In this document: positions 1 through 64,000 of the stretch, piece by piece
How the letters are laid out: each line of letters starts with the position of its first letter
Numbering within the stretch: the stretch's first letter is position 1
Notes under the pieces: generated by a model
Seen by the model: the letters and a program-made list of their open reading frames with translations, nothing else
What the model was told of the DNA's origin: nothing
The model's database searches: none
Made by a program: the position numbers and the translations under genes
DNA from: Chlorobiota bacterium
GTDB lineage: Bacteria > Bacteroidota > Ignavibacteria > OLB7
Length of the DNA stretch: 64,000 nt
Reading direction: 5' to 3'
Assembly (NCBI GenBank): GCA_028287785.1
Contig: JAQBOZ010000020.1
Coordinates: 66,738-130,737 of the forward strand

Positions 1-1359
1 AAGCAGCGCTACGATGAGGATATCTACTACGCGGTCCGCTCCCCCGTCCGGAGCAACGAGGATGCGTGGGAGGAGCCCATCAACCTTGGAAACACCATCA
101 ACAGCAGCGAGGACGATGGCGTCGTCGCGATCAGCCCCGATGGACAGAAGCTCTACTTCAACTCCCTGAAAAAGGGATGGGAGCAGGATGGCGGCCCCTT
201 CTACTACGCACGGCTTCACGGGCGTGACTGGACGGAGATCACCGGCCTTGGCGGCGGCATCACGCAGTTCTTCCATAATCGCCCGAAGGGAATCGGCTTC
301 CGCATCTATGGCGGCTCGGTCAGCTCCGATGGCAACGATTTCTATTTCGCGACCAGCCTCTTCTCGCCAAGCAGCAAGCACCAGATCTGGGTTTCCCATC
401 TGGTCAAGGGAGAGTGGAGCTATCCTGAGAATCTCGGCCCCACCGTCAATAATGCCGGCGCCAGCTACGCCCCGTGCATCGCGGCGGACGGCAAGACCCT
501 CTTCTTCTGCGCCAGCGGCCGCGGCGGCTATGGCGGCGATGACATCTTCGTCTCCTCGCTGGAGAACGGTGCATGGAGCGAGCCGGTGAACGTCGGTGAG
601 CCGATCAACACGCCGGAGGACAACTCGTTCCTCTCGATCCCCGCCTCGGGCGATCGCGTCTATCTCTCGGTCACCCGCGACGGCAACGAGGACATCTACG
701 TTGCACCGCTTCCCGAAATCCTCCGTCCGAACAATGTGGTCCTTCTCTCCGGCAGCGTTACCGACAAGGTGACCGGCCTGCCGATCGAGGCCACCGTGGT
801 GATCGAGGATCTCCAGACCGGACAGACGATCTTCAAGGCGAACAGCAACGCGACCAACGGCAACTATACCACGGTCCTCCAGCCGGGCCGCGATTACGGC
901 ATCTCGATCAACGCTCCCGGCTACATCTTCCGCTCGGATCGCTACACGATCCCGGAGAGAACACCCTACAAGGAGTTCAATCATCCGGTTGAGCTGGAGA
1001 AGCTGAAGACCGGCGAGAGCTTTGTGGTCAACAACATCTTCTTCGATTACAACACGGCGACGCTCGACAACGCATCACGCCCGGAACTGGATCGCATCAT
1101 CGATCTGATGAAGGAGCACGGAACGCTCAAGATGCAGGTCAACGGTCATACCGATAACGTCGGCTCGTCGGACTTCAACTACAAGCTCTCGGTGAAGCGC
1201 GCCGAGGCGGTCCGCGACTACCTGATCGCGACCGGCGGCATCGATTCCTCGCGGATCACCGTCAAGGGCTTCGGCTACAAGAAGCCGGTGGCATCCAACA
1301 AGTCGGAGGAAGGACGGCATCAGAATCGCCGGAGCGAGTTCACGGTGCTCCAGATGTAA
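1..1359 (+). CDS. OmpA-family outer-membrane protein with TolB-like PD40 beta-propeller repeats; 5' end lies outside the window
   Basis: Frame 1 is open from base 1. Repeated PD40-like motifs (SPDGQKLYF, SSDGNDFYFA, AADGKTLFF). C-terminal OmpA domain (NIFFDYNTATL...HTDNVGS...NYKLSVKRAEAV...RRSEFTVL). The listed ORF 188..589 is an off-frame artefact. Confidence 0.8.
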   Translation, partial: KQRYDEDIYYAVRSPVRSNEDAWEEPINLGNTINSSEDDGVVAISPDGQKLYFNSLKKGWEQDGGPFYYARLHGRDWTEITGLGGGITQFFHNRPKGIGFRIYGGSVSSDGNDFYFATSLFSPSSKHQIWVSHLVKGEWSYPENLGPTVNNAGASYAPCIAADGKTLFFCASGRGGYGGDDIFVSSLENGAWSEPVNVGEPINTPEDNSFLSIPASGDRVYLSVTRDGNEDIYVAPLPEILRPNNVVLLSGSVTDKVTGLPIEATVVIEDLQTGQTIFKANSNATNGNYTTVLQPGRDYGISINAPGYIFRSDRYTIPERTPYKEFNHPVELEKLKTGESFVVNNIFFDYNTATLDNASRPELDRIIDLMKEHGTLKMQVNGHTDNVGSSDFNYKLSVKRAEAVRDYLIATGGIDSSRITVKGFGYKKPVASNKSEEGRHQNRRSEFTVLQM

Positions 1360-1392
1360 ACAGGAAATTGGTTTAGGGTTAGGTTAGAATGG

Positions 1393-1435
1393 GACAGATA
1401 AGCCGGGCGTTCTTTCGGGAACCCCGGCTTGTCTG
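1393..1435. terminator. GC-rich hairpin downstream of the OmpA-family gene; possible intrinsic terminator
   Basis: Inverted repeat cagataagccggg / ccccggcttgtctg just 3' of the stop at 1359. Weak U-tract. Confidence 0.25.
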
Positions 1436-1548
1436 CGTTATGGGGCGGATGATGTTGTCGGGAGGCCGTTTGAAACATCCCCCGACAGTCCTATTTATCA
1501 TAACTTTGCCGTTTCCTTAACCCCATGGACATAGTCAACAGGAGAAGT

Positions 1549-3816
1549 ATGATCAAGCGCGAAGAAGCACTTGAGTACCATCGGATGGGACGACGCGGCA
1601 AGATGGAAGTCGTCTCCACCAAACCAGTTTCCACGCAGCGCGATCTTTCGCTGGCCTACAGCCCCGGCGTTGCCGAGCCATGCCGGGAGATCGCGGCCGA
1701 TGAGGAGAAGGTGTACGAGTACACCGCAAAGGGAAATCTCGTCGGGGTGATATCGAACGGAACGGCGGTCCTCGGCCTCGGCAATATCGGTCCATCCGCC
1801 AGCAAGCCGGTGATGGAAGGCAAAGGGGTCCTCTTCAAGAAATTCGCCGATATCGATGTCTTCGATATCGAGATGACCCCGACCGACCCGAAAGTGCTGA
1901 TCGAGGCGATCGCCGCGCTGGAACCGACGTTCGGCGGCATCAACCTGGAGGATATAAAATCGCCGGAATGCTTCGAGGTGGAGGAGGCGCTCAAGGCCAG
2001 AATGAACATCCCGGTCTTCCATGACGATCAGCACGGCACCGCCATCATCTCCGGCGCGGCCCTGATCAACGCCCTGGAGATTCAGAAGAAGAAGATCGAG
2101 GATGTCAGCATCATTGTCTCCGGCGCGGGGGCGGCCGCCATAAGCTGCTCGCGATTCTACGTGCTGCTGGGGGCGCGGATCGAGAACATCTACATGTGCG
2201 ATTCGAAGGGGCTGATCCACAAACACCGCAACGATCTGAACAAATACAAGGAAGAATTCGCCAACGGTGACGGGCCGGCCACGCTCGGCGACATGCTGAA
2301 CGGCGCCGATGTCTTTATCGGCCTTTCCCAGGCTGGGCTGGTGACCAGGGAGATGATCGTCTCGATGGCCCCCCGGCCCATTGTCTTCGCGATGGCGAAC
2401 CCCGATCCGGAGATCAGCTATGAGGATGCCACGTCGGTGCGGAACGATATCATCATGGCAACCGGCCGGAGCGATTACCCGAACCAGGTGAACAACGTTC
2501 TGGGATTTCCCTTCATCTTCCGCGGCGCGCTCGATGTCCGCGCCCGCGCCATCAACGATCACATGAAGCTGGCCGCCGCGCAGGCAATCGCGCAGCTCGC
2601 GCGGGAGGATGTGATAGACTCGGTCATCCGCAGCTATGGCGACAAGCCGCTCAGCTTCGGCCCCGACTACATCATCCCGAAACCGTTCGATCAGCGCGTG
2701 CTCCTCTGGGTTGCCCCGGCGGTCGCCCGCGCCGCGATCGAGAGCGGCGTTGCCCGCAAGCCGATCCTGGACTGGGAGGAGTATCACGATGAGCTGGAGA
2801 CGCGGCTCGGGAAATCGCGCGGGTTCATGGTGCCGATCATCAACCGCGCGCAGTCGCGACGCCCGCTCAAGAAGGTGGTGCTGCCGGAAGGGGAGGAGGT
2901 GTCGGTCCTGCGAGCGGCGCAGCGCGTGGTGGAGGAGAAGATCGCCATCCCCGTGCTGCTTGGCCGGCCCAATCTGATCGCCGCGCTCGCCGCCGAAAAC
3001 CATATCGACCTGACCGGCGCGGAGATCATCAACCCGATGGAGGATGCCCGGCGTGGTGAATATCAGGAGGCGTTCTTCCAGCTTCGCGCGCGGAAGGGGA
3101 CAACCCTGGCGACCGCGCGGCGCCTGATGCAGCGGACGATGTACTACGGGCTGATGATGGTTCGCATGGACCATGCCGATGGCCTGGTTGCCGGCGCGTC
3201 GATATCCTATCCCGATGTCATCCGTCCCGCGCTTCAGACCGTGGGGCGCGATAACCGCTACTCACGCGTTGGCGGCCTGTATGTGATGATGCCGAAATCG
3301 GGAGGGCAGTTCTTCCTGGCCGATACCACTGTAAATATCGATCCGACCGCCGAGCAGCTTGCGGAGATTGCGCTGATGGCCTCCGAGACCGCCGCCCGGT
3401 TCGGCGCGACGCCGCGCGTGGCGATGCTCTCCTTCTCCAACTTCGGGGACTCGAAACATCCGAACGCGCTGAAGATGCGCCGCGCCACGGAGCTGGTGAA
3501 ATCCGAGCACCCGCATCTGATGGTCGATGGCGAGATGCACGCGGATATGGCGGTGGTGCCGGAGATGCTGAACGCCACCTATCCGTTCAACGAGCTGGGA
3601 GGGCAGGGGGCCAACGTCCTGATCTTCCCGAACATCGACGCCGGGAATATCGCCTACAAGCTGCTGATGAGGCTTGGGGAATGCGAGGCAATCGGCCCCA
3701 TCCTGATGGGGATGAACAAGCCGGTTCATGTGATTCAGAACTCCAGCCAGGTGCAGGATATCGTCAACATGGTGGCGATCACCGTCACCGAGGTGTGGGA
3801 CCGGGCAGGCGCCTGA
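1549..3816 (+). CDS. maeB: NADP-dependent malic enzyme (malic enzyme domain plus phosphotransacetylase-like C-terminal domain)
   Basis: [58 protein letters not shown], followed by a PTA-like domain. About 755 aa, collinear with E. coli MaeB. ATG at 1549 sits behind AGGAG; the track ORF begins at 1525. Confidence 0.9.
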
Positions 3817-3847
3817 TATCGTCGTATATTGTCCTTCCTCTCCAGAC

Positions 3848-3882
3848 GCGGGCGCCCCGCCCATACCGAGCGGGGCGCTCCG
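3848..3882. terminator. Hairpin after maeB (gcgccccgc...gcggggcgc)
   Basis: Perfect 9-bp inverted repeat in the maeB/sigma intergenic region. No strong T-tract. Confidence 0.25.
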
Positions 3883-3951
3883 CGAACTAACATTTCCCTT
3901 ATCTCTCCCGTTCTTATTCGAGAGGCACCAGTAGTGGGGCCTTGTTCGGAG

Positions 3952-4578
3952 ATGGCGGGTGAACGGGCTGATCACGGGACTAGCACCCTGTTTCCGGCCC
4001 GGAACAACAAAGCTCGATCGAACAGATTGGCTGGTAAAACACTTCGGCAACCGCCGACCTCCGACGACCAACTGCTTCGCCTGGTAGCCTCGGGCGACAA
4101 GCAGGCGTTTCTCACGCTCTACGATCGCTATCGCGAACGGTTGTTTACCTATTGCTGTAGAATGATCGGGGACCGGGAGCGCGCCAAGGATGCGATGCAG
4201 GATGCGCTGTTAAAGGCGTACCAGAATGCCGCGATGTACCAGGAGGGAACCAACGTTGCCGCATGGCTCTTCCGGCTGACCCGCAATGTCTGCATCGATG
4301 CGATCCGTGCCCGGAAGGAGCACGATCCGATCGACGATCTGCAACTCGCCGTTCAGGAGCGCGCTCCCGATGTGATGCTGCAGGATGCGTTGACCGAGGA
4401 GATCGAACGACTTCCGGAGATATATCGCGAGGCGGTCGTTCTGCGTGATGTGCAGGGGCACTCCTATGATGAAATCGCGAAGATCACCGGGACGGCGATA
4501 TCAACCGTCAAGTTCAGGATCTTCAAGGCCCGCGACACATTGCGCCAACGTTTAGCCATTTACCTGAAAGATCAATGA
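3952..4578 (+). CDS. ECF-family RNA polymerase sigma-70 factor
   Basis: Region 2 (FLTLYDRYRERLFTYCCRMIGDRERAKDAMQDALLKAY...AWLFRLTRNVCIDAIR) and region 4 (YREAVVLRDVQGHSYDEIAKITGTAISTVKFRIFKAR). ATG verified at 3952; the track ORF begins upstream at 3829. Confidence 0.85.
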   Translation: MAGERADHGTSTLFPARNNKARSNRLAGKTLRQPPTSDDQLLRLVASGDKQAFLTLYDRYRERLFTYCCRMIGDRERAKDAMQDALLKAYQNAAMYQEGTNVAAWLFRLTRNVCIDAIRARKEHDPIDDLQLAVQERAPDVMLQDALTEEIERLPEIYREAVVLRDVQGHSYDEIAKITGTAISTVKFRIFKARDTLRQRLAIYLKDQ

Positions 4579-5150
4579 ACGAGGAACTACATCATCTTCT
4601 TGATGGCGAGCTATCCGACAGCGAGACTGCCGAGATGCTGCGAAAGCTCGCGGAGGATGGTGAGCAACGGTCGCTCTTTCGCCAGCAGTTAATGCTCCAG
4701 AGCGCGCTCAATCGGAATGAGGCCCACCAGCCGATGTCCTCCCCGGAGGCCTCGGAGATGTATGGGCGTCTTTCCAACGCGATTGGCGCGCCCGCGGAGA
4801 GTGCGGCGAACAGATTCGGCACAAAAGCGCTCGGCATGCTCGGGATCGGCCTTCTGGTCGGTTGCGGGCTCGGATTCCTGATCAATTCCACGACCGGTGG
4901 CGGAGAAACCCGCAATCCGCCGGTCGCCACGATCCCGCACGCCGACACCATCAGGGTGATGACGCCGGCTCCGTGCAACAGCGATTCGCTGATCGCCGCG
5001 GTTCGCGACTCGATAACCGCAGCGATTGTCCCGGCTCCCCCCCCCGCGCCGAAAAAGCGGGTGGTCCGCTCATCCCGTTCACCGAAAAACATGGTGACGA
5101 CGGGCGCGGATCTCATTCATACGAAACGCCCCAAACCCGTAACGCCGTAA
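4575..5150 (+). CDS. Putative anti-sigma factor: N-terminal cytoplasmic domain, one TM helix, Pro-rich C-terminus
   Basis: Start overlaps the sigma-factor stop as ATGA. Predicted TM segment GMLGIGLLVGCGLGFLI. Arrangement is typical of ECF sigma/anti-sigma pairs. The protein itself carries no recognisable conserved signature, so the call rests on gene context. Confidence 0.5.
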   Translation: MNEELHHLLDGELSDSETAEMLRKLAEDGEQRSLFRQQLMLQSALNRNEAHQPMSSPEASEMYGRLSNAIGAPAESAANRFGTKALGMLGIGLLVGCGLGFLINSTTGGGETRNPPVATIPHADTIRVMTPAPCNSDSLIAAVRDSITAAIVPAPPPAPKKRVVRSSRSPKNMVTTGADLIHTKRPKPVTP

Positions 5151-5214
5151 CGGCGCCGGGTTGAACCACATCATACGCAACGTCCTCCAAACCTCAGGGG
5201 ATGATTGCGAACGG

Positions 5215-5266
5215 AAAAGGGATGGATGCTCGGTAAGGGAAGCGTCCATCCCTTTTCATTATTTCC
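5215..5266. terminator. Bidirectional rho-independent terminator between the convergent anti-sigma and usher genes
   Basis: aaaagggatggatgc-(loop)-gcgtccatcccttttc followed by attatttcc. A-tract 5' and T-tract 3' let it work on both strands. Confidence 0.55.
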
Positions 5267-5295
5267 GATGAGGGATTGAATTCTGATGATCCCGA

Positions 5296-7899
5296 CTATT
5301 CCGCTCGCCTCAGCCGGATCACCGGATGCCGCGATGACTCGCCACCGATGCTGATGATCTCCTCCGGCGCAACCCGCGCCAGACGCCGCGAGGCAAGCTG
5401 CGCCCGATCGAACTCCACGCGATATTCCCCCGCCGCCACGCCGGTGATCAGCATCGTCCCGTCGGCGAACACCTCGCCATCGTACAACGCGCTGCCGGAA
5501 ACCGCCGCCAGTTGCACCCGAAGCCCGTTCAGATGCCCCCCCGCGGTTTCCCCCGCGACCGAATCAGCGGCCACGAGACACCGACCGGCAACATCGCCCC
5601 CCTCCACATAGGGCACATCCACCGCCACCGCCGCGCCGGGGGAGGAGAAGACGCCATAGCGGAGATGGCTGGGAAAAAGTCCCTCCGGCGCGTAATCCCA
5701 TCGGTCCACATCCAGCACCCAGACCATGTTCGGCGTCAGCAGAGGGAACTCCCCTTCCTCCGCGGTAAGCTCGGTGTTCCCCTGGCGGAGCCGCGCGTGG
5801 GGCGCCGGCAGATCCTCCTCGCCATCGTCGCGAACGCCGTTGCCGTTCCGATCCCTGAACGCCCGTACAACAACCGCCGAACGCCCCAGCGCATAATCGG
5901 GCGAGAGGAGAACGCCGTTGCCCGTGAAGGCCACGCTCCCCTGGGCGAACATCGTGCTGGTGGTGGCCGCCGTGCCGGCCTGATGATCCGCGAAGGCGAA
6001 TATCCGCGCGGGAGCAAAGTTCAGCTCAAGCTGCGCGGTGATTGCCCCTCGCGACCATTGAAGATTGGGAACGGAATACCCGACGCTGATCCCCATGAAC
6101 CCGGTCAGGCGGAGATATCCCGTCATATCGAGCAGCGGAAGCGACCGGGTGCGATAATCATATGTGCCGCCGATGCTGACCAGCGTCCCCCGCAACGGCG
6201 TCGCAATCAGTCGGAACACGCTCTGAACGCCGCCGCTCCGCCCCGCGCTGTCGATTTCGCCACCGCCGCCGCCGCCAACCGCGCGCGCGAATGTCGTGGA
6301 GAGGAACGCGGTCACCCCCGCCAGATAGCCGGAGATCTGCGGAGTGGCCGTCACGAAATATCCGTTTCCCCGATGCTCCACCCGCCCGGCGCCGCCAATC
6401 GACACCTGCCCAAGCGGAATATTGGCGGAGACCGTGGAGATAAAGGAGCGGTCACGCAGTGAAAGGGAATCGACCGACAGCCGGAACGATCTGTTCCCCG
6501 GCGTCACCGAGGATATCTCGCCGGAAAAGAGGCGGGAAAGAGGCCGGTAGCGCAGCCCCAGCGTGCTCGATTCCCCCATCCATATCGTGGCAAATGTGCT
6601 GGCCGAAACGCTGTCGGCGGTGATGGCGCCATATGCCGAGGGACGCAGCAGGCCGTCCACGCCAACGGTCAGGCGCGACAGCAACCCGAAATCGACGCGC
6701 CCCTCGCCGCCGATCCTCGATCCGGCGGCGAGCCGCTCGCTCCCGCCACGCACGGTATAATCCAGCTCCCCGGAGGGAATGACATGCCCATCAACCTGCA
6801 CCCGTCGCTCCTCCGTGAGGATCTCCCCGTACGGCCCCACAAACCTGAGCAGCCGTTCGATTGTTCCATATCCCACCGGGACCGTGAAAGAATAATATCC
6901 CAGGCTGTCGGCCCTGGTCACATCGGCCAGATGCGTTCCATCGTATAATTCCACAGTCCATCCCGGACGCGTCTGCCCCTGGATTTCATGTTCCATAAAG
7001 CCGCCGCGGGGAATGATCGGGACATTGGAGATCTCGGCGGCATACATCTGCGTCCCCGCCACAGGAATTCTTCCGATCGTGACTTTTCTCAGCGGCGAAT
7101 ATTCCGGCGCGATAAAACGCCATGTCCAGGAATTGAGCGCAACCAGAGGCGTTTGAGCGCCGAACGCCCCGCGACGCATTATCGCCGAGGTATTGATTTC
7201 AGCCTCACCGAACAGCAGTTCGCCGCCAATTCCCACGGAGGCATTGGAGAGATTATTTCTGGAATTCAGATTATTCGATATGGTCCAGTCGATCATCGGC
7301 GCGCCGATCAATGAGCGATTCACGGATATTTCCGGAACCGGATCGCCCGGCGATGTCTTGTCCAGCAGCAGCGATGCGTAACGCTGGTGATTCCGGCTCC
7401 ACTGCACAACCGGCAGCCGTTCATCCTGGGCAATCAGCAGCGTGAGCTTCGATATCCGGAAATTCGCCTGGATTCCGAGAACCCGAAAGAACAGCGACTG
7501 TTCGATATACAACTCGCCGCCAACCAGGCGGATTTGAGCCGCGGGAAACGACACGGTATCCCTTCCACGTGTGGCGGTATTCGAGCGACGCGAAAATTCA
7601 AAATGCTGATCGGACGGGAACGATCCCTCAAGGGTCGAATTATCGGAGGAAATTCCGGCGGGAATGCGGAGAAAATCGCAAAGCGAGAGATAGGGGAGAA
7701 ACAGCGTATCGCCGGAGAACTGAGCAACAAAATCATGACGGGCAATGCCGGCCACCTCGGCCTGCGCCACCCCTTCCTCCAGCGGATCGGGTGGGATGGG
7801 ATCGGCGCCACTGTCAGGGGTTTTTCCCGTTCTGTCGCCGGCCATCGATATATTCGGAACCAGAACCAGCAGGAGCAGAATAAGTGATAGTATGTTCAT
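5296..7899 (-). CDS. Putative fimbrial usher-like outer-membrane protein of the chaperone-usher operon
   Basis: 867 aa with an N-terminal signal peptide (MNILSLILLLLVLVPNISMA). Start ATG overlaps the upstream pilin stop as ATGA, suggesting translational coupling. Size (about 830-880 aa) and position after pilin-chaperone-pilin fit an usher. No usher motif was verified directly. Confidence 0.45.
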   Translation of the reverse strand: MNILSLILLLLVLVPNISMAGDRTGKTPDSGADPIPPDPLEEGVAQAEVAGIARHDFVAQFSGDTLFLPYLSLCDFLRIPAGISSDNSTLEGSFPSDQHFEFSRRSNTATRGRDTVSFPAAQIRLVGGELYIEQSLFFRVLGIQANFRISKLTLLIAQDERLPVVQWSRNHQRYASLLLDKTSPGDPVPEISVNRSLIGAPMIDWTISNNLNSRNNLSNASVGIGGELLFGEAEINTSAIMRRGAFGAQTPLVALNSWTWRFIAPEYSPLRKVTIGRIPVAGTQMYAAEISNVPIIPRGGFMEHEIQGQTRPGWTVELYDGTHLADVTRADSLGYYSFTVPVGYGTIERLLRFVGPYGEILTEERRVQVDGHVIPSGELDYTVRGGSERLAAGSRIGGEGRVDFGLLSRLTVGVDGLLRPSAYGAITADSVSASTFATIWMGESSTLGLRYRPLSRLFSGEISSVTPGNRSFRLSVDSLSLRDRSFISTVSANIPLGQVSIGGAGRVEHRGNGYFVTATPQISGYLAGVTAFLSTTFARAVGGGGGGEIDSAGRSGGVQSVFRLIATPLRGTLVSIGGTYDYRTRSLPLLDMTGYLRLTGFMGISVGYSVPNLQWSRGAITAQLELNFAPARIFAFADHQAGTAATTSTMFAQGSVAFTGNGVLLSPDYALGRSAVVVRAFRDRNGNGVRDDGEEDLPAPHARLRQGNTELTAEEGEFPLLTPNMVWVLDVDRWDYAPEGLFPSHLRYGVFSSPGAAVAVDVPYVEGGDVAGRCLVAADSVAGETAGGHLNGLRVQLAAVSGSALYDGEVFADGTMLITGVAAGEYRVEFDRAQLASRRLARVAPEEIISIGGESSRHPVIRLRRAE

Positions 7900-8429
7900 C
7901 GATATTCCGCCATAATGGTCACCGATCCCGAATATGATCCCCGCTGCTGACGCGTGCCGCTGGCGATACTTCCGCCGACCCGTACATCGATGCTGCTCCT
8001 GCCGGAGAGGCTGGCGGGGAACTGCGTGTCCTGATATAATGTCCCGGTTGAAAATGTTGTCCAGGTGGTACCGCCATCCAGGCTGTAGGCGCAGTCGGAA
8101 TTGCTGATCGTGATGCCGATATCACGATCGGAACTATTGATGCTGGCGCCGCTCAGCGCGGCAAGATTGGTAATGGCGATGGTGATGCGAACATTGCTGG
8201 CGGTATCCCCCGTAATCGTGAAACGGGCGGCCTGGCTGCTGGAATACGCAACAACCAGCTCACTCGAACGGGAAAATGTGCCGAACGTCAGGCCGGCGAC
8301 ACCGGTCATGGAAATGGCGGTCTGCCCATTCCCTGATGATGCTCCGGCAACGATTATAAAGAGCACCATCGCCGTTCGCAGGAAAAATCCCATGCGATGC
8401 GGACGCGATATACCCGGAACACGCGCCAT
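7896..8429 (-). CDS. Spore-coat-protein-U (SCPU) domain pilin-like subunit
   Basis: Signal peptide (likely start M at 8393: MGFFLRTAMVLFIIVAGASSG). C-terminus ...QQRGSYSGSVTIMAEYR matches the SCPU/Csu-pilin C-terminal strand pattern (Y.G..T.TV..Y). Confidence 0.6.
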   Translation of the reverse strand: MARVPGISRPHRMGFFLRTAMVLFIIVAGASSGNGQTAISMTGVAGLTFGTFSRSSELVVAYSSSQAARFTITGDTASNVRITIAITNLAALSGASINSSDRDIGITISNSDCAYSLDGGTTWTTFSTGTLYQDTQFPASLSGRSSIDVRVGGSIASGTRQQRGSYSGSVTIMAEYR

Positions 8430-8441
8430 GACGTTGTAAAG

Positions 8442-9305
8442 TTAGTCCCCCGGCGATAACGCAATTCCGCTCGCGGAGACAGTGACGAAATATTTTCTTC
8501 TCATCGTGGGCGCCGTAATCACGGCATCATTCGCCGCGCCTTTTTTTACCGTCGCCGATTCGATTTCGATGGTATAGGAGCCCAAGGCCAGTTTCGGAAA
8601 CCGCAATGATTTTCTCAGCGAAAATTCGGTTGTAAACTGGTCGGTTGCCGTGGCAATATCCTTCCCTTCAACATTTCGCACGTGTGCGGACAATGTTCCC
8701 CGATATGCCGAATTTCCGGAACGTCGCAGATCGATCAATGCAAGCGTCCCCTTCGCATCTCCCCGCATGGCAACGGCATCGATGGATATTCCCGTTTCGG
8801 TATTCCCCTTCCGAAAAATAATCGGGATATCAAGCTCTATTTTCATCGTAAGCCGCGTCTCTATCTGAGCCGCGCTATCCCCCAGCACGGAGGATTCCAC
8901 TGAAACAGGGGAGCTTCCGAACACCGCGCGGCCCCAGTATTCCCCATCCGGTATGGAATCCGGCGGCAGAATCAGGACGCGCACCGAACGCGATTCGCCG
9001 GGGGCGAGCGTAAATCGATGCGGAAAAATCTTTACCCAGTTTCTGCACGATTTTCTCAATTCATCGCTGCTCGCATCAGACCGAAGCGTGACACGGCCCA
9101 GGGAATCGCTCTGCAACAGCCTGAATCCCAGGTCGGTCGTCACCTCGACCCGCTCCGATGTCGGATTGGTGAGATTTACCTCCTGTGACCGCTCGCGAAG
9201 GCTGAGAATTACGCGGGTCGGAGAAAGCTCCACTTGCGCCGATACCGCGTGCGCGGCTACGACGCCAAGGAAAATGACCAGCGCAATTCTGGAGATGATA
9301 GTCAT
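8442..9305 (-). CDS. Periplasmic pilus-assembly chaperone (PapD-like)
   Basis: Signal peptide MTIISRIALVIFLGVVAAHAVSAQ. N-terminal domain pattern VELSPTRVILSL...EVNLTN...RFTLAPGESRSVRVLILPP is reminiscent of PapD-like chaperones. Lies between two SCPU pilin genes. Confidence 0.5.
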   Translation of the reverse strand: MTIISRIALVIFLGVVAAHAVSAQVELSPTRVILSLRERSQEVNLTNPTSERVEVTTDLGFRLLQSDSLGRVTLRSDASSDELRKSCRNWVKIFPHRFTLAPGESRSVRVLILPPDSIPDGEYWGRAVFGSSPVSVESSVLGDSAAQIETRLTMKIELDIPIIFRKGNTETGISIDAVAMRGDAKGTLALIDLRRSGNSAYRGTLSAHVRNVEGKDIATATDQFTTEFSLRKSLRFPKLALGSYTIEIESATVKKGAANDAVITAPTMRRKYFVTVSASGIALSPGD

Positions 9306-9461
9306 GGAAAATAGTCGTGAGAGCTTTTAACAGAATATTCCGGAAGGGCCTGGACGTGCCCACCATCCGCCAGATATTGTTGCCGATTTCGGGAGAGAAG
9401 CTGTTGCCGGCCGCATGGAATGAATATCCACGCGCCGGCAACCTCATCTCATGCGGCATGA

Positions 9462-10013
9462 TTAATTCGAATAGGCGGCGCTCACGGAAAACGATCCGCT
9501 ATACACACCACGCTGCTGCGATGCGGCGGGAGTTACCGAGCCACCAATCCAGAGATATGCCTGACCAAGACCGTCGGCATCGGTTCCATTGCCGTCCGCG
9601 TCCGCGCTGAGCCCAACCGTCACGGTTCCGCTCGATGCGTCGGCCTGCGTTGCATTGGCCTGGACGTTGGCGGTGCTGTTCGCGATCATGTTGGCGCGGT
9701 CCAGCGTTACGCTCAGCGTGGCCGATCCATCGCCGGAGGTTGTGTGCAGCGTTGCTGAGGAAGGGACAGTGACGACGACGTTATCCGACTCATCGCCGCT
9801 GAAATTGAATGCGCCGGCGCCGCCGGCGCTCTCAACAACAGCATTTGCCTGTCCCTTGGTTACGGTCCCGAATGCAAGAGCGGCGGTTGCCGTGCCGACG
9901 ATCGGCGTGGTAACGGTTGCGGAGCTGGAAACGCTGGTCTGTGCGACGGCGTTCAGCCCGGTGGAAAGTGCACATGCGGCGATTGCGCTCACGAAAAGCT
10001 TGCTGAATCTCAT
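9462..10013 (-). CDS. Spore-coat-protein-U (SCPU) domain pilin-like major subunit
   Basis: ATG at 10013 (MRFSKLFVSAIAACALSTGLNAVAQ signal peptide) with GGAG about 9 nt upstream. C-terminus ...QQRGVYSGSFSVSAAYSN is paralogous to 7896..8429. The track ORF extends further, to 10148. Confidence 0.6.
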   Translation of the reverse strand: MRFSKLFVSAIAACALSTGLNAVAQTSVSSSATVTTPIVGTATAALAFGTVTKGQANAVVESAGGAGAFNFSGDESDNVVVTVPSSATLHTTSGDGSATLSVTLDRANMIANSTANVQANATQADASSGTVTVGLSADADGNGTDADGLGQAYLWIGGSVTPAASQQRGVYSGSFSVSAAYSN

Positions 10014-10260
10014 CGTAGAAACTCCAGAAAAGATATGTGTGGGTTGTTCTTCCGGGGAGCTGACCATCTCCATCGGATTGCCCGCGATGCCTGTTTGGAC
10101 CATCATCGTAGGCACCACAAATATACATGGGCACCACACCCTCCGCAAGAGGTTTTATGCTCTGAATGCAAAATATCTTTCGCCGATTATTCTTTTAACC
10201 GAATTCCTGAAATATTCAAGGAATAATACCCGCGTAACAATTGACCATTATTATCGGTTA
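10014..10260 (-). promoter_or_regulatory. AT-rich leader and promoter region upstream of the pilus operon
   Basis: Markedly AT-rich stretch (aaatatctttcgccgattattcttttaaccgaattcctgaaatattcaaggaataata) in otherwise GC-rich DNA, directly upstream of the first pilin gene. No specific -35/-10 elements were assigned. Confidence 0.3.
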
Positions 10261-10624
10261 CGGCCACGGAGACATACATGCCAGGATATCAGGCTCGCGC
10301 CGGAAGGCTTATGGCGGCATCGATGACAATCATGCACGACAATATTGACGGGCTGCTGAAGTACTCCCGGTCCTCAGGCTGTACGACAACAATCGCAGGG
10401 CAACTTTCCGCGCCACAGCGGGCGAGGTGACATTGTTCGATCTCACGTTCATGATGGTCCCTTCAATTCCATCGACGGATGATGCCTGTCGCGGGATCGG
10501 GTGAGATGGGGAGTGGCGGAAAGCGGTTATCGATTCGAATGATGAACGTGGTATGGCAGTTGCTTGATATCGATTATGATTCCCATGCGTCGCTCCCGCG
10601 CATCTTATTCCCGGAGATCGATCC

Positions 10625-10852
10625 ATGACGAACTTTTCGCTTTCGGCAACCCTCGCCGATGGTCAGAAGGTGGAACACAGCTTCCACGACTGCCATGACC
10701 TTATCCAGTGGCTGGCCGGCTACGGCATTGTCCCCGATATCTCAAGCGCGGAGATCACCGTGAGGACTGATGATGGCAAAACCGTCCATATCACTATCCC
10801 GAATGATGACAGCATGGAAGTACGCGCGCGAATCGATGATGAACCTGGGTAG
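10625..10852 (+). CDS. Small hypothetical protein (75 aa)
   Basis: Isolated ORF with no recognisable motif. Codon usage looks plausible. Confidence 0.3.
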   Translation: MTNFSLSATLADGQKVEHSFHDCHDLIQWLAGYGIVPDISSAEITVRTDDGKTVHITIPNDDSMEVRARIDDEPG

Positions 10853-10956
10853 ATACGCGGGTGGTGAGATGTCATGGAACCGGCAACGACGATGGCCCGC
10901 CCCGCCGGTCGGTGCCGGAGGTGATGCGGGCCATACGATTCGCCAAGAGAGTATCC

Positions 10957-11226
10957 TCAGACCGATGCGGGCTGTTTCGGCTTCCTGCCGCTCCAGAAGA
11001 GCCATCCTGCCAGCACCACGAAGACCGCCACCGCCGGGCCGATATATCCCAGCAGCCCCGGATGAAAATCGTTCTTCCATTCCTTCGTGGTGGTGCCGAA
11101 CAGGGGATCAACAACGTCAACCTGCACCTGCTCGACATTGTAGATATGAGCGCCGGTTGTCCACCAGTAGACCAGCAGCCCCAGGGCCACCAGCAGGCAA
11201 ATGATTGCGAGGATTCTTTTGTTCAT
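10957..11226 (-). CDS. Small membrane protein (two predicted TM helices), last gene of the Rieske/cytochrome-porin operon
   Basis: MNKRILAIICLLVALGLLVYWW... and ...GPAVAVFVVLAGWLFW hydrophobic segments. Only 4 bp downstream of the YceI gene on the same strand. Confidence 0.45.
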   Translation of the reverse strand: MNKRILAIICLLVALGLLVYWWTTGAHIYNVEQVQVDVVDPLFGTTTKEWKNDFHPGLLGYIGPAVAVFVVLAGWLFWSGRKPKQPASV

Positions 11227-11230
11227 GATA

Positions 11231-11884
11231 TTACAGGCCTGTTGATCCGAAGAGTTGCGCGGTTACCTGAATCTTTTCGCCAACCTTGCTCCCGATGGTC
11301 CCCTGTGCCCCCGATACGTTGTAATCGGCAAGCGCCACGTCGAATGTGGCGGAGATCATCACCAGATCGCCCGGCGCGCGCTTGCGCGTTTCGGCCGATT
11401 CATCCAGATAGGTGATCTTGAAGGGAACAGAGAGCGACTTCGTGACGCCGTGCATCGTGAACTTCCCGGTCGCCGTGCCGGTAGCGGAGTTCCCCGTCAC
11501 CTTTATGCCACTCACCGATCCGATCGTAAAGGAGAGCAGCGGATATTTCGCTCCATCCAGCCATTGCGCGCTCTGGATATGCGAGTCGCGCATGGCGTTG
11601 CCGCTCTTCATCGTGCTGACCGTTGCCCCGATCGTTCCGCGAATCGTGCCGAGATTCCTCGGATCGAGCGTGAGCGTGCCGCTTACCCCTTCCGCCGTTC
11701 CCTTCATGTTCTCCAGCGGCGCGTTGCTGACCCAGACGAACTGGTTCTTGGAGACCCGGTCGCTCAGCTTCACGGTTTTCACCCCGGAGGCGTTCACCGT
11801 CAGGCCCTGCGCCCCGGCAACGGAACCGCCGCATATTCCCATGGCAATCGTCAGCGCGATTGCCGACATCCTTGAAATCTTCAT
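11231..11884 (-). CDS. YceI-family periplasmic (polyisoprenoid-binding) protein
   Basis: Signal peptide. YceI-like core (MRDSHIQSAQWLDGAKYPLLSFTIGSV...KFTMHGVTKSLSVPFKIT). Confidence 0.8.
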   Translation of the reverse strand: MKISRMSAIALTIAMGICGGSVAGAQGLTVNASGVKTVKLSDRVSKNQFVWVSNAPLENMKGTAEGVSGTLTLDPRNLGTIRGTIGATVSTMKSGNAMRDSHIQSAQWLDGAKYPLLSFTIGSVSGIKVTGNSATGTATGKFTMHGVTKSLSVPFKITYLDESAETRKRAPGDLVMISATFDVALADYNVSGAQGTIGSKVGEKIQVTAQLFGSTGL

Positions 11885-11980
11885 CGGACCTTCCTCTATG
11901 TATTATACTTGATTGATTGCTGACGTCGTCTTCCGCTCGCCCATCACCATGCCGGTTGATGATGCACGGGCGGCACGCGA

Positions 11981-13192
11981 TCAGTAGAAGAGATGTACCT
12001 GGAGCGCGAACTGTCCCGAGGAGCTCACCGCGGTCTTCATATACCGGTATTCCGGACGAATCTCGAAATAGGGAAACACAAAGAGCTGGCTCCCGATCAC
12101 GTAGGAGTTTGCCTCGACCAACGGGGATTCCGCGGTTTCCCTGGCGGTTCCCCGTTCGTAGCGACCTTCCAGGTTCATCCACGGCGTCAACTGATAGGTT
12201 CCGTAGATCATCGTGCTTCCCAGCTTGTAGCCGGTGCCGGTGTGGGTGAACATCCCCTCACCGTAGATCGCCGCCCTGTCCGACAGACCCACCCCCGCGA
12301 ACGCGTTGATCATGGTGAACTCCCCGTTGGCGAGAAGCGAACCACCGACCATGCCGTTAAGCCCCTCATCGAGAAGCTGCGGCCAGTAGATCAGACGCCC
12401 CGAGAACGATGGCTTGGCGGAATCGACGCCGATATCGAAATTCTGGCCGAGGTTCCTGGCGGAGTAGACGCCGGCGTTCACCGTGAAATCGCGGGTTCCC
12501 TCGTAGGTCAGCTCGGCCCCCCACTCATTGTAGTTGGGGGGGAGAATCGGCAGCGTGCCGAACTCCGTGGTTTCCTGCCGGACGAACATCGTATGATCAT
12601 CCTGGCGGATGCCGACGCTCGGCTGGATATGCCCCACGCGGATCGATGGAAGCGTGATTCCCGGCTGGTACTGAACGGCAAGATCGAACGAGGATTGCCC
12701 CAGATAGGCCGGAACCGCCAGCTTGTCCCCAAGATATTTCTGATCGGCGAAATTGAAGCTCCCGTACATGGTCAGCTCATCGAACGGCTGAATGGCGATC
12801 GCCGGAGAAAGCTGCATCACCTTGATCTCCGACGATCCATCCTGCGCCCCGAAATTCGCGTACTGAACCCGCGCATCCAGCCCGACCGTGACAAGGCCAT
12901 TCCAGAAACTGTTGCTCTCCGCGGCAAAAAGGGAATCCAGACCGATCATCGATGGCTGAATGGCGCCGATCTCATTCATCGTGCTCCATCCCAGCTCGTT
13001 CCTGATGCCGCTTCCCTGCGGGTTGAAGTGGCACGCGGAACAGCGCGTGCCGGTCAGCAGCGAGAAACGGGGAAGCGCGCGGAGATGGACCGGAGCGGCC
13101 AACACCATGATAAACAGCAGGAGAAGCCCCGGACGGCCGCCACGTGGGCCGATATTCCGCGAGAGTTTGAGCGACATCATCGTTGTTTCCAT
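11981..13192 (-). CDS. Outer-membrane beta-barrel protein with an N-terminal CXXCH haem-binding motif; candidate Cyc2-like fused cytochrome-porin
   Basis: Signal peptide. CSACH motif within about 15 residues of the predicted mature N-terminus (TGTRCSACHFNPQG). Amphipathic beta-strand-rich body ending in aromatic ...QVHLFY. Size of 403 aa fits the smaller Cyc2 clade. The Cyc2 assignment is inference only. Confidence 0.5.
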   Translation of the reverse strand: METTMMSLKLSRNIGPRGGRPGLLLLFIMVLAAPVHLRALPRFSLLTGTRCSACHFNPQGSGIRNELGWSTMNEIGAIQPSMIGLDSLFAAESNSFWNGLVTVGLDARVQYANFGAQDGSSEIKVMQLSPAIAIQPFDELTMYGSFNFADQKYLGDKLAVPAYLGQSSFDLAVQYQPGITLPSIRVGHIQPSVGIRQDDHTMFVRQETTEFGTLPILPPNYNEWGAELTYEGTRDFTVNAGVYSARNLGQNFDIGVDSAKPSFSGRLIYWPQLLDEGLNGMVGGSLLANGEFTMINAFAGVGLSDRAAIYGEGMFTHTGTGYKLGSTMIYGTYQLTPWMNLEGRYERGTARETAESPLVEANSYVIGSQLFVFPYFEIRPEYRYMKTAVSSSGQFALQVHLFY

Positions 13193-13310
13193 GCTTGTTT
13201 CGGATTCGTTTCACGGATCTGCCGTATCGCGGGACGGCGAGCGGACCATTCCGTTACGAGCCGCCGGATGCAGTCCCCGCCCCTTCCGGGACATCCCGCC
13301 CGGGGCAGTC

Positions 13311-13793
13311 TCACCGGAATTTTATGGTCAGCATCTTCGTGGTATCGTCGAACGTGGAAGTGTACTGTCCCAGGGGAGAGCTGGCCGGCCCCTGCTTCAC
13401 CGCGCCGGTGATATCGAACTTCGAGCCGTGGCACGGGCAGGTCATGATGCCGCTGGAGCTTGGTGCCCCCACCTGGCAGTTATCGTGCGTGCATTGCATC
13501 GAGAGCACAAGATACGTCGTCGCCGTTTTCCGAACCACCAGCACGTTCTGCCCGTCGGTTCCCTGGTCCCCCACCACCACAGCCATGTTATCGGCGGTGA
13601 GCGAGGAGACATCGGCTGTAATCTGGGCGGGACCGTTCGGCGCGGTTGGCGAGCTTGAATCGGAGCATCCCTGAAGAACGGGGGCAATCGTCCCGATGAC
13701 CGTCAGCCCCACCATGGCGCTGGCACACTGCGAGAAGAACGAGCGCCTGCCCTCGCTTTCGATGATGGGGAGCTCTTTATTGTTTGAACACAT
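13311..13793 (-). CDS. Rieske [2Fe-2S] domain protein with TAT signal and probable lipobox
   Basis: Twin-arginine motif GRRSFF; probable lipobox VLQGC (Q at -2 is non-canonical). Rieske boxes CTHDNC and CPCHGS. First gene of the minus-strand operon. Confidence 0.8.
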   Translation of the reverse strand: MCSNNKELPIIESEGRRSFFSQCASAMVGLTVIGTIAPVLQGCSDSSSPTAPNGPAQITADVSSLTADNMAVVVGDQGTDGQNVLVVRKTATTYLVLSMQCTHDNCQVGAPSSSGIMTCPCHGSKFDITGAVKQGPASSPLGQYTSTFDDTTKMLTIKFR

Positions 13794-14232
13794 AAACTAC
13801 CTCGATAGAGTTTGGGGAGAATCGATATTACGCAGCACTCCTGTACGAAAGCTTAACAATGGGCGTAGACGCATCCGGAAAGATAGGATGATCTTTCCAA
13901 TCGTAACAGTCCTGAGGCCGTTCCTTGATAAAAGAAGATCGGGCTGGAATATCTCCGGGGAACCCGCCGGCGCGGATTGGACAGGCGAAGGATGCGACGA
14001 GGAAAGCGGGCCGGGAACTGTTATCGGGAGTGCTGTTCCCGACCCGCTGTACGTCCATGATCACCACGGAGCAATGAATGTGACGCGGCCGGAAATAGTT
14101 ACATCGCTCCGGTCGGCCGAAAGGTATGCGCGCATCTCCGGCACTCGCGTAATTTCCGGCCCCGCGGTATCGGCGGAGGCGGCCACGGGGAGAGGCACGG
14201 GGGGGAATCCATCATGTACGGGATCTGTTTTC

Positions 14233-14670
14233 ATGGCGATCTATTCACACGCGATAACGCTTATCACCGGGGAGACCATCCCCCTTTCCGCGCTCGAATT
14301 CTCAACCAGCAGAAGCGGGGGGCCGGGGGGACAGAACGTGAACAAGGTCGAGACGCGGGTGGAGATCCGTTTTCCGATCATCGGCTCGCAGTGGCTGGCG
14401 GAATCCACGCAGGAGCGGCTGGCGGTAAAACTCCGATCAAAAATCGATACATCCGGGGCGATTCGCGTGGCAAGCAGCATCGCCAGAACGCAGGGGGGAA
14501 ACAGGACCGCGGCGGTGGAACGGCTGGAGCGGCTTCTCAACAGCGCGCTGGAGCCCGAGAAGCCTCGCCTTGCCACGCGACCCACCTATGCATCGAAACA
14601 GCGGCGGGTGGAGATCAAGAAGAAGCACGCCGAAAAGAAATCATCGCGCCGGTCCGGCTGGGATGACTGA
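14233..14670 (+). CDS. arfB: Alternative ribosome-rescue factor ArfB (peptidyl-tRNA hydrolase, class I release-factor domain)
   Basis: GGQ motif in SGGPGGQNVNKVET. About 145 aa with a basic C-terminal tail (KQRRVEIKKKHAEKKSSRRS). The upstream part of track ORF 13696..14670 is non-coding. Confidence 0.8.
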   Translation: MAIYSHAITLITGETIPLSALEFSTSRSGGPGGQNVNKVETRVEIRFPIIGSQWLAESTQERLAVKLRSKIDTSGAIRVASSIARTQGGNRTAAVERLERLLNSALEPEKPRLATRPTYASKQRRVEIKKKHAEKKSSRRSGWDD

Positions 14671-14694
14671 TCCAACAACACGATATCGCTCAGC

Positions 14695-15234
14695 ATGAAC
14701 GCCGTCATCACGCTGCTGGATGAGGAATTCCAGCACCGGCTCAGAAAGATATGGTCCGGCCTCCGCAGGGATGTGGGAGGGACGGGGGTGGCAACAACCC
14801 CCTTTCCGCACTTCTCCTATCAGATCGCCGAACGCTACGATGTCGATTACGTCTCCGCGATCCTGGCGCGCGTGGCGGCCGGACAACGCCCGTTCGCCGT
14901 AAGGACGACCGGGCTCGGGATCTTCACCGGGAATCTCCCGGTCCTCTTCCTTTCACTGGTGAAGAGCATCGAGCTGATCAGGCTTCACGAGGAGATCTGG
15001 GAGGAGCTGCGCGGCGATGGCACCGACCTCTCCGATCTCTACCGGCCCGACCGCTGGACGCCCCATATCACGCTCTATCGAGGCTCCCCCGACAATCAGC
15101 GGCTCCCCGATATCGTCAGGGTTCTGAGCGGAGAGGACTTCACCGGCGAGATCATCGTCAACAACCTTTCGCTCATCTTCCGGAATGAGGGGGAGAAGGG
15201 GATTCGCGCGCGGCATCTGTTTCCCGACGCATAG
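14695..15234 (+). CDS. 2H phosphoesterase superfamily protein (LigT/ThpR-like 2'-5' RNA ligase family)
   Basis: Two H-x-[ST]-x motifs (PHFSY and PHITLY), about 180 aa. Confidence 0.6.
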   Translation: MNAVITLLDEEFQHRLRKIWSGLRRDVGGTGVATTPFPHFSYQIAERYDVDYVSAILARVAAGQRPFAVRTTGLGIFTGNLPVLFLSLVKSIELIRLHEEIWEELRGDGTDLSDLYRPDRWTPHITLYRGSPDNQRLPDIVRVLSGEDFTGEIIVNNLSLIFRNEGEKGIRARHLFPDA

Positions 15235-15257
15235 CCGGCGGGGAAGGGCGATCCCGT

Positions 15258-15567
15258 GAGTAGTGACTCAGGTTGGGATACGGCTCATGCTGTTCGGGCT
15301 CATCGAGGGCATTCGGCATCTCTCCTTCCAGCCCCATCGGGGCGTACCGGTTGTAGCGATGCCACGTCTTCGATGATCTGAAGCTCCATCGGTGAGTACC
15401 ATTTGGCAAGGATGCGGGGATGGTACGCTCCGATGGAGCTTGAGCGAAAAGATGGGAGCATCGTTGCTACAACCGGCGCGCTCCTACGGAGCTTGAAGAG
15501 TGAAGGAGGGATCGCCGCCCGATGATTGTTCAGCAGATGGAAGGCCGGATTCAACCTGAGTCACTAC
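15258..15567. repeat. About 310-bp palindromic MITE-like element, copy A, with 18-bp terminal inverted repeats
   Basis: TIRs gagtagtgactcaggttg (15258..15275) and caacctgagtcactactc (15550..15567). Internal nested hairpins: ccggttgtagc...gctacaaccgg outer stem and agctccatcgg...ccgatggagct inner stem. A second copy lies at 28232..28530. Confidence 0.6.
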
Positions 15568-15586
15568 TCAATTGGGAGAGAGAGGC

Positions 15587-17647
15587 TCAGGCCCCGGCCA
15601 TCGCGCCGCGCACCGATTCCAGCACCATCTCCGCCACATCCTTTACCACGACGTGGCCGTCGGGGTTGCTCGCCTTCACGCCATCGTTCATCATCGTCAT
15701 GCAGAACGGGCAGGCGGTGGCGACAATGTCAGCTCCGGTGGCGAGCGCCTCCTCGCTCCGCTCGATATTCACGCGCTTCCCCTCGGTCTCCTCCATGAAC
15801 ATCTGCCCGCCGCCGGCGCCGCAGCAGAAGCCACGGCTCTTGTTCCGCTCCATCTCCACCACCTCAAGGCCGGGGATATTCTCCAGCATGGCGCGCGGCG
15901 CCTCGTACTGGTTGTTGTAGCGACCCAGGTAGCAGCTATCGTGGAAGGTCACCTTTTCCTGCATCGGCGTCAGCGTCTTGAGCCGCCCGTCCTTCAGCAT
16001 GCCGTCGATAAAGGCGGTGTGATGAATCACCTCATACTCTCCGCCGAAATCGCCATACTCATTGAGCAGCGTATTGAAGCAGTGCGGGCAGCTCGTCACG
16101 ATCTTCTTCACGTTGTAGGCGTTCAGCGTCTCCACGTTCATCTGGATAAGGCTTTGCGCCAGATACTCGTTCCCCATGCGGCGCGCGGCATCGCCGTTGC
16201 ATTTCTCCTCGGTCCCCAGAATCCTGAACGATACGCCCGCGATCTCCATCAGCTCCGCGAACGCCCTTGTCACCTTCTTGTAGCGGTCATCGTAGCTGCC
16301 GGCGCATCCCACCCAGAAGAGGACATCGATATTCTCCCGTTCCTCCTCCGGCGTCTCCTCCATCGTCTTCACGTTGGTCCCCTCCGTCCAGTCCGCCCGC
16401 TCGCTGGCGGAGAAGGCCCACGGCGTGAAGTTGTTCTCCATGTTCTGGAACGCCGGCTGGATTTCCGCCGGGAACTCCGCCTGCATCATCACCAGCGAAC
16501 GGCGCAGATCGACAATGGCCGGCACATGCTCGATCATCACCGGGCACTCCTGAACGCACGCCATGCAGGTTGTGCACTGCCAGAGCGCCTCCGGGGAGAT
16601 GTAATCGCCGATCAGGCTCTTCGACATCACGTCGACGTTCCGGCTTTCATTCAGCCCGGCGTTGGTGGCCTCCCCCTCGCCGAGCGTGGCCGGCGTTTTC
16701 TCGCCAACCATCAGCGGCGCGCGGTCCATCGTGCGATGATGGGTCTGGATGATGATCTGCTTGGGATCGAGCACCTTGCCGGTGATATTTGCCGGACAGA
16801 CCGATGTACACCGGCCGCAGTGCGTGCAGGTCATGCCGTCCAGAAGCTGCTTCCATGTGAAATCCTCGACATCGCTCACACCGAACTTCTCAAGCCCCTC
16901 CTCCTCGAAGTCGATCTTCTGGAGCTTGTTCACGGTGCTCAGCGTCCCGAAGTAGACATTCGGGATGGAGGTCATCACGTGGAGATGCTTGGAGTACGGG
17001 AGGTAGTTCATAAAGCCGAGGATGGTGACGATATGGAGCCACCACATGCTCTCGTAGATCATCGCCGCCGTCCGGGGATCGCTCAACGCGCCGTGGAACA
17101 GCGCGCCGACCGGGCGGACGGCCCATCCGGACTCCACGCCGGTGCCGGCGCGCGCCGCGTTCATCAGGAGGAGCGATGTGACGATGATGCCGATCAGCCC
17201 GAGGATCAGCGTGGCATCCTTCTTCTCCGGAAGATCCCCCTGAAGTCGCTTCACCTTGGTGACGTACCGTCGCCAGAGCGCCCAAACCACCCCCACCAGG
17301 ATCAGCACGCAGAAGAGATCCTGCGAGATGGTGAGGACCGAGTAGATGGGTCCCAGCCAGCCGAGACCGCCGCCGGGGAACAGCCCCTCCAGCACCGACT
17401 CGACCACGGCGGCCAGCAGCACCAGAAAGCCCCAGAAGATGGCAGCGTGGATGGCGCCGGCAATCGGCTCCCGCATCAGCTTGGACTGACCGATGGCGAC
17501 CACGAGGACATTTTTTATCCGGGCGGCGATATCGCCGAAGCGGTTCTCCTTCTTTCCGATCCTGAGATAGCCGATGAGGCGCCGGGTGTTCCAGGCGATT
17601 CCCCCCATCGAGGCGATAAAGACGATCCAGAAAATGATATGCTTCAT
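15587..17647 (-). CDS. Membrane-anchored (Fe-S)-binding oxidoreductase: polytopic N-terminal domain fused to a 4Fe-4S ferredoxin and two CCG (HdrD/GlpC-type) domains
   Basis: N-terminal about 230 aa with 5-6 TM helices. CTHCGRCTSVCP and CTTCMACVQECP ferredoxin motifs. CCG-domain cysteines (WVGCAGSYD..., SCPHCFNTL, CCGAGGG, CPFCMTMM). Confidence 0.8.
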   Translation of the reverse strand: MKHIIFWIVFIASMGGIAWNTRRLIGYLRIGKKENRFGDIAARIKNVLVVAIGQSKLMREPIAGAIHAAIFWGFLVLLAAVVESVLEGLFPGGGLGWLGPIYSVLTISQDLFCVLILVGVVWALWRRYVTKVKRLQGDLPEKKDATLILGLIGIIVTSLLLMNAARAGTGVESGWAVRPVGALFHGALSDPRTAAMIYESMWWLHIVTILGFMNYLPYSKHLHVMTSIPNVYFGTLSTVNKLQKIDFEEEGLEKFGVSDVEDFTWKQLLDGMTCTHCGRCTSVCPANITGKVLDPKQIIIQTHHRTMDRAPLMVGEKTPATLGEGEATNAGLNESRNVDVMSKSLIGDYISPEALWQCTTCMACVQECPVMIEHVPAIVDLRRSLVMMQAEFPAEIQPAFQNMENNFTPWAFSASERADWTEGTNVKTMEETPEEERENIDVLFWVGCAGSYDDRYKKVTRAFAELMEIAGVSFRILGTEEKCNGDAARRMGNEYLAQSLIQMNVETLNAYNVKKIVTSCPHCFNTLLNEYGDFGGEYEVIHHTAFIDGMLKDGRLKTLTPMQEKVTFHDSCYLGRYNNQYEAPRAMLENIPGLEVVEMERNKSRGFCCGAGGGQMFMEETEGKRVNIERSEEALATGADIVATACPFCMTMMNDGVKASNPDGHVVVKDVAEMVLESVRGAMAGA

Positions 17648-17935
17648 AGTTTCCGCGCTGTGTTCGGGAGCATGTCCCCAGGAGGTTCGATGGATGCGAT
17701 ATGACGGAAGGAGCAGATCCCGGGGTCGGGACGCTCCCGCTTTTTACATCAGAGCAAGTTAAGTTTTCGATGCCACGGGGAAAAGCGGCAGCAGCACATA
17801 ATAGATAACATTGTGAAAGTATGGCGCGAAGAATGCGCCTGGAATCAGCCCGTCCGGGGACAATCGGCTATTTTTGGTATCGGTAGCATCCTGTTTCCGG
17901 AATGGCAGGGATCACATCAGTCAATCGTCAATATC

Positions 17936-19174
17936 ATGAACCAGCGGAAACGTATCGTCATCCTGGGCACAGGGTTCGCCGCCATCAGCCTCGTCAAGAA
18001 GATCGACCTCACCGCTTACGAGGTCATGATCGTCAGCCCGCGGAATCATTTTCTCTTTACTCCACTGCTGCCGAGCACGACCGTGGGAACCGTGGAATTC
18101 AGAAGCATCATCGAGCCGGTTCGGAAGACCCGCAAGGGGATCGAGTACATGCAGGGAAGCTGCCGGTCGGTTGATACGGAGCGGCGGACCATCACCTGCG
18201 AGGGGGTCGATTCCGGGGTCGAGTTCACGATGGAATATCATCATCTGGTGATCGCGGTGGGGGCATGGAACAACACCTTCAACGTCCCCGGCGTCCGGGA
18301 GCATGCCCGGTTCCTGAAGGAGGTGACCGATGCCAGGGTGATCCGCGAGCAGGTGATTTCCTGTCTGGAACGGGCGGATATCCCCGGCATCAGCATGGAG
18401 GAGCGGAACAGGCTGCTCCATTTCGTGGTGGTCGGGGGCGGGCCAACGGGGATCGAGTTCGCGGCGGAACTGCATGATCTGATCGAGGAGGATCTGGGGA
18501 GAAGCTATCCGCATCTGAAGGGGGAGGTGAAGATCAGCCTGTTCGAGGCGATGAACACCATTCTCAACTCGTTCGATGGCAATCTTCGCCGGTACACCGC
18601 GGAGCACTTCAAGCGGCAGGGAATCGAGCTTCGAGTGGGAACGCCGGTGCAGGAGGTGCTGGATGGCGGCCTGAAGCTGAAGAACGGCGAGATGATCCCG
18701 GCCGGGCTGATCGTCTGGTCCACCGGCTACGGGCCGACCGGCCTGGCGCAGTCGCTGCCGTTCGACAAGGACAGGTCGGGACGGATACTGGTGGATGAAT
18801 GCCTGCGCGTCCCGGCGCACCCGGAGATCTACGCGCTTGGCGATTGCTCGAACATCGCGGGAAACGCGGTCCCGCAGACGGCGCAGCTTGCCATGCAGCA
18901 GGGAAAATATCTGGCGAAGGCGCTCAACGCCATCCACGACGGCGAGAGCCCGAAGCCGTTCAAATTCAACAACCTGGGGATGCTGGCCTATGTCGGCGAA
19001 AGCAAGGCCCTTGCCGATATCCCGAAGGCAAACATCCGATGGCGCGGGCTGATCACCTATATCTTCTGGCGCTCCGCTTATTTCACCCGGCTGATCGGCT
19101 TCAAGAACAAGGTGCTGGTGTTGTTCGACTGGATAAAGACGGCGGTGTTCGGACGGGATCTGAGCAAGTTCTGA
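17936..19174 (+). CDS. ndh: Type II NADH:quinone oxidoreductase (NDH-2)
   Basis: Two Rossmann dinucleotide-binding motifs (IVILGTGFAA; VVVGGGPTGIEFAAEL). NDH-2 family length. ATG verified at 17936; the track ORF begins at 17813. Confidence 0.85.
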   Translation: MNQRKRIVILGTGFAAISLVKKIDLTAYEVMIVSPRNHFLFTPLLPSTTVGTVEFRSIIEPVRKTRKGIEYMQGSCRSVDTERRTITCEGVDSGVEFTMEYHHLVIAVGAWNNTFNVPGVREHARFLKEVTDARVIREQVISCLERADIPGISMEERNRLLHFVVVGGGPTGIEFAAELHDLIEEDLGRSYPHLKGEVKISLFEAMNTILNSFDGNLRRYTAEHFKRQGIELRVGTPVQEVLDGGLKLKNGEMIPAGLIVWSTGYGPTGLAQSLPFDKDRSGRILVDECLRVPAHPEIYALGDCSNIAGNAVPQTAQLAMQQGKYLAKALNAIHDGESPKPFKFNNLGMLAYVGESKALADIPKANIRWRGLITYIFWRSAYFTRLIGFKNKVLVLFDWIKTAVFGRDLSKF

Positions 19175-19208
19175 TGCCACTGGTGAAATTGTGGAAGGAT
19201 AGTGGATT

Positions 19209-19724
19209 ATGCTCCCCGTGGGCACCCATGCCAATACTTTCGACACCGTCCATCTCGATGGCCTTCACTCTCATTATTCGGCTTCCGTCGCGGAAATACG
19301 AGCGGCGGCCTATCTCAATGAGGATACCATCACCGTTGGAACCAAGGGGATAGCCTGCTCGCACCTGATTTTTACAGCCCATGATTACGAGAATATTGGA
19401 TTCAATTCAAAGGCTCCCTATCCCGATCCAAATCCAAACAGTGGGTTCATCATTGGCATTGAATACTGGTATTCTCCGATGCTTCATTGTATCGTAAAAG
19501 AAAGGCAATATAACTGGGCCAGTGGAGATAGTATCCAAGGGGGCACAGATCAGAACGCCGATCGCCCGCAAGCTGGAATAAGCCGGGTTGATAAACCAGC
19601 CAGAAGAGACATCCTGACAATTTCAGGGCTCGCAGCCAGTCACCGAATGTGTTTCGCGCGCGATCCACTCACCACGGTTACTTCCCCGGAATTACCATAT
19701 ACGAAACGGGCCGGAGAGATATGA
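19209..19724 (+). CDS. Hypothetical protein in a lower-GC patch; coding status uncertain
   Basis: 171-aa ORF in a region visibly AT-richer than its flanks. No recognisable motif. Confidence 0.25.
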   Translation: MLPVGTHANTFDTVHLDGLHSHYSASVAEIRAAAYLNEDTITVGTKGIACSHLIFTAHDYENIGFNSKAPYPDPNPNSGFIIGIEYWYSPMLHCIVKERQYNWASGDSIQGGTDQNADRPQAGISRVDKPARRDILTISGLAASHRMCFARDPLTTVTSPELPYTKRAGEI

Positions 19725-19765
19725 CTCTCCAGCCTGTCATATTATCGAAGCAATCATCCCCGTAC

Positions 19766-21667
19766 CTACTTCACAACCGAAAATCCTCTCGTCATGACCC
19801 TTCCTTCCACCTGAAGCTGATAGAAATATGCGCCGGCCGGCAGCGTCACGGTGTTGAGCGCTTCTCTGTGCGAACCCGCCGCTCTCTCTCCATCGGTAGC
19901 CAGAATTTCCCGCCCAAGCGCATCCAACAGGCGCAGACGAACGTGGCACTGCCTGGGAAGAGAATATCCTATTGTCGTAAAACCAGTGGCGGGGTTGGGA
20001 TAATTTCCGTCGAGCGTTGCTTCATTGGCAGATGAGGCCTCGGGAACATCGGCCGCCACGCTCTCCAGAACAAGATGCACAACGGTCAACGGAGCAATGG
20101 TATAGGTGAAGTTGGTTACCCCGGCGTCCGATGTCATTCCCGTAACCGCCGGGATCTCCCTGATATCCATCCCACTACCATCAAAAGCAAATGCCCGCCC
20201 GCTCGTGAATTTCCGGTCGGACCTGACCGAAAAGCTCCCGATAATCGGGTCGGTCATGCTTTTGTTGATGGCGACGATATGGAATTTCGATCGATCGGAT
20301 GAGCTGGCCGAGGCATGGACGGAGCTGTTCTGATTGTCCGAGGAAACGGCGCGCGCGTTGATATCGCCGAATGCCGAGAAGTGCCCGTCATAATTCCGGT
20401 AGATCCTGTAGGCCGTCGAAATATAATCCCCCACGGTCCCCCAGTAATTGGACATATAGACGCCATATTTTCCGAAGATTCCCAGGACATCCGCAACGGC
20501 TATCCCGCCCGAGATATCGCTGTCGCCACCGTAATTATATTCCGTAAATGCCAGCTTTGTTCCGGGATAATATCTGGCGATCGATGCGCGCACGGCCGGG
20601 ATCAGCGCAACGGGGCTGAAGTACTGGCCTATCCAGCTATCCTCCCTGAACGTGGAATCCCAGAGCGACCGCGGCGCCTGCATCCGCGCGCGCTGGACGC
20701 CCGGATCGGCCCCGTTCTTGTCGAAAACGATACGGACCAAGCTGCTGTCGTTTCCCTTGCCGCGCGCCTCGGGGTACCAGTGCAGATCCAGCACATCGAG
20801 CAGCCGCATGTTATAGGCCGCCTCCGCCTCCTTCATTTTCGCCAGATATGCGCCGAGGAAATTCCCGTAGCTGCTGTAGGCGCTCCAGTCCGGGGCATCC
20901 TGGCAGTTGAGAAATTCCGCGTAGCCATACGCCACGGGCCCGAACATCTCGGCACCGGCGTCCACTCCCTTGACCGCGCGCGCCAGAGCAACTCCCTTGT
21001 CGATCACCTCCTGAACCCGCGTCTTCGCCGGATGTATTCTGGGATGAGTTGTCGGCCAGAGCGCCGGCTCATTATCGATCGCATAGCCCCGAACGCCCCC
21101 GACGTTCGATTTGCCGAACATGTTCACCAGAGCATTCACCTCCTCATCGGCATAGACGATATTGTCGCCGGTATCCGGCGCAAGCAGAAACGGACTCCCC
21201 TTGGCCGGCTTCACCTCCGCCCATCGCACCGATGGGGCGGTCTGCTCCGGCGATACCACACCGGATTTATCCTTTGCCACATAGCCGGCCGCCGGCAACG
21301 TAATCAGCGAATAACTGGACGTGCTTATCGACTCCTGATGAAAGAGCCTGGGAACGATACCCGGCTTATTCTCAAGGGAGTCGGCAAGCGTATAGGTCAT
21401 GTAATTATCGCTCTGATTATTGAAATCGGTGCCGGCGTGCGATGCGTTGTTCTCCCAGTTGTACCCGGTCCACCTGTTCCCCCCCGCCCTTCGCGCGGCG
21501 ATATTCGCGGCGGGGTCATCCCCCTGGGCATTGGAACCGTAGACATACGGGCTGATGCGGAAGGTATCGAGGCCGGCATCGATCGAAAACCGGACATGGG
21601 TTGGCGACTGCGCCAGCGCGGCCGCGGGGAGCAGCATAACGGCGAGAAGTTGTAGAAGGGGCTTCAT
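19766..21667 (-). CDS. Glycoside hydrolase family 44 (endoglucanase/xyloglucanase-type) with T9SS C-terminal sorting domain
   Basis: Signal peptide. GH44 signatures (RWTGYNWENNASHAG; YAIDNEPALW). C-terminal about 80 aa match the Por-secretion tail (YPNPATGFTTIGYSLP...LRLLDALGREI...LPAGAYFYQLQVEGR). Confidence 0.85.
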   Translation of the reverse strand: MKPLLQLLAVMLLPAAALAQSPTHVRFSIDAGLDTFRISPYVYGSNAQGDDPAANIAARRAGGNRWTGYNWENNASHAGTDFNNQSDNYMTYTLADSLENKPGIVPRLFHQESISTSSYSLITLPAAGYVAKDKSGVVSPEQTAPSVRWAEVKPAKGSPFLLAPDTGDNIVYADEEVNALVNMFGKSNVGGVRGYAIDNEPALWPTTHPRIHPAKTRVQEVIDKGVALARAVKGVDAGAEMFGPVAYGYAEFLNCQDAPDWSAYSSYGNFLGAYLAKMKEAEAAYNMRLLDVLDLHWYPEARGKGNDSSLVRIVFDKNGADPGVQRARMQAPRSLWDSTFREDSWIGQYFSPVALIPAVRASIARYYPGTKLAFTEYNYGGDSDISGGIAVADVLGIFGKYGVYMSNYWGTVGDYISTAYRIYRNYDGHFSAFGDINARAVSSDNQNSSVHASASSSDRSKFHIVAINKSMTDPIIGSFSVRSDRKFTSGRAFAFDGSGMDIREIPAVTGMTSDAGVTNFTYTIAPLTVVHLVLESVAADVPEASSANEATLDGNYPNPATGFTTIGYSLPRQCHVRLRLLDALGREILATDGERAAGSHREALNTVTLPAGAYFYQLQVEGRVMTRGFSVVK

Positions 21668-22230
21668 GGGTTGGACGGATTCTGGTTTGGACCTGAACTG
21701 TGATGGGAATATAGGGGTTTGCGATGATTTCGCACCAGAGGCCCCCGTGGATTCGATATACTTTGGATGGCTCCGATATGCCCGCGTTTACTATGTTTGC
21801 GCCCTGTCGCAAGCTCGACAACCATATTCTCCGCGTCTCATTCCCGCATTTCCCTTGAAGACCACGTATCATACCGGCGGCATCCCGGATATACCGCGCC
21901 ACCGTGCTTGACGATCATTTTTCATTTGTCAACCGGGATACCATCGCCTTCCGTTATCAGAGCCGATTCGATGTGCCATATGGATTATGGATCGACAACA
22001 GCGACAATGTCATTCTTCCCGCCAGCCGCAGACGGAATACAATGTCGATATCCCGATATGATATGAATACCGGTCTGGTCATCAGACAGAGCTGTTTTCT
22101 GGGAAACCCGGACAGCACCGGCATCATCGATCTTTCGTCAACTCCGTAATCGCCGGCCGCATATAAAAGGAAACGCCCGCTCGCGCATCGGCACGAACGG
22201 GCGTTCCTGTATTATATCGACCACCGGGAT

Positions 22231-23526
22231 TTATCCAAGCCCGCAACGCTCGAAGATATAATCAACGTTGCGGATCGATTTCTGAAGATCGCACAGCTCG
22301 TCGATCTCCGCGGGGGGAATGATCGCGGTTACATCGGCATCGCGTTTCAGAACATCGGCGAAGTTCTCGCGGGTGCGCCAGACCTCCATCGCATTCCGCT
22401 GCACCATGCTGTACGCATCTTCGCGGCTGACGCCTTTTTTGGCAAGGGCCAGAAGAATGGTCTGGGAGAAATGGAGCCCGCTGGTGATCTCCAGGTTCTT
22501 TTTCATATTCTCCGGATAGACCAGCAGCTTATCCACCAGCCCCGTCATCTTGTCGAGAATATAATCGAGCGCGATCGTGGAGTCGGGGCAGATCACCCGT
22601 TCCACGGAGGAGTGGCTGATATCCCGCTCGTGCCAGAGCGCCACATTCTCCATGGCGGCAATGGCGTTGACACGGATGATCCGCGCCATGCCGCAGACCC
22701 GCTCGGAGATGATCGGGTTCCGCTTGTGCGGCATCGCGGAGCTTCCCTTCTGCCCGGCGGAGAAATATTCCTCGGCCTCCAGCACTTCCGTCCGCTGGAG
22801 ATGCCGGATCTCGGTGGCGAACTGCTCGAGCGTGGAGGCAACCACGCCAAGCGCCGCCATATACTCCGCGTGCCGGTCGCGCTGGATAACCTGCGTGGTT
22901 ACCGGATCGGCCTTCAGCCCGAGATGCTCGCAGACATATTCCTCCACCTTCGGGCTGAGATGCTCGAACGTCCCGACAGCGCCGGAGATCTGCCCGTAGG
23001 AGATCACGTCGATCGCCCGCCGCATCCGCTCGATGTTCCGCTTCGTCTCCTCGTACCAGAGCGCCAGCTTCAACCCGAAGGTGATCGGCTCCGCGTGAAT
23101 CCCGTGCGAGCGGCCGATCATCATCGTGTACTTGAACTCCACGGCCCGCCTTGCCAGCACATCGCGGAACGCCTCAAGATCCTTCAGCAGAATCTCCCCC
23201 GCCTGCTTCAACTGGACCGCCAGACAGGTATCCAGCACGTCCGATGATGTCATGCCGAGATGGATGTAGCGCGATGGCTCCCCCACATACTCCGCCACGT
23301 TCGTCAGAAACGCGATCACATCGTGCTTGGTGGTCTCCTCGATCTCCAGCACCCTCTTCACATCGAAGTTCCCACGCTCGCGAACGGCCCGCGCGGCCTC
23401 CGCCGGCACATCCCCCAGCTCCGCCTGCGCCTCCACCGCCAGCGTCTCGATCTCCAGCCAGATACGGTACTTGTTCTCATCCTGCCAGATCGCCCCCATC
23501 TCGGGGCGGGTATAACGTTCGATCAT
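22231..23526 (-). CDS. purB: Adenylosuccinate lyase
   Basis: Fumarate-lyase signature GSSAMPHKRNP. Full-length collinearity with PurB. ATG at 23526 (MIERYTRPEM); the track ORF begins further upstream, at 23565. Confidence 0.9.
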   Translation of the reverse strand: MIERYTRPEMGAIWQDENKYRIWLEIETLAVEAQAELGDVPAEAARAVRERGNFDVKRVLEIEETTKHDVIAFLTNVAEYVGEPSRYIHLGMTSSDVLDTCLAVQLKQAGEILLKDLEAFRDVLARRAVEFKYTMMIGRSHGIHAEPITFGLKLALWYEETKRNIERMRRAIDVISYGQISGAVGTFEHLSPKVEEYVCEHLGLKADPVTTQVIQRDRHAEYMAALGVVASTLEQFATEIRHLQRTEVLEAEEYFSAGQKGSSAMPHKRNPIISERVCGMARIIRVNAIAAMENVALWHERDISHSSVERVICPDSTIALDYILDKMTGLVDKLLVYPENMKKNLEITSGLHFSQTILLALAKKGVSREDAYSMVQRNAMEVWRTRENFADVLKRDADVTAIIPPAEIDELCDLQKSIRNVDYIFERCGLG

Positions 23527-23722
23527 TGCGCGAAAACCCGGTTGTGTTTGACGTTCCCGGCGCATCGGCCTTCAGCCGGTCCGCCGGTGCCCATGCAGGG
23601 CGACATTAACTATCCGCACGCCTGTGACGCCCGTTCGACCAACAAATAGCGCCGATCGGAAGCGATTCAAGGGATCTTAATAAAATTCCGCGAGAGGGCT
23701 TGCGAACTTTGAATTCCTTCGT

Positions 23723-24268
23723 ATGTTTGCCGTTGAACTTAATTATTCAAAGCCCTTGAGACTCTCTACCGATCTCGATTCGATCGACCTCCAGATCCTG
23801 AAGGCGCTTCAGGCCAACGGTCGCGCGCAGCTTGGGACAATCGCCGAGGCGGTTGCCCTCTCCGCGCCGGCGGTGGCCGAGCGGCTTCGGAAGCTGGAGG
23901 AGCGGGGGGTCATCCTGGGCTTTACCGCGCGTCTTGCCCCCGCGCCGCTCGCGCTTGATATCACCGCATTCATCATGGTGCGCGTCGATTCATCGACCCA
24001 CTATCCGAAGTTTCTCGCGAAGGCGACCGCCCATGAAGAGGTTATGGAGTGCCACGCCATCACCGGCGATGCCTCTCATATTCTGAAGATCAGGACCCGC
24101 AACACGGGAACCCTGGAGACATTGCTCGGCGAGATTCAGCGCTGGCCGGGGGTGATCGGCACCAGGACCAACCTGGTCCTCTCCACGCACAAGGAATCGT
24201 TCGCGCTCCCCTGTTCGCACCTCGAAGAGATCATCGCCGGGGGAAGAATCGGAAAAAAGAAGGAATAA
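23723..24268 (+). CDS. Lrp/AsnC-family transcriptional regulator
   Basis: N-terminal HTH (LDSIDLQILKALQANGRAQLGTIAEAVALSAPAVAERLRKLEERGVI) and C-terminal RAM domain. Immediately upstream of glnA. Confidence 0.8.
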   Translation: MFAVELNYSKPLRLSTDLDSIDLQILKALQANGRAQLGTIAEAVALSAPAVAERLRKLEERGVILGFTARLAPAPLALDITAFIMVRVDSSTHYPKFLAKATAHEEVMECHAITGDASHILKIRTRNTGTLETLLGEIQRWPGVIGTRTNLVLSTHKESFALPCSHLEEIIAGGRIGKKKE

Positions 24269-24396
24269 TACGCTCGGCGCGCGCGTCGGCCGGCTGAAAA
24301 CCGGCCGGGACCGACGAGATGGGCAAACATACCCATTAGCCGAGAGATAGATTTTTTCAAATCATCAATACACTCAAAGCAGGAGAAGTGGAATCG

Positions 24397-25740
24397 ATGG
24401 CAATCACCAAGGATGATGTCCTGAGAATGGCTCAGGAGCAGAACGTACAGTTCGTGAACCTCCAGTTCACCGATATCGTCGGCACGCTGAAAGCGGTCAC
24501 CATCCCGGTCTGGAAGCTGGAAGATGCGATCGAGCAGAATGTCTGGTTCGATGGCTCGTCGATCGAGGGCTTTACCCGGATCCATGAGAGCGACATGTTC
24601 CTGAAGCTCGATCTTGACACGTTCGCCGTGATCCCCTGGACCAAGGGGGCAAGCTCCGGAACGCGCGCCCGTATCATCTGCGATGTCTACATGCCCGATG
24701 GAACGCCGTTCGAGGGGGACCCGCGCGGCATCCTGAAGCGCCAGCTCGAGCGCGCCAAGGCGCTTGGCTATGTCTTCAACGTCGGGCCGGAGCTGGAGTT
24801 CTTCCTCTTCAAGCGGAACGCCGAGGGAAAGCTGGCGCCGCTTCCGCACGATGAGGCCGGCTACTTCGATCAGACCACCGATGCCGCCACCGAGATCCGC
24901 CAGGAGATGACCTTCGCCCTCCAGGCGTTCGGCATCGATGTCGAGGCGCTTCATCACGAGGTCGCGGTCGGGCAGCACGAGATCGACTTCCGCTACTGCG
25001 ACGCCCTCACCGGCGCCGATGCATCGGTCACGCTCCGCTTCGCCCTCAAGTCGATCGCCGCGCAGCACGGCCTGCACGCCACCTTCATGCCGAAGCCGAT
25101 CGCCGGCATCAACGGCTCCGGCATGCACGTCCATCAGTCGCTCTTCACCACCGACGGGAAGAACCTGATGTTCGACAAGGACGGCCTCTACTCCCTCAGC
25201 GATTTCGCCCAGCATTTCATCGGCGGGCAGCTGCACCATATCAAGGCGATGAACGCCATCCTCAACCCGACGATCAACAGCTACAAGCGGCTCGTTGTGG
25301 GCTACGAGGCGCCGGTGAACGTGGCGTGGGGACAGAAGAACCGCTCGGTGCTGATCCGCGTGCCGCGCTACACGCCGGGACGTGAGAAGGCGGTTCGCGT
25401 GGAGATCCGCTGCCCCGATCCTGCCGCCAACCCCTATCTCGCCTTCGCAGTCCTCCTGGCCGCCGGCCTGGACGGCGTCGAGAAGAAGATCAAGCCGCCG
25501 AAGCCGGTGGAGGACGATATCTTCGAGATGGGACCGGAGGAGATCAAGGAGCGCGGCATCGGCGCGGTGGCGGAGAATCTGAAGGAGGCGCTGGAGGAGC
25601 TGTCGATCAACACGGTCGTCCGCGAGGCCATCGGCGAGTTCACCTTCCGGAAGTTCTACGAGGCGAAGATGAACGAGTGGGACGAGTACCGGATCGCGGT
25701 TTCGCAGTGGGAGCTGGATCGCTACATGGAGATCCACTGA
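24397..25740 (+). CDS. glnA: Glutamine synthetase type I
   Basis: GS-I family throughout (VNLQFTDIVG..., NVGPELEFFLF, HHEVAVGQHEIDF, MPKPIAGINGSGMHVHQSL, KNRSVLIRVP). ATG at 24397 is 10 nt after AGGAGA; the track ORF begins at a GTG at 24388. Confidence 0.9.
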   Translation: MAITKDDVLRMAQEQNVQFVNLQFTDIVGTLKAVTIPVWKLEDAIEQNVWFDGSSIEGFTRIHESDMFLKLDLDTFAVIPWTKGASSGTRARIICDVYMPDGTPFEGDPRGILKRQLERAKALGYVFNVGPELEFFLFKRNAEGKLAPLPHDEAGYFDQTTDAATEIRQEMTFALQAFGIDVEALHHEVAVGQHEIDFRYCDALTGADASVTLRFALKSIAAQHGLHATFMPKPIAGINGSGMHVHQSLFTTDGKNLMFDKDGLYSLSDFAQHFIGGQLHHIKAMNAILNPTINSYKRLVVGYEAPVNVAWGQKNRSVLIRVPRYTPGREKAVRVEIRCPDPAANPYLAFAVLLAAGLDGVEKKIKPPKPVEDDIFEMGPEEIKERGIGAVAENLKEALEELSINTVVREAIGEFTFRKFYEAKMNEWDEYRIAVSQWELDRYMEIH

Positions 25741-25773
25741 TCGGGTAGATATCAATTCCCGTCGCAGATGAAC

Positions 25774-25813
25774 GAAGCCCCCGCGAGCGATGATGTCTCA
25801 CGGGGGCTTTGCG
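25774..25813. terminator. Hairpin terminator after glnA, also 3' of the convergent T9SS gene
   Basis: gaagcccccg-(17-nt loop)-cgggggcttt followed by gcgttat. Confidence 0.45.
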
Positions 25814-25884
25814 TTATCACGATGTTCAGGAGCGCGCTTCGCGATTTCCCGTTTGTCCCGATCACCACACGATGTTCCGGCCGG

Positions 25885-28104
25885 TCAATGCCGCACGATC
25901 ACCCTGCCACTCGCGGTGGCGCTTCCCGCGGTCACCCGGTAGAGATAGATCCCCGCTGGAAGCCCGCCCCCACGCAGCACCACCTCCCCTCCGGCGCCGC
26001 TCCCCTCCATCACCATCCTTCCCGTCGCATCGTACAGCCGTGCATGGACAGCCTCTTCGCCCGCGCGATCGAATCGGATGATGATAGTTCCATCGGCAAA
26101 GCGCGCGTCCCTGATTGTTATGCCGCCGGCGGCAATACCGGCATCATCCACCCCGGCGATGTGCTGAACGATCACCGGAACGTCGCGGGAGAGAGTGCGG
26201 TTGCCGGCCGCATCCAACGCGACGGCGGTCAGATCGTGGAGTCCCGGAAAGGTCGCGCCTGGGTCCCATGTCAGATCGTACGGCGCCGCGTGCATCGGAT
26301 CGCCAAGGTTTGCGCCGTCCAGCCTCACCTGCACGCTCGCGATCCCCACGTTATCGGTGGCGGCCACATGGATGATGATCGGCTTCGACACCTTCCCCCC
26401 GTAGGTCGGGCTGGTGATCTCCACGAGCGGCGGGATGGTGTCGCTGTTCGGCGCGATCAGTATCCGCACCGAATCGGAGAAGCTCCTGTTGCCCGCCTGA
26501 TCTCTTGCAATCGCCCGCAGCGTATGCCATCCCTGCGTCAGGGAGGCGGCATCAGCGTTGACCGCATACGGCTGCCCCATCACCTCTCCGCCGATATCGA
26601 CGCCATCGATCCTGAACTGCACGCCGGATATCGCCACGTTATCGGTGGCGGTCGCCTGAATCCTGAGGATGCTTCCGGTGATGGTCTCCCCATCCACAGG
26701 GGTTGTCATCGCAACGACCGGAGGGATCGTATCCCCCTGCCCGATCGGCGGATCGATGGCGCGGATCGTCATCACCCCCTTTCCCGGCATCATCGCCTCA
26801 AGCGTTCCCCCCTCCGGGATCGTCGTGTCCGGGGCATCCGCTCCAGCCGCGCCGGCGGTCGTATAGGAGATGCCGTAGTTCCCGCCGGGAAGCCCCGCCA
26901 CCTGCAACGTTCCGGTTGTATCGGCCTTTACGACGACGACATCCCGTCGGTCGGCGTTGATGAACGCGACCGGATCGAACGCCGGGTTGGTGGTCTCCAC
27001 ATCGATACGCACCGCGCCCCGATGCACATACCTGAAGTATTGCCGGAGATATCGCGCCGCCTTGCCCATCACCACGTCCGGCCTCCCGGCCGGGGCAGCA
27101 AAGAAGTACGCGGTCCCGTCATCGGTCCCCACGCGGGCCAGCCTCCCCAGTTGCCATGCGGAACTCGACGCCAGCTTGAGATCCTTGTGAAGCTCCTCAT
27201 AGCCGCCCCCCGCATGCTCCAGCATCGCCGGTTCCGCCGAGAAGCTCTCGGCGCGGGAGGCAATCGCCCGGAGTGTGCCGTCGAGCGTGGTCCCGTAGCG
27301 GTGATAGGAGAGCTCTCGAATGTGATCGCCTATCCCCCCGGCGGTTTCGATCATCCCGTTGATGTAATTGAGAGCCGCGGCGGCGTTCGAGGTGGATGGC
27401 GCGATAAAATCCCCCGGCTCGGCGAATCTCCGGGAGCAGGCGAGGATGGCATCGGCAAGCTGCGCCGGGCTCCAGCCGGCCAGATCGGGCTCCAGACAGA
27501 CCTCGATGGCGTCGGGAAGAAGGCCATACCGATGCTGGATATGCGACGTGACGGCGGCCATGAACTCCGCGTACTCCTCAGGGTTGGCGGCATGACGGAA
27601 GGGGGACGCGGAGGAATCGGTGTAGGCCAGATTGATGGAAAGCTCCTCCCCCTCGCTCTTCAGGCGATCGCGCAGCGGCATCACCAGCCTGTCGAAGACA
27701 TTATCGATCTCGGAGAACTGAAAGCGGGAGGAATCGATCATCGTGGGATCGTTGTTGTCGTTGACAACCTCGTAACGCTTTCTGCTCCATTCCGCAGCGG
27801 AGATCGCGCCGGATCGATAGAGCGACCAGTAGTCCACAGGGTTTTCGATGCCGCTCCGCGCTTCAACCCGGAGCCGGTTGATCCCCATGACGGCCGCGTC
27901 CTGGAACAGCTCCCCCGCATAGTCGAAGAACCGAAGCGTATCCTCCCCCGCGTGCGCGGTCGCCTCCCAGCCGTTGATCGTCTGGAACGTGCGGGCGGGG
28001 TTCAATGTGATCACCGCGCCGGCCGGGGTCTGCCCCGGCGATTGAACGCAGGAGACGGAGCCGAGGAGGAGAACAATCAGGAGATGGAGAGAAGATCGAT
28101 TCAT
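25885..28104 (-). CDS. Secreted multidomain protein: putative glycosidase-like catalytic domain, three bacterial Ig-like repeats, T9SS C-terminal sorting domain
   Basis: ATG at 28104 (MNRSSLHLLIVLLLGSVSCVQS signal peptide); the track ORF begins at 28302. Three about 95-aa repeats beginning TIPPVVAMTTP / TIPPLVEITSP. C-terminal Por tail (LYDATGRMV...LPAGIYLYRVTAGS...). Confidence 0.7.
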   Translation of the reverse strand: MNRSSLHLLIVLLLGSVSCVQSPGQTPAGAVITLNPARTFQTINGWEATAHAGEDTLRFFDYAGELFQDAAVMGINRLRVEARSGIENPVDYWSLYRSGAISAAEWSRKRYEVVNDNNDPTMIDSSRFQFSEIDNVFDRLVMPLRDRLKSEGEELSINLAYTDSSASPFRHAANPEEYAEFMAAVTSHIQHRYGLLPDAIEVCLEPDLAGWSPAQLADAILACSRRFAEPGDFIAPSTSNAAAALNYINGMIETAGGIGDHIRELSYHRYGTTLDGTLRAIASRAESFSAEPAMLEHAGGGYEELHKDLKLASSSAWQLGRLARVGTDDGTAYFFAAPAGRPDVVMGKAARYLRQYFRYVHRGAVRIDVETTNPAFDPVAFINADRRDVVVVKADTTGTLQVAGLPGGNYGISYTTAGAAGADAPDTTIPEGGTLEAMMPGKGVMTIRAIDPPIGQGDTIPPVVAMTTPVDGETITGSILRIQATATDNVAISGVQFRIDGVDIGGEVMGQPYAVNADAASLTQGWHTLRAIARDQAGNRSFSDSVRILIAPNSDTIPPLVEITSPTYGGKVSKPIIIHVAATDNVGIASVQVRLDGANLGDPMHAAPYDLTWDPGATFPGLHDLTAVALDAAGNRTLSRDVPVIVQHIAGVDDAGIAAGGITIRDARFADGTIIIRFDRAGEEAVHARLYDATGRMVMEGSGAGGEVVLRGGGLPAGIYLYRVTAGSATASGRVIVRH

Positions 28105-28231
28105 GGCACCTGGAATTGATGATCGTCGCCGTTTCCCAAGGAGGAAAGGGCGTTCGATAGTGGAGGAACGTAACCGTGCCGGAAACGGATGGTACGAAAT
28201 CGAAGCATTGTGACAAGCGGAGCGCACTGGC

Positions 28232-28530
28232 AGGTAGTGGCTCAATTTGAATCCAGCCCTCGGGTTGACGGCGCAATGATCCATCGACAATCCTCTGATC
28301 ACTCTTCAAGCTCCGTCAGGAGCGTGCCGGTTGTAGCAACGATATATCCGTTTCACACTCAAGCTCCAGAGGAGCGGACTATTCTGCCGGCATGCAAGGA
28401 TGGTTCGCTCCTCTGGAGCCTGGATTATGGAAGGCGTGGTGATACTACAACCGGCACGCCCCGATGGGGCTGGCAGATGCCGTATATGACTCCGGGCATC
28501 ATCCACAGCATCTCAACCTGAGTCACGACC
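28232..28530. repeat. About 300-bp palindromic MITE-like element, copy B
   Basis: Right TIR caacctgagtcacgaccc (28513..28530) and degenerate left TIR aggtagtggctcaatttg. Same nested-hairpin core as copy A (ccggttgtagc...ctacaaccgg; ctccagaggagcg...cgctcctctggag) with compensatory stem changes. Sits in the 5' region of gene 25885..28104. Confidence 0.55.
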
Positions 28531-28986
28531 CGACGGCAACAAAAAAGGCGCTCCGGTGAGGGAGCGCCCTGGTGATTACGATCACCGGAGGGGTCGCGCT
28601 TGTGATCGCTCAACCATGGGGGCCGACATCATTCATGTATCGCCGCTGAATCAGGCTCGGGGTTACCCCTGGAAGCCTCCCCGGTCACCGTCGATCCATC
28701 GATGCCGGCCGGAGATGGTGAGCTTGCGCGGAGAAACCCTGGGGGGTAGGGCTCCATCGGGGAGGCCACGAGCACAGATGATCCATCAGCGCTACAATCC
28801 ATCAGTCGTTTCAGGGGGGCTGAACAAACGGCCTTGTATTCCTAACCAGCGCGCCCACCGAAACCTTACATCGCATCGCAACGCCCACAGCCCGCGCAAC
28901 ACAACGAACGAGGGGGCACCCGCATTCCGCGCGAGCGCCCCCTCCGAATAATCCCAATCGCCAAAGAATGAACCGACGCAAAACGA

Positions 28987-31422
28987 TCAGTGAAGAATCG
29001 TCGCCGCGCCGCTCGTCACGGTCCCATCATCCAGATGGAGGCGCCATGTATAGCGTCCGGCCGGAAGCCCCGCGCTGGTAACGATAAACGATGACGGCCC
29101 AGCCGGAAGATTCCCCTCATGGATCAGCCGGACCGGAGCGCCAAGGATATCGAACAGCTCCAGCCTGCTCCGATGCTGCTCCGAGGAGAGGGTAAGATCG
29201 ATCCGCGCGCTGCCGGAGAAGGGATTAGGCCGGAGAGCGGCATTCCGCAACGCGCCGGATGGACGCGCTGGGGAGATGTCGACCGATACAAGGGGAGCGC
29301 CGTCGCTGACGCTGAAATCATCCATGCCGGCCTCCACCAGGTTCTGCTCGAAGAGATCGGACGCCACAATGCAGAAAAGCGTCTGCCTGGATGGAGTCAC
29401 ATAATCCTTTACCCTGATCCCGACCGGGCGCCACGTGCGCGGCTCGGACTGGGCGATATGCCGCACCAGATGCCAGTTCTTGCCGTTATCATCCGAAAGA
29501 AGCAGATCGAGCGAATCGTTCGCCGGCACGCCGGGCCTGAGATCGTTCGAGTACCATATCCAGCAGTTGATATACGGATCGCCGTAGGTGCTCAGGTCCA
29601 TCGCCGGAGATGTCAGCGAGGTCCTGCCGCTGTCCACATCGTTGGAGCCGGCATCGACGGAGTTGCTGATGCCGGTAATGAACGCCTGATCGCCCCATCC
29701 GGGAGTGTTGTCGGCCTTCGGCTGAATGTCCACCGATGCATCGTACGGGTTGGGCACTTCCACCGGAACGCCCCGCTCCCATGTCCCGCTGCTGGCATTG
29801 TCGGTCGGCGCGGCAAGCATCCATCCAAGATCCAGCTCGGCATCGTCGTAATAGCCGCGCGCAAGCTCGATCTTGTCGGTCTGGTTCTCCGCCTTCACGG
29901 TCACCAGTTTTGGGATATATCCCCATGCTCCCACGTAAATGCGATAGGTGCTGTCCTGCGAGAGCTTCAGAAGCTGCGGATTGCTGAACCCGCGAATCCC
30001 GCCATCCGCCTGATCGTCGATAACCCGGTAGGAGAATGTCTCCATCGACTCGCCGGTGATCGAATCGACGGGGTTCAGGAGAAAGGAGACCTTCGGGATG
30101 ACGTTGACGTAGATATCGACCTCCGAATCGGTCGTCCCCACGATCAGCGAGCCGACCCCTGCCTTCTCGGGATCATAGACCCTGACCGAGTACGGCAGCG
30201 TGTCGGCCGCCCCCTCATAGCTGTAGCGTCCGGCGGAGTCGGCGGTGATCGTCTTGCCGACCTTTTCAAGGACGATCGGGGCAAACGGAACCGGCTCATG
30301 GGTGATGGCGTCGCGGACAACGCCATGCACCATGCCGCGCCTGGCGCCGTTGTAGGTAAAGACATACAGCCCGGTCTGCATATCGCTGGCGATGATCTTT
30401 CCGTCGGGGAAGTAGGGATAGGTTTCCCAGTTCCCCGAGTACTCGCTCCCCTGACGCGGGGACATGTCGAAGTAGCCCAGCTCCACGGGGTCGCGGGGAT
30501 TGGAGATATCGACGATCCGCGTCCCGGCCGTATACCATGCGATATAGGCCAGGTTCCCCTTGATATGAACGTTGTGGATGATCTCCCCCGGCACCGGCGT
30601 CCAGTCCGCCACCTTGCTGACGCTGTTGATATCGCGCACATCCCAGACCTTCAGGGTCTTCGGGGTCGAGCCGATCTCATCGGTCGTCAGGGCGTAGCTG
30701 CCGTCGGTGGTGATATCCACATTGTGCGTGCCGCCGGTGTTGCCGGCCGGGCCAAAGACGGTAACCAGGTGCGGATGCGTCCTGTCCTTCCCCAGCGCCA
30801 CCACATCCACCCTTCCCTTGTTGATCGCGGCCACCCAGAGCGTATCATTCCTGATATAGGCATCGTGCGCGTAATCGCCATCGAACTTCCCAACCATCAC
30901 CGGCTTCGTGGGGTCGGGCTCCAGATCGAAGATGATCGTCCCCTGATTTGCTCCGGCGTCCACCTGGCTTCCGTTCACGTAGAGGTAGTGCCCTTCCTGA
31001 TCGACCGTATGGGCCCGGCTGAAGACGCTGCTGTCCAGCCGCAGCTCGGCCGCGGAGGCGGGAAGATGGGAGAGATCGATGATCTGAAGCCCCCGCCCGT
31101 TTTCGCTCACCACATAGGCGTAGGTGCCGTAGGTTTTCATCTCCCGCCACTGGCTGTAGGGGGCCGGGATAAAGGCCACCTGCTTGACCGGCTGCTCGGT
31201 GATATCGATGATGTGCGTGCCGGTATATCCCCCCAGAAGCGCGTATTCACGGCCATCGGGGGCTGTATAGCCGGTGAGCGCCGAATACTTCCACTGGCCG
31301 GAAGCCGTGCCGGGATCGAGCTTGCCGAAGAACGTCGTGTTGTAGGCCTTCGGGGTCTGCCCCAAGGCCGTGACGACGGCCAGCAGAGCGCAGACTGCAA
31401 ACGACGTAAAAATTCTGTGCAT
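28987..31422 (-). CDS. LVIVD-repeat beta-propeller protein with carboxypeptidase-regulatory-like domain and T9SS C-terminal sorting domain
   Basis: ATG at 31422 (MHRIFTSFAVCALLAVVTALGQ); the track ORF begins at 31686. LVIVD-type repeats (YAYVVSENGRGLQIIDLS, LAYIAWYTAGTRIVDISNP, etc.). C-terminal Por tail (LRPNPFSGSARIDL...LPAGRYTWRLHLDDG). Confidence 0.7.
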   Translation of the reverse strand: MHRIFTSFAVCALLAVVTALGQTPKAYNTTFFGKLDPGTASGQWKYSALTGYTAPDGREYALLGGYTGTHIIDITEQPVKQVAFIPAPYSQWREMKTYGTYAYVVSENGRGLQIIDLSHLPASAAELRLDSSVFSRAHTVDQEGHYLYVNGSQVDAGANQGTIIFDLEPDPTKPVMVGKFDGDYAHDAYIRNDTLWVAAINKGRVDVVALGKDRTHPHLVTVFGPAGNTGGTHNVDITTDGSYALTTDEIGSTPKTLKVWDVRDINSVSKVADWTPVPGEIIHNVHIKGNLAYIAWYTAGTRIVDISNPRDPVELGYFDMSPRQGSEYSGNWETYPYFPDGKIIASDMQTGLYVFTYNGARRGMVHGVVRDAITHEPVPFAPIVLEKVGKTITADSAGRYSYEGAADTLPYSVRVYDPEKAGVGSLIVGTTDSEVDIYVNVIPKVSFLLNPVDSITGESMETFSYRVIDDQADGGIRGFSNPQLLKLSQDSTYRIYVGAWGYIPKLVTVKAENQTDKIELARGYYDDAELDLGWMLAAPTDNASSGTWERGVPVEVPNPYDASVDIQPKADNTPGWGDQAFITGISNSVDAGSNDVDSGRTSLTSPAMDLSTYGDPYINCWIWYSNDLRPGVPANDSLDLLLSDDNGKNWHLVRHIAQSEPRTWRPVGIRVKDYVTPSRQTLFCIVASDLFEQNLVEAGMDDFSVSDGAPLVSVDISPARPSGALRNAALRPNPFSGSARIDLTLSSEQHRSRLELFDILGAPVRLIHEGNLPAGPSSFIVTSAGLPAGRYTWRLHLDDGTVTSGAATILH

Positions 31423-31753
31423 ACGACGAAGTGAGTTAGAGGGAAGAATACCTGATGCTCCCGGTGGGCGCCGGAGCTGCGAACGGGCGGCGGCAATCAT
31501 AGCGACTGGCCGCATCTCCTGCAAGGAACAGTCCGGCACGGCCGGAATGCGTTGTGAAGAATTCGTGACGTTGGGGGGACGACCGGGGCCGGTCGCTATT
31601 TTCGCGAGGCCCGGCATGGCCCCAACTTCCCCGGAGGTTGGGGCGCTCCACGGCCGGGGATGACGGCAACGATCGCCCGGAGCCATATCGGGTTATATTC
31701 CGATGACTGGCGCGGGCCAATGTATATGAACACCTATCGGCGGAAAATCTCTC

Positions 31754-32428
31754 ATGACATCACGAGCGGCAACGCTTCAACGAATGCTCGACGCAAAGAT
31801 CATCGCGGTGATCCGGTTCGATTCGGCCGACCAGGCGGCCGGGATTATCGAGATCATCGCCTCGGCCGGCATCACGACCGTGGAGATCACCCTGACCACC
31901 GATGGCGCGATCGGGCTGATAGAGCGCCTGGCCGGCCGGGATGATCTTCTGATCGGCGCGGGAACTGTTCTCAAGAAATCGCGGGCCAGGGGGGTGTTCG
32001 ACGCGGGCGCTCTCTTCTATGCCAGCCCGGTCTTCGATCCCCGCCTCGTCGCCACGGCGCATCAGGCGGGATGCGTGGCGATGCCGGGGGCGCTTACCCC
32101 CACCGAGGTGATGGCGGCATGGCGCGGCGGCGCCGATATCGTCAAGCTCTTTCCGATGCCGGCCGAGGGAGCACGGTATCTCTCGGCGATTCGCGCTCCC
32201 CTCCCCGATATCCCGATCGCCCCGTCCGGCGGCGTCTCGCTGGAGACCGCCGAGGCTCTTCTCCGCGCCGGCGCCGCAGCCCTCAACGTGGGCACATGGC
32301 TGACGCACGAGAAGGATGGGACGATCAGCGATGAGAGGATCATCAGCAATCGCGCGGAATCGCTGGCGGCGCTTGTTAAAAAAGTGTCCGGGGAGATCGC
32401 AAGGCAGCAGATCCGCCCGACGACATGA
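31754..32428 (+). CDS. eda: KDPG/KHG aldolase (2-dehydro-3-deoxyphosphogluconate aldolase)
   Basis: IIAVIR, GITTVEITL, GAGTV, FYASP, PGALTPTE and VKLFP motifs in canonical order; about 224 aa. Confidence 0.85.
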   Translation: MTSRAATLQRMLDAKIIAVIRFDSADQAAGIIEIIASAGITTVEITLTTDGAIGLIERLAGRDDLLIGAGTVLKKSRARGVFDAGALFYASPVFDPRLVATAHQAGCVAMPGALTPTEVMAAWRGGADIVKLFPMPAEGARYLSAIRAPLPDIPIAPSGGVSLETAEALLRAGAAALNVGTWLTHEKDGTISDERIISNRAESLAALVKKVSGEIARQQIRPTT

Positions 32429-32463
32429 AAAAGCCCGGCCGCGCGGGAGCGGACGGGCTTTTC
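32428..32463. terminator. Bidirectional terminator between eda and the convergent peroxiredoxin gene
   Basis: aaaaagcccg-(loop)-cgggcttttcg. A-tract and T-tract on opposite sides. Confidence 0.5.
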
Positions 32464-32494
32464 GCATTCATCGGGACGGCGACGGAATCGGGGA

Positions 32495-33139
32495 TCAGTT
32501 TTCCAGATTCGGCTGCGGCGTCAGGCGGAGATACGGGCGAACCACGCTGAACCCTTTCGGGAACTTGGCGGCCAGCTCCTCCGGGTCCTGAATCCCCGGA
32601 AGGATCACGCAATCATCCCCGTTCTTCCAGTTGGCCGGCGTCGCCACGCTGTGATGCTCGGTAAGCTGCAACGAGTCGATCACGCGGAGGATCTCGTCGA
32701 AGTTGCGGCCGGTCGATGCCGGATAGGTAAGCGTCAGACGGAGCTTCTTCTTTGGATCGATGATAAACACCGAGCGGACGGTGGCCGTGGCGCTTGCCTC
32801 CGGGTGGATCATGTCGTACAGCCCCGAGACCGAGCGGTCGGCATCGGCGAGGATCGGATAGTTGAGATTCACTCCCTGCGTCTCCTCGATATCGCCGACC
32901 CAGCGGTTGTGCGAGTCCACGTTATCCACGCTCAGGGCGATCGCCTTCACGTTCCGCCTGTCGAACTCCGATTTCAGGCGCGCCACGGTTCCAAGCTCGG
33001 TGGTGCAGACCGGCGTGAAGTCGGCGGGATGCGAGAAGAGAATCACCCAGCTGTCTCCCGCCCAGTCGTGGAAATTGATCTCTCCCTCGGTCGACTGCTG
33101 CGTGAAATTGGGAACGGTATCCCCGAGTCGAATTGCCAT
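32495..33139 (-). CDS. 1-Cys peroxiredoxin (Prx6-like)
   Basis: MAIRLGDTVPNF..., active-site FTPVCTTE, about 214 aa. ATG at 33139. The track ORF 32495..34192 is an artefactual upstream extension. Confidence 0.9.
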   Translation of the reverse strand: MAIRLGDTVPNFTQQSTEGEINFHDWAGDSWVILFSHPADFTPVCTTELGTVARLKSEFDRRNVKAIALSVDNVDSHNRWVGDIEETQGVNLNYPILADADRSVSGLYDMIHPEASATATVRSVFIIDPKKKLRLTLTYPASTGRNFDEILRVIDSLQLTEHHSVATPANWKNGDDCVILPGIQDPEELAAKFPKGFSVVRPYLRLTPQPNLEN

Positions 33140-33352
33140 CGCTGATCCTCCTGATTGTATGGAACGAAATTGATTGATAGCGTCGCCGCCAGTATCTTCT
33201 TCTCTGATTATGGAGTCGGGCAAGGTAGCGCGGGGAGCCCCGTTCCCCAAGAAAAAAATCTGATAATTCCATGCAGGTTCTCCGGGCCGGGAACCAGCGC
33301 AACCGGAAACGATGGCCCGGTGAACGATCCAGCAACGGAGCGATAGCGCATC

Positions 33353-34228
33353 ATGGCAAACAGAACCAGACGGCTTCCGGAGAACGTGGCGGGGGATTTC
33401 TTCGTCGATGATTCCTGCATCGATTGCGATGCATGCCGGCAGATAGCCCCGGAGACATTTCGCGATCACGGCGATCAGTCGAGCGTTCATCACCAGCCGG
33501 CGGCGCGGGATGAGGAGCTGCGCGCGCTGATGGCGCTTATTGCCTGCCCCACCGGATCGATCGGGACCACGAAGGAGCATGACGCCCGCGCCGGCATCGC
33601 GGCATTTCCGGCGCCGGTGGTCGAGAACATTTACTTCTGCGGCTTCACCGCCGAATCGAGCTTCGGCGCATGGAGCTACCTGATCGTCCGCCCGGAATCC
33701 GACGGCGGCAACGTCCTGATCGATTCCCCCCGCTACGCCCGTCCCCTCGCCGATCGCATCGCGGCGCTCGGCGGCATCCGCACCATCTTCCTCTCCCACC
33801 GCGACGACATCGCGGACCACGACCGCTACGCCGCGACATTCGGCGCCGAACGGATCATGCACGCCGCCGACGGCGCCGAACGGCTCGGCATCGAGCGGGT
33901 GGTTCAGGGGACCGGGGCATTTCGGGTGGACGATGACATCACCATCATCCCCGTGCCGGGCCACACGCGCGGCCAGATGGCCCTCCTCTACCGGGACGCC
34001 TACCTCTTCACCGGCGATCACCTCGCGTGGTCCCCGGCGCGGAACACGCTCACCGCCTTTCGCAGCGCCTGCTGGTACTCCTGGACCGAGCAGATCACCT
34101 CGATGGAGAAACTCCTGGACTACAGCTTCCGCTGGGTGCTCCCCGGCCACGGCCGCATCGGCAGCGACACCGCGGAGCGGATGCACGCTCATCTTGAGGG
34201 ATGCATTGCCTGGATGAAGGAGCGGTAG
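33353..34228 (+). CDS. MBL-fold metallo-hydrolase with N-terminal ferredoxin-like Cys cluster
   Basis: N-terminal CIDCDACRQIAPE...ACPTGSI (4Fe-4S-like). Downstream metallo-beta-lactamase fold motifs (HRDDIADHD; PVPGHTRGQ). Confidence 0.7.
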   Translation: MANRTRRLPENVAGDFFVDDSCIDCDACRQIAPETFRDHGDQSSVHHQPAARDEELRALMALIACPTGSIGTTKEHDARAGIAAFPAPVVENIYFCGFTAESSFGAWSYLIVRPESDGGNVLIDSPRYARPLADRIAALGGIRTIFLSHRDDIADHDRYAATFGAERIMHAADGAERLGIERVVQGTGAFRVDDDITIIPVPGHTRGQMALLYRDAYLFTGDHLAWSPARNTLTAFRSACWYSWTEQITSMEKLLDYSFRWVLPGHGRIGSDTAERMHAHLEGCIAWMKER

Positions 34229-34490
34229 GGTGATGGGCTGCCCATGCAGGAATCCGCCGATGCCGCCATGCGATTACAACCACGGGCAGAGGCGGCATAT
34301 CATCCGAAATTGATCATGGCCGAACCGATTAAATGAGGGAACTTGTGCCATATCGAACAGATCGGAACACGATAATGGCGACGCCCCTCATCGCCTGAAT
34401 CATCCTCGATCCCGGAAAATCATCAGTGAATGGAGGGGAGATCATGATTTCATCGTCCAGGCCAACGACCGCGCGCACGAGCGGCCGCCC

Positions 34491-36068
34491 ATGACGCCCC
34501 CTACTCCGGGCGGAGCCGCGCCCGCCACGGGACGCGCCGGCGGATGGATTCTGGCGGCCACCATCCTGGGATCGAGCCTCTCGTTTATCGACGGCACGGT
34601 TGTGAACGTGGCGCTGCCGGCGTTGCAGGCGGGGTTGGGAGCCTCGGTTTCGCAGGTGCAGTGGGTGGTGGAGGCCTACGCGCTCTTCCTTGGCGCGCTG
34701 GTGCTGGTGGGCGGATCGCTCGGCGATCGTTACGGCCGGCGGCGGATATTCGCTCTGGGGATCGTGATCTTCACCCTGGCGTCGGTCTGGTGCGGGCTCT
34801 CCCCCACCATCATGCAGTTGATCATCGCCCGCGGCATCCAGGGGATCGGAAGCGCGCTTCTGGTGCCGGGAAGCCTTGCAATCATCACCGCATCGTTCGA
34901 CGAGCATGAGCGTGGAAAGGCCATCGGCACGTGGTCCGGGTTTACCGCGATCACGGCGGCGATCGGACCGCTTCTCGGCGGCTGGCTGATCGAGCATGCC
35001 TCCTGGCACTGGATCTTCTTCATCAATGTCCCGCTGGCCGCCGTGGTCCTCCTGATCACCTTCTGGCGCGTCCCGGAAAGCCACGACGGGGACATCGAAG
35101 GGAGGCTGGACTGGGCAGGCGCGTCGCTGGTGACGATAAGCCTGGCGGGGCTGGTCTACGGGCTGGTGGAATCCTCAAATCTCGGGTTCGGCAACCCGAG
35201 GGTGATCGCCGCGCTGGCGGTTGGCGCCATCGCGCTGCCGGCGTTTCTCTACGTGGAATCCCACACCGCCACGCCGATGATGCCCCTCTCCCTCTTCCGC
35301 TCGCGTGCATTCAGCGGCACCAACCTCCTCACGTTTCTCCTCTACGCGGGGCTGGGGGGAATTCTCTTCTTTCTCCCCTTCAACCTGATTCAGGTGCAGG
35401 GATATTCCGCCACCCAGGCCGGCGCGGCAATGCTCCCGTTTATCGTCATCATGTTCCTCCTCTCCCGCTGGTCGGGAGGGCTGGTGGCGAAGTTCGGAGC
35501 GCGCCTGCCGCTTGCGGTGGGACCCGCGATAGCGGCGGTCGGCGGGGCGCTCTTCGCGCTGCCGGGGATCGGCGGGAGTTACTGGAGCACATGGTTTCCG
35601 GCGATGGCAGTGCTGGGAATCGGGATGGCGATCAGCGTGGCGCCGCTCACCACCACGGTGATGGGATCGGTGCCGGTTCACAACTCCGGCATCGCCTCCG
35701 GCATCAACAACGCGATATCCCGGATAGCGGGCCTCCTCTCGGTCGCGGTGCTGGGAATCGTGGTGCTGGCCGCGTTCAACAGCGCGCTGGATCAACGGCT
35801 TGCCACGTCCGGCATCCCGCCGGAGGCGCGGAAGATCGTGGAGGCGCAGAGGGCAAAGGCGGCTGCGGCGAAGATCCCGGAGGATGTGCCGCCGGAGCTT
35901 CGCGCGCGCCTCCAGGAGATCATCGGGACTTCCTTCGTGGCGGGATTCCGCTGGGCGATGCTGATCTCCGCCGGCCTGGCGCTGGCCGGAGCCGCCGGCA
36001 CCCTTATCTTCATCGATCCGAAGAAGATCCCGGAACAGTCACCTGAGCCGGAGGCGGCAACCTTCTGA
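34491..36068 (+). CDS. MFS transporter, DHA2 (EmrB/QacA) family, 14 TMS
   Basis: MFS motif A (GSLGDRYGRRR). 14 hydrophobic segments typical of the DHA2 drug:H+ antiporter family. Confidence 0.85.
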   Translation: MTPPTPGGAAPATGRAGGWILAATILGSSLSFIDGTVVNVALPALQAGLGASVSQVQWVVEAYALFLGALVLVGGSLGDRYGRRRIFALGIVIFTLASVWCGLSPTIMQLIIARGIQGIGSALLVPGSLAIITASFDEHERGKAIGTWSGFTAITAAIGPLLGGWLIEHASWHWIFFINVPLAAVVLLITFWRVPESHDGDIEGRLDWAGASLVTISLAGLVYGLVESSNLGFGNPRVIAALAVGAIALPAFLYVESHTATPMMPLSLFRSRAFSGTNLLTFLLYAGLGGILFFLPFNLIQVQGYSATQAGAAMLPFIVIMFLLSRWSGGLVAKFGARLPLAVGPAIAAVGGALFALPGIGGSYWSTWFPAMAVLGIGMAISVAPLTTTVMGSVPVHNSGIASGINNAISRIAGLLSVAVLGIVVLAAFNSALDQRLATSGIPPEARKIVEAQRAKAAAAKIPEDVPPELRARLQEIIGTSFVAGFRWAMLISAGLALAGAAGTLIFIDPKKIPEQSPEPEAATF

Positions 36069-36165
36069 ACATCGGCAACGGATCTGCCGTCCGGGACGGC
36101 TCAAAGCGGCTCGGTTCGGGGATCGAGCCCATCTCGCAATTTCATCCTTCATCGGGAGATTCAAC

Positions 36166-36426
36166 ATGGCGGATACCTGTACGCATCTCGATCAGATCAA
36201 CGAAGACCTTACGCCGGAAACCCATGTCTGCCCGGAATGCGTGGCGCTCGGGGACCGGTGGGTCCACCTCCGGATGTGCCTCGTCTGCGGCCATACCGGC
36301 TGCTGCGATTCATCGAAGAACAAGCACGCCACAAAGCACTTCCACTCCACGGGACATCCGGTGATCCGCTCGATAGAGCCGGGCGAGGAGTGGGGATGGT
36401 GCTACGTTGACGAGACCTATCTCTGA
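36166..36426 (+). CDS. Stand-alone UBP-type zinc-finger (zf-UBP) protein
   Basis: CTHLDQ...CPEC...HLRMCLVCGHTGCCDSS...HATKHFHSTGHP matches the zf-UBP Cys/His spacing. Confidence 0.65.
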   Translation: MADTCTHLDQINEDLTPETHVCPECVALGDRWVHLRMCLVCGHTGCCDSSKNKHATKHFHSTGHPVIRSIEPGEEWGWCYVDETYL

Positions 36427-36505
36427 TGCCGGACAACTCCCCGACCGGCGCCGCAGGCAGGTACGGGAAAATCGCCCACGCGTGAACAAACCTAATCCCG
36501 CAATC

Positions 36506-37414
36506 ATGAATACGCCCACAAGAATACTCCTTCAGACAACCATCCCGGCCACCGAGGATGACTGGAACATCGGCCGTTTCTCGCGGCTTCACGATCATCT
36601 CTCCTCGCTGGCCGATTCCTCCGGCGCCCCGCTGTTCGAGGTGACAGGACGCAACCTGGAACGCTCCGGCGACGGCGCCGATCCGGTGCTCAGCCGCCTC
36701 GACGTGTCCGATTTCGATCAGCTGTGGCTGTTTGCCGTGGATACCGGCGATGGGTTGAACAGCGACGAGTGCGGCGGCATCACCCGCTTCCGCCAGCGCG
36801 GCGGCGGGCTGCTGACCACGCGCGACCATCAGGATCTGGGCTCATCCCTCTGCACGCTCGGAGGGGTCGGCGCGGCCCATTTCTTCCACTCGAAGAATCA
36901 GGAGCCGGATGCGGCACGGCATATCATCGATGATCCGGACAACCCGGCCATCACCTGGCCCAACTACCACTCCGGCGCCAACGGCGACTTTCAGCGGGTG
37001 GAGCCGGCGGAACCGATCCACGAGATATTTCTCCATCCCGGCGCATCGCCGCGGCCGATCGAGATGATCCCCGCTCACCCGCACGAGGGGGCAGTGGGAG
37101 TGCCGGCCGGAGAGGGGCACGCCAGGGTGATCGCCACCGGACGGAGCAAGGTCACCGGCACGCCGTTCAACCTGATGATAGCGTTCGACGCCAGCCCCGA
37201 TGAACACGGCAACATGCTCGGACGCGCCATCGCCGACTCCAGCTTCCATCACTTCGTGGACTACAACTGGGACCCATCGCTCGGCGCCCCCAGCTTCGTC
37301 ACCGAGCCCCCCGGCGACGGGATGCGGCGCGAGCCGCGTGCCACGGCCGACACGCTTGCCTTTGCCCGGAACATCGCACTATGGCTGGCTCCGACGGCCG
37401 GAAGCGGAGCATGA
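36506..37414 (+). CDS. Hypothetical protein (possible ThuA/class-I glutamine-amidotransferase-like fold)
   Basis: ATG at 36506 (MNTPTRILLQTTIPA...); the track ORF begins upstream at 36407. No catalytic motif recognised; the fold assignment is weak. Confidence 0.5.
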   Translation: MNTPTRILLQTTIPATEDDWNIGRFSRLHDHLSSLADSSGAPLFEVTGRNLERSGDGADPVLSRLDVSDFDQLWLFAVDTGDGLNSDECGGITRFRQRGGGLLTTRDHQDLGSSLCTLGGVGAAHFFHSKNQEPDAARHIIDDPDNPAITWPNYHSGANGDFQRVEPAEPIHEIFLHPGASPRPIEMIPAHPHEGAVGVPAGEGHARVIATGRSKVTGTPFNLMIAFDASPDEHGNMLGRAIADSSFHHFVDYNWDPSLGAPSFVTEPPGDGMRREPRATADTLAFARNIALWLAPTAGSGA

Positions 37415-37415
37415 G

Positions 37416-38090
37416 ATGATAAAGCCGAGCGGCGGCGCGGCGCCGGGAGGGATGAGCCCGCACCGGATCGAGGCGCTGGGAGATGGCGTCTTCTCGATCG
37501 CCATGACGCTGCTGGTGCTGGAGATTCATGTGCCGCAGATGCCGGCCGGAGCATCCGAGGGGGAACTCCTCGGGGGCCTGCTCGCCCTCTGGCCGAAAGC
37601 GCTCAGCTATGTTGCCAGCTTCGTGGTGATCGGCATCTACTGGATCGGCCACCGGACGCAGTATCACTACATCCGGCGGGCCGATCGGACGTTTCTCTGG
37701 ATCAACATCCTCTTTATGATGTTTATCGCATTCATACCGTTTTCCGCCGCGCTCCTCGGAAATTATTCGGGGTATCGAACGGCGGTGATCGTCTACGGGT
37801 GCAATCTGATCGCGGCGGGGCTTTCGCTCCAGCTTCACTGGTGGTACGCCACATCGGGACGGCGACTGGTGGATCACGATCTGGACGATGGATTTGTGCG
37901 GGTGGTGAACACCAGGATTCTGGTGGCGCCCTGCCTCTACCTGGGGGCGATCGCCCTCTCCTTTATCAGCACGCGGGTCAGCCTGGTGGTCTATACGCTC
38001 GTGCTGGTCTACTACATCCTCCCCGGACAGGTGGACCGTCATTTCCGGTTCCGTCCGTCGGGGGAAATCAAGCAACCACGGGACAAATAA
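37416..38090 (+). CDS. TMEM175/DUF1211-family membrane protein (putative K+ channel)
   Basis: RIEALGDGVFSIAMTLLVLE signature helix plus about 6 TM segments. ATG at 37416 follows the upstream stop after 1 nt. Confidence 0.7.
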   Translation: MIKPSGGAAPGGMSPHRIEALGDGVFSIAMTLLVLEIHVPQMPAGASEGELLGGLLALWPKALSYVASFVVIGIYWIGHRTQYHYIRRADRTFLWINILFMMFIAFIPFSAALLGNYSGYRTAVIVYGCNLIAAGLSLQLHWWYATSGRRLVDHDLDDGFVRVVNTRILVAPCLYLGAIALSFISTRVSLVVYTLVLVYYILPGQVDRHFRFRPSGEIKQPRDK

Positions 38091-38449
38091 TGAACGGAAG
38101 CGCGGGGCGGGAATTCTACGACCGGCAGATAGGCTATCTGGAATCGGGGGATATCGACGGGCTGATGAGCCAGTATCACGATGACGCGATCCTCATCGGA
38201 TTCGGCCTGACGGTCCGGGGAGCGGCGGCGCTGCGGACGCACATGGAGGGCTATCTGGCTCACCTGGGATCGCTCCGGCTGGTATCGACCGACAAGTTCA
38301 CCGGGACCGAGGATTCGATCTTCTTCGAGGCGACTGTCGATACGGATCTGGGGCGCGCCCGCGTCTACGATGTCTTCATGCTCCGCGACGGACGGGCAAC
38401 GCATCAGTTCACCGGCGTCCTCTCGGTAACGCCCGCCCCTCCCCGCTGA
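38090..38449 (+). CDS. NTF2-like/SnoaL-like small protein
   Basis: 119 aa. Start overlaps the upstream stop as TAATG. General NTF2-like pattern (YHDDAILIGFG...VYDVFMLRDGRA). Confidence 0.5.
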   Translation: MNGSAGREFYDRQIGYLESGDIDGLMSQYHDDAILIGFGLTVRGAAALRTHMEGYLAHLGSLRLVSTDKFTGTEDSIFFEATVDTDLGRARVYDVFMLRDGRATHQFTGVLSVTPAPPR

Positions 38450-38469
38450 TGGCGGAGAGGGGCCAGGGG

Positions 38470-39309
38470 TCAATGCACCTTGACCTTCACCGGAAGCGAC
38501 TGGAAGGCCACGTAATCGCCGGTGGCCGCCGTGTTCTGCCGTATCTGGAAGACGATGGTCGTGGAATCGACCTTCTTGGGAAGGAGGTTGAAGTTCGAGG
38601 AGATCGATGGATCGGGGACGAAATCGGCAACTGAAGTGTCGGCGAGCTGGCCCACCAGGCTGATCCCGGCCTTGCCGAGCGTATCGAGCTCATTCCCGTT
38701 CGCGTCGAACAACTGGAACCGGAGCGGATGCGTTCCCGAGACGAACGACGGAGAGATCAGCCCGCCGATCACTGTCGAATCGGTCAGCGTCAGCACGCTC
38801 AGATTGAGCCCGGTGCCGCTGGTCAACGTCATCTTCACCACCTCCAGCCCCTCGGTCACAATGTGCGCGTTGATTGGAGCCGTGGTAAAAAGTGGCGCGT
38901 GGTTCCGCAGCAGGACGAACTTCACCGTCGCCTGTCCGGCTCCCTTGCCGAGAAATCTGAACTTGAATCGCTCCCCCGCTATCCTCTGAACTCCCAGGAT
39001 ATTCTGATTGGTGATCACGAAATCGAGGCTGTCATCCGCGTTGATCGTGAAGGCGGAGCCGTCGGTGTTGGTGAAGGTGATAACCATATCGCCGGAGGCG
39101 ACCGGCTGACCGCCGCTGCCGATGGGCCGCTTGATCTCTACGCTGCCGGTTACCGAGCCATTTCCCTGGCTCGCCTTTTCCGTCCCATTCTCCTTCAGGA
39201 CAAAGCCGGCCGGATAGGTGCCGGGGGTTACCGGGGTCTCGGTCTTCGTGCAGCCGGCAAACGCCAGAAGGGATGCGAATGCGACTATGGAGATGATCCG
39301 ATGTGTCAT
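38470..39309 (-). CDS. Lipoprotein of unknown function
   Basis: ATG at 39309 with a lipoprotein signal (MTHRIISIVAFASLLAFAGC). The track ORF extends to 39702 across a repeat element and is not credible there. Confidence 0.6.
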   Translation of the reverse strand: MTHRIISIVAFASLLAFAGCTKTETPVTPGTYPAGFVLKENGTEKASQGNGSVTGSVEIKRPIGSGGQPVASGDMVITFTNTDGSAFTINADDSLDFVITNQNILGVQRIAGERFKFRFLGKGAGQATVKFVLLRNHAPLFTTAPINAHIVTEGLEVVKMTLTSGTGLNLSVLTLTDSTVIGGLISPSFVSGTHPLRFQLFDANGNELDTLGKAGISLVGQLADTSVADFVPDPSISSNFNLLPKKVDSTTIVFQIRQNTAATGDYVAFQSLPVKVKVH

Positions 39310-39439
39310 ACGTGGAAAGAAATCGCTCATGTATTCTACTCCGAGTGGAACTGTTTCGAGGAAGTTAAGAAAGAAGCCGGGAATCGGCAGCCGATATCGC
39401 ACCCCGATAACCGGGGCCGCGGCGGGTTGGTTCCGGGAT

Positions 39440-39709
39440 GCAAGACCATGATGACCCGGCGAGTGTTTCAGACGGCGCGCGGGGCGATGGCCCGCGCACC
39501 AGCTATTGCGCCCCTCCGGGGCTTGGGAGGGAGGACAACGCCGCGGATGATATTCTTCAGCGTAGCTCGATGCCACAGACTGTTCAAGGACGATCTCAAC
39601 TGCAAGGCGGCCAAGCCTGAGCGAACCTGAGCGAATGAGCCGTCCTCCCGGACGCCGCAGTGAGCGACGGTGAAGGCCAACGCAGCAGATGACGTCCTTC
39701 AACAGTCTG
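39440..39709. repeat. Composite intergenic repeat: REP-like hairpin module (39440..39575) plus a 134-bp miniature element with 17-bp TIRs (39576..39709)
   Basis: Module I holds gcgcggggcgatggcccgcgc and gcgcccctccggggc hairpins and recurs near 46803 and 47613. Module II is bounded by cagactgttcaaggacg / cgtccttcaacagtctg and recurs inverted at 63371..63492. It has a 12-bp internal tandem duplication (cctgagcgaa cctgagcgaa). Confidence 0.55.
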
Positions 39710-39715
39710 GTAGGG

Positions 39716-40570
39716 CTACCAAGCCATCACTCCGGGATAATGCCTGCGGCGCAGTTCCTCGATGGTGACCGGATCGGCGCGGAAGGGATTCCCGGGCTCC
39801 CTCGGCGACCGTATCCGGTTGCTGGCGCCGAACGGGGTATCCTCGATCTTCATATTGTACGCCATCACCAGCAGCCGCTCAAGGTTTACGGTATCCTGGA
39901 TGTTGTAGGCCAGGAGCGTCTCCAGCGCCATCGGGTTGGCATTGTTGCGGTATTCATGCCAGAGGAGCACGGCGAAATATCCGTCCACGCCATCCAGCTC
40001 CCCCCTGTCGATTCCAAGCTGACGCTCGCACCCCTTCAGGCCGCCGCCGTAGCCCAGGCTCCGCAGCAGATAACGGAGATCGATATGCGCCTGCGGGAGC
40101 GAGATCATGAAATAACGTTCGATGAACGGAAGATCGAAACACTTGCCGTTGTAGGTGACGAGGAGATCGAACCCGTTGATATCATCCTTGAAATCCCTCA
40201 GGTTCTCCCCGTTGACATAGTGCCTGATCTCCTCGCCGTCATACAGCGCAATCGTCGTGATGGCGGACCCCATGTCGACGCTCAGGCCGGTGGTTTCGAT
40301 ATCGAGGTAGGCCGTGCGACTCCTGAATTCCGGGAACAGCCGCCATTCCTCGCCGCCGGGGATCGATCCGGCGAAAAAGCCGATATCGAAATCCTCCAGC
40401 GCCTGCTGCGACCGATAGAGATGCTCGGTGATCTCCCGCCCTTTTTTTCCGGGGTTCAGGGCATCCCCCATCTCCAGGTAGTCATCCCATGTGCGTATTC
40501 CATCGTCCCAGAGCTTCTGCTCGCTTCTGGCGCCGATGCCGGGTATATGGCAGAACGTATTCGGTATCAT
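39716..40570 (-). CDS. RNase H-like (YprB-family) predicted 3'-5' exonuclease domain protein
   Basis: DEDD-type motif I AYLDIETTGL. Later acidic motifs (FDLLVTYNGKCFDLPF; YNIQDTVNL) in RNase-H-fold order. Confidence 0.55.
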   Translation of the reverse strand: MIPNTFCHIPGIGARSEQKLWDDGIRTWDDYLEMGDALNPGKKGREITEHLYRSQQALEDFDIGFFAGSIPGGEEWRLFPEFRSRTAYLDIETTGLSVDMGSAITTIALYDGEEIRHYVNGENLRDFKDDINGFDLLVTYNGKCFDLPFIERYFMISLPQAHIDLRYLLRSLGYGGGLKGCERQLGIDRGELDGVDGYFAVLLWHEYRNNANPMALETLLAYNIQDTVNLERLLVMAYNMKIEDTPFGASNRIRSPREPGNPFRADPVTIEELRRRHYPGVMAW

Positions 40571-40826
40571 TATTCGATGTGCAGATTATGCCGCGATTAT
40601 GCTCCGACGGTAAAATACGGCCTGGCCGGAGCGATTCAATATTCGTCGGGACGATTCATGAATTGCCCCGCCCCCGGCGCAAAAAAAATCGTATCATCGG
40701 GAACCGAATTCCATCAACGCGCTCCAACGCGGTTGATTCGATCTCATCCCCATCGCAATTACCATTGGATCGTCGCGCGCTGACTATCCCCTTCCCTTCA
40801 TGTTCCGCTATCCGGAGATATTGTTC

Positions 40827-42401
40827 ATGCGAACTGGCAACGCCGTTACATGCCGAAAAACGCTCGGGAGCATTGCGAGCTGGCTTATGCCGATGCTCCT
40901 TCTGCTCGCCATCACCACCGGCGCCCGAGCCCAGGGAGGCGGGTTCCTCGTTATCACCCCCGCCGGAGGCGAGAACTTCGTGGTCGATTCCACGGTACAG
41001 ATCCGGTGGCTGGCGCAGGGAGTTACCGGCCAGTTGAACATCGACTACTCGGTCGATAGCGGCGCGGTCTGGAAACGGATCGACAGCGTAACCGCAAGGA
41101 CGGGGCTGGACTCGATGTCGTGGGTTGTCCCCAATGATACCTCCAGGCGCGCGCTGGTCCGGATCACCACGGCGGATGGCACCAAGACGGCCCGCTCGCG
41201 CAGGGTCTTCTCCATCACGCTGAAGCCGCTCCCGGCGCTTACGGTGATCTACCCGAACGGCGGCGAGCTGTTCGGCGCCGATTCCACCGTCAAGATCCGC
41301 TGGAACGCCACCAACATCACCGGCGATCTTCTGGTCGATTATTCGATCGACAGCGGCAGGACATGGAAACCGATCAAGAAGGTGGCGGCGCGCAGCGGCC
41401 CCGATACGCTGGCCTGGGTGATCCCGCATGATACCACCAGCCAGGCGTTCGTCCGCGTGATGGCGGTCGACAGCTCCATCAGGGACGCATCCAACCGGAC
41501 GTTCACGATCCGCGCATCGGTAAATCCGAAGATCCAGCTGCTCTTCCCCAACGGCGGCGAAGCATTCCAGGCGGATTCCACGACAATGATTCGCTGGCAG
41601 GGGCAGGACCTGACCGGCGCACTCAACATCGAATTTTCGACCGATGGCGGAACAAGCTGGAAGCTCATCGGCAGCAAACAGCCACGGACGGGAAATGACT
41701 CGCTCCCCTGGAAGGTGCCGAATGATTCCACGACCAAAGCGCTGGTCAGGGTCAGCAGCGGCCCGCTCCGCGATACCTCGGACGCGGTCTTCACCATCAA
41801 CCCGCGCCCGCCCATCTCCCTGAAACTCCTCTATCCGAATGGCGGCGAGAAGTTCGGCACCGATTCGACGATCGCCATCGTCTGGAACTCGAAGAACAAC
41901 AAGGGAATGCTGGCGATGAACTTCTCATCCGACGGCGGTGCCACATGGACACTGATCGACAGCGTGATGCCGAAGCCGGGGAACGACTCGATGTTCTGGA
42001 CCACCCCGAAAACCCTCAGCAAGAACGCCCGGCTGGCGATCACCACGGCCGATGGGCTGGTGAGCGATACCACCGATGCCCCCTTCTCGATCGTTTCGAA
42101 CAACGTGGGGCCAGGCGATGGCGTCGATTATCAGTCGGGCGGTTCCGGGTCGCTTGCGGCGTATCCGAACCCGACGGCCGCCGAAACCGACCTGCGCTGG
42201 GAACAGCGGAGCGCCGGCGAGGCAAGCGTGGGCATCTACGACCGGAGCGGCCGACTTCTCATGACCGCCGCCGCCGGACATCGCGAGCCCGGAGAGCAGC
42301 ATTATCGTCTGTCGACGACGGGGCTGCCGGCCGGCATCTATCTGGTCGAAATCCACTCTGGCATGAATCGTGCGAATTGCGTGGTCACGCTGGTGCGATA
42401 A
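40827..42401 (+). CDS. Secreted protein with five tandem about 90-aa repeats and T9SS C-terminal sorting domain
   Basis: Signal peptide. Five repeats: (I/L)xxPNGGExF..DST..IRW......G.L.IDYS.D.G.TWK.I....AR.G.D...W.VP.D.....LVR. C-terminal Por tail (AYPNPTAAETDL...LPAGIYLVEIHSG). Alternative ATG at 40800. Confidence 0.7.
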   Translation: MRTGNAVTCRKTLGSIASWLMPMLLLLAITTGARAQGGGFLVITPAGGENFVVDSTVQIRWLAQGVTGQLNIDYSVDSGAVWKRIDSVTARTGLDSMSWVVPNDTSRRALVRITTADGTKTARSRRVFSITLKPLPALTVIYPNGGELFGADSTVKIRWNATNITGDLLVDYSIDSGRTWKPIKKVAARSGPDTLAWVIPHDTTSQAFVRVMAVDSSIRDASNRTFTIRASVNPKIQLLFPNGGEAFQADSTTMIRWQGQDLTGALNIEFSTDGGTSWKLIGSKQPRTGNDSLPWKVPNDSTTKALVRVSSGPLRDTSDAVFTINPRPPISLKLLYPNGGEKFGTDSTIAIVWNSKNNKGMLAMNFSSDGGATWTLIDSVMPKPGNDSMFWTTPKTLSKNARLAITTADGLVSDTTDAPFSIVSNNVGPGDGVDYQSGGSGSLAAYPNPTAAETDLRWEQRSAGEASVGIYDRSGRLLMTAAAGHREPGEQHYRLSTTGLPAGIYLVEIHSGMNRANCVVTLVR

Positions 42402-42464
42402 CCACGGTATCGCCGAACATTCTCATATGTTTGTCCCGATGGGCAGACAGGCCCGGTGCATGTG

Positions 42465-42490
42465 TGGGGGGATTTCTCGAAATCCCCCCA
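42465..42490. terminator. 10-bp GC hairpin after the five-repeat gene
   Basis: tggggggattt-ctcg-aaatcccccca. No strong U-tract. Confidence 0.4.
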
Positions 42491-42517
42491 CGCGGTTAAT
42501 CGACAGTCGGATATTTC

Positions 42518-43945
42518 ATGGCAGAAGCAACCAAACGCTCCGCGGCGCTCGCGTCGGTGGGATCGGGGCTGATCCTCACTATTCTGAAAGTGGTCGTCGG
42601 TTTCGCGACCGGAAGCCTTGCAATCGTATCGGAGGCGGCCCACTCCGGGCTTGACCTTCTGGCGGCCATGCTGACCTTTTTCGTGGTCTACATCGCCGAG
42701 CAGCCACCGGACGAGAATCATCCCTACGGACATGGAAAGGCGGAGAGCCTCGGGGCCCTTGCCGAGTCCGCCCTGCTGGTGGCGACGGCCATCTGGGTGC
42801 TGTGGCATGCGTACGAGCGGATCTTCGTTTCGCCGGCGATCCCGGAAATCACCGTCTGGTCCTTCGTGGTCATGATCATCTCAATGGTGGTGGACTTCAC
42901 CCGGTCGCGGTCGCTGAAACGGGCCGCCGAACTTCACAAAAGCCAGGCGCTCGCCGCCGATGCCGCCCACTTCAGCAACGACCTGCTCGGCTCGGCGGTG
43001 GTCATCCTCTCGCTCGTTGTCCTGGAGATCGCGAAACGGACTGACGCCATCCCGCAGTGGCTTGTCCTGCGCGCCGATGCGCTGGGAGCCGTGGTGGTAG
43101 CATTGATCGCGCTGAAAGTCTCCTATCGTCTCGGTCGCGAGAGCGTCCATGCGCTGATGGAGGATGTGCCGGGCGATCTCGGCAGACGGCTGACCGCGAA
43201 GGTCCGCGCCGTTCCCCAGCTTGTCTCCGATTCCGTCCGCGTCCGCGTCCGGTTCGTGGGGGAACAGGCGTTTGTCGATGTGGCGTTGCAGGTGCCGCGC
43301 ACGCTTACGCTGGAGGCCAGCTATCAGGTGAGCGAGGAGGTGCGGGGGGTGATCAGGAGCGAGCTTCCCTTCGCCGATATCGTGGTAAACGTGGAGCCGG
43401 CCCGGATCGAGGGGGAGGAATACGCGGCGGCGGTCTACGCGGCGGCAAATCGCCTCAGCCTTGCCATCCATCATCTCAGTCTTCTTCTGACAAGGGACGG
43501 CCTCCGCATCCTTCTCGATCTTGAGCTTCCCAGCCATATGTCGCTGCTCGACGCCCACTCGGTCTCCGAGCAGCTGCGCGACACCCTGGCCCGCGAGCTG
43601 CCGGAGGGCTCCGCGATCAGCATCCATCTGGAATCGCGCGATCTTCACGTCTGCCCGGCCGTGCGGAGCGAGCAGATCAACAACGATGTCCGCGCCGTGC
43701 TCGGCTCGATCGCCAACGGCGATCCGGTCACCGATGTCAACAGCTATCTGATCGAGAACGGGACGGTGATCTCCCTCTCCTGCGCCTACAGCGGCGATAC
43801 CCCGCTCTCCACCGTTCATCAGCGGATGTCGGAGCTGGAGAGCGCCATTCGCGAGCGCGTCCCATCAGTCTCCCGCATCCATGTGGCTCCGGCGCCCTTC
43901 CCCGTTAATCCGCCTTCCCGAACTGATACGTCAGACGCGCAATGA
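42518..43945 (+). CDS. Cation diffusion facilitator (CDF) family metal efflux transporter with extended C-terminal cytoplasmic region
   Basis: CDF signature (HSGLDLLAAMLTFFV...HPYGHGKAESLGAL). Six TM helices, then about 250 aa of cytoplasmic domain. Confidence 0.85.
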   Translation: MAEATKRSAALASVGSGLILTILKVVVGFATGSLAIVSEAAHSGLDLLAAMLTFFVVYIAEQPPDENHPYGHGKAESLGALAESALLVATAIWVLWHAYERIFVSPAIPEITVWSFVVMIISMVVDFTRSRSLKRAAELHKSQALAADAAHFSNDLLGSAVVILSLVVLEIAKRTDAIPQWLVLRADALGAVVVALIALKVSYRLGRESVHALMEDVPGDLGRRLTAKVRAVPQLVSDSVRVRVRFVGEQAFVDVALQVPRTLTLEASYQVSEEVRGVIRSELPFADIVVNVEPARIEGEEYAAAVYAAANRLSLAIHHLSLLLTRDGLRILLDLELPSHMSLLDAHSVSEQLRDTLARELPEGSAISIHLESRDLHVCPAVRSEQINNDVRAVLGSIANGDPVTDVNSYLIENGTVISLSCAYSGDTPLSTVHQRMSELESAIRERVPSVSRIHVAPAPFPVNPPSRTDTSDAQ

Positions 43946-46676
43946 CCAGACGCCCCAGGGCCGGCGCCCCCACGAACTCCTGATGCCTGCGCGTGAAGAT
44001 GCTCCCATCGGTGTCGGCGAAGGTCAGGAGGTTCTGCGCGCTGATCGTGAGCCCCATGCCGGGAATCCACGGAAGCTGATAGCCCAGATTGAGATCGATC
44101 ACCGAATAGGGAATGACATCGCCGACGTAGACGCCGGAGTTGACGGGAAAGCCATCGACATGGCGGAGGCGGACGTCGCCGTTGAAGCCGATTGTCGCGT
44201 TCCGGTATTCCGCGCCGAGCGTGTACTTGAACTTCGGCGAGTTGAGCGATAGATCGGAGACGTTGTCGAGGTTGCGGAAGAAGTTCTTGTCGGTGTAGGA
44301 GAACGACCCGCTCAGCGTCAGCCCGTCGGCCACCGCCGCCTGCACGGAGATATCGCAACCGTAGAGCGTGATGCTCCCGTAGTTCCGCGACGAAAGAAGG
44401 ATGGCCGCGGGATCGTTCGGGTTGCTTGCCTGATACGGGTTGCCTGCCACGTTCGGCGCCACCGTGCCGATGGGGATCTTCGTGATAAAGTCCGCCACCG
44501 ATCCAAGCGCCTCGGAGATTTTCGAGGTGTCCGCCCCGCGAGCCTGAAGCTGCCGGAGCAGATACCCGTAGAGCGAATCCCGATTGAAGAACGCGTTGGG
44601 GGTGATCACCTGGAGCGGCCCGATGAAGTTGTCGTACTGCGATCGATAGAGATCGACGCTGACCGAGATTCTTTCGGCGATCAGCCCCTTGTAGCCAAGC
44701 TCGATGGTGGAGTTGATCGTGGGCTTCAACGATGCCACATTGAACGCCCCGCGCGATGGATCGAACCCCCTGGTCTGCTGATTGAGCTGCCGCAGCTCCA
44801 CCACCGACGCTGGTGGCGGCGGCACGCTGTCCAGGCTTGCGCCGAATGCCTGGGAGAGCGGGCGGAGCGTATCCTGAAGCTTTCTCCAGATGGGGAGAAG
44901 GCTGTCCAGCGGGAAGGCGAGATTCGGGTCCTGCCCCAGCGCCGCGTAGGAACGGATATACGGCTGATTGCCCGGGCTGAGCGTGAAGGTGAACCCCTCC
45001 GGCGGAACGCCCGATGCGCGAACGTTGACCCCCTGGCTGGAGCCGCCGATGAAGTCGAGAAAAAGATCGTTGGTGGTCGGCGCGCTGTAGGCGCGGTTGA
45101 AGGTCGCGCGGATTGCCTGGTCCGGCGCGGGGGTGTAGACCAGCGCGGCGCGCGGCGAGAAGATAAGCCCATCGAGCTTGCTGTGATGATCCAGTCGCCC
45201 GGCCACCACCAGATCCAGAAGATCGCGCGCCAGCATCGCCTCCCCCTGGAGATATCCCCCGACCTCCACGATATCATCGCTGTTCTCGAACCGGCCGGTG
45301 ATCGTCCCGTCGGTGACGGGGGTGGTATGGAGATAATCGACCCCGTACGCCAGCCGGCCAAGCCCCTCGAACGCCGTCGAGTGCTGTGCCTGCACCACGA
45401 AGAGCGTGGATCTATCGACCAGGGGCTGCCCGGTCCGGAGCGTATAGCTCTCCCGGGCATTGCTCTGGTTGAGAAATGCCTGCACGAAGAAATCCTTGTA
45501 GAGCCCCCGCACCTGATAATAGTTGTAGAGCCAGTCGCGCGCCTGCGCGCCTCCCACGCCGGTGATCTCGGGGTTCCGCAGCGCGGCATTCGTGCCAAGC
45601 TGGAAGATCAGCATCATGTTATCCACCGGGATATAATCCACGCGCAGCTCGCCACCGACCCGGCGGATAGTGCTGTCCCGAAGCCCGATCTTCAACGTAT
45701 CGGGGTTGAGGCCGGTATGGAGCGAATCGGCGAGGAAGATCGCCCTGGCGCGCTCGGTCACCTCCACCGAATCGACATATCCCCAGTCCTCCCCCTGCAT
45801 ATACTGAGCGGAGACCTTGTAGCCCAGCCGGTCGCCGTAGGTGCCGGCAAATCGCCCCATCCCCTGCACCACTCCGCGCTCCCCCGCCGCCAGGGAAAAC
45901 CACGCTCCGGTGGAGGCAAAGGGGGAACGGGTGATCATGTGGAGGACTCCGTTGGCGGTGTTCGGCCCGTAGAGCGCCGAGCCGGGACCGCGGATCACCT
46001 CGATCTGCTGGAGATCCTCGTTGACGAGCGGGATGAAGTTGTGGGCGTTGAACCGGAGCGACGGCACCGATGCGATCCGGTTGTCCACCAGCGTCATCAG
46101 CGTGCCGGAAAACGCGTTGTTGAAACCGCGCGCCACCACCATGTTCTGCGTCAGCCCCGACTGCACGATATCGAGCCCCGGAACCGAACGGAGGTGATCC
46201 ACGCCGCTCAGCGCCGGCCGCTCCTCGATATGCCTGGGATCGACAACGGTGACCGAGGCCGGGGCGCGCGTGATCTTCTCGGGCCGCCGCGATGCCGAGA
46301 CAACCACCTCGCTCTGATTCAGCGTCCCCTCCTTCAACGCCGCGTCCACGCGAAGCGTGGCCCCCTCCCGCAGATCCAGCGAATCGCTTTCGAACAGCCC
46401 GTAGCCAATGTAGCTCACCTGCACGCGATAGCGGCCGGGGGGAATTCCTCTCATCATGTAGTAACCGTCGCGTGCGGAGATTGCCCCCCCCTGCCGCGTC
46501 GTGGCGCTGCCGCCGATCAGCCGGATGGTGGCCCCCGCGAGCGGCCCGCCCGAACCGGCATCGGTAACGCGACCGGTCACGGTGCCGTTCTGTGCCACGG
46601 CCGGAATCGCCGCGGCGATCGACAGCAATGCAAAAAGAAGGGCGCGCGCGCCGGAAGAGAGAATCAAGCGAACCAT
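43905..46676 (-). CDS. TonB-dependent outer-membrane receptor with N-terminal carboxypeptidase-regulatory-like domain
   Basis: Signal peptide. CarbopepD_reg-like GTVTGRVTDAGSGGPLAGATIRL. Plug motifs (VVVSASRRPEKITRAPASVTVV; LRSVPGLDIVQSG). C-terminal ...RLTYQF aromatic terminus. 3' end overlaps the CDF gene by 41 bp on the opposite strand. Confidence 0.85.
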   Translation of the reverse strand: MVRLILSSGARALLFALLSIAAAIPAVAQNGTVTGRVTDAGSGGPLAGATIRLIGGSATTRQGGAISARDGYYMMRGIPPGRYRVQVSYIGYGLFESDSLDLREGATLRVDAALKEGTLNQSEVVVSASRRPEKITRAPASVTVVDPRHIEERPALSGVDHLRSVPGLDIVQSGLTQNMVVARGFNNAFSGTLMTLVDNRIASVPSLRFNAHNFIPLVNEDLQQIEVIRGPGSALYGPNTANGVLHMITRSPFASTGAWFSLAAGERGVVQGMGRFAGTYGDRLGYKVSAQYMQGEDWGYVDSVEVTERARAIFLADSLHTGLNPDTLKIGLRDSTIRRVGGELRVDYIPVDNMMLIFQLGTNAALRNPEITGVGGAQARDWLYNYYQVRGLYKDFFVQAFLNQSNARESYTLRTGQPLVDRSTLFVVQAQHSTAFEGLGRLAYGVDYLHTTPVTDGTITGRFENSDDIVEVGGYLQGEAMLARDLLDLVVAGRLDHHSKLDGLIFSPRAALVYTPAPDQAIRATFNRAYSAPTTNDLFLDFIGGSSQGVNVRASGVPPEGFTFTLSPGNQPYIRSYAALGQDPNLAFPLDSLLPIWRKLQDTLRPLSQAFGASLDSVPPPPASVVELRQLNQQTRGFDPSRGAFNVASLKPTINSTIELGYKGLIAERISVSVDLYRSQYDNFIGPLQVITPNAFFNRDSLYGYLLRQLQARGADTSKISEALGSVADFITKIPIGTVAPNVAGNPYQASNPNDPAAILLSSRNYGSITLYGCDISVQAAVADGLTLSGSFSYTDKNFFRNLDNVSDLSLNSPKFKYTLGAEYRNATIGFNGDVRLRHVDGFPVNSGVYVGDVIPYSVIDLNLGYQLPWIPGMGLTISAQNLLTFADTDGSIFTRRHQEFVGAPALGRLVIARLTYQFGKAD

Positions 46677-46774
46677 GTATGCTCCATCAACGGTTGGAAG
46701 TTTCCCCTCGACGCTGACGAGGCGCGCCGGAGAGAGGATGCCTGGCGAAGCGGCGAACTTAAGAATTACTTCGG

Positions 46775-46915
46775 TGCCGGGGGCGGTGCCCAGGGTACCA
46801 GGGATTGCGCCCCTCCGGGGCCCAATACAGCGAGTTGCTCCACTGGCTACGAGGCATATGAAGGAATATACAGTGACATTCGCGGCGGATATTGTCGCAG
46901 GATATGCCAGGGGCC
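46775..46915. repeat. REP-like intergenic repeat (module I family copy)
   Basis: Contains attgcgcccctccggggc (46803..46820) and gcggcggatattgtcgcaggatatgcc, related to the 39440 and 47585 copies. Confidence 0.4.
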
Positions 46916-46916
46916 G

Positions 46917-47501
46917 TCAATCGTGATCGTGGTCTCTGGCGCGCGCGCGCCATTCCCCCGCCAGCAGCATATACATATCATGCCCCTCCCAGACGCCGTT
47001 GATCTGCACCATCGCCGGTGAATGGCCGATCAGCGTGAACCCGCATTTCTTCAGCACCCGCGCCGATGCCGCGTTGCGCGGCATCACGTTGGCCTCCAGC
47101 CGGTGCAGCCCAAGATCCTCGAACGCATACCGTATCAGCTTCCTAAGCCCGGCCGTCATCAGCCCGCGCCCCATATACTCCGCGTCGATCGAATAGCCGA
47201 ATCGCCCGTTCTGAAACACCCCCCGCTCGATCGACGTGAGCGAGATGGTCCCGATAAGCTCCGCCGCCGATGTGAACATGCCGAAGCGTATCTCCCGCCC
47301 CTCATCCCTCAATATCGCTCCCCGCTCCAGACGCTCCCGCTGAACCTTCGTCGTGAAGAACTCGGCGGGGGCAAGCGGCGACCACTCGCGGTGCGCCTCC
47401 CGGTTCCGCCGGTAGTACGAGGCAAGCAATGGGGCATCCTCCTGCTCCAGCGGACGGATGAAATACGAAAGCGGAGGCTGAACCGATGGGCTCTTCTTCA
47501 T
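46917..47501 (-). CDS. GNAT-family N-acetyltransferase (RimJ/RimL-like)
   Basis: ATG at 47501 (MKKSPSVQPP...); the track ORF begins upstream at 47609. GNAT motifs (GTISLTSIE...GYSIDAEYMGRGLMTAGLRKLIRYAFEDLGLHRLEANVMPRNAASARVLKKCGF). Confidence 0.8.
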   Translation of the reverse strand: MKKSPSVQPPLSYFIRPLEQEDAPLLASYYRRNREAHREWSPLAPAEFFTTKVQRERLERGAILRDEGREIRFGMFTSAAELIGTISLTSIERGVFQNGRFGYSIDAEYMGRGLMTAGLRKLIRYAFEDLGLHRLEANVMPRNAASARVLKKCGFTLIGHSPAMVQINGVWEGHDMYMLLAGEWRARARDHDHD

Positions 47502-47584
47502 GGGATCGTTTATGATACGATAACGGCGCGGGGGAATCCATTGAGCCGAAGTATACTGAACATGCGGCTGACACGGAACATCGG

Positions 47585-47700
47585 TGACGCGGGGCATCGC
47601 CCCGCGCACCGGGGATTGCGCCCCTCCGGGGCTTGAGAAGGCGGGCGGGCGTGGCGGATGAGATCCTTCAAGAGTCGGTTAGCACGAAGTTTGATGCGTG
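47585..47700. repeat. REP-like intergenic repeat (module I family copy)
   Basis: gacgcggggcatcgccccgcgcacc ggggattgcgcccctccggggcttgag..., two stem-loops. Closest to the 39440 copy. Confidence 0.4.
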
Positions 47701-47845
47701 AGATGGCTTCCCCCCCGGGTGGCACCGATGATGGTGAACCGGACCGATCGGCTAACTTGAGCCGACAGCCTAATCGTGCCCCCGTCTCGTATATGGTCAA
47801 TGGTGCGGATGGAGTCTCCGCGCCGCTACATTTATCAGCGATCCG

Positions 47846-48940
47846 ATGCCAAACATTCTCGCGGTCGGCACCGTCTTGCCGGACAATATTCTCACGCAAC
47901 GGGAGGTGCAGCAGTTCGCGCACAATATCTACGGCGAGGCATTTCACGATATCGACAGGCTGGTTTCGGTGTTCGACAACGCGGAGATCGAGCAGCGGCA
48001 TTTCTGCGTTCCGCTGGACTGGTTCGGCAGCTCGAAAACGTTCGAGGAGAAGAACGATCTCTACATCAGCAACGCCATCTCCCTGTCGAGCGCGGCCATC
48101 GAGCTGGCGCTGACGAACGCGGGGCTGGCTCACGCCGATATCGACTACCTTATCTTCGTCTCCACAACCGGCATCTCCACGCCGAGCATCGACGCGCAAC
48201 TGATCCAGCGGCTGCCGTTCCGCCGCAACATCAAGCGGCTGCCGATCTGGGGGCTTGGCTGCGCCGGCGGTGCCGCATCGCTCTCCCGCGCCATGGATAT
48301 CGCCAGGGCAAACCGATCGGCGCGGGTCCTTGTGGTGATCACCGAGCTGTGCGGGCTTACCTTCCTCCGCAACGACCTCTCGAAGTCAGCATTGATCGCC
48401 ACCTCCCTCTTCGCCGACGGATCGGCGGCGGTGGTGGTCGGCGGCGATGACGTGCCGGCCGGCCCGCGCGCGGCGGCGCTGATCTCATCGCGCACAACCA
48501 CGATGGATGACTCGCTGGACGTGATGGGATGGGATATCGGCAACGATGGGTTCAAGGTGATGATCTCCCGCGATATCCCGGCGATCGTCAGGACCTTCAT
48601 GCGCGATTCGATCGAGGCGTTTCTGGAGGAGGAGGGCCTCGCAATCGGCGATATCGATCATTTCATCGCCCATCCCGGCGGGGCCAAGGTGCTCCAGGCG
48701 TACATCGATTCGCTCGATCTGCCGCCGGAGAAGCTGGATCATACGCGGTCGGTCCTCCGCACATGCGGGAACATGTCGGCATGCTCGGTGATCTTCGTGC
48801 TCGAGAAGTTTCTGGAGGAGATCGCCTCACGCCGGGACCCCCAACCGGATACGGAGTACGGCCTGCTGGGGGCGCTCGGCCCCGGCTTCGCCTCCGAGCT
48901 GGTGCTCCTCCGCTGGCAATCACCGGCCGAATCAACCTGA
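47846..48940 (+). CDS. Type III polyketide synthase (chalcone/stilbene synthase family)
   Basis: Active-site Cys in LGCAGGAASL. FIAHPGGAKVL (His) and GNMSACSV (Asn) complete the Cys-His-Asn triad. About 364 aa. Confidence 0.85.
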   Translation: MPNILAVGTVLPDNILTQREVQQFAHNIYGEAFHDIDRLVSVFDNAEIEQRHFCVPLDWFGSSKTFEEKNDLYISNAISLSSAAIELALTNAGLAHADIDYLIFVSTTGISTPSIDAQLIQRLPFRRNIKRLPIWGLGCAGGAASLSRAMDIARANRSARVLVVITELCGLTFLRNDLSKSALIATSLFADGSAAVVVGGDDVPAGPRAAALISSRTTTMDDSLDVMGWDIGNDGFKVMISRDIPAIVRTFMRDSIEAFLEEEGLAIGDIDHFIAHPGGAKVLQAYIDSLDLPPEKLDHTRSVLRTCGNMSACSVIFVLEKFLEEIASRRDPQPDTEYGLLGALGPGFASELVLLRWQSPAEST

Positions 48941-48946
48941 CGCGAC

Positions 48947-49249
48947 ATGCTGTTGACGGCGTATTCGATATTCCTCGCCAATTTCCTCTTCGGTGTCATG
49001 GTGAAATCGAGGGTGATCGACAGCGCCCGGTTCCGATGGTTCCATCACACGCTCTATTTACTGGTGATGGCGGGGATCGCCGGCGCGGTGATCGAGGCTA
49101 TCATCGCCGGCTCGTGGCGTGGCCTGCTGCTGGCCGGGATGGGGGCGATGCTGCTGCTGATGCCCCGATTCCGTGGTCGCGGCAACGGCCACTGGATCTA
49201 TGCCACCTGCTGCTGCGTCGCCTACTCGGCAATCGTCTTCTGGCCGTGA
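48947..49249 (+). CDS. Small integral membrane protein (three TM helices) immediately after the type III PKS
   Basis: 100 aa, hydrophobic (FLANFLFGVMV; LYLLVMAGIAGAVIEAIIAG; LLLAGMGAMLLLM). 6 bp after the PKS stop. Confidence 0.45.
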   Translation: MLLTAYSIFLANFLFGVMVKSRVIDSARFRWFHHTLYLLVMAGIAGAVIEAIIAGSWRGLLLAGMGAMLLLMPRFRGRGNGHWIYATCCCVAYSAIVFWP

Positions 49250-49275
49250 CCGGACATCATTTTTTTACCCGACCG

Positions 49276-49818
49276 ATGAAATTCGAACGACTCTCCCGCG
49301 AAGTGATCTACCGCAGCCCCTGGGTGAACCTCTTCGTCGACGCCGTCCGCTTCCCGAACGGGTCGATCATCGAGCGGCATCATCTCCTCGATTTCGAGCG
49401 CGCCGCCGTCACCGTGATCATCGATGACGGCGATGGCAATATCCTGCTGGTGAAGGTCCCCCGCTACACGACCGGGGAGGCGGACTGGGAGCTGCCGGCC
49501 GGCAACGTCGATCCCGGCGAATCGATGACGGAGGCGGCGGAACGTGAGGCGTTCGAGGAGACCGGCTACCGGACCGGGGGACACCGGGAGCTGCAATCGT
49601 TCTACCCGATGAACGGCATCGCCAACCGCACCTCCAGCGTGGTCCGCTGCGTTATCGACGGGGAGGCGGGGAGCTTCGATCAGGAGGAGATCGCCGACCG
49701 GCGATGGTTCTCCCGGAGGGAGATCGTGGAGATGCTCCGGCACGGGACGATCAGGGATGGATACTCGCTCGTGGCGCTCCTCTTCTATCTGAACGGCGAA
49801 GAGCTTGAACATCCATGA
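49276..49818 (+). CDS. NUDIX hydrolase
   Basis: Nudix box GNVDPGESMTEAAEREAFEETG. ATG at 49276. Upstream part of track ORF 48529..49818 is non-coding. Confidence 0.8.
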   Translation: MKFERLSREVIYRSPWVNLFVDAVRFPNGSIIERHHLLDFERAAVTVIIDDGDGNILLVKVPRYTTGEADWELPAGNVDPGESMTEAAEREAFEETGYRTGGHRELQSFYPMNGIANRTSSVVRCVIDGEAGSFDQEEIADRRWFSRREIVEMLRHGTIRDGYSLVALLFYLNGEELEHP

Positions 49819-49870
49819 CGAAATCCGCCGCGCCCACGATATCGATCAATCAAACCAACAACCGACGCAC

Positions 49871-50665
49871 GTGGAACTACTCGACGCAATCCGCAACAGA
49901 CGGACAACCAACTCGCGATTTCTCGAAAAGCCTCTCTCCGACGACCATATACGGACCATCATCGAGGCGGCGAGCTATGCCCCCAGCCACTTCAACTCGC
50001 AGCCCTGGCGGTTTGTGCTGATACGGAGCCGTGAGGGGCGCGACAGGCTGGGGAAGATCGCCGGGCGATCGATGCGGGCAGTGATGGAGAAAGGGGAGTT
50101 CTGGAAGCGCTATCTGAAGTATTTCCGATTCAGCAGAGAGGAGATCGACAAGAGCGGCGATGGGATTTATATCGATAACATGCCGGCGCCGCTGCGGCCG
50201 TTTATCCGCTATATCTTCTCGGAGAAGGGGGCCGAGGTGATGAACAAGCTCCGCGTCCCCTACATCCTGGCGATTGATTCCAAGCGGCTGATCACCACAT
50301 CGCCATTGATCCTGGCCGTGCTGCTGACGAAGGAGGAGTACAGGAAGGGGGAGCTTTCCGGGATGTATTCCATGCTGGCGCTCGGCATGGCGATCGAGAA
50401 CATCTGGCTGACCGCCAACTCCCTCGGCGTCGGCGTGCAGTTCATCTCCCTCCCGATGGAGGCCGGCGGCGAGCACTGGGCGGAATGCGTGGCGATGATC
50501 GATCCGCCGGAGAACTACGAGGTGATAGCCCTCTTCCGCCTTGGCTACGTGGACCCCGATGCCAAACGTCCGACGATCGACTGGTCCAGCAAGCAGCGGA
50601 AGGATATCTCGCAATTCTGTTTTGATGAGACATTCGGCAACGGATGGCGGTCGGGGCGGGTTTGA
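49871..50665 (+). CDS. Nitroreductase-family protein
   Basis: SHFNSQPWRFVLI motif. The track start (TTG at 49805) overlaps the NUDIX gene. An in-frame GTG at 49871 gives the typical nitroreductase N-terminus (M)ELLDAIRNRRTTNSRF, so the start was placed there by inference. Confidence 0.7.
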   Translation: MELLDAIRNRRTTNSRFLEKPLSDDHIRTIIEAASYAPSHFNSQPWRFVLIRSREGRDRLGKIAGRSMRAVMEKGEFWKRYLKYFRFSREEIDKSGDGIYIDNMPAPLRPFIRYIFSEKGAEVMNKLRVPYILAIDSKRLITTSPLILAVLLTKEEYRKGELSGMYSMLALGMAIENIWLTANSLGVGVQFISLPMEAGGEHWAECVAMIDPPENYEVIALFRLGYVDPDAKRPTIDWSSKQRKDISQFCFDETFGNGWRSGRV

Positions 50666-50678
50666 AACCCGCCCCGAC
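50650..50678. repeat. 29-nt GC-rich hairpin, copy 1 (gtcggggcgggtttgaaacccgccccgac); probable bidirectional terminator or REP
   Basis: 11-bp perfect stem. Overlaps the nitroreductase stop codon. Near-identical copy at 51236..51264. Confidence 0.5.
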
Positions 50679-50694
50679 GGCGCTTCGCTCCATA

Positions 50695-51198
50695 TCATCC
50701 GCCATACGTAAACAGATTCTCCGGATGCTCCTCCACCCGGCCGGTGCTGATGATATGCCGCACCGTCACGCCGCGAGCCGCCAGCGCGTCGGCAACCCAG
50801 AAGCGATGGCAGTGGCTGGGGTCGGACTCCGCGCACATCAGCGCCACGCGCCGCTCCGATGCCAGACGAAGCGCCCGCTCCATCCCCCGCTTGAACGGCT
50901 CGGTCCCCATGTAGCCCGCAAACCCGCGCGAACGCTCGCTGCACGACTTCGCGCGGTCGATCACCGCCTGCGGTGGCTTCACCCCGCCCAGTTCCGTGCA
51001 ATGCTCGTAGATAAGCCCATGACCGGGGATCATCGCCTCCATCTCCTCCCTGTTGAACTGCGGGTTGTACCGTGAGTATGGTATCCTCCTGATATCGAGC
51101 AGCAGCTCGATCCCGTTCTCCTTCAGCAGCTCCACCAGCTCATCCCGTGTCCGCGTTGAATGGCCTATCGTGAATATCTCAAGTTCCTGCCGGCTCAT
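50695..51198 (-). CDS. DUF488-family protein
   Basis: ATG at 51198; the track ORF begins upstream at 51270. MSRQELEIFTIGHSTRTRDELVELLKENGIELLLDIRRIPYS matches the DUF488 N-terminal pattern (IYTIGHS...LVDVR..P.S). Confidence 0.7.
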   Translation of the reverse strand: MSRQELEIFTIGHSTRTRDELVELLKENGIELLLDIRRIPYSRYNPQFNREEMEAMIPGHGLIYEHCTELGGVKPPQAVIDRAKSCSERSRGFAGYMGTEPFKRGMERALRLASERRVALMCAESDPSHCHRFWVADALAARGVTVRHIISTGRVEEHPENLFTYGG

Positions 51199-51235
51199 GC
51201 GCTTTGTATTGATTGAATTGATCGTTAGCGTCGGC

Positions 51236-51264
51236 GTCGGGGCGGGTTTAAAACCCGCCCCGAC
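51236..51264. repeat. 29-nt GC-rich hairpin, copy 2 (gtcggggcgggtttaaaacccgccccgac)
   Basis: Perfect palindrome. Lies upstream of the DUF488 start, between it and valS. Confidence 0.5.
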
Positions 51265-51426
51265 GTACACGACATCGACGTGCTGCTACTGACTCCACTA
51301 TAACGAATGAAACGCCCGCAACGTCTGAAAAACGTTCCGGACGGATGAAAAATCGCGCTGGTTTCAACCTGTGCGGCGCTACCTTCCGTACAGGCTTCCG
51401 CCGTATATTCTTCGCCATAATAATTC

Positions 51427-54180
51427 ATGGAACAATCGCGAGCGAACCCGATGGCTGAACTTCCCAAAGCGTACACCCCGGCCGATGCCGAGGCCCGATG
51501 GTATCCCTACTGGTATGAACATCACCTTTACGACGCGGAGGTCAACCGGGACCGCCCGCCCTATACCATCGTCATCCCCCCTCCCAATATCACCGGCATG
51601 CTGACGCTGGGGCATGTCCTCAACAACTCGATTCAGGATCTCTACATCCGCTGGCATCGGATGCGCGGGTTCGAGGCGTGCTGGATACCGGGCACCGATC
51701 ATGCCGGCATCGCCACGCAGACCAAGGTGGTGAACGCGCTGGCGGACGAGGGAATCCATCACCGCGATCTGGGCCGCGAGAAGTTCGTGGAGCGGGTCTG
51801 GGAGTGGCGCGAAAAATACGGCGGCATCATCTTCAGCCAGCTCCGCGCCCTCGGCGTCTCGGTGGACTGGCGCCGCGAACGCTTCACTCTTGATGAAGAA
51901 TTGAACCAGGCGGTGACCGAGGTCTTCGTCCGCCTGTACGACAAGGGGCTGATCTACAAGGGGAAGAAAATCGTCAACTGGTCCCCCAAGGCCCAGTCCA
52001 CGCTGAGCGATGAAGAGGTAAAGCACAGGGATGTCACCGACCGGATGTATACGCTCCGCTATCATCTCACCGATGGAAGCGGCACCATCATGGTCTCCAC
52101 CGCCCGGCCGGAGACGATCTTCGGCGATGTGGCAGTGGCGGTGAACCCCGCCGATGAACGCTATACCGCCATGCTCGGCAAAACCGTCACCGTCCCGGTC
52201 GCGGGACAGCAGGTGACGCTGATCGCCGACGAGCATGCCGATCCCGCGTTCGGCACCGGCGCGGTGAAGATCACCCCGGCGCACGACCCGAACGACTACG
52301 AGGTGGGCCTCCGCCATAACCTCCCGATGCCGAACACCATCAACCCGGACGGCACGATGAACGAGCTGGCCGGCCCGCTGGCCGGGATGGACCGCTTCGC
52401 GGCGCGCCGTGCCGCGGTGAAGATGCTGGAGGAGGCCGGGCTGATCGAGAAGAGCGAGGAGTACGTCCACTCCGTCGGCTTCTCGGAGCGGGGCGGCGAG
52501 CAGATCGAGCCCTATCTCTCCGATCAATGGTTCGTGGCGATGAAGCCGCTCGCGGAGCCGGCGCTGAAAGCGGTGCTGGATGGTGATATCAAATTCTATC
52601 CGGAGCACTGGACCAAGACCTACGAGCACTGGATGGCGAACATCCGCGACTGGCCGATCTCCCGCCAGCTCTGGTGGGGACATCGCATCCCCGTCTACTA
52701 TCTGGAGGATGGCCGCCAGACCGCCGCGCGATCCGAGACGGAGGCATGCGCGAAGCTGGGCGTCCCGCAGGGAACTCCCCTGCAACGCGATGAGGATGTG
52801 CTGGATACCTGGTTCTCCTCATGGCTCTGGCCCTTCTCCGTCCACGGCTGGGGGAGCGATAAAAAGAACGATCGCGATCTCCAGTATTTCTATCCGACCG
52901 ATCTTCTGGTGACCGGCCCCGATATCATCTTCTTCTGGGTGGCCCGGATGATCATGGCCGGGTTCGAGTTCATGCGCGATGAGCCGATGGCCGATGGCGC
53001 GCCGCGCACCTCGGTGGCCGAGCTGATCCCCTTCAAAACCGTCTACTTCACATCGCTGATCCGCGACAAGGAAGGGCGGAAGATGTCGAAGCAGCTCGGC
53101 AACTCCCCCGATCCGCTCGACGTGATCCGCGATTACGGCGCCGATGCCCTCCGCTTCACCATCCTCTACCTGGCACCCAGCGGCCAGGATGTCCGCTTCT
53201 CAGCGGAGATGTGCGAGCTTGGCCGGAACTTCGCCAACAAGATCTGGAACGCCGGGCGCTTCCTCCTGATGAAACGGGATGAGGCCGGCGCCGATCCGGT
53301 GGCCTATCCGCAGCGCCTGGATGAGCTTGAGCCGATCTCTTCATCGGATCGATGGATTCTCTCCCGGTTCCATTCGGTGCTCGGCAATGTGGAGTCCGCC
53401 CTGGGCGCCTACCGGATCAACGAGTACACAAAGCTCCTCTACGATTTCGTCTGGAGCGATTTCTGCGACTGGTACGTGGAGCTGCTGAAGACCGAGCTGG
53501 CGAACAGCGAGGACGCCGCCCGCTCCAGACAGATGATGAACTTCGCCATCGGCCTGTTCGATCAGGTGCTGAGAATGCTCCACCCAATCATCCCGTTCGT
53601 GACCGAGGAGTTGTGGCAGAATCTGGCCGGACGGACATCGGGGGATTCGATATCGATCGCGGCGTTCCCGGTCTCCGATCAATCGCTGGTTTCGACGGAG
53701 GTCGAGCGGGAGTTCGAGCTGCTCCGTGGCTGCTCCGAGGCGATCCGCAGGATGCGGAACGAGGCGAACGTGGCCCCGTCAAAGCTGGTCGATGTGACGA
53801 TCAAGGCGGCCGATCCGGTCGGCTTCGCCATGCTCCGCCGCAGTTGCGAGCTGATGCGCCGGATGGCGAGAATCGATGCCCTCCTCATCTCCGACGATGC
53901 CGGGAAGCCGAAGCTCTCGGTCACCGAGGTGGTCCGCGGCAACGATATCCATGTCCATCTTGAAGGGCTGATCGATATCGAAAAGGAGAGGGCGAAGACG
54001 GAGAAGGAGATCGCGCGTCTGGAGGGACAGGCCCGCGCAACCGAGGGGAAGCTCTCCAACGAGCGGTTTACCGCCAACGCCCCGGCGGAGGTGGTGGAGA
54101 CCGAGCGGGAGAAGCTCCGCAACTATCAGGACACGCTGGTCAGGCTTCGGCAGACGCTGGAGCAGTACGCGGTGATGTGA
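51427..54180 (+). CDS. valS: Valine--tRNA ligase
   Basis: Class-I HIGH region (PPPNITGMLTLGHVLNN), KMSKS (RKMSKQLGNSPDP), editing domain, C-terminal coiled coil; 917 aa. Confidence 0.9.
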   Translation: MEQSRANPMAELPKAYTPADAEARWYPYWYEHHLYDAEVNRDRPPYTIVIPPPNITGMLTLGHVLNNSIQDLYIRWHRMRGFEACWIPGTDHAGIATQTKVVNALADEGIHHRDLGREKFVERVWEWREKYGGIIFSQLRALGVSVDWRRERFTLDEELNQAVTEVFVRLYDKGLIYKGKKIVNWSPKAQSTLSDEEVKHRDVTDRMYTLRYHLTDGSGTIMVSTARPETIFGDVAVAVNPADERYTAMLGKTVTVPVAGQQVTLIADEHADPAFGTGAVKITPAHDPNDYEVGLRHNLPMPNTINPDGTMNELAGPLAGMDRFAARRAAVKMLEEAGLIEKSEEYVHSVGFSERGGEQIEPYLSDQWFVAMKPLAEPALKAVLDGDIKFYPEHWTKTYEHWMANIRDWPISRQLWWGHRIPVYYLEDGRQTAARSETEACAKLGVPQGTPLQRDEDVLDTWFSSWLWPFSVHGWGSDKKNDRDLQYFYPTDLLVTGPDIIFFWVARMIMAGFEFMRDEPMADGAPRTSVAELIPFKTVYFTSLIRDKEGRKMSKQLGNSPDPLDVIRDYGADALRFTILYLAPSGQDVRFSAEMCELGRNFANKIWNAGRFLLMKRDEAGADPVAYPQRLDELEPISSSDRWILSRFHSVLGNVESALGAYRINEYTKLLYDFVWSDFCDWYVELLKTELANSEDAARSRQMMNFAIGLFDQVLRMLHPIIPFVTEELWQNLAGRTSGDSISIAAFPVSDQSLVSTEVEREFELLRGCSEAIRRMRNEANVAPSKLVDVTIKAADPVGFAMLRRSCELMRRMARIDALLISDDAGKPKLSVTEVVRGNDIHVHLEGLIDIEKERAKTEKEIARLEGQARATEGKLSNERFTANAPAEVVETEREKLRNYQDTLVRLRQTLEQYAVM

Positions 54181-54217
54181 TGTTCGGAAGCCGGTGGTGA
54201 TAGTGCTTCGCGGCACG

Positions 54218-54250
54218 AAGGGACGTTCAACCGAGCGTCCCTTCGTTGCG
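54218..54250. terminator. Bidirectional hairpin terminator between valS and the convergent AraC-family gene
   Basis: gaagggacg-ttcaaccgag-cgtcccttc followed by gttgcg. Confidence 0.45.
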
Positions 54251-54267
54251 TATGCGCCCCGCGGCGA

Positions 54268-55155
54268 TCACTTGATCGGGATCAGGATATCCATTTCCGA
54301 ATCCTCGGCGGTCGGGTTGAACCGCTCATCGTACAGCTCAAGATCCGGCCCCTCCGACATCTCGTACGGGGCGTTCGGCCGCCACGAGCCGTAGACGTAG
54401 TTCATCGTCTCCCCCAGCCGGTGCAGCGGCCCCTTGTGGGTGAACACCGCGTACCGCTGCTCCGGGATGGTGCGGGCGGTCATCCCCTCCGGGATCGCGT
54501 CCAGCGATTGCACCTCCGTGCAGGCCATGTAGTAGAACTCGTCCTCATGCGTGCGCTTCATCTCAGGGCTCAGCGCATCGCACAGGCCGTAGCGTGTATC
54601 CCCGGCGGGGTTCCGGATCTCGCCGATCCGGCCGTTGAACTCATCCCAGAGCATCGGCAGCACCTGCATGCTGTTCGCGTCGGGCGAGAGGATCGATATG
54701 AACTGCTTCCCCAGCCCCACCAGATTCATCTCCCCGACCACCTTGATCGTTGGCTCCATTGTGATTCCTCCAAAACGTTGTAGTAGATATTCCTCGGTAA
54801 TCCGCGGCCTTCCGATACAACGGGCCGACTCGATGCCGCTCCGCCGGCACTCCCCCGGCGTTATCCCGAACCGCGCCTTGAACGCCCGCGTAAACGCCTC
54901 CTGCGACTCGAACCCGTGGTCCCACGCAACATCGCCGATCTTCTTCCCTGTCCCCGCAAGCTCCCGCGCGGCCAGCGTCAGACGCCGTCCCCGGACATAC
55001 CCCCTCACCGACTCCCCCACCAGCGCCCCGAAAATCCGCTGGAAATGCCAGACGGAAAACGCGGCCTCCCTGGCTATCGATTCCAGGGGAAGATCGCCGA
55101 GAATGTTCTCCTCGATAAAATCAAGCGCGCGCTGTATCCGTTCGATATGATTCAT
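54268..55155 (-). CDS. AraC-family transcriptional regulator with GyrI-like effector-binding domain
   Basis: N-terminal AraC HTHs (LESIAREAAFSVWHFQRIF...; IGDVAWDHGFESQEAFTRAFKARFGITPGE). C-terminal GyrI-like domain. Confidence 0.8.
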   Translation of the reverse strand: MNHIERIQRALDFIEENILGDLPLESIAREAAFSVWHFQRIFGALVGESVRGYVRGRRLTLAARELAGTGKKIGDVAWDHGFESQEAFTRAFKARFGITPGECRRSGIESARCIGRPRITEEYLLQRFGGITMEPTIKVVGEMNLVGLGKQFISILSPDANSMQVLPMLWDEFNGRIGEIRNPAGDTRYGLCDALSPEMKRTHEDEFYYMACTEVQSLDAIPEGMTARTIPEQRYAVFTHKGPLHRLGETMNYVYGSWRPNAPYEMSEGPDLELYDERFNPTAEDSEMDILIPIK

Positions 55156-55290
55156 GATTCCGTGTTGATTACCGGACGGCGAAACTACGGCCGGAGAGGG
55201 CCCAACTCTTTGACCGTTTGTGCGATCTCCCCTTCGCTCATTCTTTTTTTCCGTTCCCTCCCTCCGTTGCTTGAACTTGGCGATATTAAA

Positions 55291-55313
55291 GGCACTTATA
55301 TACTTGACTCACC
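55291..55313. repeat. Left terminal inverted repeat of the IS1595-family element
   Basis: ggcacttatatacttgactcacc, reverse-complementary (22/23) to 58961..58983. Preceded by target-site duplication atattaaa (55283..55290). Confidence 0.75.
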
Positions 55314-55337
55314 CGCTATATTTTCGTATATTTGTGC

Positions 55338-56279
55338 ATGGAAAAGGAAAACTACACACCGCGCACCCTTCAGGAAGCAATCGTCCACTACTCCAACCCG
55401 GATAATGCACTCGCATTTATGATCCGTCTTCGGTGGCCGGACGGTATCACGTGCCCCCGTTGCGGATCGTGCGAGCATAGCTTTTTGACGACGCGCCGCG
55501 TGTGGAAGTGCAAGGGATGTAAGAAGCAGTTCTCCGTTAAGGTCGGCACCATCTTCGAGGATTCTCCGCTCGGTCTGAACACGTGGCTTGCCGCCGTGTG
55601 GCTCATCACGAACGCCAAGAACGGCGTAAGCTCATGCGAGATTGCGCGGGCACTTGGCATCACACAAAAGAGCGCGTGGTTCGTCTTGCATCGTATCCGC
55701 ATCGCGATGGAAACGGGCACCATTGAGAAGCTGAAGGGCCAGGTTGAAGCCGATGAAACGTACATCGGCGGCAAGTACGGGAACATGCACAGGATCAAGC
55801 GCGCTCAAAAGGAGCAGGGACGCGGCGCTGTCGGGAAGGTTATCGTGATGGGGTTCTTGGAGCGTGACGGCGCGGTACGGGCAAAGGTCGTGAAGAGCAT
55901 CAAGAAGACCATCTTGCACGCGGAAGTCCGGCTGAACGTCGAAGCTGGTACGGAGTTGCTTACCGACAACCTTGCGAGCTACGAGGGCTTGGAGCCGGAA
56001 TACACGCACGAGAGCGTCAACCACGCCGCTGAACAGTATGTACGGGGCCATGTGCATACCAACGGCATAGAGAACTTCTGGAGCTTGCTCAAGCGGACGC
56101 TGAAGGGCACGTATGCGCAGGTTGAGTCCCATCACCTTCAGGCATATCTTGACGAACAGATATTGCGGTTCAATCTTCGCAAGGGAACGGATAAGAGCCG
56201 GTTCTTGCGCGTGGTTGGTGGAGTGTCGGGAAAGAGACTAACTTACAAGCAGTTGATTGGTCGGGGTGGTAACATCTAG
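55338..56279 (+). CDS. IS1595-family transposase (N-terminal zinc-ribbon plus ISXO2-like DDE domain)
   Basis: CPRCGS...CKGCKKQFSVKVGTIFEDS zinc ribbon. DETYIGGK and downstream DDE-domain residues. ATG at 55338; the track ORF begins at a TTG at 55332. Confidence 0.85.
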   Translation: MEKENYTPRTLQEAIVHYSNPDNALAFMIRLRWPDGITCPRCGSCEHSFLTTRRVWKCKGCKKQFSVKVGTIFEDSPLGLNTWLAAVWLITNAKNGVSSCEIARALGITQKSAWFVLHRIRIAMETGTIEKLKGQVEADETYIGGKYGNMHRIKRAQKEQGRGAVGKVIVMGFLERDGAVRAKVVKSIKKTILHAEVRLNVEAGTELLTDNLASYEGLEPEYTHESVNHAAEQYVRGHVHTNGIENFWSLLKRTLKGTYAQVESHHLQAYLDEQILRFNLRKGTDKSRFLRVVGGVSGKRLTYKQLIGRGGNI

Positions 56280-56290
56280 GAGGTACGGCA

Positions 56291-56464
56291 ATGGATAAGG
56301 AAGGTGATGATAAGAATCATCAATCAGAGGAATACACTCGCTTTGAACAGGCGATGCGAACGATTCTAGGGGCACCGAAGAAGAAGGTTGACGCGAAGAT
56401 GGAGGAATTAAAGAAGAAGCGCAAAGGGATAAATAAAAAAGGCAGTACAGATAAGGATAGATAA
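56291..56464 (+). CDS. Small basic hypothetical protein (57 aa) inside the IS element
   Basis: ATG 12 nt after the transposase stop. Lys-rich. Not in the supplied ORF track; read directly from the sequence. Confidence 0.3.
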   Translation: MDKEGDDKNHQSEEYTRFEQAMRTILGAPKKKVDAKMEELKKKRKGINKKGSTDKDR

Positions 56465-56499
56465 AGGGTTCATATAGAGCATTCGCTCAATATGCGCAC

Positions 56500-57123
56500 T
56501 TATTTCTTTGTGTTCAATGCACGAATTCGCTCTGTCAGTTTATATACCCCAGTTGATGGATTCCCGCCAATGGTGCTATGTCTCTCGTGCATCTTGTCTA
56601 ATTCAGAGGCCCTTGTAACTGCAAGCTCATAGTTTGGCTGAATCTGATCAAGTGGAATGAGCTTTACATAACCCGGCAAGTGTGTTTTGCAATGGGATTG
56701 AACCACTCCTCTATCAATATAAGCTCGGTGATCGGCAAAATGCAGGTATACCCAAAGCTCAAAGCAAGGATTCGATATTGCTAGCTGTATGTTGTGCGCA
56801 TTAGCCTGCTGACATGCATCTGCAATATTAGGATGCTCATCGACATCGAAGCAGCACCATACTTCATCATACTTTAGATTATTATCCTTTTCTCTTCTTG
56901 CTTCCTGTTCCGCTCTTTTCTTCTCAGCTACAGCTGCTTCAACTAGGGCTTTTGGTACCATACCACATTCGCCAATCTTGATCTCAACGAGCCGGTTACG
57001 TTCCATCCTGCAAAAAGCAATGAAATACTCACGTTCGGTAACAACTCCTTCGCAGAGAATTAGCAGTCTTTTTTGAACATCCCGAAATGGTCTTCGGCGA
57101 GCAAGGCTAGCTTTTCGCTTCAC
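56500..57123 (-). CDS. RloB-like (AbiLii-like) protein
   Basis: RloB-family N-terminus ...RLLILCEGVVTEREYF, central DEVWCCFDVDEH, and LAISNPCFELWVYLHF. GTG start at 57123 overlaps the upstream ATPase gene by 17 bp. Confidence 0.75.
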   Translation of the reverse strand: MKRKASLARRRPFRDVQKRLLILCEGVVTEREYFIAFCRMERNRLVEIKIGECGMVPKALVEAAVAEKKRAEQEARREKDNNLKYDEVWCCFDVDEHPNIADACQQANAHNIQLAISNPCFELWVYLHFADHRAYIDRGVVQSHCKTHLPGYVKLIPLDQIQPNYELAVTRASELDKMHERHSTIGGNPSTGVYKLTERIRALNTKK

Positions 57124-58393
57124 TCTCTCCCTCCACTATCTTACGGAACAATGAAGATGATCCAACAAATGGAATTGCACCATATCTACCTTGGAGGTAT
57201 CCACGCCGCAAGTTCTCGTTTGGGCGAGTCTTAAAGTCTGACAGCGGATAGAGGTCGGTCGCGCCTGAAGCGTCCTTCTCCGTAAACCAAATTTGATCTC
57301 TCCGAAGTAAATCGGGATCAAGTAGCGTTGAATCGTGTGTACTGAAAATTAGTTGAGCGCCATTATCATTCTCATCAGCATTAACAAGTTCGATGATGTG
57401 CCGAGCTACAATAGGATGCAAACTTGCTTCGAGTTCATCAACAAGAAGAACGCCGCCATTTTCAATCTGGTTAATTAACGGCCCTAGAAGGGATAGGTAA
57501 GCTCGTGTCCCATCGGATTCATCTTCAAGAGGAAGCGATACTGAATCTCCACTTCCGGTAGAATGGCGTAACGTTGCAGAGGGGATCATTTGTCCCTTCA
57601 TTGTAGTCGGTGGCGCGTGAATAATATCTGCCATCTGAAAATACGCCTTCATATGCTCTGCCATATCCCTATCGGCTGTATCCATCCCTACTATGCCAAG
57701 ATCGGCCATTGTAAGTAGTTTGGCAATGATTTCACCATACTCTGGCTTCTTGCATCGATCCAATGTGTGCAATCTATGCAGCTCACGCGTCTCATTTCGA
57801 AGGAATAGAACTTGACGCTGAAACCAGTTATATACTGGAACAAGCTCCTCGTTGCCATTCTGTACAGCGGCCGACAGAAACAAGCTATTTGTCCGAGTGA
57901 GCTTTGTTAACGAAGCACGTCCGGCAATTCGGCGTTTGAATTCAAACTGATTACCAGGTGACCGTCTAAACCATTCCTGCCGCACCTTGTTAGGATAAGC
58001 ATATAGCCACTCTGAAAGTATTGAGGTTGAATCCTGTTCGAATCCATACTTGTAGCGTACACCGCCTATGATAGCGTCAACTTCAAAGGCTGATGGGGCA
58101 CCGTTGAATGCAGGGTCTAATTTGAACGGGAAGTATGGGATTGGCCCATCAACGCTCCAGTCTTTATGGGAGTGGACTACAGCTAGCCGCATATAGGATA
58201 AGGCCCGAAGCATATTGGTCTTGCCTGAAGCGTTAGGCCCGTAAATAGCGGCTGCTTTGACTAAGTTGACGCCAATACGCTCCTTGGTGGGAATAATCGA
58301 CATGACCCCCCCTTGCAGAGGGCTAGCTACCAAGGTTAGTTCTTTCTCGTCTCGGATGGACCTATAGTTGCGGACGCGAAAGCTAATAAGCAT
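57107..58393 (-). CDS. AAA-family ATPase (AAA_21/AAA_15 type; RloA/AbiLi-like)
   Basis: Walker A YGPNASGKTN. ABC/SMC-like Walker B/D-loop VLLVDELEASLHP. About 428 aa. Immediately upstream of and overlapping the RloB-like gene. Confidence 0.8.
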   Translation of the reverse strand: MLISFRVRNYRSIRDEKELTLVASPLQGGVMSIIPTKERIGVNLVKAAAIYGPNASGKTNMLRALSYMRLAVVHSHKDWSVDGPIPYFPFKLDPAFNGAPSAFEVDAIIGGVRYKYGFEQDSTSILSEWLYAYPNKVRQEWFRRSPGNQFEFKRRIAGRASLTKLTRTNSLFLSAAVQNGNEELVPVYNWFQRQVLFLRNETRELHRLHTLDRCKKPEYGEIIAKLLTMADLGIVGMDTADRDMAEHMKAYFQMADIIHAPPTTMKGQMIPSATLRHSTGSGDSVSLPLEDESDGTRAYLSLLGPLINQIENGGVLLVDELEASLHPIVARHIIELVNADENDNGAQLIFSTHDSTLLDPDLLRRDQIWFTEKDASGATDLYPLSDFKTRPNENLRRGYLQGRYGAIPFVGSSSLFRKIVEGESEAKS

Positions 58394-58541
58394 AAGGTGA
58401 CCTGAGATAGGATTAGACGATATTGCGGACTAGACGCAATTTAGGTAAGAAAGTTGCAATTATCCAATGTAGATCGCATTACTATGCAATGATGGATGCT
58501 ATCGCCTCGTCCAAAGCAATCTGAACGAGGCGATACCCTCG

Positions 58542-58754
58542 CTACCCCCGCTCCAACTCCCCCGCGATACTCGCAAGCTCATCGCTCACATAGTCGCAAA
58601 GCCACGTCCGTTCCCCTAGCTCTGTAGAGTAGTCGCGGCCTGCCACATCGAACGAATCACGTAAACAGCCGACGAACGACCGGATACGGTGGAGGCGATC
58701 CACGGGATCAAGCGGGGGATCGGGAGATGATGGTGTGATTTCTGAATGGTCCAT
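58542..58754 (-). CDS. Small hypothetical protein inside the IS element
   Basis: 70-aa ORF between the ATPase gene and the right TIR. No recognisable motif. Confidence 0.3.
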   Translation of the reverse strand: MDHSEITPSSPDPPLDPVDRLHRIRSFVGCLRDSFDVAGRDYSTELGERTWLCDYVSDELASIAGELERG

Positions 58755-58960
58755 AGTGCATTTAGATGAAGATAATCCCGACTGTTATCTACGTCGCACT
58801 AACAACGCTCCGAGCCTCGCGGACATCGGAACAGTCGGGATAGAAGGAAGAATCAGAGGCGCGTCATTGCGCTGTCAGTGCTACGTGACGCGGCCAATGT
58901 AGACGACTGAAATATACCGGCAATGGATCGTATACAGTTGAATCTAACCTTTTTTTCGGT

Positions 58961-58983
58961 GGTGAGTCAAGTATATAAATGCC
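58961..58983. repeat. Right terminal inverted repeat of the IS1595-family element
   Basis: ggtgagtcaagtatataaatgcc, followed by target-site duplication atattaaa (58984..58991). Confidence 0.75.
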
Positions 58984-59128
58984 ATATTAAACGCTACAAT
59001 TGCGCGCTCACGATGGAGAGATGGCGACCGATTCCGACCGGAACGGCCCGGCTCAACCTTCCCCGCCAATGTGCATCGAACGAACAATGACCGGACAAAC
59101 AGAACCCTTATCAGTGCCGAACAGAACC

Positions 59129-60112
59129 ATGAGCCCATTCGCCTTTCAACTGTTCGCCCTTACGCTCCTCCTCCTTTCGGGCGGGCACGCGGCGGCGCAG
59201 CAGGATACATCGATCGTCCGCATCGACACGCTCAAACCGAATGTGGGGAGCGCATTCACCGTCGAGAAGATCGACGGCAGGGTCGATCCCCGCTTCCGCC
59301 ACCTGATCAAGCGCCTGGCCGATGATGGCTGGCCGGAACAGTGGGTGGTGGCGCGCTTCACCGATAAACGCACCGTCTACATCCCGAAGATGGCGACGAT
59401 CAAACCGCGGAAGGAGGGGGCGACAATCACCTCCGATCACTCCGCCTATGCGTGGGTGAACACCGAGGAATCGGCCCAGGCGTGCAGGACGTTTATCGCG
59501 AAGTACGAGCCGATCATGGCCGAGGCGGAGAAGCGCTACGGGGTGGACCGCGAGACGATCGCCGCGTTGATGCGCTGCGAAACCCGCCACGGCACCGTCA
59601 CCGGCGATTACCATGTCTTCAGCGTCTACGCATCGATGGCGCTGATGGGAGAACAGAGCGTGGTTGATACGATGGTGGGACGCGCGAAGCAGCAGCTCAC
59701 CGCGGAGAAGGCCAGCGCCAGGTGGATCGCGTCGGAGGCCGAGCGTATCCGCAACCGCGCGGACAACCGTTCCAGCTGGGCGTACAAGGAGCTGGTGAAC
59801 ATGCTGAAGATCGATCGGAGCGGCTCGGCCGATGCCCTCTCGATCTACGGCTCCTGGGCCGGCGCGTTCGGCTGGTCGCAGTTCCTCCCCTCCTCCTACC
59901 TCCGCAGCGCGGTCGATGGCAATGGCGATCACAAGATCGATCTGTTCAACCCGGCCGATGCCATCCACTCGGTGGCGAACTATCTGAGCAAGGCGGGGTT
60001 CAGGATCGACAACACCGCCAGCCAGGCAAAGGCGATCAGGAGCTACAACAACTCCGGCCCCTACGTGGAATCGATCATGGCGCTCGCCGCCCGCGTCCGG
60101 AAGCATGACTGA
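59129..60112 (+). CDS. Lytic murein transglycosylase (MltB/SLT_2-like)
   Basis: ATG at 59129 (MSPFAFQLFALTLLLLSGGHAAAQ signal peptide); the track ORF begins at a TTG at 59000, 9 nt after the IS target-site duplication. Catalytic-region motifs (ETRHGTVTGDYHVFSVYAS; GAFGWSQFLPSSY). Confidence 0.75.
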   Translation: MSPFAFQLFALTLLLLSGGHAAAQQDTSIVRIDTLKPNVGSAFTVEKIDGRVDPRFRHLIKRLADDGWPEQWVVARFTDKRTVYIPKMATIKPRKEGATITSDHSAYAWVNTEESAQACRTFIAKYEPIMAEAEKRYGVDRETIAALMRCETRHGTVTGDYHVFSVYASMALMGEQSVVDTMVGRAKQQLTAEKASARWIASEAERIRNRADNRSSWAYKELVNMLKIDRSGSADALSIYGSWAGAFGWSQFLPSSYLRSAVDGNGDHKIDLFNPADAIHSVANYLSKAGFRIDNTASQAKAIRSYNNSGPYVESIMALAARVRKHD

Positions 60113-60148
60113 GCAGGCGACTCCTCCGGGCATCCGGCGGAGGGGGAG

Positions 60149-60721
60149 ATGACCCCGGTCGATCTGCTGGCGGGCCTCCCCCCGATCGACCTTGAAAACT
60201 TCACTCTCCGGGGCATCCCGCTGGCCGACGTGCTCCGCGCGATCGAGATGATCGACAGGGAGGAGACGGCATCGGTCCTCTTCCGGGAGGCGCATTTCGG
60301 CGGCGGCATATCGCAGAGCCTTACCGGCGCCATCGAGGAATACGAGCGCCACCACCCGCCGCCGTGGGGCGCATACAGCCGCTCCGATGGGCTGCTGGCC
60401 GGCATCTGCTCCATCCTCGAATGGAATATCCGCCACTCGGCCGTGGAGATACTCCCCCTTCTTTTCCCCCGCTACAGAACCGCGACGAACGGCGTGGAGA
60501 TCGTGCGCGGCATGGCCGATTTCGCCTTCCGGTGCATCGAGGCCAATCGCGTCTGGCTTCCGTGCGATCCCGCCGATGCATTCACATCCGCCGCCGCCGC
60601 CGGCGCGGGGCTCGGCCCGGAGGCACATCTCGAAGAATATCTCAGAATCGGCGACGGCTATCACGATATCACTATCTTTACCATGACGCGGGATGAATGG
60701 GCGCCATCCAGTGCGGAATGA
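60149..60721 (+). CDS. GNAT-like protein, divergent paralogue of the downstream acetyltransferase
   Basis: N-terminus LLAGLPPIDLENFTLRGIPLADV parallels FGDLPPIPTERLLLRKLRLEDA of the next gene. C-terminal RVWLPCDPAD...YHDITIFTMTRDEW parallels RIEARCEAVN...YRDLKMYAILRRDW. The acetyl-CoA-binding motif is degenerate. Confidence 0.4.
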   Translation: MTPVDLLAGLPPIDLENFTLRGIPLADVLRAIEMIDREETASVLFREAHFGGGISQSLTGAIEEYERHHPPPWGAYSRSDGLLAGICSILEWNIRHSAVEILPLLFPRYRTATNGVEIVRGMADFAFRCIEANRVWLPCDPADAFTSAAAAGAGLGPEAHLEEYLRIGDGYHDITIFTMTRDEWAPSSAE

Positions 60722-60773
60722 TCGTCCGGCCCGGCGTACACGGCGGTTTTTCGAACGTTGAGGAATAACACGG

Positions 60774-61349
60774 ATGAGGATCGAGCATGTCTTCGGCGAT
60801 CTCCCCCCCATCCCCACCGAACGCCTTCTCCTCAGGAAGCTCAGGCTGGAGGATGCCGCCGACGTTTTCGATTACGCGAGCGACCCTGAGGTCTCCCGGT
60901 ATGTTGTGTGGGATACGCACAATTCCATCGAGGACTCGCGCGGTTTTCTGGCGGCGACGATCGAACAGTACCGGAACGGCCACGTTTCGAGCTGGGGAAT
61001 CGAGCTGCGATCGACCGGGCGCGTGATCGGGACGATCGGCTTCGTCTACTGGAATATCGACCATGCGCGCACGGAGATCGGCTATGCGATGCACCGGCGG
61101 GACTGGGGAAAGGGGCTGATGACCGAGGCGGTCCGCGGGGTCATCGATTTCGGGTTCGCGACGATGGAGCTGAACCGGATCGAGGCGCGCTGCGAGGCCG
61201 TCAACACCGGCTCCTGGCGCGTGATGGAAAAGGCGGGGATGACATTCGAAGGCATCCTCCGCCAGCAGATGTACGTCAAGGGATCGTACCGCGATCTGAA
61301 AATGTACGCGATCCTCCGGCGGGACTGGCCGGAGGCCCGGCGCGATTGA
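60774..61349 (+). CDS. GNAT-family N-acetyltransferase (RimJ/RimL-like)
   Basis: TERLLLRKLRLEDAADVFDYASDPEVSRYV...; acetyl-CoA motif RRDWGKGLMTEAVRGVIDFGF...NRIEARCEAVNTGSWRVMEKAGMTFEGILRQ. Confidence 0.8.
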   Translation: MRIEHVFGDLPPIPTERLLLRKLRLEDAADVFDYASDPEVSRYVVWDTHNSIEDSRGFLAATIEQYRNGHVSSWGIELRSTGRVIGTIGFVYWNIDHARTEIGYAMHRRDWGKGLMTEAVRGVIDFGFATMELNRIEARCEAVNTGSWRVMEKAGMTFEGILRQQMYVKGSYRDLKMYAILRRDWPEARRD

Positions 61350-61384
61350 ACGCACGGCAGATGTTAACGCACGGATACCCGACC

Positions 61385-63370
61385 ATGAATGCTCGTCATA
61401 TACTGATCCTGGGGCTTCTCGCGATCTCCGTTTCGATCGCCAGAGCGCAGTTGCCTCACCCGGCCCTCTCCACGCCGATCTCCGGCCCGCTCGACTACAC
61501 GCCGCAGGCGTTCGACGTGATCCATTACGACGCGCGGCTCGATCTGACGGCGGCGCCGCAGAAGACCATGAGCGGCGCATGCACCATCACGATCGTCTGG
61601 GTGAAGGACCCATCGTCCGGCCCGTTCTATTTCCATCTCCGCGATCTCCAGATCACCGCCGCCTATTACAACGCGGCGATGGCGACGCCGGTGGTGGAGG
61701 GGACGCCGGAATCGGCCACGTACCACTACAGAATCGATCCGCCGCCAACGGCAAGGGCCGGCGATACGGCCAGGATCACGATCGAGTACAACGGCACCAT
61801 GACCGATGAACTCGGCGACGGCTACTGGGGTGGCGTCAGCTCATCGGACAGCGCGGTCTTCGCGATGGGCGTCGGCTTCTACAACAACTACGTCTCCTCC
61901 ACGGAGCACTGGCTCCCCTGCTACGACCATCCCTCCGACAAGGCGACCTTCCGGGGCCGGTTCCGCGTGCGGAAGGGGTTTGCCGTGGCGTCGAACGGGC
62001 TGGTGACGGTTACGCCGGAGAGCGACAGCACGACCGTCTACGACTGGCGCACCGATATCCCGTGCGCCACCTATCTCCTCACCTTCGCCGCCGGCAGGTA
62101 CGTGCCGCTGGATATCGCGGGGGCGCCGGTGCCGATGGTGGTCTACTCCCGCACCCGCGATACCGCCGCCACGCGCAAATCCTTCAGGCTCCTTCCAAGG
62201 ATGGTGGATGCGTTCGCGCGCCGGTTCGGGCCGTATCCGTTCGAGAAGGTCGGCTATGTCAACACGACGCTCGGGGCGATGGAACATCAGACAATGGTCT
62301 CCTTCAACACCAGCCTCTCGCAGTCCGGCGATACCGTCAACTCCACCGGCGCGCACGAGCTTTCCCACCAGTGGTTCGGCGATCTGGTCTCCCCGCGCGA
62401 TTTCCGGAACGCATGGCTGAACGAGAGCTTCGCGGTCTTCTGCGAAACGATCTGGGCGGAGGAGCTGAAGGGACACGCCGGCTATCTGGACGCGCAGGAG
62501 AAGGCGCGGAACCGCTATATCAGGACCGTCGCGAAGAGCGAGGGGATCATGCCGCTCTACGATTTCCCCCGCGCGAAGCCCTCCTCCAACTACCCCGAGA
62601 CCATCTATCAGAAAGGGGGAGTTGTCGTCGGCATGCTCCGGTATGAGCTGGGGGATTCACTCTTCTTCGCCTCCATGCGGGACTACCTGCACCGCTTCAG
62701 CTACGGCGTCTCCACCACCGATTCTCTTCGGGCGGTGCTGGAGCAGGACGCCGGACGCTCGCTCGGATGGTTCTTCGATCAATGGGTCTATCAGAAGGGC
62801 TGGCCGGTCCTCAACCTGACATCGCGGTCGGGGCCGTCGGCAGGAGGGCTGAATCGCGTGAGCGTAAAACTACAGCAGGTGCAGACGGTCGGGCCGGCGG
62901 TATTTACGCGGCTTCCGGTGGAGCTTGGCTTTGTCGGCGCCGGAGGCGTCACCACCTACAGAATGGTCACGATGATGAACGGCGTGGAGGAGGCCACGTT
63001 CGATTCCATTCCCCCCTTCACCAGCATCACCGTCAACAAGGGGCCGTCCGTCAGGGCGCTGCTCGAGGCGGGAGCGGTGGCGGGAGTGGAGAGCGGTGCC
63101 CTGCATCCCGATTCGGCGGCGGTGGAGTTTATCGTGCGACCGAACCCGGTCAGGCGTGAAAACGCCCTCTCGGTGGAGGCGCATGGCGCGTCCGACTGCA
63201 CCGGAATCGACTACGCGGTCTACGATTCCTCCGGCCGGAAGCTGGCGGTGGGCCACAGCGAAACCTGCCTCTTCACCATCCCGGTCGCGGGGCTGGCATC
63301 GGGGGCGCATGTGATCAGATTCACATTGAAGGGGCTATCCTACGATGTCCCGGCAATCATCACGCGATAA
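61385..63370 (+). CDS. M1-family zinc aminopeptidase with T9SS C-terminal sorting domain
   Basis: ATG at 61385 with signal peptide; the track ORF begins upstream at 60908. GAMEH exopeptidase motif. HELSHQWFGDLVS...WLNESFA (HEXXH-X18-E). C-terminal Por tail (VRPNPVRRENALSVEA...GLASGAHVIRFTLKG). Confidence 0.85.
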   Translation: MNARHILILGLLAISVSIARAQLPHPALSTPISGPLDYTPQAFDVIHYDARLDLTAAPQKTMSGACTITIVWVKDPSSGPFYFHLRDLQITAAYYNAAMATPVVEGTPESATYHYRIDPPPTARAGDTARITIEYNGTMTDELGDGYWGGVSSSDSAVFAMGVGFYNNYVSSTEHWLPCYDHPSDKATFRGRFRVRKGFAVASNGLVTVTPESDSTTVYDWRTDIPCATYLLTFAAGRYVPLDIAGAPVPMVVYSRTRDTAATRKSFRLLPRMVDAFARRFGPYPFEKVGYVNTTLGAMEHQTMVSFNTSLSQSGDTVNSTGAHELSHQWFGDLVSPRDFRNAWLNESFAVFCETIWAEELKGHAGYLDAQEKARNRYIRTVAKSEGIMPLYDFPRAKPSSNYPETIYQKGGVVVGMLRYELGDSLFFASMRDYLHRFSYGVSTTDSLRAVLEQDAGRSLGWFFDQWVYQKGWPVLNLTSRSGPSAGGLNRVSVKLQQVQTVGPAVFTRLPVELGFVGAGGVTTYRMVTMMNGVEEATFDSIPPFTSITVNKGPSVRALLEAGAVAGVESGALHPDSAAVEFIVRPNPVRRENALSVEAHGASDCTGIDYAVYDSSGRKLAVGHSETCLFTIPVAGLASGAHVIRFTLKGLSYDVPAIITR

Positions 63371-63492
63371 CAGACTGTTGAAGGACGTCATCTGCTGCGT
63401 TGGCCTTCACCGTCGCTCATTGCGGCGTCCGGGAGGACGCCTCATTCGCTCAGGTTCGGCCGCCTTGCAGCTGATCGTCCTTGAACAGTCTG
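63371..63492. repeat. 122-bp miniature inverted-repeat element (17-bp TIRs), inverted copy of 39576..39709
   Basis: cagactgttgaaggacg ... cgtccttgaacagtctg. Its reverse complement is more than 90% identical to the 39576..39709 element and lacks that copy's 12-bp internal duplication. Begins 1 bp after the aminopeptidase stop. Confidence 0.55.
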
Positions 63493-63555
63493 CGGCATCG
63501 AAAGTAGTTCAACAGCCTGATAAGACGGCCGCAGAATCTTAAACGGAATGATCCG

Positions 63556-64000
63556 ATGACATCGAACGAGCTTGCCAGCCATATCGACCACACGGCCCTG
63601 AAGCCGGGGACGACCGATACGGAGATACGAACGCTCTGCGAGGAGGCGCACCTGTTCGGGTTCGCGACGGTCTGCGTGATGCCCTACTATATCCCGCTCG
63701 CCTGCGCGGTGCTGGAGGGTCTTGGCTCGCAGGTGGCGCTCTGCGCGCCGGTCGGCTTCCCGAACGGGCTTCATCAGACAGTGCTGAAGGTCGCCGAGAC
63801 GAAGAAGGCGATGCACGACGGAGCGCGGGAGATCGATATGGTGATGAACGTCGGCGCGTTGAAATCGGGGCACGATCGGGTGGTGATGGCCGATATCCTC
63901 GCCGTGGTGATGGCCGCGCGCGAGGGGGGAGCCATCGTGAAGGTGATTCTGGAAACCGCCCTGCTGAACGATGAGGAGAAGCGGCTGGCGTGCGAGCTGG
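63556..64000 (+). CDS. deoC: Deoxyribose-phosphate aldolase; 3' end lies outside the window
   Basis: IDHTALKPGTTDTEI..., FATVCVMPYYI, catalytic-Lys region VKVILETALL; DeoC family. Not in the ORF track because it runs off the window end. Confidence 0.8.
   Translation, partial: MTSNELASHIDHTALKPGTTDTEIRTLCEEAHLFGFATVCVMPYYIPLACAVLEGLGSQVALCAPVGFPNGLHQTVLKVAETKKAMHDGAREIDMVMNVGALKSGHDRVVMADILAVVMAAREGGAIVKVILETALLNDEEKRLACEL

Follow-up and report, generated by a model that had tools for sequence, protein, structure and literature searches.

Four co-directional genes on the minus strand, delimited from the open reading frames and translations of the 64-kb window (the whole stretch of DNA analysed), form one module at positions 10957-13793 (Table 1). 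All four reading frames lie on the strand and at the positions where an earlier note on this DNA had placed them. This Kapabacteria genome holds a conserved four-gene module that combines a predicted Cyc2-related haem-porin with a putative exported Rieske lipoprotein, a YceI protein and a small membrane protein. The best protein match shows 93% identity to a 'Candidatus Kapaibacterium sp.' MAG protein, and T9SS C-terminal sorting domains in two window genes (19766-21667 and 40800-42401) agree with the earlier assignment to a T9SS-bearing lineage. Matches in a scan for sigma-70 promoters and terminators, which does not cover Bacteroidota promoters, were no more frequent than in shuffled sequence.

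Table 1 Genes and sequence features of the haem-porin–Rieske module.
Feature	Position	Strand	Basis
Putative Tat-signal Rieske [2Fe-2S] lipoprotein, 160 aa	13311..13793	-	PF00355 match and motifs
Cyc2-like fused monohaem cytochrome-porin (predicted), 403 aa	11981..13192	-	Signal peptide, short haem-binding segment, predicted 16-strand barrel
Conserved N-terminal haem segment ALPRFSLLTGTRCSACHFNPQGSGIRNELGW, residues 39-69 of the 403-aa protein	12986..13078	-	Translation and alignment
CSACH motif of the 403-aa protein	13028-13042	-	Inside the haem segment
Periplasmic YceI-like protein with signal peptide, 217 aa	11231..11884	-	PF04264 match
Small membrane protein with two hydrophobic helices, 89 aa	10957..11226	-	Sequence features; conserved loop

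The Rieske protein contains every motif that had earlier been read from its sequence: GRRSFF, with the arginine pair at residues 16-17; VLQGC, with the lipobox cysteine at residue 43; and the boxes CTHDNC and CPCHGS, which include the disulfide cysteines. The first two motifs predict Tat export and lipidation, with a non-canonical glutamine at position -2 of the lipobox, and the Rieske domain itself is recognised by Pfam PF00355 at 48.6 bits (cut-off 20.3). The arginine pair, the lipobox cysteine and the CxH..CxxH ligands are invariant across seven Rieske partners. Across 63 partners, the RR motif (RR.[F/L]) occurs in 62, a lipobox-like cysteine in 59 and the CxH...CxxH ligands in all 63, while an acidic CE.DE stretch follows the lipid-anchor cysteine in many. 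A bc1/b6f-style disulfide cysteine pair, a feature associated with higher-potential Rieske clusters, is present in 42/63. The haem of Cyc2PV-1 has a potential of 208 mV (PMC8406198), and the disulfide pair is compatible with electron acceptance from a haem near +200 mV. The closest solved relatives of the Rieske protein are b6f/bc1 Rieske subunits together with small soluble or PetC3-type Rieske proteins. Assignment as a bc1/b6f Rieske subunit (PetA/PetC equivalog) was rejected at NCBIfam scores of 46-49 bits against cut-offs of 97-250, and no cytochrome b gene is found in the operon or among the window ORFs scanned. An arsenite-oxidase-type small subunit was also rejected (24 bits against a cut-off of 96; no large subunit nearby).

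The 403-aa protein carries CSACH and ends in ...QVHLFY, as first described. The two cysteines of the motif (residues 51-55) are the sole cysteines of the protein. The motif does follow a signal peptide, but not by the 15 or so residues of mature chain proposed before: counted from the likely signal-peptidase site, between VHLRA and LPRF, it begins about 11-12 residues in. Conservation of the haem motif had been suggested as a check, and CXXCH is kept in every full-length homologue among the matches listed (108 word-search matches; 150 representatives listed). Its constant context reads [AS][LI]P[RQE][FYM]..L..G..C..CH.N..GGG.R..LGW, and 81 sequences show no variation at P41, G48, C51, C54, H55, G60, R64 or G68. 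The homologue entries that lack CXXCH are N-terminally short, and in the one short entry checked (P0099) the motif is encoded in frame shortly before a start that had been mis-called. We therefore reject the existence of homologues truly devoid of the haem motif, the entry checked being a gene-calling artefact. These features suggest that the 403-aa protein binds haem covalently.

The 403-aa protein is predicted to fold into a 16-strand outer-membrane beta-barrel whose best structural match is OprP, and this porin-like model fits the barrel that the ...HLFY terminus had led the earlier note to propose. Pfam and NCBIfam scans of the protein returned nothing useful. Its homologues, which might have proved to be ordinary porins, instead form an uncharacterised family in which the haem motif is always present; one of them has a precomputed porin-family match, PF07642. 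A search with a profile of this haem-barrel family yields 1,431 cluster representatives at an E cut-off of 1e-3, and 147 when the cut-off is 1e-30. The relatives stem from many different metagenome projects, and the members with source names belong to Kapabacteria and Ignavibacteria. All named examples are annotated 'hypothetical', some with mis-called starts that delete the haem motif.

Keffer et al. 2021 define Cyc2 by CXXCH, an AXPXFAR[Q/K][T/Y] motif upstream, PXL downstream, an OprO/OprP-like 16-strand porin and a length of at least 365 aa (PMC8406198). The 403-aa protein has a single CXXCH near the N-terminus after a hydrophobic leader (judged from sequence), a predicted C-terminal 16-strand porin of the OprO/OprP type and sufficient length. 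Upstream of the haem motif it reads ALPRFSLLT, which aligns with the canonical motif at A, P, F and T but has S-L-L in place of A-R-[Q/K]; FAR[Q/K] is absent from every haem-barrel family member among the matches listed. Downstream, it reads CSACH-FN-PQG and lacks PXL, and the family conserves N-P-x-G-G-G-x-R at this position. The P-x-F-x-x-x-T-x-x-x-C spacing nevertheless equals the canonical P-x-F-A-R-[QK]-[TY]-x-x-x-C spacing, and the spacing A-x-P-x-F...[T/Y]-x-x-x-C-x-x-C-H is common to the family and Cyc2.

We compared the 403-aa protein with 88 motif-defined canonical Cyc2 proteins, recovered from GTDB genomes by scanning for a degenerate DNA pattern. Full-length hhalign returns 98.6% probability (E 1.1e-15). 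The alternating residue pattern of beta-barrels can inflate profile similarity, and for the barrel alone, which gives 94% probability (E 1.4e-7) in profile-profile comparison, the reversed sequence used as the sole control gives 0.1%. An HMM built from the 88 proteins scores the 403-aa protein at 28 bits. The published Cyc2 screen, blastp at 1e-5 followed by a motif filter (PMC8406198), would exclude the protein because its identity to canonical Cyc2 is about 14%, its best BLASTP score is 36 bits (against a tiny database, a score that would fail at database scale) and the motif filter is failed. The earlier claim of a Cyc2-like fusion thus stands as remote full-length homology, but not as strict Cyc2 membership. 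Since FAR[Q/K] and PXL are missing, we describe the protein as 'Cyc2-like' and not as 'a Cyc2', and Cyc2 function cannot simply be transferred to it. In sequence terms, we read it as a distant, previously unrecognised Cyc2 relative and a divergent member of the Cyc2 superfamily.

Co-occurrence of the Rieske-porin pair, also put forward earlier as a check, is widespread: the Rieske gene lies on the same strand within 2.2 kb of the barrel gene in 38 of 40 non-redundant loci, despite varying gene order. No Rieske neighbour occurs at any of 36 canonical Cyc2 loci, in line with the earlier view that such a partner is non-canonical for Cyc2. A YceI gene is linked to the barrel in 24/40 loci. Homologues of the 89-aa protein, detected with a three-sequence HMM, are likewise present in 24/40, always on the strand of the barrel and at times directly after it. 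In one subclade, the genes around the pair encode a 5-haem lipoprotein and a monohaem cytochrome, together with a 13-haem cytochrome and a cytochrome b/NapC-NirT fusion. Since multihaem neighbours are confined to this one small subclade, we rejected them as a trait of the module at large. In several loci, the genes for barrel and YceI flank one for a lipoprotein that matches cytochrome-c families weakly and contains haem-type motifs. In literature on Cyc2 with Kapabacteria, Ignavibacteria, Rieske or YceI, we found no description of the module.

The YceI protein matches PF04264 at 83.4 bits (cut-off 23.7). Among solved structures it is closest to E. coli YceI (1y0g), with polyisoprenoid-binding proteins next, and this fold match predicts a polyisoprenoid/quinone-binding type. 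The gene for the 89-aa protein starts 4 bases past the YceI stop codon. Its product has no significant Pfam or NCBIfam family match and contains a conserved loop, DPLFG.TT..W...F..GLL.

An Ignavibacteria sister clade (for example, Melioribacter sp. OK-6-Me, P0374) has the same barrel and the same ALPRFAL..G..C..CH.NPTGG..RN N-terminus, and the haem-barrel family profile detects it with E values of about 1e-30 to 1e-38. Unlike in the window module, Rieske, YceI and small-protein genes were not called beside the sister-clade barrel in the four contexts examined; in three of these, a T9SS-secreted Temptin_C-domain protein with its own CXXCH stands next to it. The N-terminal haem segments bear a short resemblance to the neighbouring Temptin_C proteins. 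This resemblance stays at the level of a motif because a Pfam scan of the isolated haem segments (taken from the window protein and from three Ignavibacteria-clade and two canonical Cyc2 proteins) matched no family at E up to 10. The sister clade is present in cultured Melioribacter strains, which makes laboratory tests of the haem-barrel family possible.

Our interpretation starts from what is observed: four genes with conserved motifs and conserved linkage, a porin-like model and remote homology to Cyc2. We favour the reading that a divergent haem-porin of the Cyc2 superfamily and a dedicated Rieske redox partner probably form a short electron relay at the outer membrane, likely directed inward. 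A small soluble reductant, by analogy with Cyc2 most probably dissolved Fe(II), would enter the pore and reduce the haem. The porin haem would in turn reduce the Rieske cluster, and the lipid-tethered Rieske protein would hand the electron on toward the respiratory chain, replacing the c-cytochromes or cupredoxins that serve canonical Cyc2 as partners in the periplasm. YceI and the two-helix protein would be accessory parts that may connect the relay with the inner membrane or the menaquinone pool. An electron-transfer role of the module is likely; haem attachment, the haem-to-Rieske transfer, the substrate (perhaps Fe(II)) and the direction of flow are what we infer. Keffer et al. caution that distant homologues of Cyc2 could have functions of another kind (PMC8406198). 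Against this reading also stand the absent Cyc2 motifs, the low identity to Cyc2, the inflation of profile similarity to which beta-barrels are prone and, among the genes scanned in the 64-kb window, the lack of a terminal oxidase, a cytochrome-c maturation gene or an obvious acceptor for the Rieske protein. The spread over many metagenome projects would also not suggest specialist iron oxidisers.

The same parts could also carry electrons outward, which we regard as possible though on balance unlikely. Menaquinol, perhaps presented by YceI, would reduce the Rieske protein, then the porin haem and finally an acceptor outside the cell (for example, Fe(III) chelates, Mn, humic substances or oxygen species), making the module a cytochrome-b-independent extracellular reductase. 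Rieske proteins of bc1/b6f classically accept electrons from quinol, and transfer from menaquinol through the Rieske cluster to a haem near +200 mV would run downhill. The linkage of YceI in more than half of the loci and its polyisoprenoid-binding relatives also favour outward flow, as does the subclade with multihaem cytochromes and a fusion of the quinol-dehydrogenase type. In the sister clade, the T9SS-secreted and probably cell-surface CXXCH partners suit contact with external substrates, and cultured Melioribacter relatives are Fe(III) reducers. However, every biochemically tested Cyc2 is an Fe(II) oxidase or takes up electrons, and a single haem in a narrow 16-strand pore is expected to be accessible to dissolved species only (PMC8406198). 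In addition, no quinol-binding membrane subunit was identified, YceI is missing from 16/40 loci and quinone binding by YceI is putative.

A rather doubtful further idea is that the haem-porin and the iron-sulfur lipoprotein constitute a new class of trans-outer-membrane redox wire in Bacteroidota, with the Rieske protein either displayed on the cell surface or exchanging electrons with menaquinone held by YceI. Surface display is possible because many Rieske partners carry the CE.DE stretch and the sister-clade partners are T9SS-secreted. The menaquinone variant, if true, would provide a quinone-to-outside (or Fe(II)-to-quinone) path that dispenses with a cytochrome bc complex and multihaem cytochromes.

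We consider it quite improbable that the module has a non-respiratory role in the envelope, such as reductive iron acquisition, detoxification of Fe(II) or reactive oxygen, or redox sensing, with haem-Rieske transfer serving protection or uptake. The module has few genes, the window shows no oxidase or other respiratory complex linked to it, and its relatives come from the varied metagenome projects noted above. In E. coli, yceI is next to the gene for cytochrome b561, which is implicated in superoxide oxidation. Keffer et al. further allow that Cyc2 may have additional functions (PMC8406198). Yet in the loci examined the module has no regulator, TonB-dependent element or iron transporter as a linked neighbour, and the multihaem and quinol-dehydrogenase-type genes of the one subclade point to respiration. 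A last alternative, that the protein is an ordinary porin with unrelated neighbours and with a CXXCH that is fortuitous or does not bind haem, would fit the missing Pfam/NCBIfam matches and the single PF07642 homologue, but is effectively refuted by the conservation and linkage statistics and so highly improbable: CXXCH sits inside a 30-residue conserved block in every full-length homologue listed, the Rieske gene stays linked despite rearranged order, and the significant profile homology to Cyc2 includes the haem region.

Cyc2 is the main marker gene for finding iron oxidisers in genomes and metagenomes, and its known diversity has been set by a motif filter that the haem-barrel family fails. 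Surveys of iron cycling and extracellular electron transfer will miss the family because of that filter, the 'hypothetical' annotations and the mis-called starts. In the relay that we favour, the Rieske lipoprotein would be the first iron-sulfur protein, rather than a c-cytochrome or cupredoxin, to serve as the dedicated partner of a cytochrome-porin. The module suggests that electrons in Bacteroidota cross the outer membrane by a route not described before, and would broaden the known ways in which they make this crossing. Deeply diverged relatives in the sister classes of Chlorobi are also relevant to the recently claimed youth of extant Cyc2 diversity (PMC12442345).

Like Cyc2 (A. ferrooxidans Cyc2, Leptospirillum Cyt572 and Mariprofundus Cyc2PV-1), the 403-aa protein has a signal peptide with A-x-P-x-F...[T/Y]-x-x-x-CXXCH directly after it, a single haem motif, a length of about 400 aa and a predicted 16-strand barrel that best matches OprP. 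Unlike Cyc2, it has its own conserved NP.GGG.R..LGW block in addition to lacking FAR[Q/K] and PXL, its partner is a Rieske lipoprotein (38/40 related loci against 0/36 canonical Cyc2 loci), and the hosts of the Rieske-paired barrel named so far are Kapabacteria. The Rieske protein shares its fold and its CTH..C and C.CH boxes with cyanobacterial PetC3, a lipoprotein-type Rieske protein outside the b6f complex, whose structure (PDB 5cxm) ranks second among solved chains (E 1.1e-9). This likeness is one of fold and does not indicate orthology; unlike PetC3, the window Rieske gene adjoins the gene for a predicted outer-membrane haem-porin. In concept, the module resembles MtrCAB and PioAB/MtoAB, where an outer-membrane barrel and redox proteins, with lipoprotein partners, move electrons across the outer membrane. 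The barrels of those systems have 26 strands and enclose separate decahaem proteins (PMC8406198), whereas here a predicted 16-strand barrel carries its own single haem motif and is paired with an iron-sulfur partner.

The module comprises four minus-strand genes read in the same direction, with intergenic gaps of 118, 96 and 4 bases; an RF-1-domain gene lies upstream on the opposite strand. As the earlier note had proposed from the sequence, the Rieske protein contains GRRSFF, VLQGC, CTHDNC and CPCHGS, the 403-aa protein combines a CSACH near its mature N-terminus with an ...HLFY end, and a YceI gene and a small membrane protein gene complete the operon. The CSACH (residues 51–55) stands right behind the hydrophobic leader and holds both cysteines of the 403-aa protein. 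No Pfam or NCBIfam model matched this protein, whose closest database match is a 'Candidatus Kapaibacterium sp.' MAG protein (93% identity), and a family scan of the 89-aa membrane protein was likewise without a match.

Coordinates of the module genes, their surroundings and features of related loci (L, fetched genomic loci; other positions refer to the window)
Feature	Position	Strand	Remarks
Rieske protein, 160 aa	13311-13793	minus	PF00355, 48.6 bits against a cut-off of 20.3
Equivalent of acidic stretch in Rieske protein	13650-13665		
Haem-barrel, 403 aa	11981-13192	minus	CSACH; ...QVHLFY C-terminus
A-x-P-x-F onset, haem-barrel residues 39-41	13070-13078		
YceI protein, 217 aa	11231-11884	minus	PF04264, 83 bits
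Small membrane protein, 89 aa	10957-11226	minus	Two hydrophobic helices
867-aa protein	5296-7899	minus	
DUF4402 protein	7896-8429	minus	
PapD-like chaperone	8442-9305	minus	Weak match
DUF4402 protein	9462-10148	minus	
HdrD/TfrB-like membrane protein, 686 aa	15587-17647	minus	4Fe-4S and two CCG domains
NDH-2 type NADH dehydrogenase	17813-19174	plus	
Low-GC stretch	55332-58393		GC 0.46 against about 0.60 elsewhere
IS1595-family transposase	55332-56279		
AAA_21/AbiEii-like ATPase	57107-58393		
Haem-barrel homologue P0099	L213:2797-4014		
Multihaem gene set	L003:6906-13937		Extra redox genes: 5-haem lipoprotein, monohaem cytochrome, 13-haem cytochrome, cytochrome b fusion
Cytochrome-like lipoprotein	L001:9173-10213; L002:9449-10417; L213:4001-5245		Downstream of barrel
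Temptin_C/T9SS proteins, about 225-310 aa	L208:7312-7986; L209:7110-7799; L210:3298-4967		

A word-indexed search returned 108 homologues of the 403-aa protein, each unnamed or 'hypothetical'. When 1.84 billion representatives were searched exhaustively with a profile, 1,431 matched at E ≤1e-3, and 147 did so at E ≤1e-30. The haem motif is kept in every full-length homologue among the matches listed from both searches, always within the context [AS][LI]P[RQE][FYM]..L..G..C..CH.N..GGG.R..LGW, and P41, G48, C51, C54, H55, G60, R64 and G68 are invariant in an 81-sequence alignment. Judged from this conservation in sequence, the CXXCH of the family is not a chance occurrence. Entries without it are N-terminally short (for example P0087–P0089, P0092 and P0099). 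For P0099, the DNA upstream of the annotated start encodes AIPKFSLMTGTRCSACHFNPQGSG in frame, which indicates a mis-called start codon; the true start at this locus is probably a non-ATG codon upstream. In some family members, gene callers have set the start at the internal Met of ...MNE.G..., so that signal peptide and haem motif are lost, and members mis-started in this way escape automated haem-motif screens. The A-x-P-x-F onset coincides with the predicted signal-peptidase site in both the window family and canonical Cyc2 (L008–L127), so that the conserved haem region seems to include the mature N-terminus itself.

An AlphaFold2 model made with the family alignment (mean pLDDT 87.5, pTM 0.81) is porin-like, consistent with the beta-barrel claimed from the sequence: 16 long strands are predicted across residues 101–402, and the N-terminal segment is modelled with confidence (pLDDT 84–92 over residues 51–100). 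Cyc2 as defined by Keffer et al. 2021 (PMC8406198) has a signal peptide, a single CXXCH and a 16-strand porin in at least 365 aa, with AXPXFAR[Q/K][T/Y] upstream and PXL downstream of the CXXCH. Canonical loci came from a pattern scan of GTDB genomes for DNA that encodes P-x-F-A-R-[QK]-[TY]-(3-5 residues)-C-x-x-C-H, which yielded at least 120 loci. Hosts among the canonical matches listed include Sideroxydans, Gallionella, Zetaproteobacteria, Chlorobiaceae, Nitrospira, Ignavibacteriales and Bacteroidetes, and in all listed matches exactly three residues separate [TY] from C, although three to five were allowed. When ALPRFSLLTGTRCSACH of the window protein is set against canonical AIPAFARKYGxxCxxCH, A, P, F, T and G fall in register at the same spacing, with AR[Q/K] replaced and PXL absent. 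The window protein reaches at best 36 bits against canonical proteins by BLASTP and 28 bits against an HMM of 88 complete canonical proteins, while other family members score up to 39 bits. Full-length comparison of the two families with hhalign gave 98.6% probability (E 1.1e-15, 339 columns, about 14% identity), and 94% (E 1.4e-7) persisted after everything through the CXXCH histidine was cut; the control against a reversed canonical alignment gave 0.1%. The HMM and hhalign comparisons thus make the haem-barrel family a remote homologue of Cyc2. Full-length homology and the 16-strand model support the earlier suggestion of a Cyc2-like fusion; the two defining motifs of Cyc2 are missing. The strict canonical motif (PSFARQT...CSSCH) also occurs in Ignavibacteriales, Bacteroidetes and Chlorobiota MAGs (L067, L047, L069 and L015; GTDB), and the canonical and divergent kinds therefore share one phylum-level group.

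The Rieske gene adjoins the barrel gene, on either side, in all seven first-retrieved loci, which represent five homologues with 29–47% identity to the window protein. Linkage was surveyed across 80 metagenome loci using small HMMs built from the window operon, and counted in the 40 non-redundant loci in which the barrel gene is flanked by 2.2 kb or more on each side. A same-strand Rieske gene lies within 2.2 kb of the barrel in 38 of these 40, YceI and the small membrane protein are each found in 24, and the complete four-gene module in 18. Gene order differs by lineage (Rieske-barrel-YceI-small, barrel-small-YceI-Rieske or barrel-Rieske), and survival of the barrel-Rieske linkage through these rearrangements argues for functional coupling. 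Under the same flank requirement, Rieske, YceI and small-protein genes were each found near canonical Cyc2 in 0/36 loci, bearing out the earlier view that a Rieske partner is not canonical for Cyc2. By sequence, the haem-barrel family belongs to the Cyc2 superfamily as a deep branch that has diverged in its motifs, and its partner is of a new class.

All 63 complete partner Rieske proteins have the CxH...CxxH ligands; 62 of them have RR.[F/L], 59 a lipobox-like Cys and 42 a disulfide cysteine pair of the bc1/b6f style. Among solved structures, those closest to the window Rieske protein are the Rieske subunits of b6f and bc1 and small Rieske proteins of the PetC3 type. Its assignment as a bc-complex subunit was rejected because NCBIfam equivalog scores fall far under the cut-offs and no cytochrome b gene was identified in the operon or among the window ORFs scanned. 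An acidic stretch behind the lipobox Cys, as in CE.DE, is common in the partners of L128–L207 (Glu at +2 in 60%; Asp/Glu at +4 in 42% and at +5 in 35%). Acidic residues at this position resemble the Bacteroidota signal for surface export of lipoproteins, which raises the possibility that part of the Rieske partners sit on the outside of the cell; with CSDSSS at this position, the window protein is a weaker case.

Within the 64-kb window, no oxidase or cytochrome-maturation gene was found. The HdrD/TfrB-like gene and the NDH-2 gene next to it are respiratory genes near the module, without linkage to it in other loci. Just downstream of the module, the two DUF4402 proteins, PapD-like match and 867-aa protein form what looks like a chaperone/usher-type surface-fibre locus, which the other loci likewise did not show linked to the module. 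The low-GC stretch is probably a mobile or defence island.

Additional candidate partners occur in some of the related loci. In a multihaem subclade (L003, L180, L200 and L201), possibly from hot springs, the barrel-Rieske pair stands among four other redox genes, including a 735-aa protein in which cytochrome b is fused to a 6-haem NapC/NirT-type domain; this set is a candidate for a complete conduit that leads from the quinone pool to the outer membrane. Several Kapabacteria loci place a lipoprotein of about 320–415 aa between barrel and YceI. It matches cytochrome-c families (PSCyt1, Cytochrome_CBB3) weakly, has an unusual C-x4-CH and, in L001, an additional CXXCH, and is absent from the window operon. 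The Ignavibacteria sister clade, which includes cultured Melioribacter strains and among its members Melioribacter sp. OK-6-Me, has the same N-terminus and barrel as the window family. None of its four contexts examined has an adjoining Rieske gene, and three have one or two proteins with Temptin_C and T9SS sorting domains directly upstream of the barrel. The one translated, from L208, carries CANCHVNPSGGGVRN, similar to the barrel's own haem block, which suggests a secreted haem partner at the cell surface.

The gene set, the haem and cluster motifs, the porin-like model, the Cyc2 homology and the specific linkage together point to a two-centre relay at the outer membrane, in which electrons would pass from a haem in the pore to a [2Fe-2S] cluster on a tethered protein, the Rieske protein taking the role of a periplasmic cytochrome. 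All three biochemically tested Cyc2 proteins are Fe(II) oxidases (Keffer et al., PMC8406198), and by homology with these the most likely function would be electron uptake, with dissolved Fe(II) or another small reductant of this kind as the donor. Our confidence is fairly high for the architecture and electron-transfer role of the module, and low for the substrate and direction of flow. Outward flow from menaquinol is the main alternative; the frequent YceI gene with its polyisoprenoid-binding fold, the classical quinol-to-Rieske reaction, the quinol-dehydrogenase-type neighbours in one subclade and the secreted sister-clade partners would fit it, and we regard it as rather unlikely. A non-respiratory role at the cell envelope appears quite improbable. 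Reading the 403-aa protein as an ordinary porin is effectively refuted by the CXXCH of all full-length homologues listed and by the conserved Rieske linkage.

None of the papers searched connects Cyc2 to Kapabacteria, to a partner of the Rieske type or to YceI, and all database names encountered for the haem-barrel family are 'hypothetical protein'. The published blastp-plus-motif screen would not catch the family, which fails two defining motifs and so escapes Cyc2-based surveys of iron oxidation; it also touches arguments on the age and spread of Cyc2 (PMC12442345). The module further suggests that iron-sulfur proteins are able to act as partners of outer-membrane cytochrome-porins. Whereas canonical Cyc2 has both FAR[Q/K] and PXL, the window haem-barrel has neither, and the type of partner differs by clade: c-cytochromes or cupredoxins for canonical Cyc2, according to the literature, secreted CXXCH proteins in the Ignavibacteria clade, and a Rieske lipoprotein in the Kapabacteria clade.

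Follow-up and report, generated by a model that had tools for sequence, protein, structure and literature searches.

A palindromic repeat, probably mobile and non-autonomous, at two intergenic sites in an uncultured Kapabacteria genome

Two copies of a palindromic element lie in the window (the whole 64-kb stretch of DNA analyzed here), which derives from the MAG of an uncultured Kapabacteria ("Chlorobi bacterium"). Copy A sits, as the earlier note had it, between convergent genes for a 2'-5' RNA-ligase-like protein (14695 to 15234, + strand) and a CCG/Fer4 Fe-S oxidoreductase (15587 to 17647, − strand). Copy B begins ~5 nt beyond the T-run of the terminator of an LVIVD gene; a gene for a Big_7 surface protein probably starts at 28104, which puts copy B ~128 nt upstream of it. 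Gene 3' ends and the gaps between convergent genes are typical sites of MITEs and REPs (PMC10969869, PMC3733652). A distance of only 12.7 kb separates the copies, which are mutually inverted; the second had been placed at 28232 to 28530 beforehand, which is close to the limits found here (Table 1), with its reverse orientation unmentioned.

The limits of copy A agree among the A/B alignment, nhmmer, the end of homology to relatives (15567), and the ends of Logan contigs. Its terminal inverted repeats (TIRs) are perfect over 16 nt and, with the flanking TGA (15257 to 15259) and TCA (15568 to 15570), form a perfect inverted repeat of 19 nt (15257 to 15275 and 15552 to 15570; repeat search); by chance, ~1e-4 perfect repeats of this length within 400 nt would be expected in 64 kb. 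The sequences quoted in the earlier note are present; its TIRs had been given as 18 bp long, with a left arm at 15258 to 15275 and a right arm (15550 to 15567) that was 2 nt off. The termini of copy B are complementary at 12 of 16 positions. The copies are 79% identical by mean column identity (MAFFT) and 70% identical in a global alignment, and their flanks share no similarity up to the element edges. GC content is 55 to 57% in the element and 60% in the window. Neither pattern searches nor an nhmmer profile of A and B found a third or partial copy in the 64-kb window.

Table 1. Positions in the window of the palindromic element, its terminal repeats and internal modules, and one neighboring feature
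Feature	Position	Strand	Description
Copy A, palindromic element	15260..15567	.	308 bp, GTAG...CTAC
Left TIR, copy A	15260..15275	+	GTAGTGACTCAGGTTG; repeat search
Module M1	15331..15343	+	GCCCC ATC GGGGC, then CCGGTTGTAGC
Conserved 10-mer, left arm of middle stem	15348..15357	+	CCGGTTGTAG; invariant in 4/4 half-elements
Module M2	15383..15395	+	GCTCC ATC GGTGA, degenerate; in left arm of inner stem
Module M3	15427..15439	-	GCTCC GAT GGAGC; in right arm of inner stem
Conserved 10-mer, right arm of middle stem	15467..15476	-	CTACAACCGG
Module M4	15480..15492	-	GCTCC TAC GGAGC
Right TIR, copy A	15552..15567	-	CAACCTGAGTCACTAC; repeat search
Copy B, element in reverse orientation relative to A	28234..28529	.	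296 bp, 70-79% identity to A
Terminal repeat, copy B	28234..28249	+	GTAGTGGCTCAATTTG; degenerate
Module, copy B	28310..28323	+	GCTCC GTCA GGAGC
Module, copy B	28363..28375	+	GCTCC AGA GGAGC; inner stem arm
Module, copy B	28407..28419	-	GCTCC TCT GGAGC; inner stem arm
Module, copy B	28458..28470	-	GCCCC GAT GGGGC
Terminal repeat, copy B	28514..28529	-	CAACCTGAGTCACGAC
Intrinsic-terminator-like hairpin and T-run of upstream LVIVD gene	28535..28570	-	Context, outside the element

The nested inverted repeats around a loop containing caaggatg, reported in the earlier note, were recovered by repeat search (outer and inner stems). In copy A the middle stem joins CCGGTTGTAGC to GCTACAACCGG (15348 to 15357 and 15467 to 15476) and is surrounded by a 33-nt imperfect inverted pair; the inner stem (15378 to 15402 and 15420 to 15444; 25 nt, 88% complementary) carries caaggatg in its loop. 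The element contains four copies of a 20-nt module, TCAAGCYCC-N3/4-GGRGCG, itself a 5-bp hairpin, in the order -> -> <- <-. The invariant CCGGTTGTAGC comes after the outer module pair, CCAT and the central loop come after the inner pair, and M2/M3 and M1/M4 are inverted pairs that make the nested stems, as in the inverted pairs of REPINs. Hairpins of the form GCYCC-N3-4-GGRGC number 10 in the window (shuffle mean, 1.4), all of them inside this element or a second repeat family.

Each strand of each copy is predicted to fold into a nearly continuous hairpin of ~150 bp. RNA folding gave −185.8 kcal/mol for copy A (z = −10.3 versus shuffles) and −149.6 kcal/mol for copy B (z = −7.75), and DNA folding of copy A gave −89.8 kcal/mol (z = −11.4 versus shuffles); in the predicted single-stranded DNA fold of copy A, M1 and M4 extrude as separate mini-hairpins. 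Watson-Crick complementarity between the arms is 78% in A and 74% in B.

The second, short repeat family that carries the module lies at 39470 to 39570, 46777 to 46833, and 47585 to 47680, all on the + strand. It consists of a 12-bp-stem hairpin, GGTGCGCGGGGC-N3-GCCCCGCGCACC, followed by the mini-hairpin module ATTGCGCCCCTCCGGGGCTTG as in the 308-bp element; its two full copies are 82% identical, and its folding z-scores are unremarkable. Elsewhere in the window, two perfect, near-identical 30-nt palindromes, GTCGGGGCGGGTTT(G/A)AAACCCGCCCCGAC, stand 586 bp apart (50650 to 50679 and 51236 to 51265) and bracket a DUF488 gene (50695 to 51270, − strand); these may be bidirectional terminators or another repeat.

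A protein-coding reading was ruled out: no ORF is common to A and B (the longest ORFs share just a pentapeptide), and the indels between the copies are not multiples of three. A six-frame chimeric peptide query, aimed at spurious ORFs called within other copies, matched nothing among 5.8 billion called proteins.

The earlier note had pointed to an inner-stem difference, CCATCGG/CCGATGG in copy A against CCAGAGG/CCTCTGG in copy B, and this is present in the A/B alignment with pairing retained in both. The two double changes are adjacent (15389/15433 and 15390/15432) and are located in the triplets that form the loops of M2 and M3. The conclusion drawn from them, that a secondary structure is under selection, found no statistical support. 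On the minimum-free-energy structure of copy A, 115 pairs were comparable with B: 71 were unchanged, 10 had changed on one side with pairing kept and 22 on one side with pairing broken, and both sides had changed in 4 pairs that still pair and in 8 that do not. Double changes are therefore kept paired in 4 of 12 cases, at or below the chance value (~0.44), so that the covariation check gave no signal of RNA-level selection. RNAalifold and pair counting on the A/B consensus are circular, because the structure is derived from the same two sequences. Mismatches of the G:T and A:C types stand at 8:4 in A and 9:9 in B, with no clear transcribed-strand signature, and since there is no strand bias nothing in them indicates selection at the RNA level.

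What the inner-stem changes do record is that the two arms altered in concert, for which selection, subfamily history, or quasipalindrome template switching could each be the cause; arm-to-arm template switching in quasipalindromes yields "compensatory" changes without selection (PMC7202029). The complementarity of the arms is about that expected after neutral decay of a better palindrome, and asymmetries common to A and B (GCCCC in M1 versus GCTCC in M4) indicate that the ancestor was already imperfect.

It is very unlikely, on this evidence, that the two copies are paralogues of a structured noncoding RNA gene, or of an element acting in RNA as a bidirectional terminator or mRNA stabilizer, held by selection on RNA structure. 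The long hairpin has been retained in both copies despite 20 to 30% divergence, the two adjacent double changes keep their pairing, copy A takes the place of the terminator that relatives have after the CCG gene, and the strand in A orientation folds slightly better than its complement (−178.9 versus −163.6 kcal/mol for A and −148.2 versus −142.2 kcal/mol for B). Against this, both the double changes and the one-sided ones (22 broken, 10 kept) behave as chance would have them, the mismatches carry no clear transcribed-strand signature, and the arms, at 74 to 78% complementarity, look as a better palindrome would after neutral decay. The copies are also oppositely oriented relative to their neighbor genes, neither copy has a sigma-70-like promoter within or next to it, and the element hairpin is not followed by a U-tract. 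The Rfam search proposed earlier returned no family at the gathering score anywhere in the window, and at an E value of ≤10 the two copies matched only hairpins of the miRNA-precursor type, at no more than a third of the gathering score. Near-perfect 150-bp duplexes are a typical feature of mobile palindromes and not of functional RNAs, which we also count against an RNA function.

The surroundings of the copies were compared with those in relatives. Contigs L031 and L041 of two sister-species MAGs (GCA_039917235.1, GCA_040007115.1) align to the window at ~90% nucleotide identity (BLASTN) through the CCG gene and 19 to 20 nt past its stop, to exactly position 15567, and then stop; the junction at 15567/15568 corresponds to L031:7047 and L041:3145. 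Instead of the element, an ordinary terminator hairpin comes after the CCG gene in four relatives. That terminator is absent from the window, and the genes beyond the CCG junction differ among lineages: the order CCG-NDH2-GH44 is conserved on one side of the copy A junction, with unrelated genes on the other. Judged from these alignments, the CCG locus is a variable, one-sided junction rather than a clean empty site. Either recombination between copies or an insertion accompanied by rearrangement would fit the synteny break at copy A. At the Big_7 locus no empty site was found, the only close relative's contig beginning inside the Big_7 gene, and exact protein sequence searches for further loci that might hold empty sites gave no match. 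No TSD, a feature named in the earlier note, was found at copy A (flanks cccgtga and tcaattg) or copy B (flanks ctggcag and ccgacgg); it could be masked by a recombinant origin of A or by decay at an old copy B.

Assembly graphs point to further copies in the source sample. Logan contigs from this sample (SRR13312994) end at 15289 and resume at 15538 around copy A, which places the breaks exactly k−1 = 30 nt inside 15260 and 15567. That the Logan assembly has the k−1 property of a k = 31 de Bruijn graph follows from two of its contigs, L037 and L038, which overlap by exactly 30 nt (25069 to 25098). In such a graph, a unitig that enters a repeat from a unique flank halts after k−1 bases of it, at the point where more than one k-mer precedes the next, whereas presence/absence polymorphism would break the contig at the element boundary itself rather than 30 nt inside it. 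From these breaks at the two ends of A, we infer that the sample contains further copies whose terminal 30 nt are identical. At copy B the Logan contig stops 52 nt inside the element (28285), a position that fits a privately mutated B terminus. The junction of L037 and L038 itself lies inside a glutamine synthetase gene, where the graph branch is probably strain variation in the sample; contig breaks arise without repeats too.

These contigs, and the surroundings, also bear on a non-mobile origin, in which a palindromic intergenic region underwent a single local inverted segmental duplication and its arms were homogenized by template switching. The copies are indeed inverted and 12.7 kb apart, no copy turned up in any public collection searched, and template-switch correction of quasipalindromes can mimic compensation (PMC7202029). 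We nonetheless regard such an origin as highly improbable: the dissimilarity of the flanks extends to the very boundaries of the element, relatives without the element have the genes between A and B in conserved, syntenic form, and the Logan breaks (30 nt inside each end of copy A, 52 nt inside copy B) demand that the sample contain other sequences with those 30-mers. Both a purely local duplication and an RNA gene or terminator are less likely than a mobile repeat.

The collections were searched for relatives of the element. Among GTDB species representatives, of which the source MAG is evidently not one, the pattern CCGGTTGTAG-N95-125-CTACAACCGG retrieved no copy. Its matches (Chthoniobacterales REPIN-like repeats and palindromes in Myxococcales, Marinimicrobium, and Olsenella) were rejected as unrelated palindromes with the 10-mer and have no BLASTN similarity to the element. 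JGI metagenome scans gave no copy (the lone match, L039, is AT-rich and arose by chance), and none was found in IMG/VR scans or, by BLASTN, in plasmids and phages. An nhmmer profile of A and B, run on the window and all fetched loci, including ~100 kb of relatives' DNA, found only A, B, and the Logan fragments. The family appears, from these searches, to be lineage restricted; absence from short-read MAGs is weak evidence, because these systematically lose such repeats.

The Chthoniobacterales (Verrucomicrobiota) MAGs retrieved in this way (L001-L003, L006, L010, L011, L014, L017, L018, L020-L022, L024, L025, and L027-L029) hold a canonical-looking REPIN family, whose inverted GTAG-tagged REPs (CCGGTTGTAGCCACGGCCCTGTGGGCCGT...) make up a core of 123 nt; one of these MAGs has at least 11 loci and another at least 8. 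All that this family has in common with the element in the window is the 10-mer CCGGTTGTAG, by which the search pattern had selected it. Other unrelated palindromes with CCGGTTGTAG...CTACAACCGG came from Myxococcales (L005/L008), Marinimicrobium (L012), Olsenella (L013), and Chthoniobacterales (L009 and L015), and probably surface since GTAG-tagged repeats are common.

The sole transposase in the window is of the IS1595 family (55332 to 56279, + strand; Zn-ribbon and DDE_Tnp_IS1595 domains), and it was ruled out as a partner, its surroundings having no similarity to the element ends. No IS with ends matching the element TIRs and no RAYT gene lie within the 64-kb window. The IS1595 gene adjoins a low-GC (46%) island with genes for a RloB-like protein (56500 to 57123, − strand) and an AAA_21 ATPase (57107 to 58393, − strand), the whole spanning 55332 to 58393; the latter two form a defense-system-like pair that was probably acquired horizontally.

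Taken together, the element is probably a MITE- or REPIN-like palindromic repeat that is non-coding, mobile but non-autonomous, and restricted to this Kapabacteria lineage. Several observations argue for this: sharp ends common to the copies, both orientations, unrelated flanks, the lack of coding content, absence in the sister species, and intergenic sites at gene 3' ends, together with the perfect TIR, the strong folding, the breaks in the Logan graph, and the confinement of the module to repeats. The suggestion that a MITE-like element has spread is thereby upheld, resting on the unrelated flanks, opposite orientations, consistent ends, absence in two relatives, and graph breaks. On the other side stand the observation of two copies only in the window, the lack of a TSD, of a partner transposase, and of a clean empty site, the lack of copies in other collections, and the GC content of 55 to 57%. 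The family is most likely one that has not been described before, of an ordinary known kind, and we assign it to no named family.

Among known systems with long hairpin potential are the prokaryotic MITEs (Correia/CREE of Neisseria, ERIC/IRU of enterobacteria, and Nezha/Chunjie-type elements). Like these, the element is non-coding and, at 308 and 296 bp, shorter than 500 bp, has a TIR (16 nt) within the range of ~4 to 30 nt, is intergenic and often so at gene 3' ends, occurs in both orientations, and would give transcripts that form stable hairpins (PMC10969869). Unlike them, it shows no visible TSD and no parent IS with matching ends, has a GC content of 55 to 57% where MITEs are typically AT-rich, contains fourfold internal modules, and resembles nothing in the collections searched.

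With REPINs (RAYT-mobilized inverted REP doublets) and GTAG-tagged REP dimers the element shares inverted GC-rich hairpin pairs that form a larger hairpin, GTAG/CTAC at its ends, the lack of a TSD, and a position downstream of or between convergent genes (PMC3337134, PMC3733652). It differs in being 3 to 4 times longer, with four modules rather than two, stems of 5 bp, a GTAG that does not abut the stem, no RAYT found within the window, and a copy number that seems low. BIMEs of E. coli are mosaic clusters of short palindromic REP/PU units and conserved linker motifs in extragenic 3' regions. The element resembles them in combining several short palindromic units with conserved linker motifs at an extragenic 3' position; BIME units, unlike these, alternate and have no defined TIRs, whereas the element is ordered -> -> <- <-, has 16-nt TIRs, and is copied as one piece. 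The TIR repeats that accompany tyrosine transposases, or "TIRtrons" (Di Nocera et al. 2013), likewise are long, partly self-complementary inverted repeats distinct from canonical REPs; they form moderately abundant families, arranged in dimers or clusters. By definition they flank a TIRYT gene, and no gene of this type could be linked to the element.

A more specific sub-case of the mobile-repeat reading is a REPIN/BIME-like composite, in which the 20-nt module would be the genome's REP-like unit and the 308-bp element a nested double doublet, with a domesticated HUH tyrosine transposase (RAYT or TIRYT-like) moving it in the form of a single-stranded hairpin and leaving no TSD. We hold this as a tentative possibility, with the balance against it. 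It accords with the GTAG start and CTAC end and a second GTAG/CTAC pair within the invariant CCGGTTGTAGC, with the invisibility of any TSD, with inverted pairs of short hairpin modules that recur in a second repeat family, and with the strong predicted single-stranded DNA fold in which M1 and M4 stand as separate mini-hairpins. REP dimers 20 to 100 bp apart and downstream of genes are typical of REPs, and TIR-type repeats tied to tyrosine transposases have been described already (PMC3733652). A REP is defined, however, as a palindrome of 20 to 40 bp that bears an unpaired GTAG (or CGTC) tag immediately next to one of its ends (PMC3733652), and the ~20-nt module lacks this: the foot of the module stem reads GTAC, GTGC, GCGC, or TTGC, and GTAG itself is found at the ends of the element and at a distance of 10 nt from the module. 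The module stems are just 5 bp, the 308 bp are about three times the usual REPIN size, the window has no RAYT gene, and REPs usually occur in tens to hundreds of copies, against 10 modules in 64 kb, all within larger repeats. That the element is a hierarchical "REPIN of REPINs," copied as one folded hairpin by a single-strand transposase of the RAYT/TIRYT type, seems unlikely.

Returning to the mobile repeat in general, a transposase encoded elsewhere in the genome would recognize the TIRs or hairpins and move the element. The enzyme could be of the DDE type, as for a classical MITE, which the TIRs and size fit (PMC10969869), or a single-strand HUH/RAYT-like enzyme, as suggested by the terminal GTAG, the hairpins, and the absence of a visible TSD. 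Insertion would take place at gene 3' ends, beside terminators or replacing them; where the element is cotranscribed, it would place a long hairpin at the 3' end of the mRNA and possibly alter termination or stability. Copies might also serve as substrates for recombination, which the synteny break at copy A fits.

On present evidence, then, the element is an ordinary, lineage-restricted small mobile repeat. If the "REPIN of REPINs" were true, REP-RAYT biology would extend to the Bacteroidota-Chlorobiota-Ignavibacteriota group, and the element would show the stepwise assembly of short hairpin units into larger mobile palindromes; likewise, were its modular build without target duplication owed to a hairpin-recognizing single-strand transposase, it would be a case outside Proteobacteria of REP-like units building larger mobile palindromes. 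Its main value lies in annotation: it stands for a repeat family at which short-read assemblies of this lineage break, its position is also that of a break in synteny, and it may alter 3'-end processing of the two neighboring gene pairs.

Follow-up and report, generated by a model that had tools for sequence, protein, structure and literature searches.

A probable old MITE copy upstream of a GH30-like glycosidase gene in a Kapabacteria-related genome

Genes and predicted signals around the element

The window, that is, the whole stretch of DNA that was analysed (64 kb), carries a palindromic element of 298 nt, termed copy B, in the gap between two minus-strand genes that encode an LVIVD-repeat / choice-of-anchor-B protein and a GH30-like glycosidase. 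Following the minus strand from the upstream to the downstream gene, this part of the window contains the features below, L026 being the genome of the closest relative.

28987..31422, minus strand: gene of the LVIVD-repeat / choice-of-anchor-B protein, the upstream neighbour (domain search)
28545..28570, minus strand: terminator-like hairpin AGGGCGCTCCCTCACCGGAGCGCCTT, followed by TTTTGT (consensus prediction; conserved in L026)
28531..28538, no strand assigned: putative right 8-bp target-site duplication of copy B, CGACGGCA (no difference from the single L026 copy)
28233..28530, plus strand: copy B, probable member of MITE family 1 with degenerate ends (alignment with copy A; empty site in L026; independent contig ends inside)
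28513..28530, plus strand: right terminal inverted repeat of copy B, TCAACCTGAGTCACGACC, with one mismatch, G at 28527 (consensus comparison)
28233..28250, plus strand: left terminal inverted repeat of copy B, GGTAGTGGCTCAATTTGA, with three mismatches to the consensus (consensus comparison)
28225..28232, no strand assigned: putative left 8-bp target-site duplication of copy B, CACTGGCA, diverged (L026 comparison; 5/8 match to the right copy)
28189..28216, minus strand: promoter-like site TTGTCA-16-TACCAT of the GH30-like gene (consensus prediction; block almost identical in L026)
25885..28104, minus strand: gene of the GH30-like glycosidase with Big_7 Ig domains and a T9SS type A sorting domain, JWQ98_1999 (domain search; homologues)

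The GH30-like protein is 100% identical to JWQ98_1999 [Chlorobi bacterium], encoded on a 173-kb contig; its homologues are annotated as GH30, and it scores 29.6 bits against TIGR04183, for which the cutoff is 23. The T9SS sorting domain is also present in the neighbouring GH44 and in a Big_7 protein. Secretion by T9SS is plausible because of the kinship with Kapabacteria seen in the matches of ValRS, PurB and the GH30-like protein, the first two having their best matches in Candidatus Kapaibacterium / Kapabacteria MAGs. The original prediction, which had been made from the sequence of the window, spoke of two T9SS cargo genes; this holds for the GH30-like gene by virtue of TIGR04183, but no T9SS signal was detected in the LVIVD / choice-of-anchor-B protein.

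In minus-strand order, the LVIVD / choice-of-anchor-B gene ends at its stop (28987) and is followed by a terminator-like hairpin (28944-28910), approximately 340 nt conserved with L026, a hairpin with a T-run (28570-28545), copy B (28530-28233), the promoter-like site (28216-28189), and the start of the GH30-like gene (28104). Copy B lies 13 nt beyond the second terminator-like hairpin and 16 nt ahead of the promoter-like site, where the promoter and terminator calls are consensus matches only. The element had been placed 128 bp upstream of the start codon of gene 25885..28104 and downstream of gene 28987..31422; the distance is correct, and the stop of the latter gene does lie upstream of the element on the minus strand. 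The stretch between the two terminator-like hairpins (28571-28909, ~340 nt, minus strand) is 81% conserved with L026 and ends with a strong hairpin and T-run, and it could be a small RNA gene or a small-peptide gene.

By prediction, copy B is situated outside both neighbouring transcripts, with the hairpin before it and the promoter after it both kept in L026, and neither a promoter nor a terminator was called within the element. The proposed role of the element as a terminator or attenuator is unlikely because it appears to lie outside both transcripts and does not itself contain a T-run. The idea of a promoter-modifying insertion is narrowed to a possible effect from upstream of the promoter, the insertion replacing DNA from approximately 16 nt upstream of the -35 hexamer. 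The effect of copy B on its host would be nil or would consist only of altered DNA upstream of that hexamer, and the default reading is that of selfish DNA tolerated at harmless sites.

Two inverted copies and their palindromic body

The other copy in the window, copy A, is located between two convergent genes and has better preserved ends.

15258..15569, minus strand: copy A, the same probable MITE, inverted relative to copy B, between convergent LigT-like and HdrD-like genes (alignment; independent contig ends at 15289/15538)
15257..15275, plus strand: terminal inverted repeat of copy A on the LigT side, perfect over 19 nt, TGAGTAGTGACTCAGGTTG (repeat search)
15552..15570, minus strand: terminal inverted repeat of copy A on the HdrD side, perfect over 19 nt (repeat search)

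With refined ends, copy A is 312 nt and copy B 298 nt long (15258-15569, minus strand, and 28233-28530), and the two align end to end, as reverse complements only, with an identity of 71% over the aligned columns. In a window-wide repeat search, 15260-15528 was tied to the copy B region by four collinear inverted matches. The longest exact runs shared by the copies are ≤26 nt, and the 16-18-mers common to both were found at no other site in the window; the expectation from shuffles is 0.02-0.2. The full-length alignment and the terminal inverted repeats bear out the view that the locus holds a second copy of a MITE-like palindromic element. The terminal inverted repeat of the family has the consensus G-R-GTAGTGACTCAGGTTG (16-18 bp), and the right terminus of copy B, CAACCTGAGTCACGACC, which ends at 28530, matches the terminal inverted repeat of copy A, as had been noticed in the original prediction. 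The ORFs of the two copies differ, being broken by indels, and none of them is conserved; ten ORFs inside the copies returned no record on exact look-up in a protein collection.

The arms of copy B had been described as roughly the reverse complement of the arms of copy A, and the element itself as close to a long palindrome. The former does not hold, as copy A is inverted in its entirety: a profile of both copies gives 321-336 bits when the orientation matches and 80-97 bits on the opposite strand. The latter is overstated, since the central ~175 nt are approximately 70% self-complementary and copy A is simply inverted relative to copy B. The element is an imperfect nested palindrome with a definable orientation and not a pair of swapped arms. 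Its body in copy B is built from the following parts.

28319..28336, plus strand: 5' arm of the outer stem, GGAGCGTGCCGGTTGTAG, preceded by a small hairpin GCTCC-GTCA-GGAGC (13/15 pairs invariant between copies A and B)
28360..28422, plus strand: inner hairpin with arms 28360-28385 and 28397-28422 (five compensatory pairs relative to copy A)
28445..28462, plus strand: 3' arm of the outer stem, CTACAACCGGCACGCCCC, followed by a small hairpin GCCCC-GAT-GGGGC (inverted-repeat search; A/B structure comparison)

The core of the outer stem is formed in copy B by CCGGTTGTAGC (28327-28337) and CTACAACCGG (28445-28454), within an 18-nt inverted repeat (28319-28336 / 28445-28462) of 94% complementarity, and the CCGGTTGTAGC/GCTACAACCGG stem is invariant between the two copies. 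The arms of the inner hairpin are 26 nt long and 85% complementary; they are themselves small palindromes (GCTCC-NNN-GGAGC), the loops of which are the compensated positions. The outer stem, the inner hairpin, and the right terminus were all present where they had been predicted. When the minimum-energy structure of copy B is mapped onto copy A, 88% of the cells are still paired. Seven compensatory pairs separate the copies, five of them in the inner hairpin, in agreement with the predicted compensatory substitutions of the inner stem; with the partners slid by 1-3 columns, 0-1 such pairs are obtained, and the shuffle control for these pairs is weak (22/500), two sequences only being available to it. 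The 9-mer GCAAGGATG occupies the apical loop of copy B (28393-28401) and is also read on the plus strand in copy A near 15406-15414, although copy A is inverted, which suggests that the apical loop has been flipped relative to its arms.

The alignment of the two copies and the folding of both strands had been proposed as checks; besides the 71% identity, they showed that both strands fold much better than shuffles (z = -8.1 and -7.6), which is expected of any DNA palindrome. Such a very stable predicted fold (z ~ -8), together with the seven compensatory pairs versus 0-1 in the slid controls and the position upstream of a T9SS substrate gene, would be consistent with a structured RNA gene or a cis-regulatory RNA (an attenuator or 5'-UTR element) of the T9SS cargo genes. 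This reading is very improbable. Both strands fold equally well, no promoter or terminator is predicted inside the element, and the contexts and orientations of the copies are not equivalent, with copy B in a terminator/promoter gap and copy A between two 3' ends. The element is absent from the orthologous site of L026 though the promoter block is kept there, and it has terminal inverted repeats and copies elsewhere. An Rfam scan of the window gave no match at the gathering score; the best match in the region was to mir-515 with 31.7 bits versus a gathering score of 68, and the sub-threshold matches are to generic hairpin (microRNA) models. A tRNA-like reading of the terminus was also considered, and no tRNA was found. 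The structure fits selection for hairpin formation, and repair or recombination inside the palindrome fits equally well, so the structure alone does not indicate an RNA function. Caution is advised that the hairpins upstream of the T9SS glycosidase gene should not be taken for a regulatory RNA.

Empty site, landing sites and further copies

The closest relative, L026 (GCA_039917235.1), has a PurB 99% identical to that of the window and the same LVIVD to GH30 gene pair, and its intergenic region aligns on both flanks of the copy B site without the element. This comparison of the orthologous region, which had been recommended, yielded a site that is free of copy B and holds a different MITE. The site reads TTTTTTGT-(169 nt)-TGCCGTCG-CGCTCCGC in L026 and TTTTTTGT-TGCCGTCG-(element)-TGCCAGTG-CGCTCCGC in the window; therefore, the common ancestor had a single TGCCGTCG. 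This 8-mer flanks copy B on both sides, with the promoter-side copy mutated (5/8 match); the CACTGGCA-element-CGACGGCA arrangement of the window corresponds to a lone CGACGGCA in L026. For copy A, no target duplication was found between its flanks (GATCCCGT / AATTGGGA) despite the perfect 19-nt terminal repeats.

The 169 nt peculiar to L026 include a member of a second MITE-like family, located 8 nt from the copy B position. As a different MITE family has entered the same gap in the closest relative, the terminator-promoter gap looks like a permissive or preferred landing site, and the presence of two unrelated MITE families within 8 nt in sister genomes represents a small natural experiment on insertion-site preference. 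A bolder version holds that the CCGGTTGTAGC stem and the compensated inner hairpin are under selection, that the element, like the unrelated family 2, would be directed to terminator-promoter gaps, and that its hairpin would serve secreted-glycosidase genes as an insulator or as a structure at RNA ends; we regard this as unlikely. To our knowledge, a terminator-proximal targeting mode has not been described for IS1595-type MITEs. Copy A fills the 352-nt gap of its convergent genes, 23 nt past the LigT-like stop and 17 nt past the HdrD-like stop. No canonical terminator was predicted at copy A, and if transcribed, it would give both mRNAs a large 3' hairpin.

A third copy is found in the same MAG on another contig (226 kb), where it is annotated as a hypothetical protein of 56 aa (MDB5034434.1 / JWQ98_1675). 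It was the sole short protein matched by phmmer with a 110-aa ORF through copy B among 1.84 billion representative proteins. In tblastn, JWQ98_1675 aligns with positions 15403-15314 in copy A (E = 1e-11) and with 28381-28515 in copy B (E = 1e-10), and it is a mosaic of A-like (CYNRYAPMGL) and B-like (QMPYMTPGIIHSI) stretches; JWQ98_1675 is a translation of the element.

An independent assembly of the same sample (Logan, k=31, run SRR13312994) covers the window at 4695-15289, 15538-25098, 25069-28285, and 28497-32701, and all four element boundaries coincide with contig ends. At copy A, each contig extends into the element for exactly 30 nt counted from the G of GTAGTG, over 15260-15289 at one end and 15538-15567 at the other, while at copy B, the contigs stop 30 nt in from B-specific substitutions (A at 28255 and G at 28527). 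In a de Bruijn graph, contigs break in this way because the next 31-mer is common to another copy with a different flank. Presence/absence polymorphism is disfavoured because it would break the contigs at the flank instead, and the 19-nt inverted repeats of copy A and the A/B runs of ≤26 nt are too short to be the cause. The assembly behaviour, rather than any direct sighting, points to more copies in the sample with ends near-identical to those of A and of B. The element accounts for the fragmentation of assemblies of this genome at these points.

Searches beyond this MAG gave no further copies. The DNA of relatives retrieved through PurB, ValRS, and GH30 homologues (~170 kb) contained none, the copy A site not being part of it, and none was found in scans of JGI metagenomes and GTDB representative genomes, in which exact patterns were required. 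A metagenome scan for CTACAACCGG-N50-80-CAACCTGAGTCAC gave one AT-rich coding match, which is a chance match. The genome-collection scan for CCGGTTGTAGC-N95-125-CTACAACCGG led to a 123-nt family of Chthoniobacterales (Verrucomicrobia), set aside as belonging to another phylum and having only the 11-mer forced by the search in common. That palindromic repeat, CCGGTTGTAGCCACGGCCCTGTGGGCCGT...ACGGCCCACAGGGCCGTGGCTACAACCGG (L001-L022; CAWGMG01, DASYIS01, and DASXPA01), occurs in many copies per genome, its motif being present at 11 loci in CAWGMG01 and seven in DASYIS01, most in the 123-nt form. Its GTAG and hairpin, arranged as an inverted doublet, make it REPIN-like, and it is not related to the window element beyond the 11-mer.

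The presence of only two copies in the 64-kb window and of none in the public-collection scans would suit a duplicated segment without mobility or a palindrome that arose by chance and belongs to no family. Such an explanation is scarcely credible and is already contradicted by the evidence, namely, the third copy on another contig, the contig breaks 30 nt inside all four ends, the copies without shared flanks, the presence/absence difference relative to L026, and a related terminus in three other genomes. The family is a true repeat family and not a two-copy accident. The copies have a size of 298 and 312 nt, below the ~500 bp expected of MITEs, with no conserved ORF, terminal inverted repeats (19 nt and perfect in A; 16-18 nt in B), unrelated sites (A, B, and JWQ98_1675), and an empty site in L026, features that are shared with MITEs. 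Copy B is, with good confidence, an old, mutated copy of a non-autonomous transposable element (MITE) of approximately 300 nt.

Several other repeats and insertions were observed. The second MITE-like family (~135-150 nt, terminal inverted repeat CAGACTGTTCAAGGACG) has two mutually inverted copies in the window, 39560-39712 and 63368-63501, with 88-97% identity, and its third copy is the one in L026 (3250-3378) at 8 nt from the copy B position. A third, GC-rich family of 57 nt, CGCGGGGC...GCGCCCCTCCGGGGC, is located at 39478-39534, 46777-46833, and 47588-47644, one member abutting a family-2 element. Near-identical 33-nt hairpins, GTCGGGGCGGGTTT(G/A)AAACCCGCCCCGAC, lie inverted on either side of a DUF488 gene (50650-50682 and 51232-51264). 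In L035/L036, a gene fragment of the IS256 family (Transposase_mut) is found at 17238-18008 between the GH44 and NDH2 genes; the corresponding interval of the window has no such fragment, only a 171-aa ORF of unknown function.

Candidate transposase parent and likeness to known systems

The window also encodes a transposase that could serve the element.

55338..56279, plus strand: IS1595-family DDE transposase gene, candidate trans-acting mobiliser (Zn-ribbon and DDE_Tnp_IS1595)

The GTAGTG-N-CTCAG terminus recurs as GGGTAGTGTCTCAGTGTGA in two other Kapabacteria loci, with 13/16 bases. In L027, an 87-nt element (3084-3170; also in L028) with GGGTAGTGTCTCAGTGTGA ends is flanked by CCCGGGGG / CACGGGGG, an 8-bp duplication with 7/8 matches. 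This element contains a perfect internal hairpin, and a solo end with GGGTAGTGTCTCAGTGTGA is present in L034 at ~12565-12582. In an empty-site comparison of the L027 mini-element with the window, the regions were not alignable. A TA duplication, as in IS630/mariner-like elements (GTAG...CTAC), was also considered; copies A and B by themselves would allow it, yet 8 bp agrees better with the flanks in L027 and with the comparison to L026.

No full-length insertion sequence with inverted repeats at its two ends was found. When viral contigs were scanned for the 19-nt terminus, the result was one chance match and L039 (IMGVR_UViG_3300002307_000062), where GGTAGTGACTCAGGTTGAAATCCGGCC agrees with copy A at 27/28 positions and lies 150 nt upstream of an IS1595-family ORF of 335 aa with Zn_ribbon_IS1595 and DDE_Tnp_IS1595 domains. 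The terminus is oriented towards the transposase gene with no MITE-sized partner repeat after it, and it is most simply understood as the left end of an insertion sequence of the IS1595 family. Its right inverted repeat was not found on the contig, which stops 1.3 kb past the transposase gene; a candidate at 3964 was rejected with only a 12/22 match and 5/8 in the flanks.

The window transposase (55338-56279) is recognised by Pfam (5.9e-40 and 3.7e-14) and by NCBIfam NF033547 (189 bits), and it is 52% identical to the L039 protein; no matching inverted repeats were found beside its gene. The terminus is absent from 40 other IS1595 homologues, no convincing repeats surround 24 viral homologues, and a plasmid tblastn with the L039 transposase gave only relatives at ≤42% identity. 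Upstream of the window gene (55280-55337) and of many IS1595-family genes on the viral contigs L040-L066 (IMG/VR), a promoter-like block GG.AA.TATATACTTGAC(T/A)CACC is found 40-50 nt before the ATG, the latter genes having no detectable terminal inverted repeats within 700 nt. The transposase gene of the window belongs to an island of low third-position GC (55338-58393) together with an RloB-like gene and an AAA_21 (AbiEii-type) ATPase gene, and these two look like an acquired defence-type pair.

Duplications of 8 bp are usual in the IS1595 family, which is also described with a zinc finger at the N-terminus, and the related Merlin elements have 5'-GG ends (PMC8101967); ISApl4 likewise has direct repeats of 8 bp (PMC12561309). 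The chances that an IS1595-family transposase is the parent or mobiliser of the element appear evenly balanced. In this mechanism, a DDE transposase supplied in trans would bind both terminal repeats and excise or copy the element, and insertion at a staggered cut would duplicate approximately 8 bp of the target. The palindrome may have originated when one end of an insertion sequence was duplicated head to head, and either repair inside it or selection for the ability to form hairpins would maintain its symmetry.

These results add a MITE family, probably dependent on IS1595, to Kapabacteria, a lineage known almost solely from metagenome bins. The repeat family is newly described, the kind of element is ordinary, and the current understanding of mobile elements is unchanged.

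ERIC/IRU of enterobacteria and the Correia elements (NEMIS) of Neisseria are gene-less intergenic repeats of 100-300 nt that form long hairpins on either strand, lie often near 3' ends or promoters, and may occur in one genome but be missing from a close relative; those of the Correia type produce a TA duplication and are known to contain promoter sites as well as sites for IHF and RNase III. The present element resembles them as a palindromic intergenic repeat lying between genes near 3' ends and promoters with presence/absence variation, but it is not known to share sequence similarity with them and its copy number here is apparently low.

REP/REPIN elements consist of GTAG immediately 5' of an imperfect palindrome of 20-40 nt, arranged as inverted doublets. 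A REP/REPIN-like element, in which single-stranded hairpins flanked by GTAG are moved by RAYT (a Y1 transposase of the IS200/IS605 type) without target duplication, would explain the occurrence of GTAG at each terminus as well as within the invariant CCGGTTGTAGC stem, the nested arrangement of several small GCTCC-NNN-GGAGC hairpins with pairing kept by compensatory changes, and copy A, which lacks a target duplication and lies between convergent genes as REPs often do; the REPIN-like 123-nt family of Chthoniobacterales contains the same 11-mer. This origin is nevertheless quite unlikely, for the order is reversed, with hairpins that precede GTAG instead of following it, and the element is ~300 nt long with terminal inverted repeats of 16-19 nt and a low documented copy number. 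No Y1 transposase or RAYT was found among the ~45 window ORFs scanned, the terminus being linked to a DDE transposase gene in L039 instead. Furthermore, the related L027 element is surrounded by an 8-bp duplication, and the Chthoniobacterales family belongs to another phylum with only the search-forced 11-mer in common.

The reading as a MITE, possibly served by an IS1595-family transposase, has a described counterpart in Haloquadratum walsbyi, in which the ISHwa6-derived MITE is listed with 165 bp, inverted repeats of 25, and direct repeats of 8 bp (PMC3852290, Table 4). The present element differs from such IS1595-derived MITEs in that no autonomous partner with inverted repeats at its two ends was found, copy A is without a duplication, the long nested palindrome of the body has no kinship with known insertion-sequence interiors, and the host is an uncultured member of Kapabacteria. 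It is similar to them in being small and without an ORF, in having terminal inverted repeats that start with GG/GA and a putative target duplication of ~8 bp (7/8 in the L027 relative and 5/8 at copy B), and in sharing its genome with an IS1595-family transposase gene, the same terminus being found beside such a gene in L039.

What the first reader, a model, noticed from the sequence alone, without database searches (positions are those of the whole stretch)
39440..39709. Composite intergenic repeat made of a REP-like double-hairpin module joined to a 134-bp element bounded by 17-bp TIRs
Seen in sequence: module I (39440..39575) carries two GC hairpins (gcgcggggcgatggcccgcgc; gcgcccctccggggc). 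Related copies are at 46775..46915 and 47585..47700, all intergenic. Module II (39576..39709) is bounded by cagactgttcaaggacg and cgtccttcaacagtctg, contains an internal hairpin (gccgtcctcccggacgccgc) and a 12-bp tandem duplication, and recurs inverted at 63371..63492. The supplied ORFs spanning these repeats (38470..39702 N-terminal extension, 63345..63542, 46759..46953, 47510..48199) share peptide strings such as KDVICCVGLHRRSLRRPGGRLIRSGS only because they read through the repeat. They are not genes.
Basis: seen in the sequence. Interest (0 to 1): 0.5.

Follow-up and report, generated by a model that had tools for sequence, protein, structure and literature searches.

The report
Small mobile DNA repeat (MITE) family
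The repeat is a family of short, non-coding "jumping" DNA elements (MITEs) that has recently spread through the genomes of a group of uncultured Kapabacteria, often landing exactly on gene stop codons. It is a new example of a well-known kind of element.

Summary

**Module II** is a MITE. It is about 123 nt, or about 149 nt with a second left-end repeat (L1). It has ends CAGACTGTTGAA…TTCAACAGTCTG and a 4-bp target-site duplication HTAN.
- Copy B (63371-63519) is flanked by ATAA/ATAA. Two related genomes (87-91% nt identity) carry a single ATAA there, which is the M1-peptidase stop codon.
- Copy A (39566-39709) is flanked by GTAG/GTAG.

**Module I** is not an independent REP. It is a damaged sub-family with the same end sequences and a GC-hairpin interior. 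Copy A of module II inserted into its right end. The whole 233-nt block (39483-39715) is missing at the orthologous site of two relatives.

**Copy number and turnover.** At least 65 copies lie in 291 kb of the related MAG GCA_039917235.1. None of seven insertions compared is shared with the window.

**Other features.**
- 8 of 17 perfect-duplication copies sit on a TAA/TAG stop codon.
- The element folds into a long hairpin, with compensatory changes on both arms.
- It is non-coding.
- The transposase that moves it was not found.

Verdict: new member of a known kind, modest interest.

The parts
39566..39709 (+). Module II copy A. MITE of 144 nt: a 10-nt remnant of outer repeat L1 (39566-39575), left repeat L2 (39576-39592), a palindromic interior with a central hairpin, and right repeat R (39693-39709).
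   Evidence: absent from the orthologous site in L125/L126
39562..39565 (.). Left copy of the 4-bp target-site duplication GTAG of copy A. It lies inside the decayed right end of the module-I element.
   Evidence: read; removing copy A plus one GTAG restores TTCAGCGTAGGG, which is the same length as the family end TTCAACAGTCTG (inference)
39710..39713 (.). Right copy of the 4-bp target-site duplication GTAG of copy A.
39616..39635 (+). 10-bp tandem duplication (CCTGAGCGAA x2) private to copy A. It breaks the symmetry of the hairpin.
39483..39565 (+). Module-I-type element, left-truncated. It holds GC hairpin 1 (completed by ancestral GCGCGG), GC hairpin 2 (GCCCCTCCGGGGC), and a right arm AGGACAACGCCGCGGATGATATTCTTCA (24/28 to the family consensus). 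Its last 6 nt (GTAGGG) now lie at 39710-39715, beyond the nested copy A.
39716..39719 (.). CTAC, the ancestral HTAN target next to the module-I right end. 39716-39718 is the TAG stop codon (minus strand) of the RNase H-like gene 39716..40570.
63371..63519 (-). Module II copy B, a complete 149-nt MITE. On the minus strand it reads L1 (63519-63494), L2 (63492-63476), interior, R (63387-63371).
   Evidence: precise empty site in L127/L128
63367..63370 (.). Target-site duplication ATAA, left copy. It contains the TAA stop codon (63368-63370) of the M1 aminopeptidase gene.
63520..63523 (.). Target-site duplication ATAA, right copy.
46763..46821 (+). Module-I-type copy. It has an L1 remnant GAATTACTTCGGTGCC (15/17 to consensus) abutting TTAA (46759-46762), then two GC hairpins. 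The right part has decayed or been interrupted. It is absent from relatives L129/L130.
47583..47678 (+). Module-I-type copy. It has two GC hairpins and a right arm GCGGATGAGATCCTTCAAGAGTC (20/23) ending at TTAG (47679-47682). It replaces 24 nt that are present in relatives L129/L130.
47765..47768 (.). Empty site in the window (ACAG). Relatives L129/L130 carry TTAT|123-nt MITE|ACAT (in their orientation) exactly here.

Best explanation
The finding is a family of miniature inverted-repeat transposable elements (MITEs), that is, non-autonomous DNA transposons.

**Structure.** A unit has terminal inverted repeats CAGACTGTTGAA…TTCAACAGTCTG. Its left end holds two tandem ~26-nt repeats (L1, L2), and its right end (R) matches them in inverted orientation. 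The interior is almost perfectly palindromic.

**Mechanism (inferred).** A DDE-type transposase supplied in trans is inferred to bind these repeats. It would integrate the element at HTAN sites through 4-nt staggered cuts, which gives a 4-bp duplication.

**Stop codons.** TAA/TAG stop codons are HTAN sites, and the duplication regenerates the stop. Many copies therefore sit exactly at gene ends, where they are tolerated.

**The 39440-39709 region.** This is a nested pair. A sub-family copy ('module I': the same ends, with two GC hairpins as interior) first landed on the stop codon of the RNase H-like gene. A module II copy then inserted into its right end, and the module-I left end was lost.

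**Shown:** inverted ends, exact 4-bp duplications, copy number, empty orthologous sites, lack of coding signal, hairpin potential.

**Inferred:** the transposase (not found), the order of events at copy A, and any effect on the transcripts.
For: **Ends and copy number**
- The inverted ends occur far above chance.
- nhmmer finds 73 hits, about 65 of them solid, in 291 kb of MAG GCA_039917235.1. Size classes are about 91, 115, 124 and 147 nt.

**Target-site duplication**
- 17 copies have a perfect 4-bp direct duplication at the outer ends. The duplicated sequences are TTAT, TTAG, TTAA, CTAT, CTAC, CTAA, ATAA and ATAG. No duplication extends to 5 bp or more.

**Empty orthologous sites.** Relatives are 87-91% identical to the window over flanking genes.
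- Copy B: relatives have a single ATAA; the window has ATAA|149 nt|ATAA.
- The 39483-39715 block is absent from L125 and L126.
- Module-I copies at 46763 and 47583 are absent from L129/L130.
- In the reverse direction, copies present in L129/L130 and in L127 are absent from the window.

**Assembly behaviour**
- An independent assembly of the window's organism breaks 36 nt past the RNase H-like gene, inside the repeat.

**Not coding**
- Length classes differ by non-multiples of 3, and there is no 3-nt periodicity in variability.
- The read-through ORF has no homologue among 5.8 billion proteins.

**Module I**
- Module I copies share L1 or right-arm sequence with the family.

**Stop codons**
- 8 of 17 perfect-duplication copies have the stop codon inside the duplication, against a 5.4% background (p about 1e-6).
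Against: - No autonomous element or transposase with matching ends was found in the window, in about 350 kb of related loci, or through the one metagenome scan.
- All three module-I copies are damaged at one end, so their mobility is inferred from shared ends and absence in relatives, not from intact duplications.
- One related copy (L127 2551-2665) is flanked by a 9-bp duplication plus 12 extra nt rather than HTAN.
- Covariation deep inside the hairpin is not needed for a purely protein-recognised transposon and hints at an extra constraint.
- The gene calls used for the context statistics are crude.
Confidence: 0.9

Rival explanations
1. The family is primarily a structured RNA element, such as a 3'-UTR stabiliser, an RNase III site or an sRNA. 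On this view the hairpin is under selection, and transposition is only how the element spread, or it has been exapted.
For: - Copy B folds into one continuous hairpin of -71 to -73 kcal/mol, z about -5.8, on either strand.
- 9 of 35 pairs show changes on both sides, including interior pairs 27-137 (CG 22 / UA 12) and 52-97 (UA 24 / CG 10). No shuffle out of 500 reached the observed values, and slid controls collapse.
- Many copies lie directly after stop codons, so they would be co-transcribed.
Against: - There is no orientation bias towards the adjacent gene: 4 R ends and 4 L ends next to stop codons, and 20 versus 10 in co-directional contexts.
- No Rfam match and no terminator or promoter consensus.
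- Copies are not conserved at orthologous sites between 88-90% identical genomes. That fits neutral or selfish turnover.
- Arm-to-arm covariation can also arise from sub-family history or intra-palindrome repair.
Confidence: 0.15
2. Module I is an independent REP/REPIN-type element mobilised by a RAYT (Y1 transposase). It would be unrelated to module II, which merely inserted next to it.
For: - It has short GC-rich hairpins, is intergenic, and occurs 3 times in 64 kb.
- The hairpin-side ends of two copies lack an inverted repeat and a duplication.
Against: - Each copy carries family-specific end sequence: the 3' half of L1 (15/17) or the right arm (24/28, 20/23).
- The two intact ends seen (the L1 remnant at 46763 and the right arm ending at 47678) abut TTAA and TTAG sites that pre-exist in relatives.
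- The copies are not arranged as inverted REP pairs, and all three are on one strand.
- No RAYT gene was seen, but none was searched for systematically.
Confidence: 0.06
3. The repeats are coding: a conserved peptide module read in the long ORFs such as 38470..39702 and 63345..63542.
For: Long ORFs run through the copies. One frame is open in 28 of 38 aligned copies.
Against: - No protein in 5.8 billion shares even three 5-residue words with the 65-aa ORF.
- Size variants differ by 23, 33 or 10 nt, and there is no codon periodicity.
- Copies occur in both orientations between genes.
- Orthologous genes in relatives lack the extension.
Confidence: 0.01

Closest known systems
Bacterial MITEs in general (e.g. 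Correia/NEMIS elements of Neisseria, RUP of Streptococcus pneumoniae, Nezha of cyanobacteria). Comparison from my own knowledge of these families.
   Same: - 100-170 nt, terminal inverted repeats, no ORF.
- Dozens to hundreds of intergenic copies, with insertion-site polymorphism between close relatives.
- TA-centred targets.
- Often co-transcribed with neighbouring genes.
   Different: - Those families are linked to IS630/Tc1-mariner-type transposases and duplicate only TA. Here the duplication is 4 bp (HTAN), and both outer bases match between the two flanks.
- The end sequence CAGACTGTTGAA gave no relevant hit in the full-text search.
- The left end carries two tandem 26-nt repeats.
ERIC/IRU elements of enterobacteria (about 127-nt imperfect palindromes). 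Comparison from my own knowledge.
   Same: - The whole element is a long imperfect palindrome predicted to form one hairpin.
- Size variants arise from internal insertions and deletions.
- Compensatory changes occur on both arms, and the location is intergenic and transcribed.
   Different: - There is no sequence similarity.
- The present family has clear 4-bp duplications and very recent turnover.
- Its hosts are uncultured Kapabacteria, in the Chlorobi/Ignavibacteria/Bacteroidota group.
IS5 (IS5 family) and IS701 family insertion sequences, as candidate sources of the transposase
   Same: - IS5 makes a 4-bp duplication with motif YTAR (PMC10359306).
- IS701 members make duplications of exactly 4 bp (PMC2266710).
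- Here the duplication is exactly 4 bp with a TA core.
   Different: - Observed targets include non-YTAR sites (ATAA, ATAG, TTAT, CTAT, CTAC, GTAG).
- The ends do not obviously fit the IS701 consensus ---YACT-Y--YR (PMC2266710).
- No transposase gene was recovered, so the link is untested.
REP/REPIN elements mobilised by RAYTs
   Same: Short GC-rich hairpins in intergenic DNA, in multiple copies.
   Different: Module I carries the MITE family's L1 or right arm, and the two intact ends seen abut HTAN sites. It has no inverted-pair organisation.

Membership tests
MITE (non-autonomous DNA transposon) | Small (under about 300 bp) and without coding capacity | tested here: met
   Size is about 91-172 nt. 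There is no codon periodicity, indels are not multiples of 3, and there is no protein homologue.
MITE (non-autonomous DNA transposon) | Terminal inverted repeats | tested here: met
   The outer 12 nt are CAGACTGTTGAA / TTCAACAGTCTG. L2 and R match at 16 of 17 nt.
MITE (non-autonomous DNA transposon) | Target-site duplication of fixed length | tested here: met
   17 copies have a perfect 4-bp duplication and none extends to 5 bp or more. Copy B has ATAA/ATAA where relatives have a single ATAA.
MITE (non-autonomous DNA transposon) | Multi-copy, with presence/absence polymorphism at orthologous sites | tested here: met
   There are at least 65 copies in 291 kb of GCA_039917235.1. None of 7 insertions is shared between the window and that MAG at 87-91% nt identity.
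MITE (non-autonomous DNA transposon) | A cognate autonomous element with the same ends that encodes the transposase | tested here: inconclusive
   None was found in the window or in the fetched loci. A suspected IS end turned out to be a gene 3' end beside a solo L1. The collection scans were exhausted.
IS630/Tc1-mariner-derived MITEs (Correia, RUP, Nezha) | Duplication of the TA dinucleotide only | tested here: not met
   The bases on both sides of TA are also duplicated, for example TTAG/TTAG, CTAC/CTAC and ATAA/ATAA.
IS5-derived MITE | 4-bp duplication at YTAR | tested here: inconclusive
   The length fits. Among the 17 perfect duplications, 5 are YTAR (2 TTAG, 2 CTAA, 1 TTAA) and 12 are not (4 TTAT, 3 ATAA, 3 ATAG, 1 CTAT, 1 CTAC). 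Copy A's GTAG duplication is also not YTAR. The YTAR motif is taken from PMC10359306.
IS5-derived MITE | Ends matching those of an IS5-family element in the same genomes | not testable with these tools
   Complete assemblies of these MAGs could not be searched, and there is no ISfinder access.
REP/REPIN (RAYT-mobilised) | Short palindromes in inverted pairs, no target duplication, associated RAYT gene | tested here: not met
   The three module-I copies all lie on the + strand and are unpaired. They carry MITE end sequences. RAYT genes were not searched for systematically.
Known structured RNA family (Rfam 15) | Match at the family gathering score | tested here: not met
   There are no matches in the 64-kb window. 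Only chance-level hits appear at E 0.7-7.5.

The most novel reading that the evidence does not exclude
The family may be more than a passive parasite in two ways. First, it may preferentially integrate at TAA/TAG stop codons and regenerate the stop through its 4-bp duplication. Second, its whole-length hairpin may be kept by selection, as the compensatory changes deep in the interior suggest. Each insertion would then add a stable 3'-UTR stem-loop to a gene. That would make it a mobile, stop-codon-targeted module for modulating transcript ends in Kapabacteria.
Probability: 0.15. Interest if true: 0.55.

Novelty: new member of a known kind. Interest (0 to 1): 0.3.

Why it matters
- **Annotation.** It explains spurious ORFs and N-terminal extensions, for example 38470..39702 and 63345..63542.
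- **Assembly.** It explains why short-read assemblies of these organisms fragment: contigs end inside the repeat.
- **Strain typing.** None of seven insertions is shared between genomes about 88-90% identical, so the element is a sensitive marker for strain or species typing in an uncultured lineage.
- **Biology.** The frequent landing on stop codons and the conserved hairpin give a concrete, testable case of how MITEs reshape 3' UTRs. This would still be an elaboration of known MITE biology, not a new principle.

Tried and rejected
1. **Known RNA family.** Rfam at gathering and E-value thresholds gave nothing. There are no tRNA or tmRNA genes.
2. **Suspected end of an autonomous IS.** Contigs L003 and L028 end in the same 127 nt, starting CAGCCTGTTGAATTAGTCC.
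   - Pfam and NCBIfam gave nothing on the encoded peptides.
   - The single metagenome scan hit only the C-terminus of an unrelated MutS2/Smr gene (…VVKMD*).
   - The 127 nt is therefore most likely a gene 3' end beside a solo L1, not a transposase.
3. **ORFs next to solo or partial ends.** No transposase-like neighbour was found. The 'solo' ends are short internal-deletion variants.
4. **Self-BLAST of all loci for longer repeats.** This found only MITE copies. The Ktedonobacteria hits are a chance 17-mer inside a conserved TetR gene beside an unrelated IS.
5. **Viral-contig scan.** It returned five single chance hits.
6. **Literature searches.** Searches for the end sequences and for Kapabacteria MITEs found nothing relevant.
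7. **Orientation bias relative to genes.** It is not significant.
8. **TA-only duplication (IS630 type).** This was rejected by the matching outer bases.

Full report
**1. What is in the sequence**

The region lies between two minus-strand genes. One is an RNase H-like gene (39716..40570, PF13482). The other is a lipoprotein gene whose real start is near 39310; ORF 38470..39702 is that gene with a spurious N-terminal extension.

- The 17-nt repeat CAGACTGTT[C/G]AAGGACG occurs four times in the window, as two inverted pairs, against 0.17 expected.
- The 39567-39712 segment recurs inverted at 63368-63501 with 97% identity over the shared arms.
- Copy A carries a private 10-bp tandem duplication, CCTGAGCGAA x2 at 39616-39635, not the 12 bp reported.
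- The module-I core ATTGCGCCCCTCCGGGGC occurs three times, all on the + strand and all intergenic.
- Rfam finds nothing, and there are no tRNA genes.

**2. The family elsewhere and its true limits**

It returned dozens of stretches from one MAG, Candidatus Kapaibacterium sp. cluster1_bin.331 (JBDSJW01, GCA_039917235.1). Every other genome gave single chance hits.

- A profile search of the fetched loci found 73 hits, about 65 of them solid, in 291 kb. Some are in tandem.
- Length classes are about 91, 115, 124 and 147 nt between L2 and R.
- Window copy B has L1 and therefore spans 63371-63519. Copy A keeps only the last 10 nt of L1 (39566-39575).

**3. Target-site duplication**

Seventeen copies have a perfect 4-bp direct repeat at the outer ends, and none extends to 5 bp or more. 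Many further copies match at 3 of 4 positions.

- The duplicated sequences are TTAT, TTAG, TTAA, CTAT, CTAC, CTAA, ATAA and ATAG. This gives an HTAN target.
- Both the 149/172-nt (L1-L2-R) and the 123-nt (L2-R) forms carry duplications.
- The bases flanking TA match between the two sides. This is therefore a true 4-bp duplication, not the TA-only duplication of IS630/mariner-type MITEs.
- Copy B is flanked by ATAA (63367-63370 and 63520-63523).
- Copy A is flanked by GTAG (39562-39565 and 39710-39713).

**4. Empty sites in close relatives**

The window comes from an NCBI MAG labelled Chlorobi/Chlorobiota bacterium (protein MDB5034769.1, contig 173 kb). Cluster look-ups led to orthologous contigs of three sources: GCA_039917235.1 (L125, L127, L129), GCA_040007115.1 (L128, L130) and a JGI metagenome (L126). 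These are 85-91% identical to the window over flanking genes.

1. At the copy B locus, relatives read …GCGCGATAACCCGCG…, with a 36-nt spacer between the M1 aminopeptidase and deoC. The window reads ATAA|149-nt element|ATAA. The duplicated ATAA contains the peptidase stop codon.
2. At the copy A locus, relatives read …GACGGCGCGCGG|CTACCAGG…. The window has 233 extra nt (39483-39715) exactly there. It follows that 39440-39482 is ancestral unique DNA, not repeat.
3. The module-I copies at 47583-47678 and at 46763 onward are absent from L129/L130. The right end of the first abuts TTAG and the L1 remnant of the second abuts TTAA. Both sites exist in the relatives.
4. In the reverse direction, L129/L130 carry TTAT|123-nt copy|ACAT where the window has just 4 nt (ACAG, 47765-47768).
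5. L127 has a copy after the valS stop codon that the window lacks.

None of the seven insertions compared is shared between the window and the JBDSJW MAG. A more distant relative (72% protein identity) has a 134-nt spacer without any element at the copy A locus. An independent Logan assembly of the window's organism ends 36 nt after the RNase H-like gene, inside the repeat.

**5. What module I is**

Each module-I copy contains family-specific terminal sequence:
- 39531-39558 matches the consensus right arm at 24 of 28 positions.
- 47653-47675 matches the right arm at 20 of 23.
- 46763-46778 matches the 3' half of L1 at 15 of 17.
- A similar module-I/module-II junction exists in the MAG (L064, about 6880-6930).

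Module I is therefore a sub-family with the same ends and a different interior of two GC hairpins. All three window copies are damaged at one end.

The most economical history for 39483-39719 is as follows.
- A module-I-type element landed on CTAC, which is the TAG stop of the RNase H-like gene read on the other strand.
- Its right end decayed to GATGATATTCTTCAGCGTAGGG.
- Module II copy A then integrated at the GTAG inside that end and duplicated it.
- The module-I left end was lost, with the junction falling in a CGCGG microhomology.

This order of events is inference.

**6. Not coding**

- Length variants differ by 10, 23 or 33 nt.
- Column variability shows no 3-nt periodicity.
- Copies lie in every orientation relative to neighbouring genes.
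- The 65-aa read-through ORF 63345..63542 has no relative among 5.8 billion predicted proteins.

**7. Structure and context**

- Copy B folds on either strand into one continuous hairpin of -71 to -73 kcal/mol, z about -5.8. Copy A folds less well because of its 10-bp duplication. Module I alone is not exceptional, at z about -0.9.
- Across 38 copies, 97.4% of cells in 35 predicted pairs are paired, and 9 pairs change on both sides.
- Two interior pairs covary in combinations that do not follow one another: CG/UA at columns 27-137 and UA/CG at columns 52-97.
- No shuffle out of 500 reached the observed values, and slid controls fall to 24-52% paired.
- This could reflect selection on an RNA or single-stranded DNA hairpin, repair within the palindrome, or sub-family history. 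It does not by itself show a function.
- There is no terminator or sigma-70 promoter consensus in the elements.
- Eight of 17 perfect-duplication copies have the TAA/TAG stop of an ORF of at least 80 codons exactly inside the duplication. Only 5.4% of non-coding TA sites are of this kind (binomial p about 1e-6, with crude gene calls).
- The end facing the gene is R in four cases and L in four.
- In co-directional contexts the orientations split 20 to 10. Placement is biased, but orientation is not.

**8. Mechanism and what is missing**

The anatomy fits a non-autonomous DDE transposon mobilised in trans. It has three repeat units that look like transposase-binding sites, and it integrates with 4-nt staggered cuts at HTAN.

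- Families known to make 4-bp duplications include IS5 (motif YTAR, PMC10359306) and IS701 (exactly 4 bp, PMC2266710).
- The targets seen here are broader than YTAR, and the ends do not clearly fit the IS701 consensus. Assignment to a family therefore remains open.
- No transposase was found. A candidate IS end proved to be a gene 3' end beside a solo L1. Neighbours of partial copies are ordinary genes.

**9. Comparison and verdict**

In size, ends, duplication, copy number and turnover this is a typical bacterial MITE family. Its long-hairpin architecture resembles ERIC, and its TA-centred targeting resembles Correia and RUP, but with a 4-bp duplication.

No description of it turned up in the searched literature. 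I rate it a new member of a known kind, of modest interest.

Noticed in passing
window 15260-15530 and 28270-28530: A second, unrelated repeat of about 290 nt is present as an inverted pair 13 kb apart (81% identity). It is itself internally palindromic (15325-15357 against 15466-15498) and may be another MITE-like family.
   Followed up: partly
window 50650-50682 and 51232-51264: The same GC-rich hairpin, GTCGGGGCGGGTTT[G/A]AAACCCGCCCCGAC, sits on both sides of ORF 50695..51270. It looks like a terminator or a REP (I5).
   Followed up: no
L127 2551-2665 (JBDSJW010000270.1), orthologous to window ~54181: A MITE copy right after the valS stop codon is absent from the window. It is flanked by a 9-bp direct repeat (GATCCCCGG) plus 12 extra nt instead of a 4-bp HTAN duplication. 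This non-canonical insertion is unexplained.
   Followed up: partly
L032 7488-7632 and L042 ~318-480: A third repeat family (…GTCATCCTGACGCGAAGCGGAAG…GAGATTCTTCGCGTTGCTCAGAATGAC…) is inserted inside a MITE copy in L032. It also occurs free-standing in L042.
   Followed up: no
L003 4146-4272 and L028 2216-2342: Two contigs end in the same 127 nt, which begins with a solo L1-like 15-mer overlapping the stop codon of an ORF ending …ISVVKMD*. The upstream flanks differ, so this is an assembly-graph branch, possibly strain heterogeneity at a MITE site.
   Followed up: partly
L036 5004, L040 5286, L064 3231-3288: Solo L1 repeats and a 58-nt mini-element (two ends only) occur. They suggest frequent internal deletion or abortive excision.
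   Followed up: no
L066, L037, L092, L003, L060, L032, L031, L045, L103, L029, L028, L055, L089 (147-nt class): One sub-family carries an extra 23-nt hairpin, GTCGGGGGACGTTTCAAACGTCCCCGGAC, in the right arm. This is the same region where module I carries its GC hairpins.
   Followed up: no
L104 52-298, L088 661-871, L087 4-218: Tandem MITE arrays occur in which the first unit's right end is truncated and joined to L2 of the next. This is the same arrangement as module I plus module II in the window.
   Followed up: partly
window 60908..63370 and 38470..39702: The longest-ORF coordinates overstate both genes. The M1 aminopeptidase as deposited starts at 61385 (661 aa, MDB5034789.1). The lipoprotein starts near 39310.
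   Followed up: yes
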